Assembly: GCA_011773465.1 (NCBI GenBank) | Contig: WVXO01000022.1 | Coordinates: forward strand, 3,366 to 67,365 | DNA length: 64,000 nt | Direction of reading: 5' to 3' | DNA from: Candidatus Aminicenantes bacterium | Lineage (GTDB): Bacteria; Acidobacteriota; Aminicenantia; Aminicenantales; Aminicenantaceae | In this document: piece by piece, positions 1 to 64,000 of the stretch | How positions within the stretch are numbered: position 1 is the stretch's first letter | Layout: every line of letters begins with the position of its first letter | The notes under the pieces: generated by a model | Told to the model about the DNA's origin: nothing | The model's input: only the letters and a program-made list of their open reading frames with translations | The model's database searches: none | Made by a program: the position numbers and the translations under genes

Positions 1-223
1 GCGATAAGCCTTCGCAGTGAAAGAAAAGCCTCATCCACTCAATCTCCTCAGAGACCGATGCCTCTATTCTGAGAGTATCGCCTCTAATGAAGGCGGTGAG
101 AGGGGTATGGATGACCACAGAAGAAACCACCAGCTCTTCCTTTTGCTGGGCCAATAAAAATGAGTGAAATAAAAGAATTATTGAGGAAAGAGCAAGAGCT
201 GGGCAAAAAAGTCTTTTTTTCAT
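1..223 (-). CDS. Secreted hypothetical protein, N-terminal 74 codons (continues beyond left edge)
   Basis: ATG at 223 is preceded by AAAAGGAGAAG (SD-like). Translation MKKRLFCPALALSSIILLFHSFLLAQQKEE... is a typical signal peptide and the frame stays open to position 1. It is absent from the ORF track because there is no stop in the window. Confidence 0.5.
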   Translation of the reverse strand, partial: MKKRLFCPALALSSIILLFHSFLLAQQKEELVVSSVVIHTPLTAFIRGDTLRIEASVSEEIEWMRLFFHCEGLS

Positions 224-297
224 TTAGTTCTTCTCCTTTTCTCTGTCGGGTAAAAACTTCACAATGTTCATCCGCTGAAATGCTGGAATAAAGCCTA

Positions 298-945
298 TCA
301 CACTGAAAAAGGCCTGGTCAATGGAAGGAAAAGGAGAAGAAAACCGCTGATAAGAGAAGAGTCTGACAATTCAGGATGGACTCCACCATAAGTCCGTGTA
401 CAAATCCTATGCAACGCGTCTCTCAGAAATATTATTCTTTCTCCTTGGTTACCATCAAGAATCCCATAGTGGATAACCTGAAACGGAGGAGGGCGTTCGG
501 CTGTGAAGAAAAGCCTGATGTAACGGATGATCTTATCGATAATCTTGTTGTTTTCGATCAAGGCAATAGACTTCATCTAGCCGCCCCAGGAAGGACAGAA
601 CAGAGGTTCGACCTCGCAGACTTTTCGGATAATCTCCTCCCTACCTTTTGATAGTAAGAAGTGAGCTGCCTCAATGTTGGGAAGACGGGCGGTTTCAAAT
701 CCTTTCCTGGCATTTTTCCTCTATAAGCAAAGTAGTAAAGTTTATAATAGAACACCATCATCTGTCCTTTATCGGGAATATGACAAGTCGTCTTCTTTTG
801 ATCTCTTCTCCAACAATCTAATAATCTTATGATCTTTGTCTTTCGTTAATTTAAACAAGGAAAATTGTCTGATAAACCTTCGTTAAAGAGTGATAGAAAA
901 ATCACCCTTAAATTCATCGTAAAAGATGATTGATATATTGTTGAG
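298..945 (-). pseudogene. IS91-family (Y2/HUH-type) transposase relic, C-terminal part
   Basis: The minus-strand reading needs frame changes and crosses an in-frame TAG at 577-579. It gives ...TTCHIPDKGQMMVFYYKLYYFAYRGK...IIRKVCEVEPLFCPSWGG*MKSIALIENNKIIDKIIRYIRLFFTAERPPP. From memory this matches the IS91-family C-terminal signature HIPDK / RYYG.YSN / CP.CGG.M..IA.I...I..IL.HL.L...RPPP. Confidence 0.6.
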
Positions 946-954
946 TTGTATGTT

Positions 955-2238
955 ATGAAAAAACAAATAGTCAAAATAATTTTTTTAATAATTCCTAAAA
1001 AGATGGAGGTATCAAAATTGAAAAATCAAAAAGAAAAAGGCCTTTTAATTTTAGGTACAGTTTTCTTCTGTTTCATTTGGATTTTCATGTTTGTTGCTGT
1101 CCATCTTATTGCAGAAGAACCACATGTGATCCTGTATAACCTCACTAACTATCGTGGTCGACAGATGAAAATAACCAAATCGGCTCCAAATCTCTCCTCA
1201 TCACCTTATAAATTCGATAATATGGCAGCATCGATCAAGCTGGTTGGTGTCTCTTCGGTCGCTGTGTACGAGGATGGAAACTATAGAGGTTGGTGTGAGA
1301 CGATTACTCGTGACATACCCAACCTAGCTGCCCTTGACATCGGCAAAAACAAAATCTCTTCCATTAAACTAAACGCTAGATGCGCTTCTACGGGTCCTTC
1401 TGTGATTCTATACGAAAGAAAGAATTATCAAGGCAATCAAATTCGAATCAGAGGAAATAAATGGGTTATAGATTCAAAATTAAAACCATCCTCGCTTAAG
1501 CTTGATGGAGCCTCTTCCGTTGCTGTATATACTGGCGAGAGATACAGTGGTTTTTGTGAGACGTTTACGAAAAATGTTGAGAATCTGTCAAAGACAAGTA
1601 TCGGGAACAATAATATCAAATCGCTAAAGGTCAACGGAAATTGTGGCATTGTGGGCAAGGCAGTGGTCTTATACGAGAATATCAACTATAGTGGTAAGCA
1701 GTTTATTGTGACTGGAGATATTTCGAATCTCAGACAAATGGGTTTCAATAATAAAGTTTCCTCAATTAAGCTTTTCAAGGTCAACTCTGTTGGTGTATTT
1801 GATCAACCTGGTTACAGGGGGGCATGCGAAACCATCACGACCAATACAGCTAATTTGCGCTTTGCCAGTGATAGAGTTTCATCCATCCTGTTGAACTTTA
1901 AATGTGGAAGAGTCATCACTGTTAAGAACAATGCAGGTTTTGTTATCAAAGCCTATTACAGGATTAGTCGAGGTAGCATTAAAACCGAGGGACTGCGGAG
2001 CGATTTTCCAAGATCGGTAGAGAAGAATTTGCGTCTTGGGCAGACTGCGGAGTTTAGTGCTGAAGGCAATAAACCTGTTGATCTTATTATTGAAATGTAT
2101 ACTGGTCTTCCAACAGATGACCTCAAGAAAGCTGAGATCAAACAGATCTGTAGACACCATCTTGATATGAAACAGGATGTTACTATTATAGTAACAGGTA
2201 CTGTATTTAATCCCCGTTGTGAGCTTATAAAAAATTAA
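955..2238 (+). CDS. Membrane-anchored protein with six beta/gamma-crystallin Greek-key motifs plus an unknown C-terminal domain
   Basis: The ORF spans 946-2238, with the first ATG at 955 and another at 1003, so the start is uncertain. An N-terminal hydrophobic helix (LLILGTVFFCFIWIFMFVAVHLI) is followed by six ~40-aa repeats of the type V.LYE..NY.G....I......L......N.ISSIKL (residues ~60-320). About 110 unassigned residues follow. Confidence 0.75.
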   Translation: MKKQIVKIIFLIIPKKMEVSKLKNQKEKGLLILGTVFFCFIWIFMFVAVHLIAEEPHVILYNLTNYRGRQMKITKSAPNLSSSPYKFDNMAASIKLVGVSSVAVYEDGNYRGWCETITRDIPNLAALDIGKNKISSIKLNARCASTGPSVILYERKNYQGNQIRIRGNKWVIDSKLKPSSLKLDGASSVAVYTGERYSGFCETFTKNVENLSKTSIGNNNIKSLKVNGNCGIVGKAVVLYENINYSGKQFIVTGDISNLRQMGFNNKVSSIKLFKVNSVGVFDQPGYRGACETITTNTANLRFASDRVSSILLNFKCGRVITVKNNAGFVIKAYYRISRGSIKTEGLRSDFPRSVEKNLRLGQTAEFSAEGNKPVDLIIEMYTGLPTDDLKKAEIKQICRHHLDMKQDVTIIVTGTVFNPRCELIKN

Positions 2239-2319
2239 CCAATCCAGATGCAGGTATTCTAGCTTATAGCCCTTAGCATTAAGGACAATTAATATCTCTG
2301 TCCCGTATTTGTGATATTT

Positions 2320-2863
2320 TATACTATTGGCTGCTTATTAATTCACCAATGCGAAGGATAGACTTGTTAGACTTCTTTGAGGCGTGCTCCAAAGTCGATT
2401 ACAACATCGCAACATACAGGTTTTAATGTCCACAGCCAAGTCAGGGCTACAGACATTAGAGGAAGCCGTGAGGGTGGGCAAATACATGGTCCGACCGCTG
2501 CTCTCCCTTCAGTCTCATCAAAACTTAAGGGCTGTAAGGACAATATGCGCCTTATCATGTATTTTCCCACAATCTACGCACCGAATCCACGCAAAGCCGC
2601 ACTTCGGATTTCCACAGTCCAGGCTTGTTGCGAGGGACTCAGTGACGAAGCAATCTCATGCCCTTAGCGAGGCACTATGAGATAAACACGGCCTTTCAGG
2701 CCTCGCGATGACCTCCGGTCACTTCCTTAATAACCGCTCGAAAGTAACCATACTCTCTCTCGAAGCGATTCTCATATTCTGAGACAAACTCCTCAAAGTA
2801 ACGAAACATCACCCCGTAGAAGACAGTGCGTTCCGGATGTCGCTGGCGATATATCCCGGCCAT
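2320..2863 (-). pseudogene. IS91-family transposase relic, N-terminal zinc-binding part
   Basis: From the ATG at 2863 the minus strand reads MAGIYRQRHPERTVFYGVMFRYFEEFVSEYENRFEREYGYFRAVIKEV. After a frame break it reads LDCGNPKCGFAWIRCVDCGK...CICPPS. This fits the remembered IS91 N-terminal pattern (R.PE.T.LY....H...F......ER.YG..R..I.....YLDCG....GFARIRC.DCG....FSCK.R.FCPSC). Stops and frameshifts occur throughout. Confidence 0.65.
2626..2716. repeat. ~85-90 bp hairpin-rich insertion inside the transposase relic
   Basis: 97 nt separate the codons for ...VIKEV (ending at 2720) from LDCGNP (starting at 2622), where intact relatives have only a few codons. The insert contains GCGAGGC...GCCTCGC and GGCCTTTCAGGCC palindromes, and the flanking frames differ by +1. 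Confidence 0.4.
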
Positions 2864-2995
2864 AGCAGGGACAATGATTCAAAAAACACGCCAGGATGTT
2901 GGTAAAGCCGGAACAGATTCTTTTCCCCTGGAAGAGACCTATACTCAATTCCAGTCATACAAAAAAATGTAAACTACAGTTTACTTTTATGTGAT

Positions 2996-3076
2996 GGGCA
3001 GGACTACTTCTGTTTACCTAACTAATCTTGATAATGGTGTAGATAATTTTTCTTCAAGAAAAAGAAGCCTGTCCCC
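2996..3076. repeat. Family-A MITE-like element (degenerate copy)
   Basis: The left arm GGGCAGGACTACTTCTG (2996-3012) and right arm GAAAAAGAAGCCTGTCCCC (3058-3076) are imperfect inverted copies of the GGGGACAGGCTACTTTTTC motif seen elsewhere. The element abuts the hppA stop codon (3078-3080). Confidence 0.5.
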
Positions 3077-3077
3077 G

Positions 3078-5042
3078 TTACATGATCAAGGGGGCAAAGA
3101 CAAGGCTGACCACCGCCATAAGCTTGATCAGGATATTCATTGAAGGACCAGCCGTATCTTTTAAAGGATCACCGACAGTATCTCCGATGACAGAAGCAGC
3201 ATGAACTTCTGTTCCCTTTCCTCCCAGGTTTCCTTCTTCAATCCATTTCTTGGCATTGTCCCACGCAGCTCCAGCATTGGCCATGAATATCCCCAGGAGA
3301 ACTCCAGTGGCGGTGGCTCCGGCTAAAAATCCGCCAAGAGACTCAGGCCCGATAAAAAAGCCGATAACAAGAGGCGCAACTATGGCTAAAAGACCGGGAA
3401 GAATCATTTCTGCTAAAGCTCCGCGAGTTACAATATCAATGCAGCGGTCGGAATCAGGCCTGGCCTTTCCTGCCATTATGCCTTTTATTTCTTTGAACTG
3501 TCTTCTTATCTCCAGGACCATTTTATCAGCTGTTTTCCCTACAGCTTTCATCGTCAAAGAAGCAATGACAAAAGGCATAAGAGCTCCGATGAGAAGACCG
3601 ATGACTGTTTCGACGTTGGTCAGGCTTATGAATTTGAGCTTCGCAGTTTTCTGGAAGGCAGAGAAGAGAGCTAGAGCGGTCAGGGCAGCCGAGCCTATAG
3701 CAAATCCTTTGCCGATAGCCGCAGTAGTGTTTCCTAAAGAGTCGAGTTTATCTGTTATCTTTCTTATGTTCGGGCCTGCCTTGGACATTTCTGCAATCCC
3801 CCCAGCATTATCCGCAATCGGCCCGTAAGAATCTGTGGACATGACAATGCCGATAGTGGCCAGCATTCCCACTGCCGAGATAGCTATTCCATAGAGCCCT
3901 GCTAATTTAAAGGAGATGAAAATAGCAGCTCCGATAGTGATAAGAGGAAGGATAGCACTCTGGAAGCCTACAGCGAGTCCGGTTATAATAGCTGGAGCAC
4001 TTCCTGTTTGGGCTGTTCTGGCAATTGTTTTAATCGGGGGACCTGAGGTAAAATACTCGCTTTCGAGTCCTATCAAAACCCCTGCAAGCATACCGCTCAA
4101 TACTGCCCAGAATACGTTTAAATTACCCAGAATCATCTTTACGGAGAAAAATGCCCCTGCTATGAATAAAAGACCGCTGATGTAATATGCATTCCTCAAG
4201 GCAGATTGAGGGCTTATATTCTTTAAAACGTTAATAGAAAAAACTCCGATGATGGAACTGAGAAGGCCGACCACAATCAGAAGCAACGGCAGGGACATAT
4301 AGTTGAGGGCAGGAGCTAGGGTTGACCCTATAGCGAAAGAGGCGATGACAGAGCCAACATAGGATTCAAAGAGATCTGCTCCCATCCCTGCAGTATCTCC
4401 TACGTTATCGCCGACATTATCAGCAATGACACCCGGATTGCGTGGATCGTCTTCGGGTATGCCTGCTTCGACTTTTCCCACAAGGTCTGCACCAACATCT
4501 GCGCTTTTGGTAAAGATTCCACCTCCCACTCGAGCAAAAAGTGCCACCGAGCTTGCACCCATGGCAAAGCCGTTGATGATTAAGGGGTCTTTTGTGAAAA
4601 AGTAAAAAATGCCGATTCCAGCGACTCCGAGAGCTGCCACCGAAATTCCCATAACAGCTCCACCCTGGAATGCAATGGTCAAAGCTACGGGAGTTCCCCC
4701 CTGAATAGCACCCTGGGTCGACCGGACAGCAGAACGCGTAGATGCTTTAAGTCCTATAAAACCGGCAAGCATAGAACAGGTGGCTCCTGTTAAAAAGGCA
4801 AGGCTTGTGTAGATGGAAAAGAGTTTCCACAGTACTGCGAAAATGACGACCACAAAAATTGAAATGTAACTGTATTCTCTTCTTAAAAAAACCATAGCAC
4901 CTGAATGGACTGCTTCTGCGATTGAATTCATAATTTCGGTTCCTTTAGGATATCTTTTGACCAGAAAATAGATGAGAAGTGCAAAAAAGATTCCTAAAAA
5001 TCCAAGAATAAAAGAAAAAGGAATTAAATCAAGCAATGTCAT
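3078..5042 (-). CDS. hppA: Membrane-bound ion-translocating pyrophosphatase, K+-dependent type
   Basis: A ~655-aa polytopic protein with hallmark motifs GGG(I)[25 protein letters not shown] and [18 protein letters not shown]. Ala in GNTT-A-A is the known signature of K+-dependent PPases (Lys in K+-independent ones). The start is set at MTLLDLIPF (ATG at 5042). The 47 upstream codons of the ORF do not look PPase-like. Confidence 0.93.
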
Positions 5043-5293
5043 ATGGTAGATACCTGCCCAAAAATTTAAAACGATGTATAGCATAAAACAAATTAAATTG
5101 CAATGATTCTGAGGGTGCTCCCTCCTAATTAAGAGTATCCCTTGAAAAAACGTCCCCAGTTTCCTTAGGGGAAATCCTCGCATGTAATCCGGTTAATAAG
5201 GGATGTCCACTTGGCAAATGTCTCCAAATTCAGTTGACGCAGATATCTTATTTAATTATATTGTTTAGTAAAGGCTAAGATTGTCGTTGAGAT

Positions 5294-6229
5294 ATGGAAA
5301 AATCAAGAGCAGCAAAAGAAGGTAAAATTTGGGCAATCGGTGGCGGCAAAGGTGGCACGGGAAAGACTTTTGTCACCAGCGCCATGGGTACTTATCTAGC
5401 TGCAAAGGGGAAGAGGGTTGTTTTAATAGACATTGATATCGGGGGGGCAAACCTCCATTCATTTTTCGGTATCAACAGACCTAAAAAATCTCTGACGGAT
5501 TTTTTTGAGGCTGGAGCTTCTCTCAATAAACTTGCAGTGAAGACCGGTATAGATAATATGTCCTTGATAACCGGAGATATTCATTCCCTCGCCTCCGACA
5601 GCATAAAATTCACCCAAAAACTCAAGTTATTCAGGCATATTATGAAATTAAATGAACAATACGTAATTATTGACCTGGGTGGCGGGAGCCATAACAATAC
5701 TATTGATACTTTTCTTATGGCTGACAAGATGATTGTCATTTTGGAGCCAGAAATACCATCCATCGAGAATGTGTATCATTTTATAAAAAATGCTTTATTC
5801 AGGAAATTAAGAATGTCACTCAGAGAATATGGTTTTAAGGACATTGTTGAACAAATGTGGGAAAGAAGAAAAGAATATAATATAAAAAGCCTGAGAGAGC
5901 TTATGGATTGTATCAGGGATAGCTTTTCCTATGTAGAGGATATTATTCATAAGGTGCTGTCCGACTTCAATCTTTACCTCATATTGAATAAGATAAGAAG
6001 CAGTGATGATATATTAATAGGTTCCTCCATGAAGAGTATTTTCATGAAATATTTAGGAGTGGATACAAAATTTGTGGGCTTTGTAGAATATGAGGATTCT
6101 GTTTGGAGATCGATCCGGGAAAGAAGGCCTTTTATGCTGAATTATTCGTTGTCACGTAGCGCAAGAGAAGTAGAGATTTTCACAGAGAATCTGTTAAAGG
6201 GAAAAGAGATAAAATTATCACGAAATTGA
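5294..6229 (+). CDS. MinD/ParA-family P-loop ATPase
   Basis: It carries the deviant Walker A GGGKGGTGKT near the N-terminus, followed by VVLIDIDIGGANL and IIDLGGG (Walker B-like). The length of 311 aa fits the family. Confidence 0.85.
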   Translation: MEKSRAAKEGKIWAIGGGKGGTGKTFVTSAMGTYLAAKGKRVVLIDIDIGGANLHSFFGINRPKKSLTDFFEAGASLNKLAVKTGIDNMSLITGDIHSLASDSIKFTQKLKLFRHIMKLNEQYVIIDLGGGSHNNTIDTFLMADKMIVILEPEIPSIENVYHFIKNALFRKLRMSLREYGFKDIVEQMWERRKEYNIKSLRELMDCIRDSFSYVEDIIHKVLSDFNLYLILNKIRSSDDILIGSSMKSIFMKYLGVDTKFVGFVEYEDSVWRSIRERRPFMLNYSLSRSAREVEIFTENLLKGKEIKLSRN

Positions 6230-6231
6230 TT

Positions 6232-6795
6232 ATGCCTAAAAAAAACCTGAAAAAATATTTCGATATTCTTGAAATTGATTCAAATGCATCGCTTTCTGAG
6301 ATAAGAAATACATACATCCGTCTAAAAAAATTGTATTCCACCGACTCTATGGTGATAACTCCAATTGCAGATGAGTTTTCAAAGAAGAAGAGGCTGGCAG
6401 TATTACAGCAAATTGAAGAGGCATACACAAGACTAAAAGAAGAGTTAAAAGATGAGCGTCAAAAATCAACCTATTTCGGAAAACCTGGTGTGGCTTCTGA
6501 AAATAGCACTGAAGGAGAAGAAACAGAAAGCATCTCGTTTAGTGGAGATGTTTTGAGAAAGATAAGGGAAAGAAGGAGAATACACCTGCATGAGGTTGCA
6601 CTCGATACTAAAATACGAATGGAAATTCTTGAGAATATCGAGTATGAGAGATTTGATGCTCTTCCACAAGAAGTATATCTCAGGGGGCACGTGAGTAATT
6701 ATGCGCGATATCTTTTACTCGATGCCAGAAAGGTCGCCGATGATTATATCAGAAGGTATAAAACCTGGAAGGCTGATGCTGAGGAGAAGGTTTGA
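6232..6795 (+). CDS. J-like domain (no HPD) fused to RodZ-type helix-turn-helix protein
   Basis: The N-terminus YFDILEIDSNASLSEIRNTYIRLKKLYSTDS mimics J-domain helices I-II but has STD where HPD should be. The C-terminal half LRKIRERRRIHLHEVALDTKIRMEILENIEYERFDALPQEVYLRGHVSNYARYLLLD resembles the RodZ/HTH_25 N-terminal domain. The start lies 2 nt after the upstream stop (an alternative TTG at 6226 overlaps it). Confidence 0.6.
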   Translation: MPKKNLKKYFDILEIDSNASLSEIRNTYIRLKKLYSTDSMVITPIADEFSKKKRLAVLQQIEEAYTRLKEELKDERQKSTYFGKPGVASENSTEGEETESISFSGDVLRKIRERRRIHLHEVALDTKIRMEILENIEYERFDALPQEVYLRGHVSNYARYLLLDARKVADDYIRRYKTWKADAEEKV

Positions 6796-6926
6796 GCTTG
6801 AATCCTGCTCTTTGTTCCTTTATTATGGGCGTGATCAGATTTTGTTTATTTTTGAACGATAAATTTTCATCTACCTCTTAAAAATTAGGGGGAAGGAAGA
6901 TTCCAATAATTAAAGAGGATAGTTAC

Positions 6927-8033
6927 TTGCGGGTAATTACAACCATCATTTTTTTTGGGCTATCCATATCATTAATCTTTGTCTGCTCTCCTCTAGTTTT
7001 TGGGGAGGAGAACAAAAAAAATGAGAGTGAAGAGAAAAAAAGCAGGTTGATTGTACTTCCCGTTATTTTTTACTCGCCAGAAACTAAAGTGGCTGGTGGA
7101 TTAGGAGGTATTTATAGCTTCCGTACTTCAAATAAAGCACAAAGTCGGCCTTCAAGCATCAGGCTGGGTATGATTTACACCCAAAAAAAGCAGGTCATGC
7201 TTGAGTTTGGTCCTGACATTTACTTCAAGAATGAAGAGTACCATCTGAAATGCAAAATCAATTTTATTAACTTCTCTGAAAGATTTTATGGGATTGGCAG
7301 TAGCACAACTAAGGATATGAGAGAAGATTTCACATCTCGAATTACCAGAATAAACCTAAATCTTAAGAAAAAACTATTTCAAAAGCTGTATATCGGTATT
7401 CAATACGAACGCGAACAAAATGAAGTTGTCAAAGTCGAGGAAGATGGTCAGCTGATAAGAAAGGAAATTTTGGGAAGCGAACCTGGAAAGGTTTCTGGAA
7501 TAGGTTTCTTGGTAAACCGGGACGCCAGAAATAATATTTTTTCCCCATCATCGGGAGATTTTTGCCTCCTATCAACAACTCTTTTTCGCAACGGATTAGG
7601 AAGCAATTATGATTTCACCAGGCATAGGCTTGATCTTCGAAAATATTTCCCACTTTTTTCTTCTCATGTGCTGGCTTTTCAGAGTTATTTTAGTCTCATT
7701 ACAGGAGATCCTCCATTCCAGATGCTATCTCTAATGGGTGGCCAAAACTGGATGCGGGGTTATTACAAGGGCCGATTCAGAGATAAAAATATGATTGTTT
7801 TGCAAATGGAATACCGTATGCCGTTGTTGTGGAAGTTCGGAATAGTAGGCTTCTTAGGATTTGGCGATGTAGCAAATAAAGTAGATAATTTCGTCCTAAA
7901 AGATTTTAAGTATTCTGTAGGATTGGGAATTCGCTATATGCTCAGTTGTAAAGAAAAGCTCAATGTGAGATTTGACTTTGGCTTTTGTAAGGAGTCTTTT
8001 GGCGTTTATATTGCCGTAAATGAAGCGTTTTAA
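6927..8033 (+). CDS. Outer-membrane beta-barrel, Omp85/surface-antigen (D15)-like, no POTRA region
   Basis: A signal peptide (IIFFGLSISLIFVCSPLVFG) is followed by alternating beta-strand patterns. The C-terminal region GFLGFGDVAN...YSVGLGIRYML...VRFDFGF ends in an aromatic residue (..NEAF). The start codon is TTG. Confidence 0.55.
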   Translation: MRVITTIIFFGLSISLIFVCSPLVFGEENKKNESEEKKSRLIVLPVIFYSPETKVAGGLGGIYSFRTSNKAQSRPSSIRLGMIYTQKKQVMLEFGPDIYFKNEEYHLKCKINFINFSERFYGIGSSTTKDMREDFTSRITRINLNLKKKLFQKLYIGIQYEREQNEVVKVEEDGQLIRKEILGSEPGKVSGIGFLVNRDARNNIFSPSSGDFCLLSTTLFRNGLGSNYDFTRHRLDLRKYFPLFSSHVLAFQSYFSLITGDPPFQMLSLMGGQNWMRGYYKGRFRDKNMIVLQMEYRMPLLWKFGIVGFLGFGDVANKVDNFVLKDFKYSVGLGIRYMLSCKEKLNVRFDFGFCKESFGVYIAVNEAF

Positions 8034-8142
8034 TGTATCCGCAACTGCCCGCGGCCTGGGGCACACGTGTATTTTGCTCTGATTAGTGGGTCGCGGATAG
8101 CCTGAGGGGGTAACAATGCTTCCCGCAATGACGTTGAAGAGG

Positions 8143-8487
8143 CTATTTTATAGGGGAACTATCCTCCAGCACGGATTGTAGTTTGGGAATGATATCATCG
8201 GCTATATTGAGGAACTCAAGACCAACGTCGTAAATAGCATCAGAGCCTGGAGGAAGCGCACTTATCCAGACAACCTTCACTAGAGCTTTCAATGAGTTTC
8301 CGCTAGGAAGGAGGAGTTCGATTTCAAGTGCTTGGCCCTTTTTAAGCGGCTTGTTGCTGTAAATACGCACGCCTGCAAGGCTGATGTTGGAAGTTTGGCT
8401 ACTCATCCCGAAGACGCTTGCAGGACGGTAATAAACTGGCGCCTTTACCCGGGGGAATCGCCGTCTATCGAATTTCGATTTTTTCAA
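8143..8487 (-). CDS. Single-domain PilZ protein (c-di-GMP receptor family)
   Basis: RRRFPRVKA (RxxxR) and SNISLAGV (D/NxSxxG) motifs occur at the expected spacing in a 114-aa protein. Confidence 0.8.
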   Translation of the reverse strand: MKKSKFDRRRFPRVKAPVYYRPASVFGMSSQTSNISLAGVRIYSNKPLKKGQALEIELLLPSGNSLKALVKVVWISALPPGSDAIYDVGLEFLNIADDIIPKLQSVLEDSSPIK

Positions 8488-8589
8488 TGCTGTCGCTTTT
8501 CTAGTATTCTTGAAGTTATGAAAATATAGCTTAGTTTAGCATAGTATAGAATGCAAATGCTTTGGTGTCAATTAATAAGTATAATAAAT

Positions 8590-8612
8590 AAATGGGGACA
8601 GGCCCCATTTTT
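8590..8612 (-). terminator. Hairpin AAATGGGGACAGGCCCCATTTTT downstream of miaB (family-B hairpin)
   Basis: A 6-bp GC-rich stem ATGGGG/CCCCAT is flanked by A and T runs on either side, so it could terminate transcripts from both strands. Confidence 0.45.
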
Positions 8613-8621
8613 CTTAAAAAT

Positions 8622-8738
8622 AAAAGGGGACAGGCTACTTTTTCTGTTTTAACTGTTCATAAAAAGAGGAAAGGCCGCCTTTTCTAATTTTCTGTCTATT
8701 ATTCTTTCATCCAGAAAAAGTAGCCTGTCCCCCTTTTT
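8622..8738. repeat. Family-A MITE-like element (117 bp, ~25-bp terminal inverted repeats)
   Basis: The left end AAAAGGGGACAGGCTACTTTTTCTG (8622-8646) is the near-perfect reverse complement of the right end CCAGAAAAAGTAGCCTGTCCCCCTTTTT (8711-8738). The element abuts the miaB stop codon. Confidence 0.65.
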
Positions 8739-8739
8739 T

Positions 8740-10074
8740 TTATTGTTTGATAGCCTCGCCATGAAGGCTGTAGGGTCCATAGGAAGCGATGTGGACATCA
8801 ACAAAGCACCCGATAACATCATTTTTTGATTTGAAGTTTACAACCTGATGGCCTTCATTTCTGCCAGAGTAGATGTGAGGAGCTTTTTTGCTTTTTCCAG
8901 TGCAGAGGACTTTCAGGTCCCGTCCAATAAGTGATTTATTGAGCTCCAGCTGTATTTTTTTTTGAAGATCTTGGACTTCTATGAGTCTTCTTCTCTTCTC
9001 CTCGAATGAGATAGTATCTTTTTCCTGGCAAGCAACAGTTAACGGCCGGGGTGAATAGCGGAAGGAAAAAATATTGTTGAACCGGACTTCTTCCAATATG
9101 CTCAGGGTTTCTTGGAACTCTTCTTCTGTTTCTCCAGGAAAGCCTGCGATGATGTCCGTACTGAAGCTGATGTCCGGCATTAGATTTCGGAGAATGGTTA
9201 TTTTTTCGAGGTATTCCTCTCTGGTGTACCCCCTATTCATCCTTTTAAGTACGGAAGAGGAGCCAGACTGAACAGGCAGATGAAGTTGATGGCAGACCTT
9301 TTCCGCTTCTTTCATGGTTGTTGCTATTTTTTTGGTGAAATTTTTTGGATGAGAAGTTATGAACCGAATCCATTCAATTCCTTCGGTCTGATTGGCTTCC
9401 TTCAACAGTATGGAAAAATCTTTTCCTGTGTCAGGATCTTTATAAGAATTTACATTTTGGCCTAGAAGTTGGATTTCTTTGTATCCCTTATCTGCTAAGC
9501 TTTGTATTTCCTCAATAATATTTTGCATAGGTCTGCATTTTTCTCTTCCTCGCGCAAATGGGACGATACAGTATGAACAAAAATTGTTGCACCCTTCCAT
9601 TATGGTTACATAGGCACTTATGTTGGATTCTCGGAAAGTCTTCTCATGAGGAATTTCGTTATAATCTTGACTCCAGCTTGTGGAGGCGAATTTCTCTTCA
9701 TGGTTGCTGTGGATTATCTCGGAAATCTGGTTGTAATTATCAGGACCCAGGACAAAATCAATAAAAGGTTTTTTCTCTAAAAGCTCTGATCCGTAGAGTT
9801 GAGCTACGCAGCCGACAACGCCAATAGTTGATTTTTTTTTCTTTTTAAATGTTGCTAACCGGCCCAAATAGGAATAAAGCTTTTCTTCGGCTTTTTCCCT
9901 AACAGCGCAGGTGTTTACTATGATAATGTCACTCTCTTCTGGAGAATTTGATATCTTTCCACCCGCAGTGGACAGAATCCCTGCTATACGTTCTGAATCA
10001 TTCTTGTTCATCTGGCATCCAAAAGTATGAACATAGAATTTCAAGCTTTTCAAATTTCGAGCACCTTTTTCCAT
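8740..10074 (-). CDS. miaB: tRNA-i6A37 methylthiotransferase (radical SAM)
   Basis: The N-terminal UPF0004 motif FYVHTFGCQMNKNDSE, the radical-SAM motif CNNFCSYCIVP and a C-terminal TRAM-like region are all present, in 444 aa. Confidence 0.9.
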   Translation of the reverse strand: MEKGARNLKSLKFYVHTFGCQMNKNDSERIAGILSTAGGKISNSPEESDIIIVNTCAVREKAEEKLYSYLGRLATFKKKKKSTIGVVGCVAQLYGSELLEKKPFIDFVLGPDNYNQISEIIHSNHEEKFASTSWSQDYNEIPHEKTFRESNISAYVTIMEGCNNFCSYCIVPFARGREKCRPMQNIIEEIQSLADKGYKEIQLLGQNVNSYKDPDTGKDFSILLKEANQTEGIEWIRFITSHPKNFTKKIATTMKEAEKVCHQLHLPVQSGSSSVLKRMNRGYTREEYLEKITILRNLMPDISFSTDIIAGFPGETEEEFQETLSILEEVRFNNIFSFRYSPRPLTVACQEKDTISFEEKRRRLIEVQDLQKKIQLELNKSLIGRDLKVLCTGKSKKAPHIYSGRNEGHQVVNFKSKNDVIGCFVDVHIASYGPYSLHGEAIKQ

Positions 10075-10143
10075 TTTGAACCTAATCTCAGCTACTAAGT
10101 CAATAATATAATATAATCCTCAGGTTAAGAAAAGACTGTCTTT

Positions 10144-10225
10144 TCGGGATCAGGTCTTGCCATTAAGAATGGAAATTCTTCTGCCTCTAGTTAACTAGGC
10201 ATCCCTATGATAAGGCCTAACCCCA
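10144..10225. repeat. Family-D 82-bp MITE-like element
   Basis: TCGGGATCAGGTCTTGCCATT...TGATAAGGCCTAACCCCA. The termini are imperfect inverted repeats (GGGGTNAGGCCTT). It has the same length and the same ends as the inverted copy at 22933-23014. Confidence 0.6.
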
Positions 10226-10339
10226 TAAGCCCTGACTCCATGCCATAAGGAACGGGATGCGGGAAAATATCTTTTCCAGATGGCAAGCCCGCTCCAAGGG
10301 TATTTGGGGATTGATAAAGTGAGGTTTAGAAGTTTTTCT

Positions 10340-10774
10340 TTACAATAATTTTTCGAGAATTTCTACCGAATCCCTGACGAACTCTGGACAACGGGTCTCA
10401 CAAATTTGTTTTTTTTCCACTTCCTTCCGTTCCTCAGGGATAGCTAAATCATAACCCAGTAAATCCTTGCACATTATAGAACCATGAACAGATTTAAATC
10501 TCTTTACGAACTCTCTAACTAGTTCATATGTTTTTTCTTTTGCTTCTTCATCTTCAGCTTTCACTTTTCCGTGTTTCAGACCTAGAACCATGAAGGCCCC
10601 GGTTACAGCTCCGCATGTTTGCCCCATGCGAGCCATTCCTCCTCCAAAGGCTTGAGCTATTTTTAAGGCAACCTCATGATTCAAACCAAACAGCTTCGAA
10701 TAGGTCGAGAGCACTGATTGAGAACAATTGAATCCTTCTTTAAAGCTGGAAACGGCACGGTCAACTTTGTCCAT
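10340..10774 (-). CDS. C_GCAxxG_C_C family redox-active protein
   Basis: FNCSQSV, QTCGAVTGAFMVLG and downstream conserved Cys residues (MCKDLL, CETRCPEF) fit the family pattern. Confidence 0.8.
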   Translation of the reverse strand: MDKVDRAVSSFKEGFNCSQSVLSTYSKLFGLNHEVALKIAQAFGGGMARMGQTCGAVTGAFMVLGLKHGKVKAEDEEAKEKTYELVREFVKRFKSVHGSIMCKDLLGYDLAIPEERKEVEKKQICETRCPEFVRDSVEILEKLL

Positions 10775-10787
10775 TATCCCTCTCTTT

Positions 10788-12482
10788 TCAGGCCTTATTA
10801 CTCATCAGGCCAAGGTTGTGATTCAGCATTTCTCTTGCGTTTCTAAGAGTTGTTTCTGTAATGCGGGTTCCGGCTAGGAGCCGTGCGATTTCTGTCACTC
10901 TTTCCTCAAAGGATAGCTTTTTTACTGTAGTAAAGGTTCGATCCTTAGCGACTTTTTTATCAATCCTGTAGTGGTGGGTAGCAAAGGAAGCGATCTGGGG
11001 AAGGTGCGTTATGCAAATTATCTGATGCTGATTTGATAGTTTTTTGAGTTTTTGGGCGACAAATTCTGCAGTTTTTCCCCCTATACCTGAATCAATCTCG
11101 TCAAAAATCAGAGTTTTTAGCCTTTCTATCTCTTTACCGATGGTTTTCAGGGCAAGCATAGCTCTAGAGAGTTCACCTCCTGAAGCAATTTTCCTTAAAG
11201 GTCTCAACTCTTCTCCCGGATTGGGGCTGATAAGGAATTCCACTTCTTCAGTGCCGCTCTCTTTCACTTTCTCCATTGTATCCTGGCTGGGGAGAAAGGT
11301 TTCGATTTTTATTTTGAACCTCGCTTTCTTCATTCCGAGAAGGCTTATTTCCTTTTCGACCTCTTTTTCAAGGTTACGGGCACTCTTTTTCCTTAAAGAA
11401 GAAAGTTTTTCTGCAGCGGCTTTGTATTCGTTGAATTTTTTTTCTATTTCTGGCTCTAACGCAGTCAACTTTTCTTGACTGGTGCCAAGCTCTTCATATT
11501 CCTGTTTAGCTCGTTTTAGGTAAGAGAGGATATCGTTGATGCTCGTTCCATACTTTCTTTTTAATTTTTCTATCTGGCTTAAACGCTCCTCAATCTCCTC
11601 TAATCTTTCAGGAGCTGCGGTTTGTTTCTCTTTAAATTTAATCAGAAAATCCGATAATTCTCCGATGGTTATGGAAAACTGGTTGATGGCCTCATCTGCC
11701 TCCTTGAATGTTTTATCAAAATCTGTGAGGCCGCTCACTACGTTTTGGAGTTGAGCTAGTTGCGAGGATATTGAATTTTCCTGAATGTAAGAGATTTCTA
11801 ACGCTTTTTCCACAAGAGAGCCTATTTTTTCAGCATTCTTGAGGATATTCCTGCTCTGGCGAAGCTCTTCTTCTTCTCCTTGCTTGAGCTTTGCCTTTTC
11901 GATTTCTATTATCTGAAAGTCGAGAAAATCGAGTCGTTGCTCTCTTTCTCTTTCCTTTGTCTCTAGTTCCTTTTTTTCTCTTATGAGTTTCTTGAGCTCT
12001 TGAGCAAGGCGAGAAACATCTTTTTTAAGGAGGGAAGCATTCGCATAATCGTCAAGATAGTTCAATTGATAGTCCAAATTGAGGAGGAAAACATGATCAT
12101 TCTGACCATAAATATCAACGAGATCTTCGCCCATTTCTTTGAGTTTTTTGATGGGGACAAGGATTCCGTTTATGTATCCTTTGCCTGCTCTTTGCTCGGA
12201 AATCTTTCTTTGGACAAACAATTCATTTTCGAATTCGGGAAGGAAATTCTTTAAGTCAGCTGTCTTCTGATGGAAAGGAAAAATAACCTCCACGGAAGTT
12301 TCTTTTTTTCCTGTTCGGATCATATCCGGAGATCCTTTTTCTCCCGTAACAAGTCTTATTCCGTCAATGATTATGGACTTTCCTGCACCTGTTTCTCCGG
12401 TGAGTATAGAAAATCCTTCTTTCAGGATGAGTTCTACATCTTCAATAGTGGCCAGGTTTCTGATGCGAAGAGATTTGATCAT
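10788..12482 (-). CDS. recN: DNA repair protein RecN
   Basis: The N-terminal Walker A LTGETGAGKSIIIDGI, a long coiled-coil middle and the C-terminal signature ASGGELSRAMLALK with Walker B LIFDEIDSGIGG are all present. Confidence 0.95.
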   Translation of the reverse strand: MIKSLRIRNLATIEDVELILKEGFSILTGETGAGKSIIIDGIRLVTGEKGSPDMIRTGKKETSVEVIFPFHQKTADLKNFLPEFENELFVQRKISEQRAGKGYINGILVPIKKLKEMGEDLVDIYGQNDHVFLLNLDYQLNYLDDYANASLLKKDVSRLAQELKKLIREKKELETKEREREQRLDFLDFQIIEIEKAKLKQGEEEELRQSRNILKNAEKIGSLVEKALEISYIQENSISSQLAQLQNVVSGLTDFDKTFKEADEAINQFSITIGELSDFLIKFKEKQTAAPERLEEIEERLSQIEKLKRKYGTSINDILSYLKRAKQEYEELGTSQEKLTALEPEIEKKFNEYKAAAEKLSSLRKKSARNLEKEVEKEISLLGMKKARFKIKIETFLPSQDTMEKVKESGTEEVEFLISPNPGEELRPLRKIASGGELSRAMLALKTIGKEIERLKTLIFDEIDSGIGGKTAEFVAQKLKKLSNQHQIICITHLPQIASFATHHYRIDKKVAKDRTFTTVKKLSFEERVTEIARLLAGTRITETTLRNAREMLNHNLGLMSNKA

Positions 12483-12505
12483 TTAAAAAATCTTTTCTAA
12501 CGTAT

Positions 12506-14101
12506 TTATCTTGAAGGTTTGATTACTATGGGCACAAGGGCCTTATCCATGTTTATGCGGCCGTATCCGATATAATTATCTTTTCCAAGATTATTGACAA
12601 AGTTCACATCATCAGCAGAAAAGCGGATCACTTCCATGATCTGGTCGGCTGTAAGGTGGGGTTTTATGCTTTTTATCAGGGCAGCTAATCCAGCAACGTG
12701 AGGAGAGGCTTGGGATGTCCCAGAACCAATACCGTAAGGGATAAAACCTGGACCGAAGTACCAGGTCGGAACAGTACTAACGATTTCATAACCTGGCGCA
12801 GCTACATCAATTTCAGGGCCAAAGTTTGATTCATAAAGTCCTGCTGAATTTGAGAAATCCACTCTTTCATCATTTTGATTTGTCGCGGCCACAGCCAGGC
12901 AGTACGCATCATATGCTGCTGGATAAAGGACAGCTCCTCCATCATTCCCAACAGCGGCGACGTTCACTATATCCATATCATAGGCATATTTTAAGGCATT
13001 TTCTAAACTTGTCGACGGGAAATCGCCTCCTAAGCTGAGGTTTATCACGTCCGCCCCATTATCTGCTGCCCAGATTATGCCATCAATTATTTCAGAGTAG
13101 CTGCCGAACCCCAGATTATCCAATACTTTTACTGGTAAAATTTTACAGTTCCAGGCCACTCCAGCAATGCCTTCGCCGTTGTCTGTCTCTGCTGCTGCGA
13201 TCCCAGCTACGTGAGTTCCGTGACCTTCGTCATCAGTGGCGTCAGAGTCGACATTGATAAAATCAAAACCACTAGAGTAAATCTTATCATCTAAATCCGG
13301 ATGGTTCAGGTCCACACCTGTATCAAGTATGGCAATTACTATATCCTCATCTCCTTTTGTCTCTTCCCAGGCACTGGTGGCTTTAATGTCAGCTCTTTCA
13401 TCTCCCTGGGGGCTTCCAGGAGGCCCAGAGTCTGGATTGTAAAGAGCATATTGAAGATCAAAAAGTGGATCATTGGGCGTTTCTGTAACATAAGCGATAT
13501 AGTTTGGCTCGGCATATTCCACGTCAGGATTTCTCTTAAAGGCAAAAAGCGTCTCCTCTACGGATAAGTTATTCTGGATTTGAATCTTATAAACGTTTAT
13601 TCTTGGGATTCTTTTGAGTTTTTTGCACTGATAAGCTGCGATAGTGGCTTTTATCGTTTGCTCTGTAAGAGTAGGTTTGAATTTGACCAGAACCTCATCC
13701 GGTCTGTAAGGTGGTCCCTCGTAACGAAAAGGCAGATTTTGGTTGAGATGTTTGATTTGATGACGAATAACGCGACGATCTGGCCTTTCGTATCTTTTGG
13801 ACCTGAAATCTCTATTCTCTCCTGGAGTGAAAATATCTGTTTCTCTGGACCGGTAAACTTCATCCGAGGTTTCTTTTGCTTGTCCTGGAAAATCAGGTTT
13901 GATTTTAGGTGAGACTTGATCCAGCCCGACGTTGTTTCCCTCGGAATGAAGAGGCTGGGCTTTTTTTAGAGATATTATTTGTTGAGGAGAAAGTACAAAG
14001 ATTTTATTTTTTCCCCTATCAAGCTTCCAATTTCTAAGGCTCGCCGAAAAGAGAAAGACAGGTATTACAAAAAAGGCGAAGATTATTTTCTCTCTTTTCA
14101 T
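12506..14101 (-). CDS. Secreted subtilisin-like serine protease (S8) with I9-like propeptide
   Basis: It has a signal peptide and the catalytic triad motifs AILDTGVD, HGTHVAGIAAA and GTSQASPHVAGLAALI. Confidence 0.9.
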   Translation of the reverse strand: MKREKIIFAFFVIPVFLFSASLRNWKLDRGKNKIFVLSPQQIISLKKAQPLHSEGNNVGLDQVSPKIKPDFPGQAKETSDEVYRSRETDIFTPGENRDFRSKRYERPDRRVIRHQIKHLNQNLPFRYEGPPYRPDEVLVKFKPTLTEQTIKATIAAYQCKKLKRIPRINVYKIQIQNNLSVEETLFAFKRNPDVEYAEPNYIAYVTETPNDPLFDLQYALYNPDSGPPGSPQGDERADIKATSAWEETKGDEDIVIAILDTGVDLNHPDLDDKIYSSGFDFINVDSDATDDEGHGTHVAGIAAAETDNGEGIAGVAWNCKILPVKVLDNLGFGSYSEIIDGIIWAADNGADVINLSLGGDFPSTSLENALKYAYDMDIVNVAAVGNDGGAVLYPAAYDAYCLAVAATNQNDERVDFSNSAGLYESNFGPEIDVAAPGYEIVSTVPTWYFGPGFIPYGIGSGTSQASPHVAGLAALIKSIKPHLTADQIMEVIRFSADDVNFVNNLGKDNYIGYGRINMDKALVPIVIKPSR

Positions 14102-14119
14102 GATTTCCTCCCAAAAAAA

Positions 14120-14905
14120 TCAAAAAGAATACATGGCCCTTACTGTGAAACCAAAATCAACTCTGTCTCTATGCGGGATAAAGCTTGCTTCTGTTTTAAT
14201 ACCAAAGGCATCAGTGAGTTTAAAGATTGATCCCAGAGAAGCACCGAACGAACTCGCTCCGGATATTTTTTTATTCTCGCTTCCTTCTAAGACTTGAATC
14301 GTCTGCACCATCTTGAACCTTCCCCAGAGTTTGTTGAGATTTAAATAGAGATAAGGATAAAAAGCATCAAAGCCTCTATAAGTGAAAACGGGCCCTATTG
14401 AAGCTCTCATCCATGAGGGATCCCCTTCCACTGTTCCTTCAAAAGCTAAATCTGGAACCTCCCATTCTTTTTTTGATCCCATGTAATAAAAGAATTGACT
14501 AAGAAGATCTATGTGGAGATCTTTAGCATAAATAAAGCTTTTTTTAATTTCAGCCCCAACCAGATACCCTTTAATATTCCCAACGTCCAGCTTTACAGAA
14601 AAAGGCAGTTCTCTGAATGTTAAGTTCTTATAGTTGGAGCCAGGAACTCCATATCCTAAAATGGCATTAAAGAAGAATCCTTTCCCGAATTCGAATTCTA
14701 TGTTGAATGTGAAAAAAGAAGATTTGAGCTTGGAAGTGTACTGGTCTTCGTCCCAGGTTATTGTTCGTGAAAAAAATTCAAATCCAATCCCAGGTGTAAT
14801 AGATACTGCCCGAAACATCCCTTCTTCCTGCTCCTGAGCTGAGGAGAAGCGGGTGAAAGTCAAACTCAATAAAATAGCTAAAAAGATAAGATAAATTTTT
14901 TTCAT
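14120..14905 (-). CDS. Hypothetical outer-membrane beta-barrel protein
   Basis: It has a signal peptide (LIFLAILLSLTFTRFSSA), alternating amphipathic strands and a C-terminal ...RAMYSF. It lies 18 nt upstream of the S8 protease gene on the same strand. Confidence 0.45.
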   Translation of the reverse strand: MKKIYLIFLAILLSLTFTRFSSAQEQEEGMFRAVSITPGIGFEFFSRTITWDEDQYTSKLKSSFFTFNIEFEFGKGFFFNAILGYGVPGSNYKNLTFRELPFSVKLDVGNIKGYLVGAEIKKSFIYAKDLHIDLLSQFFYYMGSKKEWEVPDLAFEGTVEGDPSWMRASIGPVFTYRGFDAFYPYLYLNLNKLWGRFKMVQTIQVLEGSENKKISGASSFGASLGSIFKLTDAFGIKTEASFIPHRDRVDFGFTVRAMYSF

Positions 14906-14948
14906 TTAGAACTCCTCTCTCTCAGTAATAAACAAGCTTTTATTCAAA

Positions 14949-15782
14949 CTACTTTTTTTTATTTTCTGCTTCCTCAAGCCTGGCCTTAGCTTTTTTTGCT
15001 AATTTGCTTTGAGGAAAGTCAGTAATCAGTTTAGTGAAATAGGGTATACTCTGTTCGACCAATGTCGCTTTGTAATAAGAATCACCCAAATAGTAATAAA
15101 CTCTGTCCATTTTTGAATAATTAGGGAAGTTGGTTAGAATCTCTGTTAGCCTGCCTATGGCTGCGTTATAAGCTTTAACTCTGAAATAATGTACTCCTAT
15201 ATGGAGAGTGTGTTCAGCCAGCCTTTCTTCGCAGTCTAATATTTTTTCCTGGGCAGATTTTGCTTCTTCACTCAATGGATAATTAGTAACGACTTTTTTA
15301 AATTCTTCTAGGGCCTGTCTTGTTTTTGTCTGATCCCGGCCAGGCTTCAGAGCTTTTCTGTAGAAAGTCATGCCTATTTGATATTGAGCAAGGGGCGCAG
15401 AAGGACTGTAAGGAAAGAGGGATATAAACTCCCTGTATTCAGATGCAGCTAGTATCATACTTCCTTCATCTCTCTTTCGATAATATGAATCAGCGATAGC
15501 CAATTTTGCCTGTTGAGCATAAAAGCTTTTAGGAAAGGAATCAATGACCTGCCTTAAGTATAGACGAGCTTTTTCGGGATCTTTCTTAATATATTTCTCT
15601 CCAAGCTTAAACAGGGCTTCATCTGAAGAAGCAACTTCTGGTGAAATTTCTGTTGTTTTTTTTCCACAGCCAAAATTAATTATAAAACAGAGGAAAGAAA
15701 CGGTAAGAGCGAGGCTGAGTTTTTTTATCGTATTATTCTGTTTCTTCTTTAAGAAGAATATAGTTTTTTTGTCCATAGCCAT
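14949..15782 (-). CDS. bamD: Outer membrane protein assembly factor BamD-like TPR lipoprotein
   Basis: It has a lipobox (INFGC) and TPR-like repeats with a YfiO/BamD-type sequence (FKLGEKYIKKDPEKARLYLRQVIDSFPKSFYAQQAKLAIADSYY...). The start is uncertain (15782 or 15776) and overlaps the 3' end of the upstream gene. Confidence 0.75.
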   Translation of the reverse strand: MAMDKKTIFFLKKKQNNTIKKLSLALTVSFLCFIINFGCGKKTTEISPEVASSDEALFKLGEKYIKKDPEKARLYLRQVIDSFPKSFYAQQAKLAIADSYYRKRDEGSMILAASEYREFISLFPYSPSAPLAQYQIGMTFYRKALKPGRDQTKTRQALEEFKKVVTNYPLSEEAKSAQEKILDCEERLAEHTLHIGVHYFRVKAYNAAIGRLTEILTNFPNYSKMDRVYYYLGDSYYKATLVEQSIPYFTKLITDFPQSKLAKKAKARLEEAENKKK

Positions 15783-16693
15783 TCCTCTTTGAGCCCATCC
15801 CGGAGCTCGATTTTGGGCGAGTAATCAAGGTCTTTCCGAGCCTTTTCAATATTGGCAAACGTATGAAACATGTCTCCTTTTTGTCTTTCTTTTCGCGCAA
15901 TTCTTACTCTTTTTTGACAAATATTTTCTAAAAGGGTAAAAATGTCCATTAATTTTTTCCGATTGCCACCCCCGATATTGTATATTTCTCCCACGCTCCC
16001 TTTTTTAAGAGACGCAAAATTGGCATCAATAACATCATCGATATAAGTGAAGTCTCTGGTCTGGTTTCCATCGCCGTAGACAGGGATCTGTTTGTCTTTT
16101 GCTATGGCCTTGAAGAATTTATGGAACGCCATATCCGGCCGCTGACCGGGACCGTAGACTGTAAAAAATCTCAGAGAAATCGAAGGAACTCCATAATTCT
16201 TGCAGTAAAGGAGACAAAGATTTTCAGCAGCAAGCTTGGTCACTCCATAAGGTGAGTAAGGAAGGAGAGGGCTTGTCTCGGACATAGGAAGATCCGGGCA
16301 GTTACCATACACAGAAGAAGAGGAGGCGTAAATGAATTTTTTTAGATTGAGATCCTTAGCTGCTTCCAGCAGTTTTTGAGTGGCTTCGATATTGTTTTTA
16401 AGATAAACGGAAAAATTATCTCCCCAACTCGTCCTAACTCCCGCCTGGGCAGCATGATGAAAGACATAATCTGTTTTTTTTAGTATTTTCTTCAGATCTA
16501 GGTCATTTAAATCTCCGGTAATGAACTCAAATTTTTCATCCTTCACAAAGGGTTTTATATTTTCTTGTTTTATCCGTTTAGGGTAGAAATCAGTAAAAGA
16601 ATCGATACCCACCACTTTGAATCCTTCTTTGAGGAGTCTACGACACAGATGGGACGCAATAAATCCTGCTGCTCCAGTCACCAAACAATTCAT
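15749..16693 (-). CDS. NAD-dependent nucleotide-sugar epimerase/dehydratase (extended SDR)
   Basis: It has the Rossmann motif VTGAAGFIASHL and the YxxxK motif (YGVTKLAAE) typical of UDP-sugar 4-epimerase/UDP-glucuronate epimerase-like enzymes. Confidence 0.88.
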   Translation of the reverse strand: MNCLVTGAAGFIASHLCRRLLKEGFKVVGIDSFTDFYPKRIKQENIKPFVKDEKFEFITGDLNDLDLKKILKKTDYVFHHAAQAGVRTSWGDNFSVYLKNNIEATQKLLEAAKDLNLKKFIYASSSSVYGNCPDLPMSETSPLLPYSPYGVTKLAAENLCLLYCKNYGVPSISLRFFTVYGPGQRPDMAFHKFFKAIAKDKQIPVYGDGNQTRDFTYIDDVIDANFASLKKGSVGEIYNIGGGNRKKLMDIFTLLENICQKRVRIARKERQKGDMFHTFANIEKARKDLDYSPKIELRDGLKEEWLWTKKLYSS

Positions 16694-16842
16694 GGTTGTC
16701 CGAATTTTCTTGCTAAGATTTTCCCTCCGAGGGTTGTATTCAGGGGATTTTCCCTGTTGAAGATAGCAGAACTACACAATCCAACAGCTTTTTCGATTTT
16801 GGCGGAGGTTGTGGGAAGAACTGAGCGGGCAATTTGGATCAT
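16690..16842 (-). CDS. 50-codon ORF bridging two genes, possibly a relic of the ribulose-phosphate 3-epimerase C-terminus
   Basis: Its ATG (16842-16840) overlaps the PASTA gene stop as ATGA, and its TGA (16692-16690) overlaps the epimerase ATG. The translation is MIQIARSVLPTTSAKIEKAVGLCSSAIFNRENPLNTTLGGKILARKFGQP. The segment GLCSSAIFNRENP resembles the Rpe C-terminal ..VAGSAIF...DP.. motif (from memory). It is too short for the ORF track. Confidence 0.3.
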   Translation of the reverse strand: MIQIARSVLPTTSAKIEKAVGLCSSAIFNRENPLNTTLGGKILARKFGQP

Positions 16843-17558
16843 TTTTTGCTTACCTCCAGTGTGATCGGGTATTTTTTTTGTATGAGGTAGCCTTGAGGAG
16901 GGAACTGTTTAATGGTGATTCCTCCCTCCAGACCAGGATAAAATGTGTAGCGAATATCTTCTACTCTGAAATCTAATTCTTTTAGCTTTGCTAGAACAGT
17001 TTCTGCTTTCTTGCCGATCAAATCTGGCATAAGATACTTTTCTTCCCTTTCTCCTTGACTGATAAGAAGACTGATAGGTGAGTTGCTTCCAACTTCTGCC
17101 GTAGCCTGGGGATACTGAGAAATGATTTTTCCGGCTGCATACTCGGAAGTGTGTACTTGAGAAACTTTGCCTCTTCTTAATCCCGCTTCATTAAGAATTT
17201 GGCTTGAATTCTGGAAGTTTCTTCCGATAAGTCTGGGGACAAGAACCTTCTCAGTTCCTGCGCTAAGGGTGACTTTTACTACTCTGTAAATTTTTAATTT
17301 TGATCCAGCAGAAGGCTCTTGAAAAATAATCCTTCCTCGGTCCCAACGGGTATCAAATTGAGCTTCTGTTTGAACAATGGATAATTTCCTTCTGGTAAGC
17401 TCAGAGCTTGCTTCCTCTAATGTTTTTCCGATGAGATTGGGGAGTGTAACCATTTCACCTTTTATGATTATACGAAAAGATAGTATAGTGCTAAGAAAGA
17501 AAATTATAGGAAGAATGAGAACGTAAGCGATGAAATTAGAAATTTTTTTTAAGTCCAT
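16839..17558 (-). CDS. Membrane-anchored stand-alone triple-PASTA domain protein
   Basis: An N-terminal TM helix is followed by three ~65-aa repeats that open with LPNLIGKTLEEA, VPRLIGRNFQNS and MPDLIGKKAETV (PASTA signature). No kinase or transpeptidase domain is present. Confidence 0.85.
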   Translation of the reverse strand: MDLKKISNFIAYVLILPIIFFLSTILSFRIIIKGEMVTLPNLIGKTLEEASSELTRRKLSIVQTEAQFDTRWDRGRIIFQEPSAGSKLKIYRVVKVTLSAGTEKVLVPRLIGRNFQNSSQILNEAGLRRGKVSQVHTSEYAAGKIISQYPQATAEVGSNSPISLLISQGEREEKYLMPDLIGKKAETVLAKLKELDFRVEDIRYTFYPGLEGGITIKQFPPQGYLIQKKYPITLEVSKK

Positions 17559-17639
17559 AATCCAAAATAAAAAAAGTGAAACAAATGTTATCTATACCAT
17601 AGATTTATAACCAAGTAAACGGCAAAAACGTTGCCTAAC

Positions 17640-17830
17640 GGAATTTCCCTGCCCGGGGCGTTCTCTGAAGGGGCAGGCTGTCTTTTTTATGCAGGAAATT
17701 GCTTTATGTAATTCATGTTGGGATATGATTTAGGCAGAGGCTGGCTTTATGTAGGGGCGTAACTTATGCACGTGTTTGAATTATATCTGGGTTTGATTTA
17801 TGTAGGGGCTTGATTTATCAAGCCCACCTT
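17640..17830. repeat. Degenerate cluster of family-C (TTTATGTAGGGGCTTGATTTATCAAGCCCAC) and family-A-like units
   Basis: GGGGCAGGCTGTCTTTTTT lies at 17671-17689. TTTATG(T/C)A-type units lie near 17686, 17703, 17746 and 17797. The best unit is TGGGTTTGATTTATGTAGGGGCTTGATTTATCAAGCCCACC (17788-17828), which has a 9-bp hairpin GGGCTTGAT/ATCAAGCCC. Confidence 0.55.
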
Positions 17831-17953
17831 TAAATTATCTTCATAAACGTCTTTTCTACTCTGTAGGGCTATAATTGATAAAATGCGCGCTTTTATTTGC
17901 TGAAAGAACACATTTTTCTTATAATGATGCCTCGAATAAAAGGAGAATGAGCG

Positions 17954-18994
17954 ATGGCCGAATATTCAGATTTTAGAAGCGATACTGTCACTAGACCCAC
18001 GGCAAAAATGAGAAAAGCCATGGCTGAGGCAGAGGTAGGGGATGATGTATTGGGAGATGATCCTACAGTCCAGAAACTGGAGTCTTTAGCCGCAGAAAAA
18101 ATGGGCAAAGAAGCTGCCATGTATGTTCCCTCAGGAACAATGGCAAATTCTATCGCCATAAATGGTTGGACAAAAGAATTAGATGAAGTCATTGTGGAGG
18201 AGCGGGCTCATCTTTACAATATGGAATCCACTCACCTGACTTTTATCGCCAGAGTACTTCCTCGCCCCCTCCCTTCCAACCGAGGGGCTATGGACCCAGA
18301 TGAAGTGGAGAGAAGCATCAGAAAGCCCGGTGTCCATATTCCTCGAACTTCTCTTATTTGTGTTGAGAATACTCATAATAACTGGAGTGGGGCAGTTGTC
18401 CCCATGGAGAATCTAAAAGCGATCCGAAAAATTGCGGATAAGCATGATCTAAAAATGCACTTTGACGGAGCTCGTGTCTTTAACGCCAGTGCTGCTTCTG
18501 GAATTCCTGTGAAAGAGTATGCTGCCCTTGGTGATTCTATTATGTTCTGTCTTTCCAAAGGGCTTTCTGCTCCTGTAGGTTCTATGCTGACAGGGCCGAA
18601 GGACTTTATTGATTTTGGCCGCCGTGTGAGAAAAGCGCTAGGGGGAGGCATGAGACAGGTAGGAGTTCTGGCTGCTCCTGGAATAGTTGCCTTGACAGAA
18701 ATGGTGGACAGGTTAAAAGAGGACCATGAAAGAGCGAAGAAACTGGCTTTAGCCATCGCCGAGCTTCCTGGAGTTTCCCTCAATCCGGATCATGTTGAGA
18801 CGAATATTATCATCTTCGGTTTTAACCATCCCAAGATTTCCATTCCTGAATTTTTATCGAAGCTGAAAGAGGAGGGAATCTTGGCATTAGCCACTTCAGG
18901 AGGAAGAATTCGTTTTGTAACCCATAAGGATGTTGGTGATAGAGATATAGATAAAGCTATCTCTTCCTTCCGAAAAATACTTGCAGGGGCTTGA
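17954..18994 (+). CDS. ltaE: Low-specificity L-threonine aldolase (PLP-dependent)
   Basis: The N-terminal DFRSDTVTRPT..M..AM..A.VGDDV.GDDPT motif and the PLP lysine region FCLSKGLSAPVGS are present, in 346 aa. Confidence 0.88.
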   Translation: MAEYSDFRSDTVTRPTAKMRKAMAEAEVGDDVLGDDPTVQKLESLAAEKMGKEAAMYVPSGTMANSIAINGWTKELDEVIVEERAHLYNMESTHLTFIARVLPRPLPSNRGAMDPDEVERSIRKPGVHIPRTSLICVENTHNNWSGAVVPMENLKAIRKIADKHDLKMHFDGARVFNASAASGIPVKEYAALGDSIMFCLSKGLSAPVGSMLTGPKDFIDFGRRVRKALGGGMRQVGVLAAPGIVALTEMVDRLKEDHERAKKLALAIAELPGVSLNPDHVETNIIIFGFNHPKISIPEFLSKLKEEGILALATSGGRIRFVTHKDVGDRDIDKAISSFRKILAGA

Positions 18995-19027
18995 TTTATG
19001 TAGGGATTTAATTTATCAAATCCGCAC
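18985..19027. repeat. Family-C repeat copy overlapping the ltaE stop codon
   Basis: AGGGGCTTGATTTATGTAGGGATTTAATTTATCAAATCCGCAC aligns with the 17788-17828 unit. The ltaE codons GCA GGG GCT TGA lie inside it. It has an internal hairpin GGATTT/AAATCC followed by CTTTTTG. Confidence 0.55.
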
Positions 19028-19053
19028 TTTTTGCTATATATAATTTTCCTTGA

Positions 19054-21030
19054 TTATTTTCTCTCCCCAAAAATAGCCTGCTCCACTAACTCAGCAATGT
19101 CCCAGATCTTTAATTTATCCTCCATATCTTTATTCTTTATTGCATCATCGAACATGGTAACACAGAAAGGGCAGGCGGTGGCAATCCACTCTGGATCTAC
19201 GGTCAGGGTATCCTCCAGGCGCTGGATGTTGACACGCTTTCCGATATTCTCTTCCATCCACATCCAGCCTCCTCCTCCTCCGCAGCACAGAGAGTCGATT
19301 CTAGAACGCTTCATCTCTCTGATATCAAGAGAAGGAATAGAATTAAGTATTTGCCTTGGCGGGTTGTAAATACCGCTGTATCGTCCGAGGTAGCAGGGAT
19401 CGTGGTATGTAGTCTTTTTAGCCAGGGCATGATCAAGCTTTAGGCGTTTGTTTCGGATGTTTTCCTTGAGAAACTCGGCATGGTGGACTACTTCACAGCT
19501 AAAGCCGAGTTGGGGGTACTCATTTTTGAGAGTGTTGTAACAGTGAGGACAAGTGGTCAGAATCCTTTTTATATTATAGCGGCCAAAGGTTTCTATATTG
19601 GTCTGGGCAAGGATCTGGTACAGATATTCATTGCCCACTCGTCGGGCAGGGTCTCCACAGCATCCTTCTTCCACGCCCAAGACAGCGAATTTGACTCCAA
19701 GATGATTAAGGATTTTTACAAAAGCCTCGGTTACTTTCTTATTGCGGTCATCGAAAGAGCGGATGCAACCGACAAAAAATAGGAAGTCAATATCTTCTCC
19801 GCTTATCTCTGCCATTAAAGGAGCTTGCAGCTCTCTAATCCAGTCTCCCCGGGTATCGCGCCCCATCCCCCAGGGATTTGAGTTTGTCTCCAGGCCCTTG
19901 AAAACCTGTGTTAGTTCCTGGGGGAACTTACTTTCCATCAACACTTGATAGCGCCTCATGTCCACCATTTTGTCCACATGTTCGATGAAGACAGGACAGT
20001 GCTCCATACAAGAACGGCAGGTTGTACAGGTCCAAAGCTCATCTTCTTCGATAACACTCCCGATGAGAGGAGGAAGCTCTTCCGGGTCAGCCCCTTTGGC
20101 CTTAGCCTTGATGAGCTGTGGAGCCCTTTGGTGTAAATGATCTCTCAAATCATCTATGACTTTCTTCGGGGAAAGGGGTTTTTCGGTTAAGTAAGCTGGA
20201 CAGTGATCCTGACACCGGCCGCACCGCATGCAGGCATCCAGATCCATAAGATGTTTCCAGCTAAATTCCTCAATTTTGGAAACCCCAAAGCTCTCTGCCT
20301 TCTCATCCTCCAGGTCCAGATGAGAGAGAATACCCTTAGGCTCAAGAGACCGATAAATCATATTCAACGGAGAACTAATTAAATGGAAAAGCTTGGAGAA
20401 GGGGATATAGACGATTGTTCCCAGGACGAGAAAAAAGTGAATCCGGAAGAAAAGCATGGCCAGAAAGCCTTTGGTCGCAGTATCAAGACCTGTCATGTTT
20501 AAAAAGAAAGCTAATGCTTTCCCCGCGGGTGCCAATGCCTGAGTGTCCCTTCCAATCACAGTCAACCTCAGACCTTCGAGGATTATTCCGGTTACAAGGA
20601 TAGACAGGATGAGGAGAAGCCCGGCAAAATCTTCAGCCCTGTTGTCAAGTCTTGAGGGGCGAGTTATGTAACGACGATAGATGGCCAGGATTAAGGCCAC
20701 GATCGCTGCCAGGGCGATTATATCAAGGACAAGAGATATAATCTTGGAAATCGAGACTGGTAAGGTGAACACAAACTGCGTTATTAAAATAACTATAAAC
20801 GGAACCATGAAGCCGATGAAGACAAGAAGGTGTATGAAGCCTGGATATATGTCTTGTAAAATCCTCCGATGAGCGATTCCATCCTTTAAAAGGGATTTTA
20901 TCCTCAACCACATTCTGTCCGATCGATTGTCGTCTCTGCCAACGCGCCACAACCGGAAGCGTTTATTCATGCCCCACGAAAAGATTATCAGCACTAAGAG
21001 GATAAAAAATATATCGAGTGCTTTAATCAT
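19054..21030 (-). CDS. Fusion of a NarI/DsrM-like membrane domain with an HdrD/DsrK-like Fe-S (CCG-domain) protein
   Basis: The N-terminal ~250 aa has 5-6 TM helices with conserved His residues. Then come CMRCGRCQDHCP and CTTCRSCMEHCP (2x[4Fe-4S]) and two CCG-type regions (...EEGCCGDP... and ...DSLCCGGGGG). The start is set at MIKALDIFF (ATG at 21030), 1 nt after the upstream stop. The TTG-initiated extension to 21105 overlaps the cytochrome gene. Confidence 0.85.
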   Translation of the reverse strand: MIKALDIFFILLVLIIFSWGMNKRFRLWRVGRDDNRSDRMWLRIKSLLKDGIAHRRILQDIYPGFIHLLVFIGFMVPFIVILITQFVFTLPVSISKIISLVLDIIALAAIVALILAIYRRYITRPSRLDNRAEDFAGLLLILSILVTGIILEGLRLTVIGRDTQALAPAGKALAFFLNMTGLDTATKGFLAMLFFRIHFFLVLGTIVYIPFSKLFHLISSPLNMIYRSLEPKGILSHLDLEDEKAESFGVSKIEEFSWKHLMDLDACMRCGRCQDHCPAYLTEKPLSPKKVIDDLRDHLHQRAPQLIKAKAKGADPEELPPLIGSVIEEDELWTCTTCRSCMEHCPVFIEHVDKMVDMRRYQVLMESKFPQELTQVFKGLETNSNPWGMGRDTRGDWIRELQAPLMAEISGEDIDFLFFVGCIRSFDDRNKKVTEAFVKILNHLGVKFAVLGVEEGCCGDPARRVGNEYLYQILAQTNIETFGRYNIKRILTTCPHCYNTLKNEYPQLGFSCEVVHHAEFLKENIRNKRLKLDHALAKKTTYHDPCYLGRYSGIYNPPRQILNSIPSLDIREMKRSRIDSLCCGGGGGWMWMEENIGKRVNIQRLEDTLTVDPEWIATACPFCVTMFDDAIKNKDMEDKLKIWDIAELVEQAIFGERK

Positions 21031-21031
21031 T

Positions 21032-21622
21032 TTACCAGGACTTACCAGGTGCGAGCATGACATCATGGCAATTAAGGCATTTATGGCTCTTGGGCGGTCC
21101 TTCAAATTCCCTAAGGTGACACTCGAGGCATTGGGTTACCGAGGGGCGATTTGTACCGCCTTCCATATATTCGTGCCCGGCTTGCCGGTGACAATCCACA
21201 CAATCCAGCCCTTCTCCATAGTGAATTCGGTGATTGAATTTTATGACCTTCTTTTTGACCTTATACCCTAGATTGAGAACATCCTCATGGCACTCCAGAC
21301 ACCTCTGCGAAGTTAGTTCGTCGTCAGCAAGATATTCGGGTGGGACGAATTGATCCCGGGCATGTTTGATAGCATTCCAGTCTTTTGGAGTGAGCTCAAC
21401 CCCTCGAGAGTGACATTCGTAACACCTTGTTTGGTCCGCTGGATGGCCCTTGGATTCTCTCCATAGCTCTGAAATCTCGGGATGGCACTGCCTGCAGACA
21501 AGCTCGTTTGTTGCTGAGTAGCGAACAAGATAGGATGCAACGCCCCCTCCACCGATTATGATGACGATGAGGATAAGGCTTGCTATTATTCGGAATTGCT
21601 TCTTATATCTCTGCGAAGACAT
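21032..21622 (-). CDS. Membrane-anchored hexahaem cytochrome c (NapC/NrfH-like anchor)
   Basis: An N-terminal TM helix (IIASLILIVIIIGGGGVASYL) is followed by six CxxCH motifs: CRQCH, CYECH, CLECH, CVDCH, CLECH, CLNCH. Confidence 0.85.
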   Translation of the reverse strand: MSSQRYKKQFRIIASLILIVIIIGGGGVASYLVRYSATNELVCRQCHPEISELWRESKGHPADQTRCYECHSRGVELTPKDWNAIKHARDQFVPPEYLADDELTSQRCLECHEDVLNLGYKVKKKVIKFNHRIHYGEGLDCVDCHRQAGHEYMEGGTNRPSVTQCLECHLREFEGPPKSHKCLNCHDVMLAPGKSW

Positions 21623-21623
21623 T

Positions 21624-22916
21624 TTATTTCACATCAATGCTTAACATGTATATCTCAGGAGTTTCCTTGCCCTGAGGAGGGCCGACGAGCAGAGCTCTGT
21701 TCCCCTTGAGGCTTATGATCTTTGGACTCCAGAAGGCTGGAATGCTTGGAAAGTCCATAGGCGATAAACCTTTGGCATAACCAGGCGTGCTCTCATCAAA
21801 GGCCATAATCTCCAGGCCGGTGTTAAGGTTAAGAATCATTCCTTTATAAATATGCTTAAAAAGAATGTATTGACCATTTCCTGACATATCGAAAAACTCA
21901 ACTCTAGGTGCAAGCCTGGACTTTATATACTTTAGCTCTTTTCCCTCACCATTCACGGTATATGTCCCTATACCTTGTTTTTTTATTCCGTTATAGAAGA
22001 AAACAATTTTCTCTCCATCGTGACTTATGTCGGTCAGACTGAACCAGCGGTCGTGGAAGTCGGTTATTTTCTTCTTTTCTTCTCCATCCCAGTTCACAAC
22101 GTAAAGGTCATAATCAGTATTATCTGCAGAAGACTGTGCTCCGAACACTATTTTTTGGCCGTTTCCACTCAGGGCAAACGCCCATCCTCCACCGATGAGC
22201 GGATTACGAGGAAATGAAGGCCATTTCCATTCATTCCCATCGAAATCAGGCGCAAGGATAGTTCTCTGTTTTTGGGTCGAAGCATCCAAGAGGATTATTC
22301 CGCCTGGGTTGCCGTACCTTCTTGGTCCCAAATGTCCTTTGAGCACACAGGCAATACGCTTCCCATCACTGCTGACCGCATAATTAGATAATCGTTCCCA
22401 ATCGCCATCGGTAAATTCGAGTGACTTTAAGTTTTTTCCTTCCAGGGCTTTGATAGGGAAGGGAATGATCCGGAAATTGGTGCCATCAGTGTTGACCACA
22501 GCCAAGAAATGGTCAAGGATATTCGACGGCGCGCCCAAACTCATAGAAAATACAGCTACTCGTCCGTTTCCACTCAAGACAGGGGGTTTTGAGCCAACAA
22601 GAAGGGGTATATCCTCGAATGGAGCTGGAGCCTTTTTTGTTCCGTCGCGGAAGAGTTCTCTTTCTTTTTTATCTCCAATGTTCATTATCCTTACTGCCTT
22701 TATCGCCTCTTCTTCGTCCTTGATCTCGATCGTATAGAGCATCCATCGGCCGTCATCGCTTAAGCAAGGAAAGTGCGCAACATTATTGCCTGAGTGAGTT
22801 AGCCTTGTTATTTCACCTGGGTTGTTTGCGTCCTTGGCATTTAAGAGCGATGCGGCAATCCAAAAGAAAGAAATAATGGCGGCGATTTGAATATATTTCT
22901 TAATCATTTCTTTCAA
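21624..22916 (-). CDS. Periplasmic beta-propeller protein (TolB/PD40-like repeats)
   Basis: It has a signal peptide (IAAIISFFWIAASLLNA) and repeated S.DG..I.F-type blades (LSDDGRWMLYT, VSSDGKRIACV, LSGNGQKIVFG, ISHDGEKIVFF, MSGNGQYILFK). Confidence 0.65.
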   Translation of the reverse strand: MKEMIKKYIQIAAIISFFWIAASLLNAKDANNPGEITRLTHSGNNVAHFPCLSDDGRWMLYTIEIKDEEEAIKAVRIMNIGDKKERELFRDGTKKAPAPFEDIPLLVGSKPPVLSGNGRVAVFSMSLGAPSNILDHFLAVVNTDGTNFRIIPFPIKALEGKNLKSLEFTDGDWERLSNYAVSSDGKRIACVLKGHLGPRRYGNPGGIILLDASTQKQRTILAPDFDGNEWKWPSFPRNPLIGGGWAFALSGNGQKIVFGAQSSADNTDYDLYVVNWDGEEKKKITDFHDRWFSLTDISHDGEKIVFFYNGIKKQGIGTYTVNGEGKELKYIKSRLAPRVEFFDMSGNGQYILFKHIYKGMILNLNTGLEIMAFDESTPGYAKGLSPMDFPSIPAFWSPKIISLKGNRALLVGPPQGKETPEIYMLSIDVK

Positions 22917-22932
22917 GCCTCCGTTTTTCGAT

Positions 22933-23014
22933 TGGGGTAAGGCCTTATCACACCGAAATTTATGTAATCAAAGGGAGGAAAACATCTCTTCCCAATGGCA
23001 AGGCCTGACCCCGA
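22933..23014. repeat. Family-D 82-bp MITE-like element (inverted relative to 10144-10225)
   Basis: TGGGGTAAGGCCTTATCA...AATGGCAAGGCCTGACCCCGA. Its reverse complement aligns end-to-end with the 10144-10225 copy, with conserved ~20-bp ends and a divergent core. It fills most of the 120-bp gap between the Mo-subunit and beta-propeller genes. Confidence 0.6.
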
Positions 23015-23036
23015 GAGAGGTATATTTTATCAGGCA

Positions 23037-25349
23037 TCATATTCTTTCAATTCGAACCCTTGTATCCTTTAATCCAAGGCCTCCTCCGATGGGATCTGCT
23101 TGTCTTACGATTATCTCGTTTGGATTCACACCGTTTCCTTTTTTATCCCACCAGATGAGATTTGTATCCTGGTCGTTGCTCTTGAATCGCTTGCCCTTGG
23201 CCACCTTTCCGACTGCCGAATGGCCTAAACCTTCAGCCATAGCCACAGACCAGGGATGAATCCGGTGAGTTGTTAGTACGCGGGAGACTAAGGACCCCAC
23301 AGAAGAAGTGACTCGGACTCTTTCTCCATTCTTGATGCCTAACCTGCGGGCTACATCTTTGTTAATCCACAAGCGGTTTTCATGGAGTATCTCCCTCACC
23401 CATTTACTGTTTGCGGTTCCTTTGGCCCAGAGATTGGATTTGAAGGTGGTGAGAATAAACTCGTCCTTTTTCTTTTCTGGCGCGAATAGAGGTTCATAGT
23501 CTGGCAATGGGGAATAGCCATTCTGCTTCAACGCTTTAGAATAGATCTCCACTTTCTGGCGCGAGGCAGGGAGCTCTTTATCGCCGCTGTACCGGTATCC
23601 GCCCGAATTAGATGTTTTTTCGGTCCAAAAGCCCTGGGTCTTCAAATTTTTAAGACCGCCCTCCGTCTTTAGACCGGAAATTGAATAGACTAACCTTGTT
23701 ATATAATCTTGCGTATTTTTATAAGGAAGATTTCTCGCTACGCGCCCCTTTATTCTGCGCGCCAGCTCCAGACACACGTTCCCCACTTCTTCGGCCTCGC
23801 CCCTGGGCCTGAACATTGGTTCCAGAAGCTTCCCCACATCAAAGGTTGGAGACCTTAAGACCTTAGCAGTGCTTATCATGAATACAACTGGCTGCCTTAG
23901 ATTTAGGATTGGAACCTTATCCAGTGATGGAGCGGTGCTTAATCCCCATCCCTCAAGATATGTTGCCGCAGGAAGAGCCATGTCAGCCAGCAGAGCTGTT
24001 TCTGTTAGATGAGTATCCATCACTACCAGGAAGGGCACAGTTTTTTCGTCTTTTAGTAAACTTGCAGTTGATTCACAATCAGGCTCTACGTAAGCGGGAT
24101 TGGAGAGGTAAGCGAAATAAGTGTTAATTCGGGTATTGGTCTCTTTTAGTTCTTTTATTCCTTTTACATTAACATCTGAATTTAATCTGGGTCTTAAAAC
24201 AGCTGCGTTTGGCTCGAGGCTTGCGGGATATCGAGGATAGAAAAGGCCACCTTCCTTCTCAAGGTTTCCGACAAGCCAGTTAAGGAGGGCTACAGATCTT
24301 ACGTTCTGGGTTCCATTCTTGTGATCGCTTATCCCGCCTCCGATTAAAACCATTGAAGGCTTCTGTGTGGCAAACTCGACTGCAAGGTGTTCGATATCTG
24401 CTGCTCTTACACCACTCTCTTCGGCTGCTTTCTCGGGAGTGTATTGGGATAGGTGATTTTTTATCATTGTCAGCGAGGTGTTGGTCTTGCGGTCCATAAA
24501 ATCTTCGTTGACCAGTCCCTTTTCTACGATCACCTTGGCCATAGCCAGGGCGACGATGCCGTCGGTTCCTGCTTTGATTGGGTACCAGGCGTCGCTCTTG
24601 GCCGCGGTCTCGGACATCCTGACGTCAAAGGTGATAAGCCTCGCTCCCTTCTCCACACGGGCATGGATGAGCCGGCGGGCAATTCCTACGAACTGGTCGT
24701 GGTTAGCATAAGGATTAGCACCGAAGTTTAGGATGAATCGACTTCTTCCAACATCCTCAACAAGAGATGGAAATCCTGTCATTGAGGTTAAGGCTGCAGT
24801 GCGGTTGAGATTCTTCAAGCCCGGCCTGTCGATCGTACGAGTTGCTCCAATAGCAGAGATGAATCTATCTAGTAAAGGATCATCATGGCCTTTATCAATC
24901 ACAAATTCGTTTATCCTGCCTTCTCTTATCATCTTCTTTAAACGCGCAGCCAGGGTGGAATACACTTCGTCCCAGGTAATTCTAGTCCACTGGCCCTCGC
25001 CTCTTGGTCCTTTTCTCATCAGCGGATAAAGCAATCTTTCGGGATCGTTGACCAGGTTTAGCCCAGCAATACCCTTGGCGCATATCCCGCCTTGGTTATT
25101 GGGGTGGTCCGGGTTCCCGAGGAGCTGGACGAGCCGCTCCCCGTTAAGATAGGCATTGATGCCACAGCCTGCAGGACACTGTTCGCACGTCGTGGGGACG
25201 ACTTGGAGGGGTTTGAGTGAGGTTCGGGATACGCCGTCTTTTTTTATGGAACCTGGCCTTTGTATCGGGCTGAGGCCAGCAGCCGTTCCTGCAAACCAGG
25301 CGATACCGGTCTTCATGAAACTGCGTCTTGAGATTCTTTTTTTTGACAT
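23037..25349 (-). CDS. Tat-exported molybdopterin oxidoreductase, large subunit (Psr/Phs/Ttr-like size class)
   Basis: It has the twin-arginine leader SRRSFMKTGIAWFAGTAAG, the N-terminal FS0 motif C55-x2-C58-x3-C62-x27-C90 (TTCEQCPAGCG...GGICAKG), and MGD-binding-like segments (ITFDVRMSETAAKSDAWYPIKAGTDGIVALAMA). Length is 770 aa. Confidence 0.88.
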   Translation of the reverse strand: MSKKRISRRSFMKTGIAWFAGTAAGLSPIQRPGSIKKDGVSRTSLKPLQVVPTTCEQCPAGCGINAYLNGERLVQLLGNPDHPNNQGGICAKGIAGLNLVNDPERLLYPLMRKGPRGEGQWTRITWDEVYSTLAARLKKMIREGRINEFVIDKGHDDPLLDRFISAIGATRTIDRPGLKNLNRTAALTSMTGFPSLVEDVGRSRFILNFGANPYANHDQFVGIARRLIHARVEKGARLITFDVRMSETAAKSDAWYPIKAGTDGIVALAMAKVIVEKGLVNEDFMDRKTNTSLTMIKNHLSQYTPEKAAEESGVRAADIEHLAVEFATQKPSMVLIGGGISDHKNGTQNVRSVALLNWLVGNLEKEGGLFYPRYPASLEPNAAVLRPRLNSDVNVKGIKELKETNTRINTYFAYLSNPAYVEPDCESTASLLKDEKTVPFLVVMDTHLTETALLADMALPAATYLEGWGLSTAPSLDKVPILNLRQPVVFMISTAKVLRSPTFDVGKLLEPMFRPRGEAEEVGNVCLELARRIKGRVARNLPYKNTQDYITRLVYSISGLKTEGGLKNLKTQGFWTEKTSNSGGYRYSGDKELPASRQKVEIYSKALKQNGYSPLPDYEPLFAPEKKKDEFILTTFKSNLWAKGTANSKWVREILHENRLWINKDVARRLGIKNGERVRVTSSVGSLVSRVLTTHRIHPWSVAMAEGLGHSAVGKVAKGKRFKSNDQDTNLIWWDKKGNGVNPNEIIVRQADPIGGGLGLKDTRVRIERI

Positions 25350-25363
25350 AAGTTAAAATACCT

Positions 25364-26260
25364 TTATAGCAGCGGGATGAATTCCCCGGCTAAAACGACT
25401 ACATATCTCATGAAAAATATTCCAATGACCACCAGGATCGAGGCCACTATTGTCGTAGCCAATGTCCTTAGCCTTGGTACTATCAGGAGAAAAAAGGGCA
25501 CGATCTTGCCCAGCAGATTCTCGACGACAAGGAAGAGGAAGCTGAATTTTCCTTGCAGGAGCAGGTGGGCTGCTGCTTGAGCATCTGAGTGGGAGATAGA
25601 AAGGACTATAAGGTCGCAGGCCACAAGAAAGAGGTCGAAAACAATCATCCAGGCAAGGAGTTTGCCAAGGCCAAATACAAGCTCGCGGTCGATTTTCCTT
25701 TCTTTGGAAAAGAAACGTTCTTTGATTATGAAGACAAGGATCATGAGGGCAATCCCCGAGATAACAGCGGAGACAAGGAAGAGTATGGGCATCAGGGCAG
25801 TATTCCAGAGGGCCCTTGCCTTGCCGAAAGCAAGAATGAATCCCGTATATCCATGAACCGATACAGCTAGGGGGATACCGATAAGCCCAAAGATCCTGGT
25901 TAGTTTCATGTTTTCCTTAAACATGAAATAGCCGTATATAATACAATTTATCGGATAGAGTATTAGCAGGAATGAGCCCCAGGTGATAGGGGAGGCCATG
26001 TTGAGATAAATAAAAAGATGCCAAGCACGGTAGGGCGTCCCCACATGGAAGAGAAGGAATAGGGGGGCTATGATGAGGACTATGGTGGCCACAACAACCC
26101 CAACCTTACCGAGTGGTTTGTACTGGCTCAGGCCAAAGCCATAGGCCAATGTGGATAGGATAAATGATCCTGCGCTTACACCAGTTAGATAAATATACAT
26201 AGCGATGTTAAAGCCGAATGCATCCTGGTGAAAGATGTTGTAAATAACCTGAGTATCCAC
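25364..26260 (-). CDS. NrfD/PsrC-family integral membrane quinone-interacting subunit
   Basis: A 298-aa protein with ~8 predicted TM helices. Its position next to the 4Fe-4S and Mo subunits is typical of NrfD/PsrC/DsrP proteins. Confidence 0.8.
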   Translation of the reverse strand: MDTQVIYNIFHQDAFGFNIAMYIYLTGVSAGSFILSTLAYGFGLSQYKPLGKVGVVVATIVLIIAPLFLLFHVGTPYRAWHLFIYLNMASPITWGSFLLILYPINCIIYGYFMFKENMKLTRIFGLIGIPLAVSVHGYTGFILAFGKARALWNTALMPILFLVSAVISGIALMILVFIIKERFFSKERKIDRELVFGLGKLLAWMIVFDLFLVACDLIVLSISHSDAQAAAHLLLQGKFSFLFLVVENLLGKIVPFFLLIVPRLRTLATTIVASILVVIGIFFMRYVVVLAGEFIPLL

Positions 26261-26264
26261 GACA

Positions 26265-26858
26265 CTATTCCTCTTTTATCTTTTTTGCCTCTACAGCGGC
26301 TTGCTCAAGACCGATGTAAAAAGTTTGGGGATCGGTTCCCATATCAGGTTTTATAACCTGAACCGCATTCGTGGCTACGGCTTTGGCAATATCGCTTCGA
26401 GGATCATTAAGATCGCCGAATATCATTGCTCCTGTGGGGCAGACCAGCACACATGCTGGTTTTAGACCGGCGTCTACTCGATGATGACACCAATAGCACT
26501 TCTCTGCTATTTTTTTTCTGGGATTGATGTATCTTACCCCATAAGGGCAGGAAGCCATGCAGTAGCGGCAGCCGATGCATCTGTGCGGGTCGATGTAAAC
26601 GATTCCATCAGGGCGTTTGATGCCAGCATTAACTGGACAGACAGTGACACAGATAGGCTTGTCGCAGTTGTTGCAGACTACAGGAAGAAAGAATTCCTTG
26701 GAATCAGGATATTGACCTTTTTCTACTTTTTTTACCCAGCTCCTCCAGACACCCAGCGGCACATCGTTTTCACTCTTGCAAGCCACCACGCAGGCGTTGC
26801 AGCCGATGCACTTCCTCAAGTCGACCAGCATGGCGTATCGTTTTTTCTTATTGCTCAT
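26265..26858 (-). CDS. Four-cluster 4Fe-4S ferredoxin-type subunit (PsrB/NrfC/DsrO-like)
   Basis: It has four Cys groups: CIGCNACVVAC, CNNCDKPICVTVCP, CIGCRYCMASCP and CYWCHHRV...CVLVCP. There is no signal peptide of its own. Confidence 0.9.
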   Translation of the reverse strand: MSNKKKRYAMLVDLRKCIGCNACVVACKSENDVPLGVWRSWVKKVEKGQYPDSKEFFLPVVCNNCDKPICVTVCPVNAGIKRPDGIVYIDPHRCIGCRYCMASCPYGVRYINPRKKIAEKCYWCHHRVDAGLKPACVLVCPTGAMIFGDLNDPRSDIAKAVATNAVQVIKPDMGTDPQTFYIGLEQAAVEAKKIKEE

Positions 26859-26870
26859 GGTTTTGTTGCG

Positions 26871-28040
26871 CTATTCTTTGTCGTTATTGTCTTTGTCGCT
26901 CTTAATATGATCGCCCTCCTCCTGGTCAGGCTTATCTTGGTCCACTTTATCCAAATCGCGATTATCTTGATTGCCCTTATCTTGCTCATCTTTATCCTTT
27001 TCACTCATACCCCTATCGCTCTTATCAATATCGATCTTACCCTGATCACTAATATCCTGATCTTCCTTTTCTATCTTGCTCTTATCCTGATCCCCAACAT
27101 CTTTTTCACGCCTATTTTTCTCACCCTGATCTTGGCCGCCCATCTCTTTTTCATCCTTGGCTCGTTCTGTTTCTTTTTTTTCCTTCTCCGGGGCTTCTTC
27201 TTTTATTTTCATGCTTTCATACCATGTCTTCATCCCCCCAGCTATCGTCTTTCGCGATTTATACCCGAAGAAGACACCCATTCCAACGACAAGGAGGATA
27301 GCTAGTCCACCGCCCATATAATTGAGCTTGACCCATCTTATTGATTCGAGGTGTGTCGGTCCCATGAGTGAGCGAGCTTTTGAACGAACATCATGGCAGC
27401 GGGAGCAAAAATCCTTAAAAGGACGTTTGGCTCCGTGAGCAGAATCACCATAATGGCAATTAAGACACATCTTCATATCAAACCTCTCCGAGAGGTCGCC
27501 CTTGCGGTGTCCGGATATCTTTCCCAAAGAGGAGCCTTTGAAGATCCCTTTGACCATAACCTCAGCATGGCATTCGTTACAGGTCTCTCCCACATTATCC
27601 TCGTGCACGGACGATGATGGATCATCATGGGGAAGGATGTGGTGTTTGGTATGACAGTGGTAGCAGAGGGGAAGCTCTTTATTAGGGGAAGGAACTGCAA
27701 AGGTTAAGTGAATATTTTTCTGATACTCTTCTGCTTCTTCAGGATGACAGCGGGCACAATCCACATCGATGAAGCCTTCCCTGAAATGGATATATGGATT
27801 GGCATTTGTATGGCAATCCACGCAAACCAAGCTGCCTTTGTGGTGGATATCCTGGGACCATTTCTCTGGATCAACGAAGAGGGAGCGGATCTTCCCATCG
27901 CTTGTGATCTGGGAGATATCGGGCTTACCGTGACAGAAAAGACAATCTTGATCGGTGTATTCAGAAATTTGAGAAAAAGAACGGCTAAAAGAGAAGATTA
28001 AGAAAAAGGAAAAGGTCAACAGACATTTTTTTAAATGCAT
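26871..28040 (-). CDS. Heptahaem cytochrome c with C-terminal TM helix and long acidic D/K/E/Q-rich tail
   Basis: It has a signal peptide and seven CxxCH motifs (CLFCH, CVDCH, CARCH, CYHCH, CNECH, CLNCH, CSRCH). A TM segment GGGLAILLVVGMGVFFGY is followed by a ~129-aa low-complexity tail. ATG at 28040 is preferred over TTG at 28049. Confidence 0.85.
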   Translation of the reverse strand: MHLKKCLLTFSFFLIFSFSRSFSQISEYTDQDCLFCHGKPDISQITSDGKIRSLFVDPEKWSQDIHHKGSLVCVDCHTNANPYIHFREGFIDVDCARCHPEEAEEYQKNIHLTFAVPSPNKELPLCYHCHTKHHILPHDDPSSSVHEDNVGETCNECHAEVMVKGIFKGSSLGKISGHRKGDLSERFDMKMCLNCHYGDSAHGAKRPFKDFCSRCHDVRSKARSLMGPTHLESIRWVKLNYMGGGLAILLVVGMGVFFGYKSRKTIAGGMKTWYESMKIKEEAPEKEKKETERAKDEKEMGGQDQGEKNRREKDVGDQDKSKIEKEDQDISDQGKIDIDKSDRGMSEKDKDEQDKGNQDNRDLDKVDQDKPDQEEGDHIKSDKDNNDKE

Positions 28041-28154
28041 CCCTCTCAAGCGCCTTAGTTAAGTTATCCTGTGATTGTTATTAGATGCTGCGTGCTCTTT
28101 GTGGATGAAACTATCCTCTTCATTTTAATTCTATGGGCTCTAATCATACAATTC

Positions 28155-28979
28155 TTAAAAGGGAATAGCAACGCCCCAGGTCAGTTTATAAAATTTTTGT
28201 TTGCTTCCCGACGGGCTTGTCTTTATATCCTTCCAGATTCCTCCGCCAGCGGATAATTCCAACCAGTCTAAAAGCCTTATTCGTACGATCAGGTCTGCTA
28301 TATGAGTTTGCCCGCGAGAAAAAAGCTTTTCTGTCTGATAAAAAATCTGAAAATGGAGACCCACTCGATCTTCAAACCACCTTCCAACCCTAAGGCCATA
28401 TTCGTAGCGGGGAGAATCGCCTGAGAGGTCGAGATGTCCTCTCTGTTTTGTATTCTCAAGGAGATACCAGAGAAAAGGTTCGATATAGAAATCTCCTTTT
28501 TTAGACGGTAGCCCGAGGCCTATATAATTGCGGTTGACATAGTAGCGGCTTTGATTTATGGCGCTTCTGTGATCTAAGTCATGATTACTGTCGTGACCAA
28601 TAATCAAGACAAGATTTCTTGATAAGAATTGCCTGAGGGAGAAGTGCCAATCAAATTTGGTGCGGCTATGATTGTCGTCATGAGTCACGAGCTGGGCAAG
28701 GAAGACTGTGTTTTCTGTAATAAAAATGATGTTTCGAAATCCATAATTCCATCTATCTTCTTTTCCACTGAGGTCATTATAACTGGGAAATGTGCTTGGA
28801 AGTTGGAGATGACCGAAAAACTCTCCGTGGAGGGTGACTTTCTTTTCTCGGCTGACCGGCCTTTTCTCAAGATAGGGACGGTAGATAAAAAGTACGTAAG
28901 AATAAACCGAATCAGGGATGATAAAACATGAAAACAATAAAAAGAAAAAAACGATGCATATGCGTTTTTTAATATTCAC
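28155..28979 (-). CDS. Hypothetical outer-membrane beta-barrel-like protein with His-rich segments
   Basis: It has a signal-like N-terminus (ICIVFFFLLFSCFII), alternating strand pattern, HDDNH and GHDSNHDLDH segments and the C-terminal ...WGVAIPF. It lies ~105 bp upstream of the cytochrome gene on the same strand. Confidence 0.4.
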   Translation of the reverse strand: MNIKKRICIVFFFLLFSCFIIPDSVYSYVLFIYRPYLEKRPVSREKKVTLHGEFFGHLQLPSTFPSYNDLSGKEDRWNYGFRNIIFITENTVFLAQLVTHDDNHSRTKFDWHFSLRQFLSRNLVLIIGHDSNHDLDHRSAINQSRYYVNRNYIGLGLPSKKGDFYIEPFLWYLLENTKQRGHLDLSGDSPRYEYGLRVGRWFEDRVGLHFQIFYQTEKLFSRGQTHIADLIVRIRLLDWLELSAGGGIWKDIKTSPSGSKQKFYKLTWGVAIPF

Positions 28980-29055
28980 GGTTCGCCAGTATTAACATCC
29001 TTAAAGGTTCATATTTTTTGCTTTTTGCTTATTACTGTCAAGATTATTTTAAAAA

Positions 29056-29080
29056 GAAAAGGGGACAGGCCGCTTTTAAG
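29056..29080. repeat. Solo family-A repeat end
   Basis: GAAAAGGGGACAGGCCGCTTTTAAG shares the GGGGACAGGC core with the family-A termini. No inverted partner was seen nearby. Confidence 0.45.
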
Positions 29081-29195
29081 GCTTAAAATGAGAAGAGAGA
29101 AAAGGTATAATACATTCCTTCGATTTCTAGGAAAAAGGATTCTGTTTAAATAAGAAATTGAGGAAGGAATATTATTTTCGTTTGAGAGGGGAAAC

Positions 29196-30599
29196 ATGGA
29201 CGAGAAATGGGATGTGATAATCATAGGAGGAGGTCCTGGTGGATACGTTGCTGCTATCAGGGCAGCTCAGCTTAAAAAAAGAGCTGCTCTTATCGAGAAG
29301 CATAAGATAGGCGGGACATGCACGAATTATGGATGTATTCCCGCCAAATATCTTTTGCATCAGACAAAGATTTATAAAGAGCTAAAAGAAAACAAGAATA
29401 TTGAGGGTCCTTTAGAAAAGATAAAATGCAACTGGAAGAAAGTCCAGGAGGAGAAGAACAAGGTTGTAGAGAGACTGGTGAAGGGGATAGAGTTTCTGTT
29501 AAGGAAAAATGGAATAGAAATCATAAGGGCAGAAGGTCTTATCAGGAGCGAAAAACAGATTGCTGTTAAGACAGAAGGAGGAGAGAAGATTCTAGAGTCG
29601 GATAAGATTATCCTTGCCACTGGCAGCAGGCCGGCCGCGCTTCCTTTCCTTGAACCAAACGGGAAGGAAGTTGTTACATCTCGTGAAACGCTCGAGTTTA
29701 ATGATATCCCCAAAAGAATGTTGGTTGTCGGAGCTGGCGCAGTCGGACTTGAATTGGGCTCGATTTACCAGAGGCTTGGTTCGGACGTTTCAGTCCTTGA
29801 AATTATGCCCACTATACTCCCTGGCAGCGATGGGGAAATGGCTGCCCGATTGGAAAGGATCCTCAAACAGCAGGGACTTAAAATCCATACTCAAATGAGA
29901 ATAGAAGATAGCAGCATCAAAGAAGGTAGGGTAAGCCTTAAAGGCACAAGCCTTAAAACTCAATCTGCTTTTGATTTTGAGGCAGAAAAAGTTCTCTTGG
30001 CAATTGGAAGGAAGCCAAACACTGAAGATCTGACAGGAAAAGACTTTGAACTTATCTTAGATAAGCATGGATTTGTCAAAGTAAACTCTCAGCTGGAAAC
30101 AAACATCCCAGGTATCTATGCCATAGGAGATATGATCGGTGGATATCTTCTTGCCCATAAAGCATCGCACGAAGGAATCATTGCTGCCGAGAATGTGTCT
30201 GGATTAAAAGCGGAGATGAGCTATAAAGCTCTTCCTCAGGCAGTCTACACATATCCAGAATTCTCCTCTGTTGGTCTGACTGAAGAAGCAGCTAAGGAGA
30301 GAGGAATAAAGATTCAGGTGGGCTTGTTCTCTCTTCAGGCAAACGGCCGGGCTCTTACACTTGGAAAGCAGGAAGGTGTGGTCAAGATAATTGCAGATGA
30401 GAAAGATGAAATCATCGGGGCTCATATCATTGCTCCAAACTCGAGTGAATTTATTTCTGAGATAAGTTTAGCTATGAAAAGAGGCCTGAAAATTCAGGAC
30501 GTCTCTTCATCAATCCATATCCATCCGACATTATCGGAAGCTGTGATGGAAGCAGCCATGAAAGCCAAAAACCAGGCTATTCACATATTAAATATTTAA
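29196..30599 (+). CDS. lpdA: Dihydrolipoyl dehydrogenase
   Basis: It has the FAD motif IIIGGGPGGYVAA, the redox disulfide GGTCTNYGCIPAK, the NAD motif VVGAGAVGLE and the C-terminal HIHPTLSE. Confidence 0.9.
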   Translation: MDEKWDVIIIGGGPGGYVAAIRAAQLKKRAALIEKHKIGGTCTNYGCIPAKYLLHQTKIYKELKENKNIEGPLEKIKCNWKKVQEEKNKVVERLVKGIEFLLRKNGIEIIRAEGLIRSEKQIAVKTEGGEKILESDKIILATGSRPAALPFLEPNGKEVVTSRETLEFNDIPKRMLVVGAGAVGLELGSIYQRLGSDVSVLEIMPTILPGSDGEMAARLERILKQQGLKIHTQMRIEDSSIKEGRVSLKGTSLKTQSAFDFEAEKVLLAIGRKPNTEDLTGKDFELILDKHGFVKVNSQLETNIPGIYAIGDMIGGYLLAHKASHEGIIAAENVSGLKAEMSYKALPQAVYTYPEFSSVGLTEEAAKERGIKIQVGLFSLQANGRALTLGKQEGVVKIIADEKDEIIGAHIIAPNSSEFISEISLAMKRGLKIQDVSSSIHIHPTLSEAVMEAAMKAKNQAIHILNI

Positions 30600-30615
30600 A
30601 AAAATATCAAAACGT

Positions 30616-30644
30616 TTGCAAATACAAATTTATTTTTATAAAAT
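30616..30644 (+). promoter_or_regulatory. Candidate sigma70-type promoter for nuoA
   Basis: TTGCAA (30616-30621), a 17-nt spacer, then TAAAAT (30639-30644), ~25 nt upstream of the nuoA ATG. The region is AT-rich, so chance matches are likely. Confidence 0.3.
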
Positions 30645-30668
30645 TTATGCCTTTATTTACATAGAAGC

Positions 30669-31013
30669 ATGACCGAACTTTTCCTCGTTTTCCTCGTTTT
30701 TGGCCTCTTGGGATTTGTCTTGCTCTTTATGAACAAGCTTGTGGGACCCAGGAGGACAAATCCCACAAAGGAAACTCCGTTTGAGTGTGGAAGCCCTTAC
30801 CTCCAAGAGGAGATCAATCCTGTTCCGATTAAGTTTTCTCTTGTCGCTTTTATATTTCTTCTTTTTGATATCGAAGTCGTATTTTTCTTCCCCTGGGCTC
30901 TTATCTTCAAAGAAATGGGATTAGCTGCGTTGATTGTCATGTTTGCGTACATGTTTGTTATCATCATGGGATTTATTTACGCCTGGAAAAAAGGCGCTTT
31001 TGTCTGGGATTAG
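30669..31013 (+). CDS. nuoA: NADH-quinone oxidoreductase subunit A
   Basis: A 114-aa protein with three TM segments and the FECG motif, in first position of the nuo cluster. Confidence 0.85.
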   Translation: MTELFLVFLVFGLLGFVLLFMNKLVGPRRTNPTKETPFECGSPYLQEEINPVPIKFSLVAFIFLLFDIEVVFFFPWALIFKEMGLAALIVMFAYMFVIIMGFIYAWKKGAFVWD

Positions 31014-31104
31014 GAGAACAGAAAAGATCAAAAATATAGCTAGTAACTATCACTTGTAGCTGGTGATGAGGACCAGTAACAAGAGATCAAGAAGAAGGTA
31101 GCAC

Positions 31105-31578
31105 ATGATAGGAAGTTTTTTTACGACGAGATTCAATTACATACTGGGATGGGCTCGGAAGTATTCTCTTTTTCATTATCCTTATATTACAGCTTGTTGT
31201 GGTATGGAATATATGTCTACCGCTGCCTCCCATTTTGATTGGGACCGCTTTGGGACTGGCTGGACAAGGTTTTCACCACGTCAGTCTGACATGCTTGTTG
31301 TCTGCGGAACAATCTCTCATAAATTAGCACCGGTACTCCGGACAGTCTATGACCAGATGACCGAGCCCAAGTGGGTTATGGCTTTTGGCACTTGTACTGT
31401 GAGTGGCGGTATTTACGACAATTATGCCGTTGTTCAAGGAATTGACCGCATTATCCCGGTGGATATCTACATTCCGGGCTGCCCACCTCGCCCGGAGACA
31501 GTTTTGGATGGCTTAATAAAATTACAGGAAAAAATTCAAAAACAAGAACAAGAATGGAGATGGAAAAAAAGAAAGTAA
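31105..31578 (+). CDS. nuoB: NADH-quinone oxidoreductase subunit B
   Basis: It has the N2 cluster ligands CCGMEY...GTC...GCPP(RPE). Confidence 0.93.
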   Translation: MIGSFFTTRFNYILGWARKYSLFHYPYITACCGMEYMSTAASHFDWDRFGTGWTRFSPRQSDMLVVCGTISHKLAPVLRTVYDQMTEPKWVMAFGTCTVSGGIYDNYAVVQGIDRIIPVDIYIPGCPPRPETVLDGLIKLQEKIQKQEQEWRWKKRK

Positions 31579-32039
31579 TAGAAGAACTAAGACAGAAATT
31601 TTCAGAAAAGATAAAAGAGGTAACTGTTCAGTTTGGAGACGAAATTCTCCTCATCGAAAGGGATTCCCTTCTTGATATTGTCCAATTCTTGAAAGATAAG
31701 CCTTATTCCTACAGCATGCTTCTCGACCTCACCTGTGTCGACTATAAAGGTCAAGAACCGCGCTTCGAGATGGTTTATCATCTGTTTTCTATTCCCAACA
31801 TACAGCGCTTAAGAATAAAGGTCCGACTCTCAGAGAAAGACCTCCAGATTGACTCATTGACTTCGGTCTGGAAAAACGCCAATTGGCTGGAGAGAGAAGT
31901 CTACGACATGTTTGGAGTTAATTTCAAAGATCATCCTGATCTAAGACGAATTTTCATGTATGACGGATTCGAGGGCCATCCTCTGCGTAAGGACTTTCCT
32001 CTGCGTAAACGCCAGCCAAGGATTCCGTTGAGAAAATAA
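31554..32039 (+). CDS. nuoC: NADH-quinone oxidoreductase subunit C
   Basis: It has the motif NWLEREVYDMFGVNFKDHPDLRRI. The start is uncertain (31554 or 31560) and overlaps the nuoB end. Confidence 0.88.
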   Translation: MEMEKKKVIEELRQKFSEKIKEVTVQFGDEILLIERDSLLDIVQFLKDKPYSYSMLLDLTCVDYKGQEPRFEMVYHLFSIPNIQRLRIKVRLSEKDLQIDSLTSVWKNANWLEREVYDMFGVNFKDHPDLRRIFMYDGFEGHPLRKDFPLRKRQPRIPLRK

Positions 32040-32040
32040 A

Positions 32041-33369
32041 ATGCCGACAAGAATTCAGAAAGAAGCTTCCGAAGAAAGCCTTCTTCTAAACATGGGACCT
32101 TCTCATCCAGCCATGCACGGGACAATCCGGATAATGCTCGAGCTTGACGGGGAGCGGATTCTCAATTCGGAAGTCGAAGTGGGATATTTACACAGAGGTT
32201 TCGAGAAAATCTGCGAACACAGGACCTATTTCAACCTGCTTCCCTATACGGACAGGATGAATTATGTCTCTCCTCTAATCAATAACCTTGGTTATGTGAT
32301 GACAGTAGAGAAAATGTTAGGCATCGAGGTGCCTGAGAGGGCGCAGTATATTCGAGTTATAATGAGTGAGCTTTCGCGCATTTCTGACCACCTTACGTGT
32401 CTGGCAGCCATGGCCATGGAGTGCGGGGCTTTCACCGTTTTCCTCTACAACGTGAAAGCACGTGAATTTATCTGGGATGTCATCGAAGAAACCACGGGCG
32501 CGCGCATGACAACTTCCTATATCCGCATAGGCGGAGTTAGAGCTGATCTTCATCCTGGTTATAAAGCGGTTCTTAAGAAAGCGATTGTGGAGACAAGAAA
32601 AGTTTTAAAGGATATTCATGGTCTCCTTGATAAGAACAAGATTTATCTTAATAGAACAAGAGATATTGCGGTTGTTTCTCCAGAGACAGCCATCTCCTAT
32701 GGATGGACTGGCCCCTGTCTCCGCTCCACAGGCGTTTATTATGATGTCCGCAAAGCTTCCCCTTATGCGGTTTATGACCAATTGGATTTTGAGGTTCCTT
32801 TGGGCGAGCGAGGGGATAACTTTGACAGATACATGGTTCGGATGAAAGAGATGGAACAGAGCCTAAGGATTATTGAGCAAGCCATGGAAAAAATGCCAAG
32901 TCCGTCTCCATCCAAGCTTATGGCTGAAGCTCTCGAGCCAGCCGAAGCAATCAAGGCCTCCAGAACAAAAAGGATTGAGAAAGAAATAAAGCTCTCTCCC
33001 AATTTAGAAGGTTCAGAAAGGCAGAAATACCTGGATATTCTTGGCACAGATAAAAAATATGTCGTCCCTCCCAAGGAGGATACATACACTTCGATCGAAG
33101 GGATCATTAATCATTTCAAGTTTTTCATGAGGGATCATGGTATAAGACCTCCCAAAGGGGAGGTTTATTTTTCTGTTGAAGGCGGAAACGGCGAGCTTGG
33201 CTTTTATATCGTATCAGATGGCACTGACAGGCCCTATCGCTTGCACCTGAGGGCGCCTTGTTTTCACATTGTTTCTGCCCTGGAAGAAATGATCAAGGGG
33301 CGCTACATAGCCGATGTCATTCCTACTTTTGGATCGACGAATATGATAGGAGGAGAGTTAGATAGATGA
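32041..33369 (+). CDS. nuoD: NADH-quinone oxidoreductase subunit D (with ~40-aa insertion)
   Basis: It has NMGPSHPAMHGTIR, YLHRGFEK and the C-terminal GELDR. An extra segment lies at residues ~288-335 relative to the remembered E. coli/Thermus layout. Confidence 0.92.
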   Translation: MPTRIQKEASEESLLLNMGPSHPAMHGTIRIMLELDGERILNSEVEVGYLHRGFEKICEHRTYFNLLPYTDRMNYVSPLINNLGYVMTVEKMLGIEVPERAQYIRVIMSELSRISDHLTCLAAMAMECGAFTVFLYNVKAREFIWDVIEETTGARMTTSYIRIGGVRADLHPGYKAVLKKAIVETRKVLKDIHGLLDKNKIYLNRTRDIAVVSPETAISYGWTGPCLRSTGVYYDVRKASPYAVYDQLDFEVPLGERGDNFDRYMVRMKEMEQSLRIIEQAMEKMPSPSPSKLMAEALEPAEAIKASRTKRIEKEIKLSPNLEGSERQKYLDILGTDKKYVVPPKEDTYTSIEGIINHFKFFMRDHGIRPPKGEVYFSVEGGNGELGFYIVSDGTDRPYRLHLRAPCFHIVSALEEMIKGRYIADVIPTFGSTNMIGGELDR

Positions 33370-33839
33370 GTCTTGAGTTCTCAGAGAAGGCAAAGAAGAA
33401 AATCGAGGAAATTGTTGCCCGCTATCCTCAAAAAGAAGCGGCTATTCTTCCAGTTTTACATGTCACCCAACAAGAATTCGGCTTTATCTCTGCAGTACAA
33501 GAAAAAATAGTAGCTAAAGTTTTAGGAATAAAACCTATTAGGGTGAGAGAACTCGTGACTTTTTATACCATGCTCACCAGGGAATCTTTAGGAAAATATC
33601 ACATTCAAGTCTGCACCAACCTGAGCTGCCATCTTTTAGGAGCAGATAATTTCGTTGATTATTTAGTAGATAAATTAGGGATTCAGCCTGGAGAGACTAC
33701 CCCTGACAAAAAATTCACTCTTTCGACGGTTGAGTGTTTAGGTGCCTGTGAGCGAGCTCCCTGTATGATGATAAATTTTAATTATTACGGTGACTTGGAT
33801 CCAAAAAAAGTCGATGAAATCTTAGACAATTTGAAATAG
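33366..33839 (+). CDS. nuoE: NADH-quinone oxidoreductase subunit E
   Basis: It has the 2Fe-2S ligands C.NLSCHLLGA...CLGACERAPCMMIN. Confidence 0.9.
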   Translation: MSLEFSEKAKKKIEEIVARYPQKEAAILPVLHVTQQEFGFISAVQEKIVAKVLGIKPIRVRELVTFYTMLTRESLGKYHIQVCTNLSCHLLGADNFVDYLVDKLGIQPGETTPDKKFTLSTVECLGACERAPCMMINFNYYGDLDPKKVDEILDNLK

Positions 33840-33843
33840 AAAA

Positions 33844-35082
33844 ATGAAGGAAAAGGTTTTAACCGAACATTTTGGGCTTGAGAATCTATACAAAATAGAC
33901 GTGTATCAAAAGCAGGGAGGGTATCGAGCTACGGAGAAAGCGCTAAAGAAAATGAGCCCAGAAGAAATTCTGGAAGAAGTGAAAAAGGCTAATTTGAGAG
34001 GAAGGGGTGGCGCAGGCTTTCCGGCTGGAGTCAAGTGGAGTTTTGTTCCGCCCACGGATAAGCCAAGATACCTATGTGTCAACGCTGATGAGGGAGAACC
34101 GGGAACTTTTAAAGATCGCTACATCATGAGCCACAATCCCCACATGCTGCTCGAAGGGATTATCATAACTTCTTTCTGTGTGGGTATCAATGCTGCTTTT
34201 ATCTACATCCGGGGCGAATATGAAGCTATCGCCTTAAGGCTTGAACAGGCCATTTCAGAAGCATACGAGAAAGGATTTTTGGGAAAAAACATCGTGGAGA
34301 GTGGCTTTGACCTGGATGTTTATGTTCACCGCGGTGCTGGAGCCTATATCTGCGGTGAGGAAACCGCACTCCTGGAATCGCTCGAAGGCAAAAGGGGAAA
34401 TCCTCGTCTGAAGCCTCCTTTTCCTGCTTCTGTTGGTCTTTGGCAATGTCCTACGGTTATAAATAATGTTGAAACAATCTCTAATATCCCTCATATCATA
34501 CTTAATGGTGCGGAATGGTTTATCAAAAAAGGGCTTCCCAAGGACGGAGGAACCAGAATTTTTGGTGTAAGCGGCATGGTCAAGAATCCAGGAATCTACG
34601 AACTGCCTCTTGGAACCAGCTTGAAAGATATCATTTTCAAACATGCAGGAGGAATGAAGGAAGGAAAAAAATTGAAGGCCGTTATTCCAGGTGGAATGTC
34701 AGCACCTATTTTGACAGCAGATGAAATAGGTATAAAAATGGATTTTGACTCGCTGGTCGAGGCAAATTCTATGCTCGGTTCTGCTGCAATCATAGTCATA
34801 GATGACAAGACCTCTATTCTTGATGTTTTGAAGGTTGTCACTAAATTTTATTCCCATGAGTCATGCGGCCAGTGCACCCCCTGCCGGATCGGAAATTCGT
34901 GGATAAATAAAATCGTCAAACGTATAGCAGAAGGGAAAGGGAAAAAAGAAGACATCGATAGTATCTTACGGTTGGCTTCAAATATCGAGGGCAACACTCT
35001 TTGCCCCTTAGGAGATGCTGCAGCCATGCCTATTCTTTCCATCACCAAGAAGTTCAGGAAGGAGCTTGAATCTCATCTTTAG
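33844..35082 (+). CDS. nuoF: NADH-quinone oxidoreductase subunit F
   Basis: It has the NADH/FMN site GRGGAGFPAGVKW, CNADEGEPGTFKDR, and the N3 cluster motif ESCGQCTPCR...C. Confidence 0.94.
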   Translation: MKEKVLTEHFGLENLYKIDVYQKQGGYRATEKALKKMSPEEILEEVKKANLRGRGGAGFPAGVKWSFVPPTDKPRYLCVNADEGEPGTFKDRYIMSHNPHMLLEGIIITSFCVGINAAFIYIRGEYEAIALRLEQAISEAYEKGFLGKNIVESGFDLDVYVHRGAGAYICGEETALLESLEGKRGNPRLKPPFPASVGLWQCPTVINNVETISNIPHIILNGAEWFIKKGLPKDGGTRIFGVSGMVKNPGIYELPLGTSLKDIIFKHAGGMKEGKKLKAVIPGGMSAPILTADEIGIKMDFDSLVEANSMLGSAAIIVIDDKTSILDVLKVVTKFYSHESCGQCTPCRIGNSWINKIVKRIAEGKGKKEDIDSILRLASNIEGNTLCPLGDAAAMPILSITKKFRKELESHL

Positions 35083-35108
35083 GCTCTAAGCCGGAGAAGG
35101 CGAACGAG

Positions 35109-36665
35109 ATGATAAAGATTTTCATAGATAAAGATCCAGTAGAAGTAGAGGAAGGCACGACTGTGTTGAAAGCCGCAGAGCGAGCAGGGATTCACATCCC
35201 TCATCTATGTTATCATCCTGCTTTTCCGCCAGAGGGAAGCTGCCGTATGTGTCTTGTCGAGATTGAGGGTTTTCCCAAGCTTGAGCTGGCTTGCTCAACC
35301 GTGGTGAAAAAAGATATGAAAATCTCGACAAAGAGCGAGAGGGTGGTTGAAGCCAGGAAAGCAGTGTTAGAATTTCTACTGGCAGAACATCCCCTTGATT
35401 GTCCCATCTGCGATAAAGCTGGAGACTGCAAACTCCAGGATTATTACGACGAATACGGACTTTTTGAAAGCCAGTTCAAAGAGGTGAAAGAAAAAAGAGA
35501 GAAAAAATTAAAGATAGGAAAAACCCTCATTCTTGATCAAGAAAGGTGTATCCTCTGCACTCGCTGCGTCCGGTTTCTAAGAGAGGTGACTGAAACGCAG
35601 GAGCTTGGTGTATTTCACCGAGGGGTTCATTCAAGTGTTAATATTTATGATGGGGCTACTGTCGTAAATAACTATGCAGGCAACTTAGCTGAGATCTGCC
35701 CAGTGGGCGCCATCACCGACGAAGATTTCAGGTTTAAGACCCGAAGCTGGTTTTTAGAGAAACGAGAATCCATCTGCCCTCTATGCAGTCGCGGCTGTAA
35801 CATTCTGATCGAATATCACCCGGGTTTTGCTCGCTTCGAGGTGCCAAAAAAAGTCTACAGGATTAAAGCTAGAGAAAATCCTGAGGTCAACGGTTTCTGG
35901 ATTTGTGATCGCGGAAGATATGGCTATTCCTACCTTGAAGAAGGCAGAGCTGATCAAATTATCTTGAATAAAATAGATGGGGAGAATGTGCTTACATGGG
36001 AAAATATCTCCGAGTACCTAGGAGAAAAAATAAAACGCTTATATTCTGCCAAGAAAGCCACAGGAATTGCCTTGATTCTTCATACCTGGCTTTCGAATGA
36101 GGAGCTCTTTCTCGTTCATAAAATCTTTAAAGAAGACCTTAAAGTAGAAAAGATATTCTTTGCCGACCCCCCTCAGATAGAGGCTGACGGATACTTACTT
36201 ACATCAGATCCAAGTCCTAACATAAGAGGGGCTTTAGAAATAGGTTTTGATATCAAAACCGTGGATTTGGATGCCTTGGCTGATGGAACAGATTTTCTTC
36301 TCGCCTTTGGTCCATTTCTTTCCGGACTTTTCAGTTTAGGAGATCTGAAAGAAGCTCTTGATAAGATAAAAGGAAAGGTGCTTTTCTCTTATTATTCGAA
36401 TGAGTTGAATTCTCTGTTCGATATAGTCATTCCGGTGGCTTTGATTGCTGAAAAGGCAGGTTCCTTGACGAATGTGGATGGGATAGTTCAGAGTTTTCAA
36501 CCTGCTTTAGAACCGCCAGGAGAAAGCCTGCCTGAATGGAAAGTGCTGGCTGACCTGGGTAAAAAATTGGGAATAGATTCTAAATTCTTTGAAAAATTCA
36601 CCTCTCCAGACGCAATTTTAGGAGAGATGGGGAAGAAAATTACTTTTTTTCAAGAAAAAGAATGA
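35109..36665 (+). CDS. nuoG: NADH-quinone oxidoreductase subunit G (short, 518 aa)
   Basis: It has an N-terminal 2Fe-2S region (CYHPAFPPEGSCRMCLVEI), HPLDCPICDKAGDCKLQ (His-ligated 4Fe-4S), CILCTRCVRF and an extra CPLCSRGC. The C-terminal molybdopterin-like part is shorter than the usual 700-900 aa proteins. Confidence 0.88.
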   Translation: MIKIFIDKDPVEVEEGTTVLKAAERAGIHIPHLCYHPAFPPEGSCRMCLVEIEGFPKLELACSTVVKKDMKISTKSERVVEARKAVLEFLLAEHPLDCPICDKAGDCKLQDYYDEYGLFESQFKEVKEKREKKLKIGKTLILDQERCILCTRCVRFLREVTETQELGVFHRGVHSSVNIYDGATVVNNYAGNLAEICPVGAITDEDFRFKTRSWFLEKRESICPLCSRGCNILIEYHPGFARFEVPKKVYRIKARENPEVNGFWICDRGRYGYSYLEEGRADQIILNKIDGENVLTWENISEYLGEKIKRLYSAKKATGIALILHTWLSNEELFLVHKIFKEDLKVEKIFFADPPQIEADGYLLTSDPSPNIRGALEIGFDIKTVDLDALADGTDFLLAFGPFLSGLFSLGDLKEALDKIKGKVLFSYYSNELNSLFDIVIPVALIAEKAGSLTNVDGIVQSFQPALEPPGESLPEWKVLADLGKKLGIDSKFFEKFTSPDAILGEMGKKITFFQEKE

Positions 36666-37747
36666 CTGAAACGTTAACTGAAATATTGATTGTCTTCATC
36701 AAGATAGTCTGTGCTCTGGTCTGGTTCCTTCTCCTTACTCTCTACCTGACCTGGCTGGAGAGAAAAGAGAGTGCGCTCATCCAGGATAGGCTTGGCGCGA
36801 ACAGAGCTCCAATCTTTGGAATACGCATCATCGGTCTTTTCCAACCCTTTGCCGACGCTATTAAGATGATTTTTAAGGAAGATTTTGTGCCTTCCTTCTC
36901 CAGAAAATTTCTCCACACACTGGCTCCTTTCATCTCTTTCTTTTTTGTGGCCATCACGATTGCAGCCATCCCTTTCGGAGATATTTTGCGCATTGGAAAC
37001 CGGACTATAAATCTCCAAATACTGGATTTTAACGTAGGGCTTTTATTTATTCTGGCTATGCTGTCTCTGGGAATATACGGTATTATTATCAGCGGTTGGT
37101 CTTCTAATAACAGGTATACTCTCACCGGTGGACTGAGAGGAGCTGCTCAGGTTATTTCTTACGAAGTTGCCCTGGGATTGTCTCTCATAGGCCTGATCAT
37201 GGTCTATCCATCTTTGAGGCTTTCAAGCATTGTCGTCTATCAGGGAGAGCTCCTTTTTGGCTTCCTTCCAAAATGGGGAATTTTTCTCCAACCCCTGGGA
37301 TTTGTTATCTTTCTCTTTGCTGCTCTTGCTGAAACCAAAAGAGTTCCCTTTGATCTTCCTGAAGGGGAATCTGAAATCATAGGATTTTTCACAGAATACA
37401 GTGGGCTAAAATGGGGCCTTTTTATGATGACAGATTTCATGGAAATCATAATTATTTCCACTTTGCTCACTACTCTTTTCTTTGGAGGCTGGCAGGTTCC
37501 CTGGTTGGCTTCGGACGGTTTTCACTTCCCATGGGGAGGAGAATTGTTGCTCCCTCATGTGGTCATTGTTCTCTTTCAGGTCGCAGCTTTCAACATAAAG
37601 GTCTTCTTTTTCTGCTGGCTTCAGATTTTGATCCGCTGGACCTATCCTCGGTTTCGTTATGACCAGGTGATGGATTTAGGCTGGAAATTGCTTGTTCCTT
37701 TAAGCTTGGTTAATATCATCGGAACAGGCATTATTATGACTATTTGA
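36662..37747 (+). CDS. nuoH: NADH-quinone oxidoreductase subunit H
   Basis: A polytopic protein with TWLERKESALIQDRLGANR and E..EGESE..GF.TEYSG motifs. Confidence 0.93.
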   Translation: MTETLTEILIVFIKIVCALVWFLLLTLYLTWLERKESALIQDRLGANRAPIFGIRIIGLFQPFADAIKMIFKEDFVPSFSRKFLHTLAPFISFFFVAITIAAIPFGDILRIGNRTINLQILDFNVGLLFILAMLSLGIYGIIISGWSSNNRYTLTGGLRGAAQVISYEVALGLSLIGLIMVYPSLRLSSIVVYQGELLFGFLPKWGIFLQPLGFVIFLFAALAETKRVPFDLPEGESEIIGFFTEYSGLKWGLFMMTDFMEIIIISTLLTTLFFGGWQVPWLASDGFHFPWGGELLLPHVVIVLFQVAAFNIKVFFFCWLQILIRWTYPRFRYDQVMDLGWKLLVPLSLVNIIGTGIIMTI

Positions 37748-37748
37748 G

Positions 37749-38222
37749 ATGATAAAAGCACTGGGATATTTTATCGAGATTATCAGGGGAATTTTGATCA
37801 CAGCCCGTCATTTTGTTGTGAATTTGTTCTTTCACATCCTGAAAGTTCTGGGGATAAAGACAAAAAGAAAAGGAGCTGTGACCATTCAGTACCCTGAGCA
37901 AAAAAAAGAAATCGTTTCAAGACACCGGAGTTTGCACCGTCTCATGACCAGGCCAGATGGCAAACCTCGCTGTGTAGCCTGCATGCTGTGCGTTACAGTT
38001 TGTCCTTCTGAATGCATATATGTTGAGGCGGCTGAGGATCCTGATCCTGAAATACAGAAATATCCTGCCAAGTTTATCATCGATTTAGGCCGATGCTGCT
38101 TCTGTGGATTTTGTGTCGAGGCCTGTCCGGAGGATGCCATCCGTATGGACACAGGGAATGTCCACTTTGCTCAATACAGCCAACAGGATCTGATTTATGA
38201 CCTGGATAAACTCATCGGATGA
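37749..38222 (+). CDS. nuoI: NADH-quinone oxidoreductase subunit I
   Basis: It has two CxxCxxCxxxCP motifs (CVACMLCVTVCP, CCFCGFCVEACP). Confidence 0.92.
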   Translation: MIKALGYFIEIIRGILITARHFVVNLFFHILKVLGIKTKRKGAVTIQYPEQKKEIVSRHRSLHRLMTRPDGKPRCVACMLCVTVCPSECIYVEAAEDPDPEIQKYPAKFIIDLGRCCFCGFCVEACPEDAIRMDTGNVHFAQYSQQDLIYDLDKLIG

Positions 38223-39070
38223 CAATCGATAGGATTTCCTTAGGTCAGTTTGATATACACGGCTTAAGAGACGGCTTTTTTTTTCTAGATGGGGGGGCTA
38301 TGTTCGGGGTCGTGCCCAAAACTCTCTGGGAAAAGAAATTCCCTGCCGACGAAAAGAACAGGATAAAGCTGGCCTTAAATTCAATCCTGATAAAAGCAGA
38401 AAAAGCATTAATCCTGGTTGAGACAGGAATCGGAGGTGATTTAGACCCGAAATTTTACGATTATTATTCTGTGGAGAGAAAACCTGGACTTGTACTTTCT
38501 CTAGAAAAACTGGGGTACCAGGCTGAGGATATCGATTTTGTCATTAACACCCATCTTCACTTTGATCATTGTGGGGGGAACACTCTTAAGAACGAAAAAG
38601 GGGAAGATGTCCCCACGTTTCCCAAAGCGAGTTACATAATTCAGAAAGGAGAATGGGAGTATGCACTTCATCCCAGCGAAAGAGACAAACCCAGCTACTT
38701 AGAACAAAATTTCCTGCCTCTGGAGAAACACGGGCTCCTTCAGCTTGTAGACGGAAACAAGGAGATCTCAGAGGAAGTCGAGGTCATTGTTGTACCAGGA
38801 CACACATCTCGCCATCAGTGTGTGAAGGCTAGCTCCGAGGGAAAGGTCTTCTTCTTCCTTGGAGATTTGGTTCCGACTTCAGCTCATGTAGGATTGTCTT
38901 ACATCATGAGCTATGATCTCTTTCCTCAGGAGACGTTGGAGAGCAAGAAGAGATATTTTGAGCAGGCTATTGAGGGAGACTGGATACTTGCTTTTAATCA
39001 CGATCCAGAGCACTTTTTTGGCAAGGTCAAAAAGGTAAACAATAAATACACGTTCGAACCTCTCAGGTAG
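38219..39070 (+). CDS. MBL-fold metallo-hydrolase, translationally coupled to nuoI
   Basis: It has NTHLHFDHCGGN (HxHxDH) and a downstream VPGHTSRH. Its ATG overlaps the nuoI TGA (ATGA at 38219-38222). Confidence 0.85.
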   Translation: MTIDRISLGQFDIHGLRDGFFFLDGGAMFGVVPKTLWEKKFPADEKNRIKLALNSILIKAEKALILVETGIGGDLDPKFYDYYSVERKPGLVLSLEKLGYQAEDIDFVINTHLHFDHCGGNTLKNEKGEDVPTFPKASYIIQKGEWEYALHPSERDKPSYLEQNFLPLEKHGLLQLVDGNKEISEEVEVIVVPGHTSRHQCVKASSEGKVFFFLGDLVPTSAHVGLSYIMSYDLFPQETLESKKRYFEQAIEGDWILAFNHDPEHFFGKVKKVNNKYTFEPLR

Positions 39071-39083
39071 GGGCTGGCAAATT

Positions 39084-39104
39084 AAATGGGGCCAGGCCCC
39101 ATTT
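39084..39104 (+). terminator. Family-B hairpin AAATGGGGCCAGGCCCCATTT after the MBL gene
   Basis: It has an 8-bp stem ATGGGGCC/GGCCCCAT, lies 14 nt after the stop and is followed by TTTCTTCC. Confidence 0.5.
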
Positions 39105-39138
39105 CTTCCAGCAAATCCCTATAAATGTTAAATGGTAT

Positions 39139-39159
39139 AAATGGGGCCTGGCCCCATTT
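39139..39159. repeat. Second family-B hairpin (AAATGGGGCCTGGCCCCATTT)
   Basis: This is the same palindrome as at 39084 with the central base inverted, i.e. the opposite orientation, 55 bp downstream. Confidence 0.5.
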
Positions 39160-39196
39160 CTTGTATGAATGATTCATCATACACACATTTTGCCTA

Positions 39197-39230
39197 TTTT
39201 ATGTAGGAGCTTGATTTATCAAGCCCACAA
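39197..39230. repeat. Family-C repeat copy
   Basis: TTTTATGTAGGAGCTTGATTTATCAAGCCCACAA matches the 17797-17828 unit. Confidence 0.55.
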
Positions 39231-39338
39231 TTTTAATAGAGCAATCGAGAAGAAGAGAAAGTCCTGCGTTACCAAGTAATCAATGTTCGGTGTTTGACAA
39301 TTGATATCGGAGTACTGATAATTATTAAAGGAAAAGAT

Positions 39339-39821
39339 ATGAGTTTAAAAGAATACAAGAAGAAAAGAGATTTTAAGAAGACCTCAGAACCTGAAGAAAC
39401 AAAACCAAAGAAGAAATCAGAAGGGCTGATTTATGTTATCCAGGAGCACGATGCTTCTCATCTCCATTTTGATTTACGCTTGGAAGAGGACGGTGTGCTT
39501 AAGAGCTGGGCAATTCCCAAATCGCCTCCTCAGGAAGAGGGAATAAGAAGGCTGGCTGTAGAGACAGAAGACCATCCTTTAGGCTATGAAGATTTTGAAG
39601 GCGTAATTCCTGAAGGACAGTATGGGGCAGGAAAAGTCAAGATTTGGGACAGAGGCGATTATCTTCCCCTTGAGATGACCATATCAAAGAGAATTATAGA
39701 GATAAAGGGCAAAAAAATGCATGGAAGATATTGTTTGATAAAGCTGAAACCCAAAGAGCCAAAAGATAAAAATTGGCTTTTTTTCAGACTTAAAAAAATT
39801 AAAGGAAAGGACGAAAAATGA
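39339..39821 (+). CDS. Stand-alone LigD-type 3'-phosphoesterase (PE) domain protein
   Basis: KKRDFKKTSEP...YVIQEHDASHLHFDLRLE.DGVLKSWA.PK.P......RLAV.TEDHPL.Y..FEG.IP.G.YGAG.V.IWD.G.Y is the LigD PE-domain signature. The start is set at MSLKEYKK (ATG at 39339). Confidence 0.85.
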   Translation: MSLKEYKKKRDFKKTSEPEETKPKKKSEGLIYVIQEHDASHLHFDLRLEEDGVLKSWAIPKSPPQEEGIRRLAVETEDHPLGYEDFEGVIPEGQYGAGKVKIWDRGDYLPLEMTISKRIIEIKGKKMHGRYCLIKLKPKEPKDKNWLFFRLKKIKGKDEK

Positions 39822-39982
39822 AGGAAGATACCGAGAAAATATCGTGTCATGTTTGTAAAAAAATGATCCCCAAGGCAACCGCCCTCCACTCAGAAGGTCA
39901 GGAATATGTCCTCCATTTTTGTAACGTTGAATGCATGGATTATTGGAAAAAAGATAAGGAAAACAAAAAGAAAAAAGAATAA
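39818..39982 (+). CDS. 54-aa CxxC...CxxxC zinc-binding protein (DUF3330/TRASH-like), K-rich tail
   Basis: Its ATG overlaps the PE-domain stop (ATGA at 39818-39821). The translation is MKEDTEKISCHVCKKMIPKATALHSEGQEYVLHFCNVECMDYWKKDKENKKKKE. It is below the ORF-track size cut-off. Confidence 0.5.
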   Translation: MKEDTEKISCHVCKKMIPKATALHSEGQEYVLHFCNVECMDYWKKDKENKKKKE

Positions 39983-40108
39983 ATAGACTGCTTAGCTATA
40001 TTCTCGCTTGAACAAAATGCTTAATGAGCGGAAAATAAAGATAACAATTTCATAACTGAAAGGTCTCTCGCAACGAGAGCTTCAAACTGAATCATAAAGG
40101 GAGGGATC

Positions 40109-40354
40109 ATGGAAGAAGAAATGAAAGAGATGGAGCAGAAAGTTATTGAATTGTGTATCTGCCAAAGCTGCCCGACTTATGTTCAAGGAGCTGATCCTAT
40201 TGGGTATTGTTTTCCGACAATCGGCAAGAATGTAAAGATCACTGAAGAAGATCAATGCATTTGCCCCGGATGTCCGGTTTTTACCCAGGAGTCGCTAACA
40301 AAAACATTTTTCTGCACACGTGGCTCAGAAAAAGAGCAAACAGGGGGTGTGTAA
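40109..40354 (+). CDS. DUF2769-like small Cys-rich protein
   Basis: It has the duplicated pattern C.C..CP.Y......YC and C.CPGCPV......FC..G. AGGGAGG lies 5 nt upstream of the ATG. Confidence 0.65.
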   Translation: MEEEMKEMEQKVIELCICQSCPTYVQGADPIGYCFPTIGKNVKITEEDQCICPGCPVFTQESLTKTFFCTRGSEKEQTGGV

Positions 40355-40565
40355 AAGAAAATTCTAATTTTCAAAACGCTCGCTTCTGCGATGTAGTGAT
40401 TGTGCGTATCTTCTGTTCTGTCTTCTCATATTGATTTATTCAAAAAAGTTACATTCCTGAAACTTTCATCGCCGATATTTCGTATATACAAATGATAGGA
40501 ATATAATAGAGAGAGAATTCTACGTTAGCAAAACATGAAATCACCAAACTCCCGGGAGGAGAAAG

Positions 40566-41780
40566 ATGGCAAAAAAAACTAATAAAACAGGATTAATTGC
40601 CCTAATCGTTCTGGCTTTTTTAATTATTTATGGTTGCAGGGGTCAAGCGCCTGCTAACAGCAAAAGCGAAAAAGAAGAAGATCCGCCTATTCCGGTTGAG
40701 GTCACAGAGGTCATTAAAGGCTCGGTTTCTGCAAATTATTCGGGCACAGCCACGTTGGAGGCTGAAGGTGAAGCATTAGTGGTAGCTAAAGTAAGTGGAG
40801 TTATTGAGAAGATTTTTGTGGAAGAAGGGGATAGTGTTGAAGCTGGACAGGTTCTTGCTAAACTAGAGGACGAGGAATTTATCCATAGACTTGCTCAGGT
40901 AGAAGCAAGATTAGAAGAATTAGCAAACGAGTTCCAGCGCAACAAGGAACTGTTTAAAAACAAGCTCATCAGTGCTGAAGCCTATGATCGGACAAAATAT
41001 GAATACCAGACACAAGAAGCAACCTATGATTTGACAAAGCTCAATCTTAACTACACTGAAATAAAAGCACCCATCAGCGGTATAGTATCCGAGCGTTTTA
41101 TCAAGGTGGGGAACATGGTGACCGTTAATCAAGACACCTTTCGTGTTACAGATTTCGATCCTTTGCTGGCAGTGCTCCATGTGCCAGAAAAGGAATTGAG
41201 TAAGCTTAAGGCAGGATTTCCGGCAGAACTAATGGCTGATGCTATCCCAGGAGAAATATTTTCTGCAGGAATACTGCGTATTAGCCCGGTAATATCAGCA
41301 GAGACAGGCACGTTCAAAGTTACTGTTGCAGTTACAGATGAAACCCGGAAGTTGAAACCTGGCATGTTCACCCGGGTAAATATTGTCTATGACATGCACG
41401 AAAACGCACTACTCCTTCCTAAAGACGCTATCCTCACTGAGGACTCGGAATCAACTGTTTTTATAGTAACAGAAAAGGTTGAAGAAAAATCAGAAGAAGA
41501 AGGGGATCCGGAGAAGACAGAAAAGAAAGAGAAAGCAGAAGCAGCTCCAGAAGAAGAAGGAGAAGAAGAAAAGCCAGGCAATGACTCAAAATCAGAAACT
41601 GATTCTGAACCGAAAGAACCTGTTAAATATTTGGTAGCTTCCAAGAAGGAGATAACAATCGGGTATATCAATTCTACCCATGTTGAGATTCTTTCAGGTG
41701 TAGAGCTTGGCGATGTTGTGGTCACGACCGGCTTAAGCACCTTAAAAGACGGGGCGAAAGTTAAGGTCGTCGAGAAATGA
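40566..41780 (+). CDS. RND efflux periplasmic adaptor (MFP) lipoprotein with 50-aa acidic insert
   Basis: It has a lipobox (IIYGC) and the HlyD/MFP layout: lipoyl-like GVIEKIFVEEGDSVEAGQVLAKL, a coiled-coil hairpin, and TEIKAPISGIVS. A K/E-rich insert lies at residues ~303-353. Confidence 0.88.
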   Translation: MAKKTNKTGLIALIVLAFLIIYGCRGQAPANSKSEKEEDPPIPVEVTEVIKGSVSANYSGTATLEAEGEALVVAKVSGVIEKIFVEEGDSVEAGQVLAKLEDEEFIHRLAQVEARLEELANEFQRNKELFKNKLISAEAYDRTKYEYQTQEATYDLTKLNLNYTEIKAPISGIVSERFIKVGNMVTVNQDTFRVTDFDPLLAVLHVPEKELSKLKAGFPAELMADAIPGEIFSAGILRISPVISAETGTFKVTVAVTDETRKLKPGMFTRVNIVYDMHENALLLPKDAILTEDSESTVFIVTEKVEEKSEEEGDPEKTEKKEKAEAAPEEEGEEEKPGNDSKSETDSEPKEPVKYLVASKKEITIGYINSTHVEILSGVELGDVVVTTGLSTLKDGAKVKVVEK

Positions 41781-44700
41781 AAAATTTAATCAATACTTCA
41801 ATCCGACGCCGAGTTACGGTGTCTATGTTCACCATAGCTATTCTCCTTTTTGGCCTTGTTTCCTTTTCGCGCTTGAAGATCAACCTGCTTCCCGAATTAA
41901 CCTTTCCTACGTTGACCATCAGAACTGAGTATGCTGGAGCAGCGCCGGCAGAGATAGAGAATTTAATCACCAAACCAATAGAAGAAGTGATAGGGGTAAT
42001 TAAGAATGTTCAAAAGATCAGCTCTATCTCTCGGTCTGGCCAGTCAGATGTTATCCTCGAGTTTGGCTGGGGTACTGATATGGATTACGCCATTCTGGAA
42101 GTTAGAGAAAAAATGGATTCTCTTGAGCTTCCGTTGGGTGTCCGTCGTCCCTCTATCCTGCGGTTTGACCCTTCTCTCGATCCAATCATGCGTTTTGGCC
42201 TGTTTCGTGAAAAACCCGAGGAGAGCCAAGAACAGGTTATTGCCGAAGCAAGTAAAACCGAATCGAACGCGGAAAGCGCAGTCTCAGCAGAAGTATTTAA
42301 CGAAGAAGAGCTTAAATACCTGAGGCGCTTTGCAGACGAGCAGGTAAAAAAAGAGCTTGAAGTAGCGCTGGGTGTGGCTGCCGTTAGAATAAGCGGAGGG
42401 CTGGAAGATGAGATACAGATCTTTATCGACCAGATGAAGGTGGCGCAGCTTAAGCTTTCGATAGGGACAATATCCAGTATTCTTCGTGCTGAAAACGTGA
42501 ATCTCTCCGGGGGTCGGTTGGAAGAGGGTACTCACCAATTTCTGGTCCGTACCCTGAACCAGTTTCAATCCGTCGAAGAAATAGGGGATGTGATAGTCGC
42601 CCAAAAAAATGGTGCTCCCATCTATTTGCGGGATATCGCTGCTGTTCGTCACGGATTCAAGGAACGTCAGGCTGTTACACGTATGAGAGGCACTGAAGCG
42701 GTGGAGATAGCAATTTACAAGGAAGGTGACGCGAACACAGTTGCAGTTGCTCGTGAAGTTGATAAAAGACTTAGCCGAATTAGACGAACACTGCCGTCAC
42801 GTTTAAAATTGGTTAAAGTCTATGACCAGTCGACTTTCATCCAGCAAGCTGTCAATGAGGTTATTAATGCAGCTATTATTGGAGGCCTTCTTGCTATTTT
42901 TATTCTCTATTTTTTTCTTCGCAAATTCTTGGCAACGCTTATAATATCACTCTCCATTCCGATCTCAGTTATCGCCACGTTTAACTTGATGTATGGCGCT
43001 GACCTCTCTCTAAATATTATGTCTCTGGGGGGAATAGCACTAGGCATCGGTATGCTTCTTGATAATTCGATCGTTGTTTTGGAGAATATCTCCCGCCACA
43101 GAGATCAAGGGAAAAATGTTCTCTCGGCTGTCAGCGATGGTGCTGGTGAGGTGGGAACTGCGGTGACTGCTTCAACGCTTACCACAATAGCCGTGTTTTT
43201 TCCTCTGGTTTTCGTCAAGGGAGTCGCAGGACAGCTTTTCCGTGACCAAGCGTTAACCATAACATTCGCCCTTATGGTCTCCCTTTTAGTTGCTCTTACT
43301 TTAATTCCGATGATGGCTTCTCTTGAGGGTAGAAGAAGAGAAATCATAAAACCTCAAGAGATAGGAAAACCTCGCAAAGGAATCAGAAAATTATTAAGAA
43401 ACATCCGAAAGTTTATTTTTACTACTATTCCTGTTTTCCTCTTTAAGCTCGTTTTTAGATTATCCCGCATAATCTCACGAGTTTTCCTTTTCCTTTTGAA
43501 ACCGTTCTTAAACACTTTTTCCAAAGGTTATGCAATCGTAGAAAAGCGCTACCTTCCTTTTCTACGTTGGGCGTTGGGACACAGAGGAATTGTCCTTGTC
43601 GTTGCTGCAGGATTTTTCCTTATCACCCTGCTCTTGATTCCCAAGCTGGGTATAGAGTTGATACCCCAGCTTTCCCAGGGAGAATTCAGGATAGAATTTC
43701 GTCTGCCACCCGGAACACCTCTGGAAAGAACCGATCAAACCATTGCTGCCGTTCAAAGATCAGTCAACGAGATTGAAAACGTTAAAATGAGTTTTTCAGT
43801 TGCTGGAAGCGGGAACCGTTTTGATACGAATCCCGAGCATGGTGGCGAAAATTGGGGAGAGCTGAATGTGGCCATGGCTCCAGGCTCTTCTCGGATGAAT
43901 GAAGAACAGGCCATGACTGAGATTAGAGGGGGCTTAGAAAATTTGCCAGGCCTGCAGTATAAGTTTTATCGACCGACATTATTCACCTTTAAGACACCAA
44001 TCGAGATTGAGATTGCAGGATATGATCTAAAAAAGCTAAAAAGGGTTAGTGATGAGATAGTGGAGCAGATGAGATCCATAGAACGTTTTGCCGATGTGAA
44101 ATCATCGATGGAAAAGGGACACCCAGAGATCCAGATACATTTTGATCGTGAAAGAGCATCTGCCCTTGGCCTGAATGTTTATGAGATTGCAGATCGAGTT
44201 GTTAAGAAGGTACGGGGAGAAGTAGCAACAAGGTATGCCTGGCATGACCGGAAGATTGATGTCTTGGTTCGTGTGAGCGAGGAAGACAGAGCCTCGATCA
44301 GCGATATACATGACTTAATCATCAATCCAGAAAGCGAACGGCCAGTTCCTCTAGACGCAGTCGCAAATATTCTCGTTGGCACAGGCCCGGACGAGATTCG
44401 CCGAGTGGACCAAGAAAGGGTCGCCCTTGTTTCAGCAAACTTGACCTACGGGGACCTTGGTACGGCTGCAAGAGAGCTAGCTGGAATAATTAATAACATG
44501 GATCTTCCAGAGGACATCGCCGCCAGTGTCTCAGGACAGAATGAGGAAATGGAGGTCTCGTTCCGCTCTTTACAGTTTGCTCTGCTTTTGGCTGTTTTTC
44601 TGGTTTATCTGGTTATGGCATCACAGTTTGAGTCCTTCCTTCATCCCTTTGTGATCATATTTACCATACCTTTAGCTTTCATCGGTGCTGTTTTTGCCCT

Positions 44701-45052
44701 GTGGATCACAGGGTCAAAAATAAGCGTTGTGGTTTTTATAGGATCGATTCTTCTTGCTGGCATTGTGGTCAACAACGCGATAGTCCTTATTGACCTTGTC
44801 AATCAGCTGAGGTCAAAAGGAATGGAAAAAATGAAAGCCATCGTCGAAGGCAGCTGTTCTCGTCTTCGTCCTATTATCATGACCATGTTGACAACGACAT
44901 TGGCGCTTTTGCCTCTTGCCATCGGTCTAGGTGAGGGCGCTGAGGTCAGGGCACCGATGGCCATAACTGTTATCGGCGGGCTAACGGTCTCAACTCTGCT
45001 GACCTTAATCGTGATTCCCGTTGTCTACAGCATAATAGATAGAAAACCATGA
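41777..45052 (+). CDS. RND efflux permease (AcrB/CzcA superfamily), first of two
   Basis: A 1091-aa protein with a 12-TM layout, two large periplasmic loops and a typical N-terminus (..SIRRRVTVSMFTIAILLFG..). It overlaps both neighbouring genes by 4 nt. Confidence 0.93.
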   Translation: MKNLINTSIRRRVTVSMFTIAILLFGLVSFSRLKINLLPELTFPTLTIRTEYAGAAPAEIENLITKPIEEVIGVIKNVQKISSISRSGQSDVILEFGWGTDMDYAILEVREKMDSLELPLGVRRPSILRFDPSLDPIMRFGLFREKPEESQEQVIAEASKTESNAESAVSAEVFNEEELKYLRRFADEQVKKELEVALGVAAVRISGGLEDEIQIFIDQMKVAQLKLSIGTISSILRAENVNLSGGRLEEGTHQFLVRTLNQFQSVEEIGDVIVAQKNGAPIYLRDIAAVRHGFKERQAVTRMRGTEAVEIAIYKEGDANTVAVAREVDKRLSRIRRTLPSRLKLVKVYDQSTFIQQAVNEVINAAIIGGLLAIFILYFFLRKFLATLIISLSIPISVIATFNLMYGADLSLNIMSLGGIALGIGMLLDNSIVVLENISRHRDQGKNVLSAVSDGAGEVGTAVTASTLTTIAVFFPLVFVKGVAGQLFRDQALTITFALMVSLLVALTLIPMMASLEGRRREIIKPQEIGKPRKGIRKLLRNIRKFIFTTIPVFLFKLVFRLSRIISRVFLFLLKPFLNTFSKGYAIVEKRYLPFLRWALGHRGIVLVVAAGFFLITLLLIPKLGIELIPQLSQGEFRIEFRLPPGTPLERTDQTIAAVQRSVNEIENVKMSFSVAGSGNRFDTNPEHGGENWGELNVAMAPGSSRMNEEQAMTEIRGGLENLPGLQYKFYRPTLFTFKTPIEIEIAGYDLKKLKRVSDEIVEQMRSIERFADVKSSMEKGHPEIQIHFDRERASALGLNVYEIADRVVKKVRGEVATRYAWHDRKIDVLVRVSEEDRASISDIHDLIINPESERPVPLDAVANILVGTGPDEIRRVDQERVALVSANLTYGDLGTAARELAGIINNMDLPEDIAASVSGQNEEMEVSFRSLQFALLLAVFLVYLVMASQFESFLHPFVIIFTIPLAFIGAVFALWITGSKISVVVFIGSILLAGIVVNNAIVLIDLVNQLRSKGMEKMKAIVEGSCSRLRPIIMTMLTTTLALLPLAIGLGEGAEVRAPMAITVIGGLTVSTLLTLIVIPVVYSIIDRKP

Positions 45053-48000
45053 AAATAACAGATTTTTCACTCCGCCGTCCTGTGATGACCCTTATGATAT
45101 TTTTGTCTTTTGTTGTTATCGGCTTGATTTCTTCCAGACTCCTTCCTCTTGAGTTTTTCCCTGAGCTGGATGCTCCTTATGTCTCCGTCTACATTCCTTA
45201 TCCTAATTCAACACCTGAAGAGGTCGAGCGTGAGATAACTCGACCTGTAGAGGAAATTTTGGCCACTATTAGCGATGTTAAGCGCATGGGCTCAACTTCT
45301 TCAGAGAATTCATCCAACATTTTCCTTGAATTCGAGTGGGGAATTGACACAGACGTTAAAACCATTGAAACCAAGGAAAGGATAGAAAGCATCCGCAGCC
45401 AGCTTCCCTTGGATGTAGAAAGGATTTCAATACAGAAGTTCAATACTGCTGATATGCCAATTCTAATAATGAGAATATCAAGCAAGCGAGATCTTTCCAA
45501 CTCGTATGATATGCTCAACCGCCTGCTGAAGCGCAGGATTGAACGCATTAGAGGGATTTCCAAGGTTGAGATGTATGGAGTAGAAAAAAAGCAGATACTT
45601 ATTCAACTTTTGGCTGACCGCATAATAGCTCACCAGATTGACCTCAATCGTTTATCCCAAGTCCTAAGAAACAGCAATTTTATGGTAACAGCCGGTCGTA
45701 TCACTGATTCTAACAGACGCTTTACGGTCAGGCCCATGGGAGAAATCAGTACAGTCGATGAAATCAACAACCTGATCGTTGGAGATAACGGTCTTAAACT
45801 TAGGGATATCGCTCATGTTAGTCATGAGATGCCAGAGCTGGATTATGGAAGACATCTCAACCAAACCTATGCCATCGGTCTGAATGTTTTTAAGGAAAGT
45901 GGTGCAAATATAGTCGATGTCGGAAGGAGTGTTAAAGAGACGATAACAGAAATCAGTAAAGACCCGAGAATGGAAGGAATCAGTCTTTACTTGATGGATG
46001 ATCTGTCCGAAGGAATCGTAAGCTCTCTCAATGAGCTCCTCAAAGCCGGTTTATTGGGAGCAGCCTTGGCCATAATAGTCCTTTTTCTGTTTCTTCGCCA
46101 ATGGTCTACTACTTTCATTGTTGTCCTTGCGGTTCCGTTTTCCTTGCTTGTCACGCTTGCCTTTATGTATTTTATGAACCTCTCACTCAACATCCTCTCC
46201 ATGCTGGGCCTTCTCCTGGCTGTGGGGATGCTGGTGGATAACGCTGTCGTGGTTACGGAGAATATCTACCGTTATCAAAAGCTAAATCCGGGCAAAAAAA
46301 ATACGACTATCTCTGCTGTGAAGGAAGTTGCCCTGGCCATCACTGCCGGAACTTCGACAACTGCTATTGTTTTTCTGCCCAATATCATAAGTAGCAAAAA
46401 CGAAATCGCCATCTATATAAAGCACGTAGCCTTATCTTTATGTGTTGCTCTCGGTGCTTCCCTGATACTGGCGCAAACCGTTGTCCCCCTTCTGGCCTCG
46501 CGGATTAAGACTTCTCCTTTAAACCAGAAAAAACGTTGGATCGATAGGCTTATTTCTCGGTATAAAAAAATTCTTAGCTGGTTGCTTAAACACAGAAAAA
46601 CCTCAGTTGGTATTCTTCTTTTAACCCTTTTCAGTATCGCTATACCCATAAAGTTCGTAAAAAGTGACATGTTCCCTGAACAGGAACAACGAAGGCTTTA
46701 TCTAGAGTATAACATCAATGATACCTACACCGTTGAAAGAGTTGAAGAGGCTGTGAATAAAGTCGAAGATTATCTTTTTGCCAACAAAGACAAGTTTGAA
46801 ATCGAATCTGTTTACAGTTATTATACGCCAAATTACAGCTTATCTACTATTATTCTCAAAGAAGGTAGAGAAGCAAAAAAATCCCAGAAAACAATTAGCG
46901 AGGAAATAGTCAGCGGTCTGCCTGAAATCACTGTGGGCAATGTCTCGTTTGAAAGAAGGCGATCAGGAGGAAGCACAGACGACCTGAACATCTACTTGGT
47001 CGGAAGTTCTACAGAACAGCTGATAAATCTATCTCACGAAGTCGCCTGGACACTGGGAAAAATTCCGGGATTTAAAGATGTCCGGTCTCGAGCTTCAGTG
47101 GGCAGTAAAGAAGTCCTTGTTGTAGTCAACCGGGAACGAGCCAAAAAATATGGTTTTTCGCCTCAGGAGGTCGCTAGCAATATTGCTGTTGCCATGCGGG
47201 GAGTTAATCTGCGACGTATGCATGATGAAGAAGGCGAAATTGAGGTGAGGGTAGAATTCCAGAAGGAAGATAAGAGAAACCTGGAACAGCTCCAGAATAT
47301 CAGTCTTTTTGGAGAAAACAACAATCCTGTCAAACTCTCTACTCTGGCCGATTTTACAGTCAGACAAGGACCACCCAGCATACGTAGAGAAAACCGCATA
47401 ACATCACTGGGGATTGCAATAAATTTAGAGGATTTAACGGTAAATGAAGCCAAGAAGAAAATCAGCAAGGTCTTAGGCCAGTATAATTTTCCTCCGGGTG
47501 TTAGCTGGAACTATGGACGAAGCTTTGATTTTGAAGGAGAAGCAGTTAAAACCATGTTGATCAACACTCTTCTGGCACTGGCTTTGATCTATTTTGTGAT
47601 GGCTTCTCTTTTTGAATCGTTAGTATTCCCTGGTGCTATCTGGACTTCCATCATCTTTGCTGTTGTCGGTGTCTGGTGGTTTTTCCTCGTAACTGGCACT
47701 ATTTTCGATCTCATGGCCTGGATGGGAGTTTTGATATTAATCGGTGTTGTGGTCAACAACGGTATCGTGTTGATCGATCATATCAACCAACTCCGTGCCC
47801 AAGGATTAAGCCGGTATGAAGCCATCGTCCAGGCAGGCGGCAACCGAATTCGCCCGATTTTGATGACAGCGGGAACAACAATACTCAGTCTCGTTCCTCT
47901 TTGCTTCACCACTGTCGCCATCGGCGGAAACGGCCCTCCGTATTTTCCGATGGCCAGGGCCATAGTCGGAGGCCTGGCTTTCTCAACCCTGGTCACGCTG

Positions 48001-48081
48001 ATCATACTGCCAGAGATATATCTTTTGCTGGATGATTTGCGCCAGTGGTCCCGACGCATTCTAAGCTCTGCCTTGAAATAA
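45049..48081 (+). CDS. RND efflux permease (AcrB/CzcA superfamily), second of two
   Basis: A 1010-aa protein with the same architecture (FSLRRPVMTLMIFLSFVVIG...). It is a tandem paralogue arrangement like MdtBC. Confidence 0.93.
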   Translation: MKITDFSLRRPVMTLMIFLSFVVIGLISSRLLPLEFFPELDAPYVSVYIPYPNSTPEEVEREITRPVEEILATISDVKRMGSTSSENSSNIFLEFEWGIDTDVKTIETKERIESIRSQLPLDVERISIQKFNTADMPILIMRISSKRDLSNSYDMLNRLLKRRIERIRGISKVEMYGVEKKQILIQLLADRIIAHQIDLNRLSQVLRNSNFMVTAGRITDSNRRFTVRPMGEISTVDEINNLIVGDNGLKLRDIAHVSHEMPELDYGRHLNQTYAIGLNVFKESGANIVDVGRSVKETITEISKDPRMEGISLYLMDDLSEGIVSSLNELLKAGLLGAALAIIVLFLFLRQWSTTFIVVLAVPFSLLVTLAFMYFMNLSLNILSMLGLLLAVGMLVDNAVVVTENIYRYQKLNPGKKNTTISAVKEVALAITAGTSTTAIVFLPNIISSKNEIAIYIKHVALSLCVALGASLILAQTVVPLLASRIKTSPLNQKKRWIDRLISRYKKILSWLLKHRKTSVGILLLTLFSIAIPIKFVKSDMFPEQEQRRLYLEYNINDTYTVERVEEAVNKVEDYLFANKDKFEIESVYSYYTPNYSLSTIILKEGREAKKSQKTISEEIVSGLPEITVGNVSFERRRSGGSTDDLNIYLVGSSTEQLINLSHEVAWTLGKIPGFKDVRSRASVGSKEVLVVVNRERAKKYGFSPQEVASNIAVAMRGVNLRRMHDEEGEIEVRVEFQKEDKRNLEQLQNISLFGENNNPVKLSTLADFTVRQGPPSIRRENRITSLGIAINLEDLTVNEAKKKISKVLGQYNFPPGVSWNYGRSFDFEGEAVKTMLINTLLALALIYFVMASLFESLVFPGAIWTSIIFAVVGVWWFFLVTGTIFDLMAWMGVLILIGVVVNNGIVLIDHINQLRAQGLSRYEAIVQAGGNRIRPILMTAGTTILSLVPLCFTTVAIGGNGPPYFPMARAIVGGLAFSTLVTLIILPEIYLLLDDLRQWSRRILSSALK

Positions 48082-48131
48082 TCCCTTCTCAGTTTCATTA
48101 AAAATAGATTTAACTATTTTCAAAAGACTTT

Positions 48132-48156
48132 AAAATGGGGCCAGGCCCCATTTTTT
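48132..48156 (+). terminator. Family-B hairpin AAAATGGGGCCAGGCCCCATTTTTT after the RND operon
   Basis: A perfect 8-bp GC-rich stem with a T6 tail lies 50 nt after the stop. A partial second copy (GCCAGGCCCCATTTTTT) follows at 48157-48173. Confidence 0.65.
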
Positions 48157-48175
48157 GCCAGGCCCCATTTTTTGG

Positions 48176-48264
48176 GAAAAAAGGGGTAGGTTACTTTTTT
48201 TAAATATGTGGGTTTGATAAATCAAACCCCTACGAAATTTATGGAAAAGTAGCCCGTCCCCTTT
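48176..48264. repeat. Family-A MITE-like element enclosing a family-C palindrome
   Basis: The left arm is GAAAAAAGGGGTAGGTTACTTTTTT (48176-48200) and the right arm is GGAAAAGTAGCCCGTCCCCTTT (48243-48264). The centre holds GTGGGTTTGATAAATCAAACCCCTAC (48208-48233). Confidence 0.6.
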
Positions 48265-48375
48265 ATCTACCCTTTTTCTGCTCTTGAAATTATTGCTGCT
48301 CTTAAAATAGAATGTTACCAAATTGATAATCGATAAAAAAATGAGCGTCTATAATATCAAATTGAAGGATATAAA

Positions 48376-49191
48376 ATGAAAGTAATAGATCTGGCAGATG
48401 AATACAAAGAATTATATTTTGTTTGCCTTGAAGATTGGTCTGAGGAGATGAAAGAAGCAGGGAGCCATAAAGAGGACTGGTACAATAAAATGAAGAACAA
48501 GGACCTCAGGGTAAAACTGGCAACGGACGATTATGGAATGGTTGGGGGAATGATCCAATACATGCCCATTGAACACGCCTTCGCCGAAGGAAAGAACCTC
48601 TATTTCATCCATTGTATCTGGGTCCACGGGTATAAGAAAGGAAGAGGTAATTTCCGGAAGAAGGGGATGGGCAAGGCTTTGCTTAGAGCAACTGAAGAGG
48701 ATGCAAAAGAAAGGGATGCGAAAGGAATCGTCGCCTGGGGGATTTCTTTGCCGTTCTGGATGAAAGCTTCGTGGTTCAAGAAGCATGGATACAAAAAGGT
48801 AGATAATATAAGAGGACGAGTTCTGCTGTGGAAACCTTTCACAGATGATGCCGTTCCTCCCAAATGGATAAAGGAAAAGAAAAAGCCTGAAGCTTCACCT
48901 GACAGAGTTACAGTGACATCATTCCGTAATGGATGGTGTCCTGCCCAAAACATCGTTTTCGAAAGGGCAAAAAGGGCTGCCCAGGAGTTTGGAGATAAAG
49001 TTGAATTTCGTGAAATCGACACTTTGGATAGAGATGTCTTTTTAGAATGGGGTATTGCCGATGCGTTGTTCATAGACGATAAAAAGGTGCGAACTGGACC
49101 TCCGCCTTCGTTTGAAAAAATAAGGAAAAAAATAGCAAAAAGAGCTAAAAAGCTAAAGAAAGAAAGCAATCTCATATCCTTTTATCCATGA
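48376..49191 (+). CDS. GNAT-family N-acetyltransferase fused to a small thioredoxin-like/YoaP-like C-terminal domain
   Basis: It has a GNAT core (IWVHGYKKGRGNFRKKGMGKALL = acetyl-CoA-binding Q/RxxGxG/A-like). The C-terminal part VTVTSFRNGWCPAQN...EFREIDT resembles single-Cys thioredoxin-fold modules. The assignment is from memory. Confidence 0.6.
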   Translation: MKVIDLADEYKELYFVCLEDWSEEMKEAGSHKEDWYNKMKNKDLRVKLATDDYGMVGGMIQYMPIEHAFAEGKNLYFIHCIWVHGYKKGRGNFRKKGMGKALLRATEEDAKERDAKGIVAWGISLPFWMKASWFKKHGYKKVDNIRGRVLLWKPFTDDAVPPKWIKEKKKPEASPDRVTVTSFRNGWCPAQNIVFERAKRAAQEFGDKVEFREIDTLDRDVFLEWGIADALFIDDKKVRTGPPPSFEKIRKKIAKRAKKLKKESNLISFYP

Positions 49192-49246
49192 TTTGCCCTG
49201 TTCATAGCCAAAAGCGTCCAAAATAAGCGACAGGCCTTTTTGACGT

Positions 49247-49269
49247 TTTTATAACTGTGGGTTATAAAA
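49247..49269. promoter_or_regulatory. Perfect palindrome TTTTATAAC-N5-GTTATAAAA (operator candidate 1)
   Basis: It has 9-bp perfect arms and a 5-nt spacer (TGTGG), 143 nt upstream of the nuclease ATG. Confidence 0.5.
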
Positions 49270-49290
49270 TTATTAAAAAATCTAGAAATT

Positions 49291-49307
49291 TATAACTCCG
49301 AGTTATA
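49291..49307. promoter_or_regulatory. Palindrome TATAAC-N5-GTTATA (operator candidate 2)
   Basis: It has the same half-site and spacer length as candidate 1, with centres 41 bp apart. It abuts a possible -35 TTGCAT (49310-49315), with TATATC 18 nt further on. Confidence 0.45.
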
Positions 49308-49411
49308 TTTTGCATGTTTTAGTTTGGTCAGAATATATCTAATATATTTAGAGAAAATATAGACCTCTCAAATCAAGATTCTATGTCAGAGAAGAGGAGG
49401 AGGAAATAAAG

Positions 49412-50626
49412 ATGAGCAACCCATATTCGTTCAGTAAAATAGGAAGCTTTGAGACGTGCAAATTACAGTATAAGTACAGATACATTGATAAATTAAAGCT
49501 TAGAGTTGAGACCATAGAAGCATTTATGGGGATTGTAGTCCATGAGGCGTTGAAAGAGTTTTATGATCTTGTGAAAAACAAAATAATTAAGCCTAAAAAA
49601 TGGCTGCTTTCTAAATATGACGAACTATGGAAAAAAGGCTACAAGGACTCGATAAAAATTGTGAAAAAAGAGTTTTCTGCTGAGGATTATTATGAAAAAG
49701 GGAAAAAATGCTTGATGGATTACTATGAAGAGTACAAGCCTTTCGGCCAGACAAAGATTGTGAAAACAGAGGAGTCTGTCTTTTTCAATTTAAAACATAA
49801 TTCTGATGAATACAAATTTACCGGAGTAATTGACCGCCTGGATTGGAACGATAAAGAAAAAATATTTGAAATCCATGATTACAAGACTTCTGCGTCACTG
49901 ATGACTCAAGAGGAGGCAGGCCAGGATTTTCAACTGCCCCTTTATCAACTTGCTCTGCTCAGCATGTGGCCAGAAGCTGAGAAGGCAAAACTTATCTGGC
50001 ATTATCTTCTTTTTAATAAGCAGATCGAATCTTCGAGGACAAAAGAACAATTGATGGAGGTACAAAGCATCGCTGTAGATAAGATAAAGGCAATCGAAGC
50101 TTGCGAGGAATTTCCTCCCCATAAAAGCGCTCTCTGTGATTGGTGTGATTTTCAGCAGGTCTGCCCGCTGTGGAAGCATCCGAAGAAGATGGAAGAGCTG
50201 GACGAGAATGAATACAGAAAAGATCCCGGAGTGAAATTAGTAACCAGCTACTCAGAGTTAGAAGAGGAAAAGAAGCAATTTAAAACGAAAATAGAAGAAA
50301 TAGAGCGGGAGCAGGCAAAAATAGCAGAGGCTGCCATAGAATTTGCGGAGAAAGAAGACAGCTGGGTTATAGATGGCCCTGATAAGCAGTTGGTCGTGAC
50401 AGTGAAAGAAGAGCTCGGGGCGCCATCTCGAAAGGAAGACACTGAGAAGTGGGAAGGATTACGAAATATTTTAATAGAGAGTGATAAATATGTTGACGTC
50501 TCAACCGTAAATAGTAATATGTTAAACAAGATGCTAAAAAGCTGGCCTCAAGAATTCATCGATAAAATAAAAGGCTTCCTAAGCAAAAAGACCATAAAAA
50601 AAGTGGATTTAAAAAACAAAACGTAA
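49412..50626 (+). CDS. PD-(D/E)XK nuclease with Cas4/AddB-type Fe-S cysteines and coiled-coil C-terminal extension
   Basis: It has the N-terminal SFSKIGSFETCKLQYKYRYI, the core IDRLD...EIHDYKTS (D...E/D.K), and the Cys pattern C16...C-x2-C-x5-C (CDWCDFQQVC). Its RBS is GAGGAGGAGG. Confidence 0.78.
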   Translation: MSNPYSFSKIGSFETCKLQYKYRYIDKLKLRVETIEAFMGIVVHEALKEFYDLVKNKIIKPKKWLLSKYDELWKKGYKDSIKIVKKEFSAEDYYEKGKKCLMDYYEEYKPFGQTKIVKTEESVFFNLKHNSDEYKFTGVIDRLDWNDKEKIFEIHDYKTSASLMTQEEAGQDFQLPLYQLALLSMWPEAEKAKLIWHYLLFNKQIESSRTKEQLMEVQSIAVDKIKAIEACEEFPPHKSALCDWCDFQQVCPLWKHPKKMEELDENEYRKDPGVKLVTSYSELEEEKKQFKTKIEEIEREQAKIAEAAIEFAEKEDSWVIDGPDKQLVVTVKEELGAPSRKEDTEKWEGLRNILIESDKYVDVSTVNSNMLNKMLKSWPQEFIDKIKGFLSKKTIKKVDLKNKT

Positions 50627-50661
50627 GAAAAAATCAGTGAAACAGATTAGTTCAATCCAAT

Positions 50662-51207
50662 ATGCATAAAGATAAATATAAAAAAATGGATAAAAAAAGG
50701 AGGACCTCGAATATGCTAATCCCAACGATAGTCATGGCTGTTTTTGCCATCATTCTCCTTTACATCGGATATTCAAAAGGGCAGGGACAGCACATCACCG
50801 GCCTAAAAATCGCTCTCAAGATAACAGCACAGATTGTTCCGTTATTGATTTTTGCCTTTATCATGGCTGGAATGATTCAGACTCTTTTGCCTCGTGAACT
50901 CATATCCAAGTGGATAGGGGAGGAGTCTGGCATACGAGGGATATTAATCGGTACACTTGCTGGAGGAATAACACCAGGGGGGCCTTATGTAAGTTTGCCA
51001 GTTGCTGCTGGATTCCTGCGTGCTGGCGCTGGAGTAGGAACCATGGTTGCTTTTGTAACAGCCTGGTCATTATGGGCAGTTGCTCGCTTGCCCATGGAAA
51101 TCGGGATATTGGGGTGGAAATTTACAGCTGTTCGCCTTGTTTGTACCTTTTTCTTTCCCCCTATTGCTGGTTTTATAGCGCAGCTGTTTTTTTCAGGCTT
51201 CAAGTGA
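50662..51207 (+). CDS. Half-size permease (DUF318/ArsP-like family)
   Basis: It has ~5 TM segments. GTLAGGITPGGPYVSLPVAAGFLRAGAGVGTMVAFVTAW resembles the conserved core of predicted-permease PF03773-type proteins (from memory). The start is uncertain. Confidence 0.55.
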   Translation: MHKDKYKKMDKKRRTSNMLIPTIVMAVFAIILLYIGYSKGQGQHITGLKIALKITAQIVPLLIFAFIMAGMIQTLLPRELISKWIGEESGIRGILIGTLAGGITPGGPYVSLPVAAGFLRAGAGVGTMVAFVTAWSLWAVARLPMEIGILGWKFTAVRLVCTFFFPPIAGFIAQLFFSGFK

Positions 51208-51367
51208 ATATTCATGGGGCCTAGTCTTTAAGGAACTTTTTAAAAAATCATCCGTAATTAATTTTGAGGATTTTTATCTTATATACAAGAGAGAAAAGCC
51301 TAGCGTTAAAAACTAAAATTATTAAATTTGAACAGATTAATCTTGCATACGGAGAAGGAGGGAAAAA

Positions 51368-53482
51368 ATGGAAAATAAGAAATCATACTTTAAATTGCTG
51401 TTTTTCATACTCACTCTGTCGTTTATTGGCTCTGCTGCGCTGGTTGGCGAGGAGAGGATAAGCAACGTCCGGTATGAAATATGGGTAGAGCTGGATGATC
51501 AAAACAAAATGCTCCACGGAAAAGAGAATATCACCTGGCTCAATAACACTCGAGATGATGTCCAGGATATGTGGTTTCATCTTTATTATAATGCTTTTAA
51601 AAACGAGATGAGCACCAAGATCCAAGAATCAAAAGAGGAATGGTTTGAAGCGTTTAGAATTAAGATAAAAGAAGGAAAATGGGGCTGGGTAGATGTTACG
51701 AGTATTAATCTTGTTGATGGCACAGATTTAAAGCCGACTATGGAATTTATCACCCAAGACAAGCCCGTTCACCCAGATGACCAGACAGTCATGCGAGTTT
51801 TTTTCCCTGAGCCTGTAAAACCAGGCGAGGAGGTTCATCTCCAACTTGAATTTGAGTCAAAAATTCCAATGTCGGTTAGTCGTTCAAGCTATTACCAGAA
51901 TTCTTATTTTATCGCCCAGTGGTTCCCAAAGCCTGGAGTTTACGAAGAAGGAAAAGGCTGGAACTGTCATGAGTATCATCTTGACTCTGAGTTTTACGCG
52001 GATTTTGCGGAGTTCACAGTCCATATCACTGTGCCTGAAGCTTTTGTGGTGGGAGCCTCAGGCAAGCAGATAAAATCTGTTCCTGATGAGGAGAAAAAAA
52101 CAGTAACCTATACTTTTTACCAGGAAAATATTCACGATTTTGCTTGGACAGCTAACCCTGATTTTATCAAAGTCGAGCGCGATTTTATCGCTTCTGAAGA
52201 AGTAAGTCCTGAAGAATACGAGGAAGTCGCCCGCATGCTCCAGCTGCCGGTGGAAGAAGTCAAACTTCCTGATGTCAAGATGATTCTTCTCATCGAGCCC
52301 GAGCATAAATCGCAGATCGACCGCCATTTTAAAGCCTTGAGGATGGCCATAAAGTATTACGGCCTCTGGTATGGTCCTTATCCTTATGAAACCGTGACCA
52401 TGGTTGATCCCCCTTTCAGGACTCGTAGCGGAGGAATGGAATATCCGACCTTTTTCACCGCTGGAACACGTATCCTAACAAGCAAAAAGGTACTTTCCCC
52501 TGAAAGTGTCATTGTCCATGAATTTGGACATGGATATTGGTACGGATTATGTGCGAATAATGAATTCGAGGAGGCATGGCTTGATGAAGGGATCAACAGC
52601 TACTCTGAAGGAAAAGTTTTAACTATAGCCTACGGACCGGGTGCCATGCCAATGTCGTTTCAAAGGATTCCTCTCTCTTGGTTTTGTAAGCTTCCCGAAT
52701 ATTACAACTATGAATTGGAAAGGGCAGTAGCAATCCATGTTGTTGAGCTTGATCCGATCACAACTATCTCCTGGAAATTTCATGACAGAGGAAGTTATGC
52801 ATTAAACGTCTACTTTCGTGCTTCAATCTGTCTACACACTCTAGAAGGATTGGTTGGGCAAGAGATGATGCTCCGGATTCTCCGGGCATTCCAGATGCGT
52901 TTCCGCTACAAGCATCCCCAGACCCAAGATTTCATCGATGTGGTTAATGAAATAACAGGAAGAGACATGAGCTGGTTTTTTGAAGAATTGTTTTTTAGTA
53001 CTTTAAATTTTGATTATGGGATATCTTCAATCTCATCTAAAGAGAAAAAAAAGTATGCTCGTGGTGTTTTCGATGTAGATGGTGAAAAAGAAGAGATCAC
53101 TTCAAAGAGAATAAAGAAAATGGAAAAAGAAGATAAAAAATCCGACGATAAGAAGCTTTACATTACTGAGGTAAAAGTCAGGCGGTTTGGTGAAGCCCGA
53201 GTGCGGGGCGATACAATCATGAAAATTAAAGTCGTTTTTGAAGATGACTCAGAAGAAGTAATAAACTGGAGAGGACAGGAAAGGTGGAAAAAGTTCACCT
53301 TTGAAAAGACGGCAAAGGCCAAGTATGCTCAGATAGATCCAGACAATATCTGGCTTATTGATTCCAACCTGACTAATAATAGTCTCAAGAGGAAGCCGTC
53401 TCGAAAGGGCATTTTTAAGGTTGCCACTGAGCTTCTCTTCCTGATACAAAATTACATTCAATGTGCCGCCTCTGTGAGCTGA
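51368..53482 (+). CDS. Secreted M1-family zinc metallopeptidase
   Basis: It has a signal peptide and the HEFGHGYW...x18...WLDEG zinc site (HExxH-x18-E). The C-terminal region is K/E-rich. Confidence 0.88.
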   Translation: MENKKSYFKLLFFILTLSFIGSAALVGEERISNVRYEIWVELDDQNKMLHGKENITWLNNTRDDVQDMWFHLYYNAFKNEMSTKIQESKEEWFEAFRIKIKEGKWGWVDVTSINLVDGTDLKPTMEFITQDKPVHPDDQTVMRVFFPEPVKPGEEVHLQLEFESKIPMSVSRSSYYQNSYFIAQWFPKPGVYEEGKGWNCHEYHLDSEFYADFAEFTVHITVPEAFVVGASGKQIKSVPDEEKKTVTYTFYQENIHDFAWTANPDFIKVERDFIASEEVSPEEYEEVARMLQLPVEEVKLPDVKMILLIEPEHKSQIDRHFKALRMAIKYYGLWYGPYPYETVTMVDPPFRTRSGGMEYPTFFTAGTRILTSKKVLSPESVIVHEFGHGYWYGLCANNEFEEAWLDEGINSYSEGKVLTIAYGPGAMPMSFQRIPLSWFCKLPEYYNYELERAVAIHVVELDPITTISWKFHDRGSYALNVYFRASICLHTLEGLVGQEMMLRILRAFQMRFRYKHPQTQDFIDVVNEITGRDMSWFFEELFFSTLNFDYGISSISSKEKKKYARGVFDVDGEKEEITSKRIKKMEKEDKKSDDKKLYITEVKVRRFGEARVRGDTIMKIKVVFEDDSEEVINWRGQERWKKFTFEKTAKAKYAQIDPDNIWLIDSNLTNNSLKRKPSRKGIFKVATELLFLIQNYIQCAASVS

Positions 53483-53499
53483 AAGGAAAGGAGAAGGAA

Positions 53500-54372
53500 A
53501 TGAAAATTCTTAAAATATTCGAAAAAGGATTTCAAACGACCAATAAAAAACTAAGAATGGTGGTTTATCTGTGGCTCATAAATTTTATATTTTCAGTGTT
53601 GATCGTCACTCCTTTTTATTTTTTAATAAAAAAAGATTTGCCCCGCTCGCTCATGTCTGATCAGATCCTCAAGGGGACAGGATTACTATGGCTGAGTGAT
53701 ATCATCTATAAATATCAAGATTTGCTTCCTACCCTTGTCGGATGGTTTCTTATTCCGGCACTTTTATTTATGCTGCTGTATATTTTTCTGTATGGAGGCA
53801 TAATCGGAAGGATTGCTGCCCAGGATAAGAAAACAGACCTGACAAGCTTTCTCTCAGATTGCAGCAAGTATTTTCTGCCCTTTTTAAGGGTTTTTTTGAT
53901 CTCGCTCGTAGCCTATTTAGTGGTTTTTGGAGGTATTCACAGTCTTATTTGTGCTTTATTCAACCTTTGGGAAAAAAGCGCCTCAACAGAATGGCCTCTT
54001 ATTCTTGTCTCCATTCTTGAGTTTCTTATCCTTGCTCTCCTTTTTTCGATTGTCAGGATGTTCTTTGACTATGTCAGAGTAAGACTTGTGGTTGAGAAAA
54101 GCAAGAAGGCGATACGAGCAACGCTCCTCAATATGTCTTTTATCGGAAAAAGGTTTTTTAGGGCCTGGTTATTATATCTTCTCGTAGGATTGATTACCGC
54201 TGTTTTTGGTGTTATTTATCTTGCTGTATACCAGCCCTTGCCAAAGATAGGCGTTCTCCTGATTGTGGGCTTTATCTGGCAGCAGATATATGTGCTCTCG
54301 AGAATGTGGACGAAAATATTGTTTTACTCAACAGAATATCATTTCTTCAGTTTTCATAAAGAAAAAGTCTAG
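53500..54372 (+). CDS. Hypothetical polytopic membrane protein
   Basis: It has about six hydrophobic helices. The start is set at MKILKIFEKG, preceded by GGAAAGGAGAAGG. The ORF-track start at 53461 overlaps the peptidase gene. Confidence 0.5.
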   Translation: MKILKIFEKGFQTTNKKLRMVVYLWLINFIFSVLIVTPFYFLIKKDLPRSLMSDQILKGTGLLWLSDIIYKYQDLLPTLVGWFLIPALLFMLLYIFLYGGIIGRIAAQDKKTDLTSFLSDCSKYFLPFLRVFLISLVAYLVVFGGIHSLICALFNLWEKSASTEWPLILVSILEFLILALLFSIVRMFFDYVRVRLVVEKSKKAIRATLLNMSFIGKRFFRAWLLYLLVGLITAVFGVIYLAVYQPLPKIGVLLIVGFIWQQIYVLSRMWTKILFYSTEYHFFSFHKEKV

Positions 54373-54487
54373 AATAATATTTATCTGAATTTTTTTGCAT
54401 CCCAAAATGAACCTTTTTGGACTATGGTGCGTCTATAAAATTGAATGGTGTGTATTAATGATTAAGATGATATTTAAGGAGGAGTCT

Positions 54488-55348
54488 ATGAAATCAAAGA
54501 AAATATTTGCAATCATTCCTTTTTTCGCTCTTCTTGTTCTGTTCCTTTCTTCAACCACTTTTACTGCCAAAGCTTCCTCTGGTTCTGGTGACATTCTTTC
54601 TGCACTTTTCGGCAAGGAAGAAAGTGAAGAATTCTCCAAAGTATTGCCCCTAAAAGCTAGCGGAACTTTTAATCTAAGGAATGTTAACGGTTCTATCACC
54701 ATCACGACCTGGAAAGAAGACAAAGTGGATATTAAGGCCATAAAAACTACCAAAAGCGATCCTGATCGGCTGAAGGAAGTAGAAATTGAAGTTGAAGAAA
54801 CCGCAAACTCTGTATCTGTAGATACAATCTTTCCCAAATGGAAAAATATTCGGGTCAGCGTAAAATATGAAGTCAAAGTTCCCCAGGGAGTAAATCTCGG
54901 CAGAATAAAATCAACTAACGGAAGTGTTCACATTACTGGACCGGTCGGGAATACTCACGCCTCTACCACTAACGGAAGAATTGACTTGGACGGGGCAAAA
55001 GGCACTATATCTCTTTCCTCCACAAACGGCAAAATAGAAGCAGCGAATCTCAAAGGAGAACTTGATGCCGAAACCACAAACGGGGGAATTGTGCTGGAGC
55101 TGATTTCTTTTGAGGATGAAATAAAAGCAAGAACCACGAATGGCAGTATTACTCTAAGGATTGGTTCTTTAGAGAAAGTTAATGCTGATTTAAATGCTAG
55201 AACTACAAACGGAACTATATCATTGGATTTACCTGTTACTCTTAAAAGTATGAAAAAATCAAGGCGCAGTCTTGAAGCTCAGATTGGTCAAGGAGGACCT
55301 GAGATCTCACTAAGGACGACAAACGGTTCGATTAGAATTACAAAATAA
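54488..55348 (+). CDS. DUF4097-type beta-strand repeat protein (putative adhesin fold), secreted
   Basis: The start MKSKKIF is preceded by AAGGAGG and followed by a signal peptide. Repeated (S/T)TNG.I units occur (TTNGRIDL, STNGKIEA, TTNGGIVL, TTNGSITL, TTNGTISL, TTNGSIRI). Confidence 0.7.
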   Translation: MKSKKIFAIIPFFALLVLFLSSTTFTAKASSGSGDILSALFGKEESEEFSKVLPLKASGTFNLRNVNGSITITTWKEDKVDIKAIKTTKSDPDRLKEVEIEVEETANSVSVDTIFPKWKNIRVSVKYEVKVPQGVNLGRIKSTNGSVHITGPVGNTHASTTNGRIDLDGAKGTISLSSTNGKIEAANLKGELDAETTNGGIVLELISFEDEIKARTTNGSITLRIGSLEKVNADLNARTTNGTISLDLPVTLKSMKKSRRSLEAQIGQGGPEISLRTTNGSIRITK

Positions 55349-55510
55349 GGTTTTTGTTCTTCTCTCCTTAAGAATTAAAAGAAAACATAAACCTTCTTAC
55401 TCGCGTGAAACCATTTTTCAAGCTACTCTTCCCCTGTAATAAAAAATATCTTTCTGGGCAAGGGTGATTAGCTAATTAAATGGCTCTGGGACAATTACCT
55501 GATATATAGC

Positions 55511-55855
55511 TTAAAGTTTTGCTTTTATCTCATCCAAGCGTGTCTTAGCATCTGGTACCATCTCGAAAAATTTCTCGAGCTTTTCACAGACATAATCGCT
55601 GCAATAAGCACAATTAACGACATTTTTTTCCTTACCGCATTTTCTTATTTCACAAGTCTTGGTGTAACTGAAAAGATCCCCGCCATCTGATAAGCAGCCT
55701 TCACAATTAATATCTTCCGGCTTAAAATCTGTCTTAAATTCTTTTGACCAGAGTTGGGCGACTTCTGCTCGCTTTGCATCATCGTTATCTCGTGTTGCCA
55801 AAAATGCCCCACACTCATGACATGTAATACCGCAGAAAGCAATCATTTCATCCAT
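55511..55855 (-). CDS. DUF3795-like Cys-rich protein
   Basis: It has the N-terminal IAFCGITCHECGAF and further Cys pairs (CEGC, CEIRKCG, CAYCSDYVC). AAGGAG precedes the ATG. Confidence 0.65.
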   Translation of the reverse strand: MDEMIAFCGITCHECGAFLATRDNDDAKRAEVAQLWSKEFKTDFKPEDINCEGCLSDGGDLFSYTKTCEIRKCGKEKNVVNCAYCSDYVCEKLEKFFEMVPDAKTRLDEIKAKL

Positions 55856-56119
55856 TTATATCTCCTTGACTTTGATAGAATCCTTTATAATTAGAGCCAT
55901 ATATTAACAGCAGTTCTTTTTTGAAGCAAATTTTCTCTTGCGTTGTAAGTGCACGGATAAATGAGCAATTTGAATTTATCGCAAAAAAAGGAGCCTTGAA
56001 AGAAGGGGACTATCTTTGTTTTATGGGTCATCATTTTAAGTTTTTATATTTTACTTTTGCCATAAGAATTTAAGTTAGATATAATTACGAACTGCAAAAA
56101 ATTAATTTGGAGGTAAAGC

Positions 56120-57658
56120 ATGAAATTTAGAGGCTATTTTGTCGAAGACATACCTCGTCGAAAATTTCTCCAGATGAGCCTTAAAGGAGGAGTTGCGCTG
56201 GCAGCTACGCCTTCTCTTATGGCGCAGCTTTTGTCTTTTACAGGATCAGAAAAAGCTGGGGCTAAGTTGGCGCTCGATCCTCAAATTCTCAGCAATACAA
56301 TAAAGCGCGCTCTTGAAAAAGGCGGTGAATATGCAGAAGTATACGTGGAAAACAGAATTTCTCGCAATATATTAATGGAAGAATCTAAATTCAAGAGTGG
56401 AGTATTCGCTTTAAGTCAGGGTGCAGGCATAAGAGTCATATCCGGAGATAAGACTGGATATGCATACACTGACGATATCACCGAAGAGAAACTCATGAAT
56501 GCTGCTGAAGTTGCCTCTTTTGTTGCCAGGGGGGCTAAAGCAACAGGCCCTGTGGAATTAAAGAAAGCCAAAAGAAAATCTTTTATTACAGTCAAGCTTC
56601 CTCTTGATAGAATGGCAGATGAGAGGCGGCTCGAGGTTATGAAACGAGCCAACCAGGCCGCTTTAGATTATGATCCCAAAATAAAAATGGCTTCAATCAG
56701 CTATTATGATGAGATCAGAGGGAGAACCATTGCTAATAGTGAAGGACTCTTGGTGAACGATGAGCTGCCACTTCTGTTTTTTATCGTTCAAACCCTGGGT
56801 GTTGGAAAAAACACTCGCCACATGGGACGAGAGAGGCTTAGCCGCCATTCTGGTTTTGAAATGTTTGATGAAGTCAGTCCTGAAGAAGTAGCGCGCACGT
56901 GTGCCCGAGAATCAATTGCCATGCTTGAGGCCAAAGATGCTCCAGCAGGAATTATGGATGTTGTTATGCAAAACGGATGGGGCGGTGTTCTTGTCCATGA
57001 GGCTGTAGGGCATCCTCTGGAGGGAGATGGTATCGCCAGGAAGACTGGAGTATTTACGGGCAAAATGGGAAAGAAAGTGGCCAGTGAGGTTTTTACCATG
57101 GTGGATGATGGAACTTTGCCCAATTTCAGAGGAACTACAAATTTTGATGATGAAGGAACCCAGATGAAGCGTAATGTCTTGATAAAGGATGGAGTTCTTG
57201 TGAAATACATGACCGATATACTTTCAGCAAAGCAGTTAAAAATGGAGCGCACCGGAAACGGAAGGCGCGAAAGTTTCCGTTACATCCCGATTCCTCGTAT
57301 GACCAATACTTTCATCCAAGAAGGGAAGGATAAACCCGAAGATATTCTCGCCTCCACTAAGAAGGGTTTATATGTCCAGAGCCTTAGCGGAGGAAGCGTT
57401 AATCCCATAACAGGGATGTTCAATTTTACCTGCCGCGAAGCTTACTTGATTGAAGACGGAAAGAAGACGGTTCCTGTCAAGGGAGCAACTCTTATCGGAA
57501 GCTGCCAGGATGTCATCGCCAACGTAGATGCGGTCGGAGACGATCTTGCTTTTGGTCCAGGCATTTGTGGTAAGGGACAGGCAGCTGAAGTATCGGCCGG
57601 GCAGCCCACTGTGAGGATTCGTGGCATAAACGTGGGCGGAAGCAGAGCAAGAAGATGA
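56120..57658 (+). CDS. tldD: TldD-family metalloprotease with twin-arginine-like leader
   Basis: It has the HEAVGHPLEGD zinc motif and a TldD-type C-terminal region. The N-terminus is RRKFLQMSLKGGVALAATPSLMA. Confidence 0.88.
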   Translation: MKFRGYFVEDIPRRKFLQMSLKGGVALAATPSLMAQLLSFTGSEKAGAKLALDPQILSNTIKRALEKGGEYAEVYVENRISRNILMEESKFKSGVFALSQGAGIRVISGDKTGYAYTDDITEEKLMNAAEVASFVARGAKATGPVELKKAKRKSFITVKLPLDRMADERRLEVMKRANQAALDYDPKIKMASISYYDEIRGRTIANSEGLLVNDELPLLFFIVQTLGVGKNTRHMGRERLSRHSGFEMFDEVSPEEVARTCARESIAMLEAKDAPAGIMDVVMQNGWGGVLVHEAVGHPLEGDGIARKTGVFTGKMGKKVASEVFTMVDDGTLPNFRGTTNFDDEGTQMKRNVLIKDGVLVKYMTDILSAKQLKMERTGNGRRESFRYIPIPRMTNTFIQEGKDKPEDILASTKKGLYVQSLSGGSVNPITGMFNFTCREAYLIEDGKKTVPVKGATLIGSCQDVIANVDAVGDDLAFGPGICGKGQAAEVSAGQPTVRIRGINVGGSRARR

Positions 57659-57683
57659 ATAAATCGAAAAAAAGGAGATAATC

Positions 57684-59018
57684 ATGGACTATAAAGGATT
57701 GTCAGAACAACTTGTTAAGAAATGTCTAAAGCTGGGCGCCGATGAAGCCGAGGTCTATATTGAATCAGGGCGTAACCTGAGCATCAGAGTCCGTAAAGGG
57801 GAAGTAGAAACGGTCCAGGAGGCAGGTGCCCACGGCGTCGGTTTTAGGGTTTTTGTCCAAAAAAGGATGGCTTTTTCAAGCTGTAATGATTTTTCAGATA
57901 AGGCCCTGAAGGCTTCCATAGAAAGTGCAGTCAGGTTTGCTAAAAACACAACTCCTGACGAGAATAATGTGCTTCCTGATGATAAAGGGATAACAAAAGT
58001 AGGGAAGCTCTATGATCCTCAGATAAGTCAAACTCCTATGGAAAAGAAAATAGAGTTGGCGAAGAAAGTAGAGAAGCTAGCCATGAAAGATAGCCGTATC
58101 ACTAAGAGCAGCGGTGCCAGCTACTCAGAAGGAGAAGAAGAAATTTTCTTGGCTAACTCGAACGGTTTAAGTAAGAATTCGAAAATTTCGTCTTGTTCTT
58201 ACGGTGTTTATGTCGTGGCGGAGAAAGGCGAGCAGAAATCTTCAGGAGGGGAGTACTGTTCGAGGCGGTTTTTCGCTGATTTGAAACCACCCGAAGAAAT
58301 CGCAGAAAAAGCAGCAAAAGAAGCTTATGAAATGCTTGATCCTCAAATGGTCGAAACACAAAAAGCTGCGGTTATTTTTGATCCTGATGTGGCAAGGGCA
58401 GTTTTAGGCGGTATTTTAGCTGCCATAAACGGAGAGCGTGTTCTTCAAGGAAGAAGCTTTCTGGCAAAAAAGATGAACCAGAAAATTGGCTCAGAGTTGA
58501 TAACGATTATCGATGATGGTACGAGGCCAAAAGGATTGGGCAGCAAGCCCTTTGATGGAGAAGGGGTTCCGACTCAAAAAAGGATAATTGTCGACAGAGG
58601 TATCCTTAAGACTTTTATGTATAACACCGTCGTCGCTAAAAGAGCAGGTGTTAAAAGCACTGGAAATGCTTCAAGACGCGGTTTTACTAGTCTGCCGGGG
58701 ATTGGTGCTCATAATTTTTATATGGATGCGGGAAAGAGTTCCCGCGAAGAAATTATCAAGAAAACAGAAAAGGGGCTTTTGCTAAAGGGTGTTACCGGTT
58801 ATGGCATAGCGCCGGTCAGTGGAAATTTCAGCGGAGGAGCATCTGGTTTTTGGGTGGAAAACGGAAAGATAGCTTTTCCGGCAAGAGGTTTGACCATAGC
58901 CGGTTCCGCTTTTGAAATGCTTAATAATATCGATATGGTTGGAGATGACCTTGACCTAGCTCGAAGCTTCACAGCTCCCACATTCCGCATAAAGTTGATG
59001 CAAATCGGAGGCAAATAA
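57684..59018 (+). CDS. pmbA: PmbA/TldE-family partner protein
   Basis: It has a PmbA_TldD fold sequence (LGADEAEVYIE..., GNFSGGASGFWVENGKI) and no HExxH motif. It is adjacent to tldD. Confidence 0.85.
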   Translation: MDYKGLSEQLVKKCLKLGADEAEVYIESGRNLSIRVRKGEVETVQEAGAHGVGFRVFVQKRMAFSSCNDFSDKALKASIESAVRFAKNTTPDENNVLPDDKGITKVGKLYDPQISQTPMEKKIELAKKVEKLAMKDSRITKSSGASYSEGEEEIFLANSNGLSKNSKISSCSYGVYVVAEKGEQKSSGGEYCSRRFFADLKPPEEIAEKAAKEAYEMLDPQMVETQKAAVIFDPDVARAVLGGILAAINGERVLQGRSFLAKKMNQKIGSELITIIDDGTRPKGLGSKPFDGEGVPTQKRIIVDRGILKTFMYNTVVAKRAGVKSTGNASRRGFTSLPGIGAHNFYMDAGKSSREEIIKKTEKGLLLKGVTGYGIAPVSGNFSGGASGFWVENGKIAFPARGLTIAGSAFEMLNNIDMVGDDLDLARSFTAPTFRIKLMQIGGK

Positions 59019-59137
59019 CAAAGGGGAGAGGTTACTTTTTCTTTCTCAAACATTCCAGGAATAGAAAAGGGGGCAGGCATATTTTACGCTTTTCAAAAAA
59101 AAGTAACCTGGAGTAAAAAGTAGCCTGTCCCCTTTTT
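59019..59137. repeat. Family-A MITE-like element (119 bp)
   Basis: The left arm is CAAAGGGGAGAGGTTACTTTTTC (59019-59041) and the right arm is AAAAAGTAGCCTGTCCCCTTTTT (59115-59137). Internal partial copies lie at 59064-59087 and 59094-59113. It starts 1 nt after the pmbA stop. Confidence 0.6.
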
Positions 59138-59148
59138 ATGTCCCCTTT

Positions 59149-61818
59149 TTATATGTTCCAGCGATAAGAAATTTTTATTAAGAAAATATTATCTCCTGGA
59201 GCAGTGAATAGGTCTCCCAGATCACGTCTGAAATTAAAATCTCCGGGATGGGCATAATCAGCTCGATTCTGCGTCCAGACAAAATAGAGTATAGATCCAG
59301 GTAAATATTCCCACCTCAGAACAATGGTGCCTCGGAGGGATTTGAAGTTAAAATCTGGATTGGCAAAAGCAAAACTTGGCGCTGGTCCAGGCCCATCAGG
59401 ATCAATTGTATACTCTTCATCGGCGTCCGAGTATGAGATCGTGGATCCGTCTTCACCAAAGAGATTGTACTCATATTTTTTTGGTCTAGCGAGCTCTTTA
59501 AATTGGTCATACTCTCCCACGGCCAGAAGAGGCTGGAGGTAGAGCTGTAAGCTCAGCTTTGGATTGAAAGTCCAGTTCAATCTGATTTCACTGGAGAGCA
59601 TTCTCTGAAAAAATCCGGCAAAAATGTATCGAGTCCCAAACGTTTCAGTCATCAAGGAGTCATCCACTCTGGTTACCCATTGGACATCTGACCGCCGTAC
59701 ATTGTAGTTTGGATGAAAAGAAAAGCTGATATTACTTATTGGTTTCCAGCGCAGAGAAATACAACTGTGCCAACTATAACCTTCAGTGGGCCTTGAATAG
59801 TGATTTCCGTGCGCTGAAATGACTATTGGCTTCCGGCTGTCGGTATTGAGGCCGAAGTCAATCTCATAACCAGAGGGGATGAGGGCTAGAGGCCCTCCTC
59901 TTGTAAGGGTGTTACTGATGGTTTGGGGATTATAGGCAAGCATGGTGTTAAATCCCCAGTAGTTTAAGAATTGACCCTCGATAGCAAGCAGATATCCATC
60001 CCAGGTCTTATTGCCTCCGAAGTCATAGTTTCGGAAAGGACCGCCATAAATGTTCCAACTGCGGAAGATTTTTCCTGGGTGAGGCCAATAATAACCGAGA
60101 AGAAGATGAGCATTGATTTTGTCAGACATTCCGAATTGGAATCCGACATCATTCGGGTCAAAACCTGGAGACAGCGCGCCGACAGCCGCGTTAAAAAGAA
60201 ACTGACCTTTTTGTTTATTTACATAGAATCGCCCTACCCAGCCGCTGAGAGAAGTAGCGTCTTCGTTCACTTCAACATGGGTAGCATCCGGCCGCTGGTA
60301 ATAATGTAAAGAAGATTCTTGTAACTCCAGAATTGCTGATTGGCTTCCTTCGACCCGGGTGCCCCCAAACCAGCCGCCGAGAACCCAGGTTTTGTCTTTA
60401 TCCAGAAACGACCAGCCATCAATGGCCAGAGAGAAAGCATTTTTGTTTAGAATACCCTCAAGGTTTTCATTACTTAAATTTCGAACAACAGAAGTGGCAA
60501 TAAAGCCGAGTCCTTGTTTTCCCTCGTTAAACTCTTTCAGCGTCCGGAGTACTCCATAATAAGAAAAAGGTTCCACTTCTTCTTTAAAGCGTTCTCCTCC
60601 AGAATCAATCTCCGCATATTCCCTGGCTGTCAAGGCATTGATGAATCCTATGTTCCAGCCTTTTCCCACTCTACCGGTAAGTTTAAAAGCTCCTAATATT
60701 GTCGACCGGTCAGGAAAATTCACATAGCCGTCCTGTTCTACATAGCCTTGAGGAGCCCTGCCAATACGCCGGCTATAGAAAAGTGAGGGCGAACCCCAGT
60801 TTATATTGACACTGCTCGTCGCTCCTCCTCGGCCAAACTGATCGAAGATGTTTGAACCTTCGATAAAAAAAGGTCTTTTTTCCGAAAAGTACGTCTCAAA
60901 ATCACTCAGGTTGATCACAGCCGGATCAACCTCTACCTGCCCGAAATCAGGATTAACGCTTGTATCCAGGGTTAGATTGCTTTTCAATCCGATCTTCAGG
61001 TCGAATCCTGTGTTTCCCAAGTATTTTTTTCCTGTCTCAAAAGGATTGCCTGACTCTTCAGGGCTGTACTGAGCCTGGGCAACAGAGTAGGGAAGGAATT
61101 CAATGTGCCGGCCAGGACGAATACCATGGATTCCCAAAAGTTTGGCAAAACGGGAGACATAGCCGCTGTCCTCTTTAGGGACCCAGACAAAACAGATTTT
61201 CTCGTTTTTCCGCTTGATAACTCTACGGAAATTGACTCCCCATACATATTCATCCTTTTTCGGAAAACGCAGTTGATTATAGGGAATTCTGATTTCAACA
61301 GTCCATCCTTCCTCATCGATCAGAGCTTTCCATTCCCAGACGCCATCCCAGGTCGTATCATTCCATTCATCATTGTAAAGAGTCCAATCAACGATGGAGC
61401 CAGCAGGGTTGACAGCGAACTGATAACCTGAGCGCCGGTCATAATAGGGGTCCACTGCAAATATAAACCAGTCAGAGTCGACAAAATCATCCCGGCGTCC
61501 TAAGCGGCGTGTGATCAATTCTGGCTGCGAATCATAAAGACGGGCAGCAACATAAAGAGATTTTTCGTCATACGCAACCCAGACTTCAGTTTTTTCAGTG
61601 GGCTCGGCACCGTCAGTCGGGTCAGACTGGACAAAGTCATTGTACGCTTTCTCCTGCCAGGCATTTTCCTCTAAAACGCCATCAATTCTAATTGGTCCGT
61701 TGGCTCGGATAGCTTGAACGGTTTTTTGTTTTTGAGGACTGGGGGGCTTAGCCAATAAAAATAACGGTAATAATAAAATAACTATGATTGTAACTTTAAT
61801 TGCAGAATTTTTCCCCAT
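59149..61818 (-). CDS. Large secreted/outer-membrane protein, CBM9-like N-terminal domain plus DUF5916-like barrel
   Basis: It has a signal peptide. The N-terminal IDGVLEENAW....F.Q..P.DG.......TEVWVAYDEKSLYVAARLYD is typical of CBM9/DOMON-like modules fused to DUF5916 (from memory). The C-terminal half is beta-rich. Length is 889 aa. Confidence 0.6.
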   Translation of the reverse strand: MGKNSAIKVTIIVILLLPLFLLAKPPSPQKQKTVQAIRANGPIRIDGVLEENAWQEKAYNDFVQSDPTDGAEPTEKTEVWVAYDEKSLYVAARLYDSQPELITRRLGRRDDFVDSDWFIFAVDPYYDRRSGYQFAVNPAGSIVDWTLYNDEWNDTTWDGVWEWKALIDEEGWTVEIRIPYNQLRFPKKDEYVWGVNFRRVIKRKNEKICFVWVPKEDSGYVSRFAKLLGIHGIRPGRHIEFLPYSVAQAQYSPEESGNPFETGKKYLGNTGFDLKIGLKSNLTLDTSVNPDFGQVEVDPAVINLSDFETYFSEKRPFFIEGSNIFDQFGRGGATSSVNINWGSPSLFYSRRIGRAPQGYVEQDGYVNFPDRSTILGAFKLTGRVGKGWNIGFINALTAREYAEIDSGGERFKEEVEPFSYYGVLRTLKEFNEGKQGLGFIATSVVRNLSNENLEGILNKNAFSLAIDGWSFLDKDKTWVLGGWFGGTRVEGSQSAILELQESSLHYYQRPDATHVEVNEDATSLSGWVGRFYVNKQKGQFLFNAAVGALSPGFDPNDVGFQFGMSDKINAHLLLGYYWPHPGKIFRSWNIYGGPFRNYDFGGNKTWDGYLLAIEGQFLNYWGFNTMLAYNPQTISNTLTRGGPLALIPSGYEIDFGLNTDSRKPIVISAHGNHYSRPTEGYSWHSCISLRWKPISNISFSFHPNYNVRRSDVQWVTRVDDSLMTETFGTRYIFAGFFQRMLSSEIRLNWTFNPKLSLQLYLQPLLAVGEYDQFKELARPKKYEYNLFGEDGSTISYSDADEEYTIDPDGPGPAPSFAFANPDFNFKSLRGTIVLRWEYLPGSILYFVWTQNRADYAHPGDFNFRRDLGDLFTAPGDNIFLIKISYRWNI

Positions 61819-62091
61819 ATGATAGCTCCTTGTCGGAGATTATTAATTAAGAAAATATTATTATTCATCAGATTCATTTACTAGTACGTTAAAAACTACA
61901 AAAAAGATGCATATATATTTATTACGCAGCAAAATCCTTTTTGTTTAGGAAAATATCGAGGAATGCTAATAAAGGAAGGCCTCAATCATAAAATTATTTT
62001 CTTTTCCAGCCGCTTTATATAAAATAAAATGTTTTTCCTAAAAGGTATTTTTATTAACTCAAGAAAATTCCTTAGAGAAAAAGGAGGAACC

Positions 62092-64000
62092 ATGAATAAC
62101 GTCAGATCATTTGTTATCCTGGGAATTATTCTCTCTTTTATTTGTTTTTCTTTGAACCTATACGGACAGAGCGCTGATAAAATCGGCAAATTGTATGAGA
62201 ATATCAAATGGAGATGCATCGGACCAGCAGTTATGGGAGGCCGTACAGTGGATATCGATGTCGTAGAAAAAGAGCCGTGGATTATCTACGCAGCCATAGG
62301 TCCGAGTGGTGTCTGGAAATCAGTGAATAACGGCACTACATGGGAGCCTGTTTTTTATAAAGAAAACACAGTCTCTGTCGGGGATATAGCTATCGCTCAA
62401 TCTCATCCGGACATTATCTGGGCAGGCACAGGAGAGGCAACGTGCAGGAACAGTGTCACCATAGGCGATGGCGTGTATAAATCCAGCGATGGAGGAAAAA
62501 AGTGGGAGCATATGGGCCTAAAGAATACCCGCCATATCAGCCGAATAATCATTAATCCCGGAGACCCGAATATCGTCTACGTGGCAGCAATGGGCCATCT
62601 CTGGGGCCCGAATAAGTGGCGGGGCGTCTATAAGACTATAGACGGTGGAAAAACATGGAAGAAAATCTTGTATATAAACGAGGATACTGGTGTTGCAGAT
62701 TTAGCCATCGATCCTTCAGACAGCCTGATTCTATATGCAGCAGCCTACGAACACCGCCGGCTTCCCTATTATTTTTCAAGCGGAGGTCCAGGGAGCGGGC
62801 TTTATAAGACAACGGATGGTGGAGAAACCTGGACGAAGCTTACAGAGGATTTACCAGAAGGAATAATGGGAAGAATAGGAATCGATGTTTCCCGGAGTAA
62901 TCCTAATGTCGTTTATGCCCTTATTGAACACGAGGATGGCGGAATTTGGCGTTCAGAGGATAAGGGAAAAAGCTGGAAAAGAACCTGCGACAACGAAACC
63001 TTTGAACGGGTAAATTCCAGACCTTTTTACTACAGCCAGATTCGCATTGATCCCAGCGATGATAAGGTCATCTATGTTTTTTCAGTGCAATCTTTTGTCT
63101 CAAAGGACATGGGCAAGAAATTTAAACCAATTTCTAGAGGAATTCATCCTGACCATCATGCTCTCTGGATAGATCCATCCAACTCCCTTCACCTGATCGA
63201 TGGAAATGACGGCGGTATAGATATAACTTATGATGGCGGTAAAAACTGGCACCCTATCCAGCACATGGCGCTGGCAGAGGTTTATCAGATTGGATTTGAT
63301 ATGAGAAAACCCTATTATGTCTACTGCGGCTTGCAGGATAACGGCAGTTGGGGAGGACCGAGTGCCAACATAGACACTGCGGGGATTACAAACGCTGATT
63401 GGTATACGATCGGTGGGGGAGATGGATTCTACGCCCAAGTAGATCCCACTGATCCAAATATTATTTACAGAAACTATCAAATGAATGGATTATCCCGCTT
63501 TGATATGAGGATTAATAGAGGCAAAACTGTCAGACCTCAGGCTTCTATCAAAGAACCTCCATATCGTTTTAACTGGAATTCACCGATTTACATTTCCCCT
63601 CATGACCCGAAAACCGTTTATACAGGAGGGAATTATTTATTCAAGACGACCAATGGCGGGCATAGTTGGGAAATAATCAGTCCGGATCTTTCAACAAATG
63701 ACCCCAGGAAGCAAAAAGACTCGGGCGGTCCCATAACCAAAGATAATACCGGAGCTGAAATCCATTGCACGATAATCACTATCTCTGAATCACCTGTGGA
63801 GAAAGGAGTCATCTGGTGCGGAACCGATGATGGAAACGTCCAGATAACTCGTGAGGCCGGGAAAACATGGAAAAATGTGGTAAAGAAAATTAAAAGCCTT
63901 CCTCCGAACACTTGGTGCTCCCGTATTGAAGCTTCCCATTTTGAAGCAGGGACAGCCTATGCGGCTTTTGATGGCCATCGCCATGATGATTATGGAACAT
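62092..64000 (+). CDS. BNR/Asp-box repeat (sortilin/VPS10-like) beta-propeller protein, 5' partial (runs off right edge)
   Basis: The ATG at 62092 follows AAAGGAGGAAC, and a signal peptide is present. Repeated S.DGG.TW Asp-boxes occur (SSDGGKKWE, TIDGGKTWK, TTDGGETWT, SEDKGKSWK, TTNGGHSWE). The frame is open to position 64000. Confidence 0.8.
   Translation, partial: MNNVRSFVILGIILSFICFSLNLYGQSADKIGKLYENIKWRCIGPAVMGGRTVDIDVVEKEPWIIYAAIGPSGVWKSVNNGTTWEPVFYKENTVSVGDIAIAQSHPDIIWAGTGEATCRNSVTIGDGVYKSSDGGKKWEHMGLKNTRHISRIIINPGDPNIVYVAAMGHLWGPNKWRGVYKTIDGGKTWKKILYINEDTGVADLAIDPSDSLILYAAAYEHRRLPYYFSSGGPGSGLYKTTDGGETWTKLTEDLPEGIMGRIGIDVSRSNPNVVYALIEHEDGGIWRSEDKGKSWKRTCDNETFERVNSRPFYYSQIRIDPSDDKVIYVFSVQSFVSKDMGKKFKPISRGIHPDHHALWIDPSNSLHLIDGNDGGIDITYDGGKNWHPIQHMALAEVYQIGFDMRKPYYVYCGLQDNGSWGGPSANIDTAGITNADWYTIGGGDGFYAQVDPTDPNIIYRNYQMNGLSRFDMRINRGKTVRPQASIKEPPYRFNWNSPIYISPHDPKTVYTGGNYLFKTTNGGHSWEIISPDLSTNDPRKQKDSGGPITKDNTGAEIHCTIITISESPVEKGVIWCGTDDGNVQITREAGKTWKNVVKKIKSLPPNTWCSRIEASHFEAGTAYAAFDGHRHDDYGT

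Follow-up and report, generated by a model that had tools for sequence, protein, structure and literature searches.

Seven conserved genes in Candidatus Aminicenantes combine a Psr-like module, multihaem cytochromes and an EtfD/EMO-like membrane protein

The window, by which we mean the whole 64,000-nucleotide stretch of DNA analysed, comes from a Candidatus Aminicenantes MAG. Between positions 19054 and 28049 it holds seven co-directional open reading frames on the minus strand, whose coordinates and motifs were confirmed by an ORF check of the window. Together with the gene upstream and the one long spacer, the features in the direction of transcription are:

28155..28979, minus strand: upstream protein of 274 aa, carrying a signal peptide and the C-terminal residues ...AIPF; membership of the unit uncertain
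26871..28049, minus strand: heptahaem cytochrome c, 392 aa
26265..26858, minus strand: four-cluster [4Fe-4S] subunit, 197 aa, of the PsrB/DsrO/TtrB type
25364..26260, minus strand: NrfD/PsrC-type membrane subunit, 298 aa
23037..25349, minus strand: Tat-exported PsrA/PhsA-like subunit of the Mo/W-bisPGD family, 770 aa
22917..23036, no strand: intergenic spacer into which a palindromic repeat (about 80 nt) is inserted
21624..22916, minus strand: predicted periplasmic beta-propeller, 430 aa, with a signal peptide
21032..21622, minus strand: N-anchored hexahaem cytochrome c, 196 aa, ActA/NapC-like
19054..21030, minus strand: EMO/EtfD-type membrane iron-sulfur haem protein, 658 aa from an internal ATG

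All seven proteins and the motifs that the original prediction had listed were recovered, and its gene coordinates, shared strand and intergenic gaps were borne out. In transcription order these gaps measure 12, 4, 14, 120, 1 and 1 nt, with no spacing beyond 1 nt at the propeller/anchored cytochrome and anchored cytochrome/EMO-like junctions. The 120-nt spacer had been taken as the boundary between two gene blocks and said to carry a repeat element, which we located by its inverted arms, GGGGTCAGGCCTT at 22934-22949 and AAGGCCTTACCCC at 22997-23012. The element has a predicted fold of -37.9 kcal/mol (z -2.6) and a further copy at 10146-10224; five matches to it were observed against 0.25 expected by chance. 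In relatives of 83-86% identity the junction measures about 20 nt, and the repeat is missing from loci L003 and L004. Scanned for terminator-like sites, the spacer (22917..23036) shows none on the minus strand. Because the only long gap in a run otherwise spaced by 1-14 nt is a strain-specific insertion, with about 20 nt at the same place in close relatives, the two-block split appears to be an artefact and the seven genes are best read as one predicted operon.

The arrangement was compared across 26 Aminicenantes-type loci with enough flanking sequence, each from an independent species-level genome. All seven genes occur in unchanged order in 26/26 complete loci, down to 48% identity of the Mo subunit, and both supposed blocks are kept together in every Aminicenantes relative examined; such recurrence in 26 independent genomes is far beyond chance. 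Since flanking housekeeping genes are also syntenic within Aminicenantes (threonine aldolase in 17 of the 26 loci), general collinearity could explain part of this co-conservation. Outside Aminicenantes, a four-gene core made up of the FeS, NrfD and Mo subunits and the N-anchored cytochrome is found in at least five other phyla, without the propeller and without the NarI/HdrD fusion. The absence of any EMO-like gene from the core in those phyla indicates that the link between core and EMO-like protein is probably lineage-specific. Anaerolineae have a different Mo-FeS-NrfD cluster, followed by a 10-haem cytochrome c/NarI fusion and an HdrD-like protein, a pairing of comparable modules that appears to have originated independently. 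The order FeS-NrfD-Mo had been thought unusual, but it is that of Salmonella ttrBCA and is not unusual by itself.

The FeS and NrfD subunits have the highest mean identities in the operon (79% and 78% over the 26 loci), and the Mo subunit, at 61%, is joint lowest. The FeS subunit has four cysteine clusters (Pfam Fer4_11, E 1.1e-26), scores 225.5 bits for TtrB and 201.9 bits for DsrO (cutoff 200) in NCBIfam, and finds its top PDB match in Thermus PsrB (2vpw_B, 190.6 bits). Lacking a signal peptide of its own, it is presumably exported together with the Tat-signal subunit. The NrfD protein (PF03916, E 5.9e-46, 298 aa) shows eight TM helices by eye, with seven passing the threshold in a hydrophobicity computation, and has ActC (6f0k_C) as its sole PDB match; it is 67-69% identical to Thermodesulfobacteriota homologues, in which the Mo subunit is only about 41% identical. 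As an NrfD/PsrC-type subunit it is expected to interact with quinone and to carry no cofactors. A quinone pool is likely to be available to the system, since nuoA-I lies 2.6 kb from the cluster.

The Mo subunit carries the Tat motif SRRSFMK and the Pfam domains Molybdop_Fe4S4, Molybdopterin and Molydop_binding, and its top PDB match is Thermus PsrA (2vpw_A). Lys179 occupies the position of the Cys/Sec metal ligand of the usual enzymes, aligning in five profile alignments with the ligand residue of PsrA, FdhF, F420-FDH, ArrA and acetylene hydratase. In Aminicenantes this column is occupied by K, R or N, and in the other phyla it ranges over S, I, M, N, L, H, T, F, G and K; the Mo subunit of the window has no Cys, Sec, Ser or Asp there. 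No variation is seen in the FS0 cysteines (C55, C58, C62 and C90), the pterin-binding motifs are as well preserved as in Cys-bearing relatives, and Asn182, three residues beyond the ligand column, is conserved throughout the Cys-less clade. As had been anticipated, the protein falls in no characterised clade: every NCBIfam equivalog score is below its cutoff, the best being PhsA (299.5 bits, cutoff 694). It is probably not a normal Cys-ligated Psr/Phs enzyme. The original prediction had allowed for a reaction that was either Mo-dependent or of a scaffold type; with no Cys, Sec, Ser or Asp at the ligand position, the standard Mo-dependent reaction cannot be assumed, and the scaffold option stays live. 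We lean slightly towards a relay or scaffold, in which case electrons would leave through the cytochromes.

The heptahaem cytochrome (Pfam Cytochrome_C7 and c3_2) has seven CxxCH motifs and a sole hydrophobic segment, a 19-mer at 242-260, followed by a 117-residue tail rich in K (22), D (24) and E (18). Its predicted topology comprises a Sec signal, periplasmic haems, one C-terminal TM helix and a cytoplasmic tail; the tail is not conserved (coverage 0.7-0.9 among relatives). At this position the protein occurs in Aminicenantes-type loci only, and a PDB search gave no informative relative. The hexahaem cytochrome, with six CxxCH motifs and a TM segment at 6-24, matches Pfam Cytochrom_NNT at 27.2 bits and, in the PDB, best matches ActA from three organisms (6lod_A, 4.5e-8; 8k9e_A, 4.9e-7; 6f0k_A, 3.2e-5). 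In loci of Thermodesulfobacteriota, Bacillota and Armatimonadetes the Mo gene is followed by homologues carrying 6-20 haems. Because the core in other phyla consists of FeS-NrfD-Mo plus this cytochrome, it would belong with the Mo module rather than with the second block to which it had been assigned, and the modules divide otherwise than those blocks. In Aminicenantes it sits between two lineage-specific genes, those for the propeller and the EMO-like protein.

Modelled by AF2 with an alignment, the propeller is all-beta (pLDDT 85.7, pTM 0.85), and its Foldseek matches are generic seven-bladed propellers at TM ~0.55, namely oligogalacturonate lyase, the S9 peptidase N-domain and TolB; the precomputed Pfam assignment is PF26549 Tricorn_N. 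The family has only 244 matches, and all 120 listed of these 244 are at least 56% identical. Among the loci compared, the protein is present in Aminicenantes-type loci only; it is probably an Aminicenantes-specific periplasmic accessory, which, as a guess, docks a substrate or partner. The 274-aa protein (28155..28979), which has no Pfam or NCBIfam match, is the cytochrome's immediate upstream neighbour, complete or almost so, in 11 Aminicenantes loci (55-66% identity) and is missing at some others, for example L002. It may be an outer-membrane beta-barrel.

The EMO-like protein starts at the ATG at 21030, and every relative begins MIK. It has a Nitrate_red_gam domain, two CxxCxxCxxxCP motifs and two CCG motifs, from which we predict a NarI-like 5-TMH domain, two cubane 4Fe-4S sites and two complete CCG domains facing the cytoplasm. 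The original prediction had called this fusion DsrMK/Hmc-type. Its NCBIfam scores of 73.5 bits for DsrK (cutoff 400), 70.5 for TmcB (735) and 54.8 for HmcF (750), against 423.6 bits for M. smegmatis EtfD (PDB 9ojn_A, E 1.3e-125, query residues 22-649), argue instead for an EtfD/EMO-type protein, a close homologue of ETF:menaquinone oxidoreductase. H67, H216 and H198, each at least 90% conserved, are the equivalents of EtfD His78, His241 and the conserved distal His, and the same three conserved histidines are present in Syntrophus EMO, which binds ETF at the non-cubane clusters (10.64898/2026.08.18.745454). EtfD itself acts as a wire from ETF to menaquinone (PMC13083937). As the closest match is EtfD/EMO, the cytoplasmic partner is more likely to be ETF than the thiol/disulfide couple proposed earlier. 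No etfAB genes were found within ~10 kb of the cluster in L001 and L002, nor in those parts of the window that were scanned. Like heterodisulfide reductase, the protein has its CCG motifs complete, both of them, whereas the distal site is reduced in the two characterised EMOs; a thiol/disulfide substrate is therefore still conceivable.

From the observed parts, their predicted topology, the strict co-conservation and the homologies listed, we propose, with a probability of about 0.45, that the seven genes form one operon for menaquinone-linked membrane electron transport typical of Aminicenantes. Homology makes electron-transfer flavoprotein, reduced during acyl-CoA or amino-acid oxidation, the most likely cytoplasmic carrier. 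Its electrons would enter the EMO/EtfD-like protein through the Fe-S clusters, non-cubane and cubane, and reach the haem(s) b of that protein. From there they could reduce menaquinone, which the periplasm-facing NrfD/FeS pair would oxidise again; alternatively, should the protein have a distal haem like Syntrophus EMO, they could move directly to the adjacent membrane-anchored c-type cytochrome. The NrfD/FeS pair and the ActA-like hexahaem and heptahaem cytochromes would then pass electrons periplasmically to a putative acceptor, and quinone reduction on the cytoplasmic side with quinol oxidation on the periplasmic side would constitute a proton-motive redox loop. The Mo-like subunit might be a terminal catalyst with an unliganded or otherwise non-canonical Mo/W site, or a relay or scaffold en route to the cofactor-less state of QrcB and ActB. 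The strong conservation of NrfD and FeS, the PsrB match, the ActA-like cytochrome and the spread of the core over at least five phyla argue for a quinone-linked exit module. Coupling of the entry and exit modules is suggested by the Anaerolineae cluster and by the DsrMKJOP structure, in which electrons run from the NrfD-type DsrP through the FeS subunit DsrO, the cytochrome c DsrJ and the haem b subunit DsrM to the CCG subunit DsrK (10.64898/2026.08.25.746951).

It is possible, if doubtful, that the Mo subunit acts as a genuine Psr-type Mo/W enzyme at the periplasmic end of the chain, reducing or oxidising some substrate at an unusual metal site, either without a protein ligand, as in arsenite oxidase, or with the conserved Asn182, and that the cytochromes, the NrfD/FeS pair and the EMO-like protein merely supply its electrons. 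The invariant FS0 cysteines, the pterin motifs, the retained Tat signal and the constancy of that Asn across the whole Cys-less clade are consistent with catalysis, and AioA and IdrA are DMSOR enzymes that work without an amino-acid ligand (PMC10100899). Moreover, 8-TMH NrfD proteins pair with real Mo enzymes, while the 10-TMH type goes with QrcB, ActB, DsrJ and HmcA (PMC6303296). However, the ligand column is unconserved both within and beyond Aminicenantes, the subunit is joint least conserved, its conserved partner resembles ActA, the kind of cytochrome found in complexes with an inactive Mo-like subunit, and no substrate can be put forward.

We regard as unlikely the earlier proposal that a DsrMK/Hmc/Tmc-type second block links a cytoplasmic thiol/disulfide couple, either a DsrC-like protein or a low-molecular-weight heterodisulfide, with the quinone pool and the periplasmic Mo module. 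The full five-Cys HdrB/HdrD set in both CCG motifs, unlike in the two characterised EMOs, would suit it, as would a part list equal to DsrMKJOP or Hmc plus a Mo subunit, the FeS score barely reaching the DsrO cutoff, and Anaerolineae clusters with a Tmc-like cytochrome c/NarI fusion and an HdrD-like protein. Against this, scores for DsrK, DsrM (26 bits, cutoff 300), HmcF, TmcB and DsrP (78.5, cutoff 350) fall far below cutoff beside the full-length EtfD match, DsrK has one non-cubane site (10.64898/2026.08.25.746951) where the EMO-like protein has two, and neither L001, L002 nor the window shows a DsrC, DsrAB or TusA gene near the locus. It is similarly improbable that an independent Psr/ACIII-like quinol:cytochrome c module and a stand-alone ETF:menaquinone oxidoreductase share nothing more than the quinone pool and lie adjacent through collinearity conserved within the class: the EMO/EtfD of mycobacteria and Syntrophus does function as one polypeptide chain, the core occurs elsewhere without an EMO-like gene and the housekeeping flanks are likewise syntenic, but the 1-nt junctions, the enclosure of the core-module cytochrome by two Aminicenantes-specific genes, 26 genomes without rearrangement and the independent Anaerolineae pairing, with cytochrome c fused to a NarI domain, speak for a functional unit.

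Each component is of a known kind, and no description of their combination was found in the searchable literature, in agreement with the original prediction. PsrABC/PhsABC (Thermus thermophilus 2VPZ) shares the Tat-exported Mo-bisPGD-family subunit with an FS0 cluster, the signal-less four-cluster FeS subunit and the 8-TMH NrfD/PsrC anchor, and PsrA and PsrB are the closest solved proteins to the large subunit (202.5 bits by profile) and the FeS subunit (190.6 bits), respectively. Unlike it, the Aminicenantes operon has Lys in place of the Mo-ligand Cys173, a Mo subunit far below the PhsA cutoff and the gene order B-C-A, and adds two multihaem cytochromes, a propeller and an EMO-like protein. 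DsrMKJOP, HmcABCDEF and TmcABCD of sulfate reducers also combine a periplasmic cytochrome c, a four-cluster FeS protein, NrfD, a NarI-type cytochrome b and a cytoplasmic CCG protein. They differ in that all equivalog scores save DsrO are far below cutoff, in the Mo-family subunit and propeller added here, in the fusion of NarI and CCG parts in our protein, in the single non-cubane site of DsrK and in a dsrAB/dsrC context not seen near our locus.

With ACIII (ActABCDEF) and Qrc (QrcABCD) the operon shares an N-anchored multihaem cytochrome c, a Mo-family subunit without a functional ligand, and a core with a four-cluster FeS protein and NrfD; the best solved relatives of the anchored cytochrome and of NrfD are the ACIII subunits ActA and ActC. 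Here, in contrast, the Mo-like and FeS parts are unfused, NrfD has 8 rather than 10 TMH, ActD, ActE and ActF homologues are absent, and ActB is missing from the PDB matches of the Mo subunit. QrcA-D score 22, 197, 126 and 51 bits where the cutoffs are 180, 440, 400 and 570, and FS0 cysteines and pterin motifs are kept, whereas QrcB is without redox cofactors (PMC13059093). EMO/EtfD (M. smegmatis 9OJN; Syntrophus aciditrophicus) shares with our protein the single polypeptide, the NarI-like 5-TMH haem b domain with the haem bP His pair and distal His, the two cubane clusters and the two CCG (non-cubane cluster) domains. Both CCG motifs are complete here, however, where EtfD has C-T with a linear 3Fe-4S cluster and one Cys is missing from SaEMO; the 265-aa disordered tail of EtfD is missing from the Aminicenantes protein, and no etfAB adjoins its gene. 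The operon context is not mentioned in the EMO/EtfD reports (PMC13083937; 10.64898/2026.08.18.745454): the EMO-like gene of Aminicenantes lies inside a predicted operon with periplasmic cytochromes and a Psr-like module.

Seven co-directional minus-strand genes occupy 19054-28049, as found by ORF listing, translation and motif counting. In operon order, they are:

26871-28049, minus strand: heptahaem cytochrome c (392 aa; seven CxxCH motifs, a single C-terminal hydrophobic helix and a 117-aa K/D/E-rich tail)
26265-26858, minus strand: four-cluster Fe-S protein (197 aa; Fer4_11)
25364-26260, minus strand: NrfD-family membrane protein (298 aa; PF03916)
23037-25349, minus strand: molybdopterin-oxidoreductase-family large subunit (770 aa; Tat motif SRRSFMK)
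21624-22916, minus strand: propeller protein with signal peptide (430 aa)
21032-21622, minus strand: N-anchored cytochrome (196 aa; six CxxCH motifs)
19054-21030, minus strand: NarI-like domain fused to a CCG part (658 aa; two CxxCxxCxxxCP and two CCG motifs)

The intergenic gaps, in the same order, are 12, 4, 14, 120, 1 and 1 nt. The Pfam and NCBIfam assignments are consistent with the gene identities based on ORFs and motifs, and the original prediction was therefore right throughout in its description of the seven genes. We have good confidence in reading them as one composite operon. The tail of the heptahaem cytochrome (26871-27221) is a low-complexity cytoplasmic segment whose 117 residues include 22 K, 18 E and 24 D; it is unconserved, and tblastn coverage of this protein in relatives is only 0.7-0.9. 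Just upstream of the operon, on the minus strand at 28155-28979, lies a gene for a 274-aa signal-peptide protein that ends in ...AIPF, has no family match and recurs at the same place in several relatives. This position is taken instead by a 900-aa CarboxypepD_reg-domain protein in two Aminicenantes loci with called genes, L002 and L001, the latter being part of a closed 4.4-Mb genome. Such domains often head outer-membrane TonB-dependent-receptor-like proteins in Acidobacteriota, and the system may include an outer-membrane component.

It had been proposed that the genes fall into two blocks, with the 120-nt spacer between the large subunit and the propeller as the dividing line. The spacer does carry a repeat element, as predicted, with inverted arms GGGGTCAGGCCTT and AAGGCCTTACCCC separated by about 50 nt. 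Two copies of this palindromic element of about 80 nt are found in the window (10146-10224 and 22934-23012), both with conserved terminal inverted repeats (GGGRTYAGGYCTT ... AAGGCCTRACCCC) and a variable interior; a weaker half-site is present at 3450-3465, and a search with the arm pattern gave five matches against 0.25 expected. By fold prediction, the element forms a stable hairpin, and it resembles the REP- or MITE-like type of intergenic repeat. Relatives at 83-86% identity lack the element and have only about 20 nt between the large-subunit stop and the propeller start. Additionally, no terminator-like site was found by a scan of the coding strand of the spacer. The spacer is therefore ruled out as an operon boundary: the apparent split into two blocks is a strain-specific insertion, and the seven-gene unit is best seen as one operon.

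The large subunit matches a protein of a Candidatus Aminicenantes MAG at 100% identity, and its metagenomic relatives number in the hundreds. Scanning one genome per species yielded 78 loci, with each of which all seven proteins of the operon were compared. The seven genes were kept, in the same order, in all 26 Aminicenantes-type loci with enough flanking DNA, across which large-subunit identity ranges from 84% down to 48%; the two proposed blocks are thus conserved together in related MAGs. A housekeeping flank (threonine aldolase) is often retained beside the operon as well, and a share of the operon synteny is therefore generic for the class. Some operon contigs (loci L003, L005, L009, others, and the further relative P0022) are labelled 'uncultured Eubacteriales', 'Proteobacteria bacterium' or 'Desulfatiglandales'. 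Their operon proteins are 57-87% identical to Aminicenantes proteins, and these labels probably reflect placeholder or mis-binned taxonomy rather than real occurrence in those groups.

The boundaries of the modules can be traced in more distant relatives. At 35-42% identity (Thermodesulfobacteriota/Syntrophaceae, Bacillota, Chloroflexota, Armatimonadota, KSB1, Zhuqueibacterota and Tectomicrobia), the genes for the Fe-S protein, NrfD and the large subunit usually have the gene for an N-anchored multihaem cytochrome (6-20 haems) directly behind them, and neither the propeller nor the NarI/HdrD fusion is present in these loci. The hexahaem cytochrome, which had been assigned to the second block, therefore belongs with the Psr-like module instead, and the additions confined to Aminicenantes among the compared loci are the heptahaem cytochrome, the propeller and the NarI/HdrD fusion. 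An Anaerolineae large subunit at 27-30% identity heads a cluster in A-B-C order that continues with a 10-haem cytochrome c carrying a fused NarI domain, and then a separate two-CCG protein. This arrangement indicates that the combination of a Mo/FeS/NrfD module with a cyt c/NarI/CCG module arose on at least two occasions and in differing architectures, which is the best evidence for a functional association of the modules.

Other neighbours were seen in individual groups of loci. In five Thermodesulfobacteriota MAGs (L037, L039, L044, L069 and L074; ~5500-8100), an NrfD-Mo-cytochrome cluster lies directly downstream of ATP synthase genes (atpB-like, 238 aa; atpE-like, 107 aa); an FeS-subunit gene is present between atpE and NrfD in L037 and L074, and is missing there in at least L039 and apparently in L044 and L069. 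In two Syntrophaceae loci, a 9-haem cytochrome c fused to a cytochrome b561 (Ni_hydr_CYTB) membrane domain (L048:1095-3086 and L040:1670-3514) is found a few kb upstream of the Mo cluster, with one or two 16-haem cytochromes downstream. In the Zhuqueibacterota and 'Cytophagia'-labelled MAGs of L063 and L070 (11200-15400), four genes come after the Mo module. The first encodes a 7-haem NapC-like cytochrome; the other three, for a small Fer4 protein, a Fer2+Fer4 protein and an FAD_binding_2 flavoprotein of 560 aa, are reminiscent of a succinate dehydrogenase/fumarate reductase or AprA-type module, so that here, too, a member of this Mo family is joined to a cytoplasmic redox module.

Lys179 of the large subunit aligns with the Mo/W-ligating Cys or Sec in profile alignments to all five solved enzymes used, namely PsrA (Cys173), FdhF, F420-dependent FDH, ArrA and acetylene hydratase. 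This column is K, sometimes R or N, in Aminicenantes, variable in other phyla (S, I, M, N, L, H, T, F, G, K) and Cys in the nearest Cys-bearing relatives (L060, L065, L071 and L073). The Asn at +3 (N182) is kept across nearly the whole Cys-less group, the FS0 cysteines C55, C58, C62 and C90 are invariant, and the segments expected to bind the two pterins in this family are conserved to the same degree as in the Cys-bearing relatives. An NJ tree of 72 Mo subunits was too weak to tell a single Cys loss from several. These alignments point to an apparently ligand-less, otherwise intact Mo-family subunit spread over several phyla.

An identity as PsrA/PhsA, TtrA, ArrA, QrcB or FDH was rejected, since the ligand is missing and all NCBIfam equivalog models scored below cutoff. 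PhsA was always the best (299.5 bits against a cutoff of 694), including for the relatives tested, which were likewise all below cutoff; by these scores the large subunit belongs to no characterised clade. A cofactor-less QrcB/ActB type was rejected in view of the intact FS0 and pterin motifs, and ActB was not found among the PDB matches of the large subunit. The ligand states described for this family comprise Sec, Cys, Ser and Asp, in addition to no ligand with a 3Fe-4S FS0 (AioA, IdrA) and no cofactor (ActB, Nqo3, FhcB) (PMC10100899); QrcB is without redox cofactors (PMC13059093). Judged by its motifs, a subunit that keeps a 4Fe-4S-type FS0 and the pterin segments and has lost the ligand is in a state outside that list (PMC10100899). 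The intact pterin and FS0 motifs, together with an 8-TMH-type NrfD, which is associated with genuine Mo enzymes according to Duarte et al. (PMC6303296), lean towards a working cofactor. The low conservation of the large subunit (mean identity 61%, tied for least conserved in the operon, with the FeS and NrfD proteins at 78-79%) and its conserved ActA-like partner lean towards a reduced role instead. The ligand-less clade may serve as a test case for the passage from catalytic DMSOR subunits to the inert scaffolds of Qrc/ACIII, or else for a new metal coordination.

The last gene of the operon had been described as a NarI/DsrM-like membrane domain fused to an HdrD/DsrK-like domain. The motifs and CCG sites are indeed present, and Pfam places a NarI-like 5-TMH domain, an HdrC-like two-cubane domain and an HdrB-like two-CCG domain in one chain; however, the homology is to EMO/EtfD, and Dsr, Hmc and Tmc scores are low. 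A PDB sequence search gave a single overwhelming match, 9ojn_A (E 1.3e-125, 423.6 bits), which spans both the membrane and the soluble domains (query 22-311 and 296-649 to chain 32-345 and 367-741), followed by HdrB and HdrC at E ~1e-5. The 9OJN structure is that of EtfD from Mycobacterium smegmatis (Rv0338c orthologue), which conducts electrons from ETF to menaquinone; it contains five TM helices and a single haem b, along with two cubane clusters, one non-cubane cluster and one linear 3Fe-4S cluster (PMC13083937). In the EMO of Syntrophus aciditrophicus, ETF docks at the non-cubane clusters, and a proximal haem is accompanied in the membrane domain by a distal "twin haem"; three His are common to all EMO-type domains (2026 preprint, 10.64898/2026.08.18.745454). 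The fusion protein keeps all three (H67, H216 and H198, each at least 90% conserved in the family), with H67 and H216 aligned to EtfD His78 and His241 and H198 to the conserved distal His. A di-haem NarI/DsrM domain was rejected, as NarI's second TM2 His is unmatched here (P77) and the His residues are arranged as in EMOs. The predicted haem count would be one, as in the M. smegmatis protein, or three, as in that of S. aciditrophicus.

The first CCG domain has the complete set of cysteines (C422, C457-C458, C494 and C497), as in Hdr. In the only two EMOs characterised, the distal non-cubane site is altered (C-T in M. smegmatis; one Cys fewer in S. aciditrophicus), whereas that of the window protein is intact. 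Since the fusion has two full Hdr-type CCG motifs, it may carry out a thiol/disulfide reaction. The EMO/EtfD type is further marked by reduced ETF as donor and, in syntrophs, by adjacency of etfAB to EMO. No ETF-domain genes (etfAB) were found in L001 or L002 up to 10 kb from the Mo gene, nor in the scanned part of the window; mycobacterial etfD is likewise not known to lie next to etfAB. By most tests, the last gene belongs to the EMO family.

The predicted signal-peptide beta-propeller is confirmed by a confident all-beta AF2 model built with an alignment (pLDDT 85.7; a single-sequence run gave an unusable 48). Foldseek matched this model only to generic seven-bladed propellers at TM ~0.55 (oligogalacturonate lyase, S9 peptidase N-domains, TolB), and therefore no function is deducible. 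Its family has 244 matches, and all among the 120 listed are at least 56% identical. For the hexahaem cytochrome, the top three PDB matches are ActA chains from three organisms, at modest similarity (E 4.5e-8 to 3.2e-5). ActC is the only solved match of the NrfD protein, and Thermus PsrB is the closest solved relative of the FeS protein.

Computation places the Mo-like, FeS, cytochrome and propeller proteins in the periplasm and the CCG domain in the cytoplasm, and it establishes the homologies and the co-conservation; our whole account rests on sequence and predicted structure. The most far-reaching reading, to which we give a probability of roughly 0.3, is an undescribed anaerobic respiratory complex in which an EMO-type protein would wire ETF-level electrons from fatty-acid/amino-acid oxidation directly into a periplasmic network of multihaem cytochromes and a Psr-like module, and whose large subunit would represent a new DMSO-reductase-family clade, in at least seven phyla, without an amino-acid metal ligand. 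Keeping FS0 and the pterin pocket, this clade would either show a new type of coordination and act on a new substrate, or be a living intermediate toward the cofactor-less QrcB/ActB. In our proposed mechanism, a cytoplasmic donor, most likely reduced ETF, would pass electrons to the EMO-like protein and from there to menaquinone, or via a distal haem to the neighbouring c-type cytochrome. The NrfD/FeS pair would tie the periplasmic haems and the Mo-like subunit to the quinone pool, and a periplasmic acceptor would be reduced. With quinone reduced on the N side and quinol oxidised on the P side, the chain would act as an energy-conserving redox loop, by the same logic as Qrc plus DsrMK of sulfate reducers (PMC6303296); a comparable path is now seen in DsrMKJOP (10.64898/2026.08.25.746951). 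The direction could be reversed, as in the pmf-driven loop of syntrophs, and our confidence in the donor, the acceptor and the direction of flow is low. If the EMO-like protein couples ETF to the module, the recently solved EMO/EtfD family would gain a third physiological setting, in addition to aerobic beta-oxidation in mycobacteria and reverse electron transfer in syntrophs.

The complex I genes nuoA-I, all Pfam-confirmed, lie 2.6 kb from the operon in divergent orientation (30669-38222, plus strand), preceded by a dihydrolipoamide-dehydrogenase-like gene (29196-30599); nuoJ-N do not directly follow them. The proximity of nuoA-I is in keeping with the presence of a quinone pool in the organism. 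Aminicenantes, which are abundant and uncultured anaerobes, are usually described as fermenters. A conserved, quinone-linked operon beside complex I genes suggests that they can respire some acceptor. Further along the plus strand (41777-48081), a 404-aa ORF is followed by two huge adjoining ORFs (1091 and 1010 aa) that, judged by their N-termini, look like an RND-type efflux system.

Compared with PsrABC/PhsABC, the operon shares a Tat-exported A subunit with an FS0 motif, a four-cluster B subunit and an NrfD-type C subunit of 8 TMH, a helix number partly read by eye from sequence, but the Cys/Sec Mo ligand (Cys173 in Thermus PsrA) is absent and K179 stands in its place. All Qrc equivalogs are below cutoff (QrcA 22.4 against 180, QrcB 196.8 against 440, QrcC 125.8 against 400, QrcD 51.5 against 570), and whereas Qrc has a large subunit without redox cofactors and a membrane subunit with 10 TMH, the motifs for FS0 and pterin are kept here and NrfD has 298 aa and 8 TMH. 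ACIII shares an N-anchored multihaem ActA-type cytochrome partnered with FeS and NrfD proteins. However, its ActB fuses the Mo-like and FeS parts that are here separate genes (770 and 197 aa), and it has two 10-TMH NrfD-like subunits (ActC, ActF), ActD and ActE, in contrast to one 8-TMH NrfD and none further. Among the DsrMKJOP models, DsrK (73.5, cutoff 400), DsrM (26, cutoff 300) and DsrP (78.5, cutoff 350) are below cutoff and DsrO alone passes (201.9 against 200); DsrK has a single CCG non-cubane site, unlike the two complete CCG motifs of the fusion, and no dsr genes occur within 10 kb in L001 or L002. The models of Hmc (HmcB 92.7, HmcC 29.7 and HmcF 54.8, against 420, 550 and 750) and Tmc (TmcB 70.5 and TmcC 21.3, against 735 and 240) are also all below cutoff. 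With EMO/EtfD, full-length similarity, the one-chain architecture and the three conserved His are all present.

This gene combination is absent from the NrfD-complex catalogue of Calisto and Pereira 2021, and no description of Aminicenantes with this gene set, or with NrfD/HdrD/Mo combinations, was found in the literature searched. Two points are of real interest, namely the ligand-less large-subunit clade over several phyla and the presence of an EMO-type protein within a periplasmic cytochrome/Psr-like operon. In summary, by the tests applied the operon does not belong to the Psr/Phs, Qrc, ACIII, Dsr, Hmc or Tmc types, and it resembles a hybrid of a periplasmic quinone-linked module of Psr/ACIII/Qrc kind with a cytoplasm-facing module of EMO/EtfD and, more loosely, DsrMK/Hmc kind.
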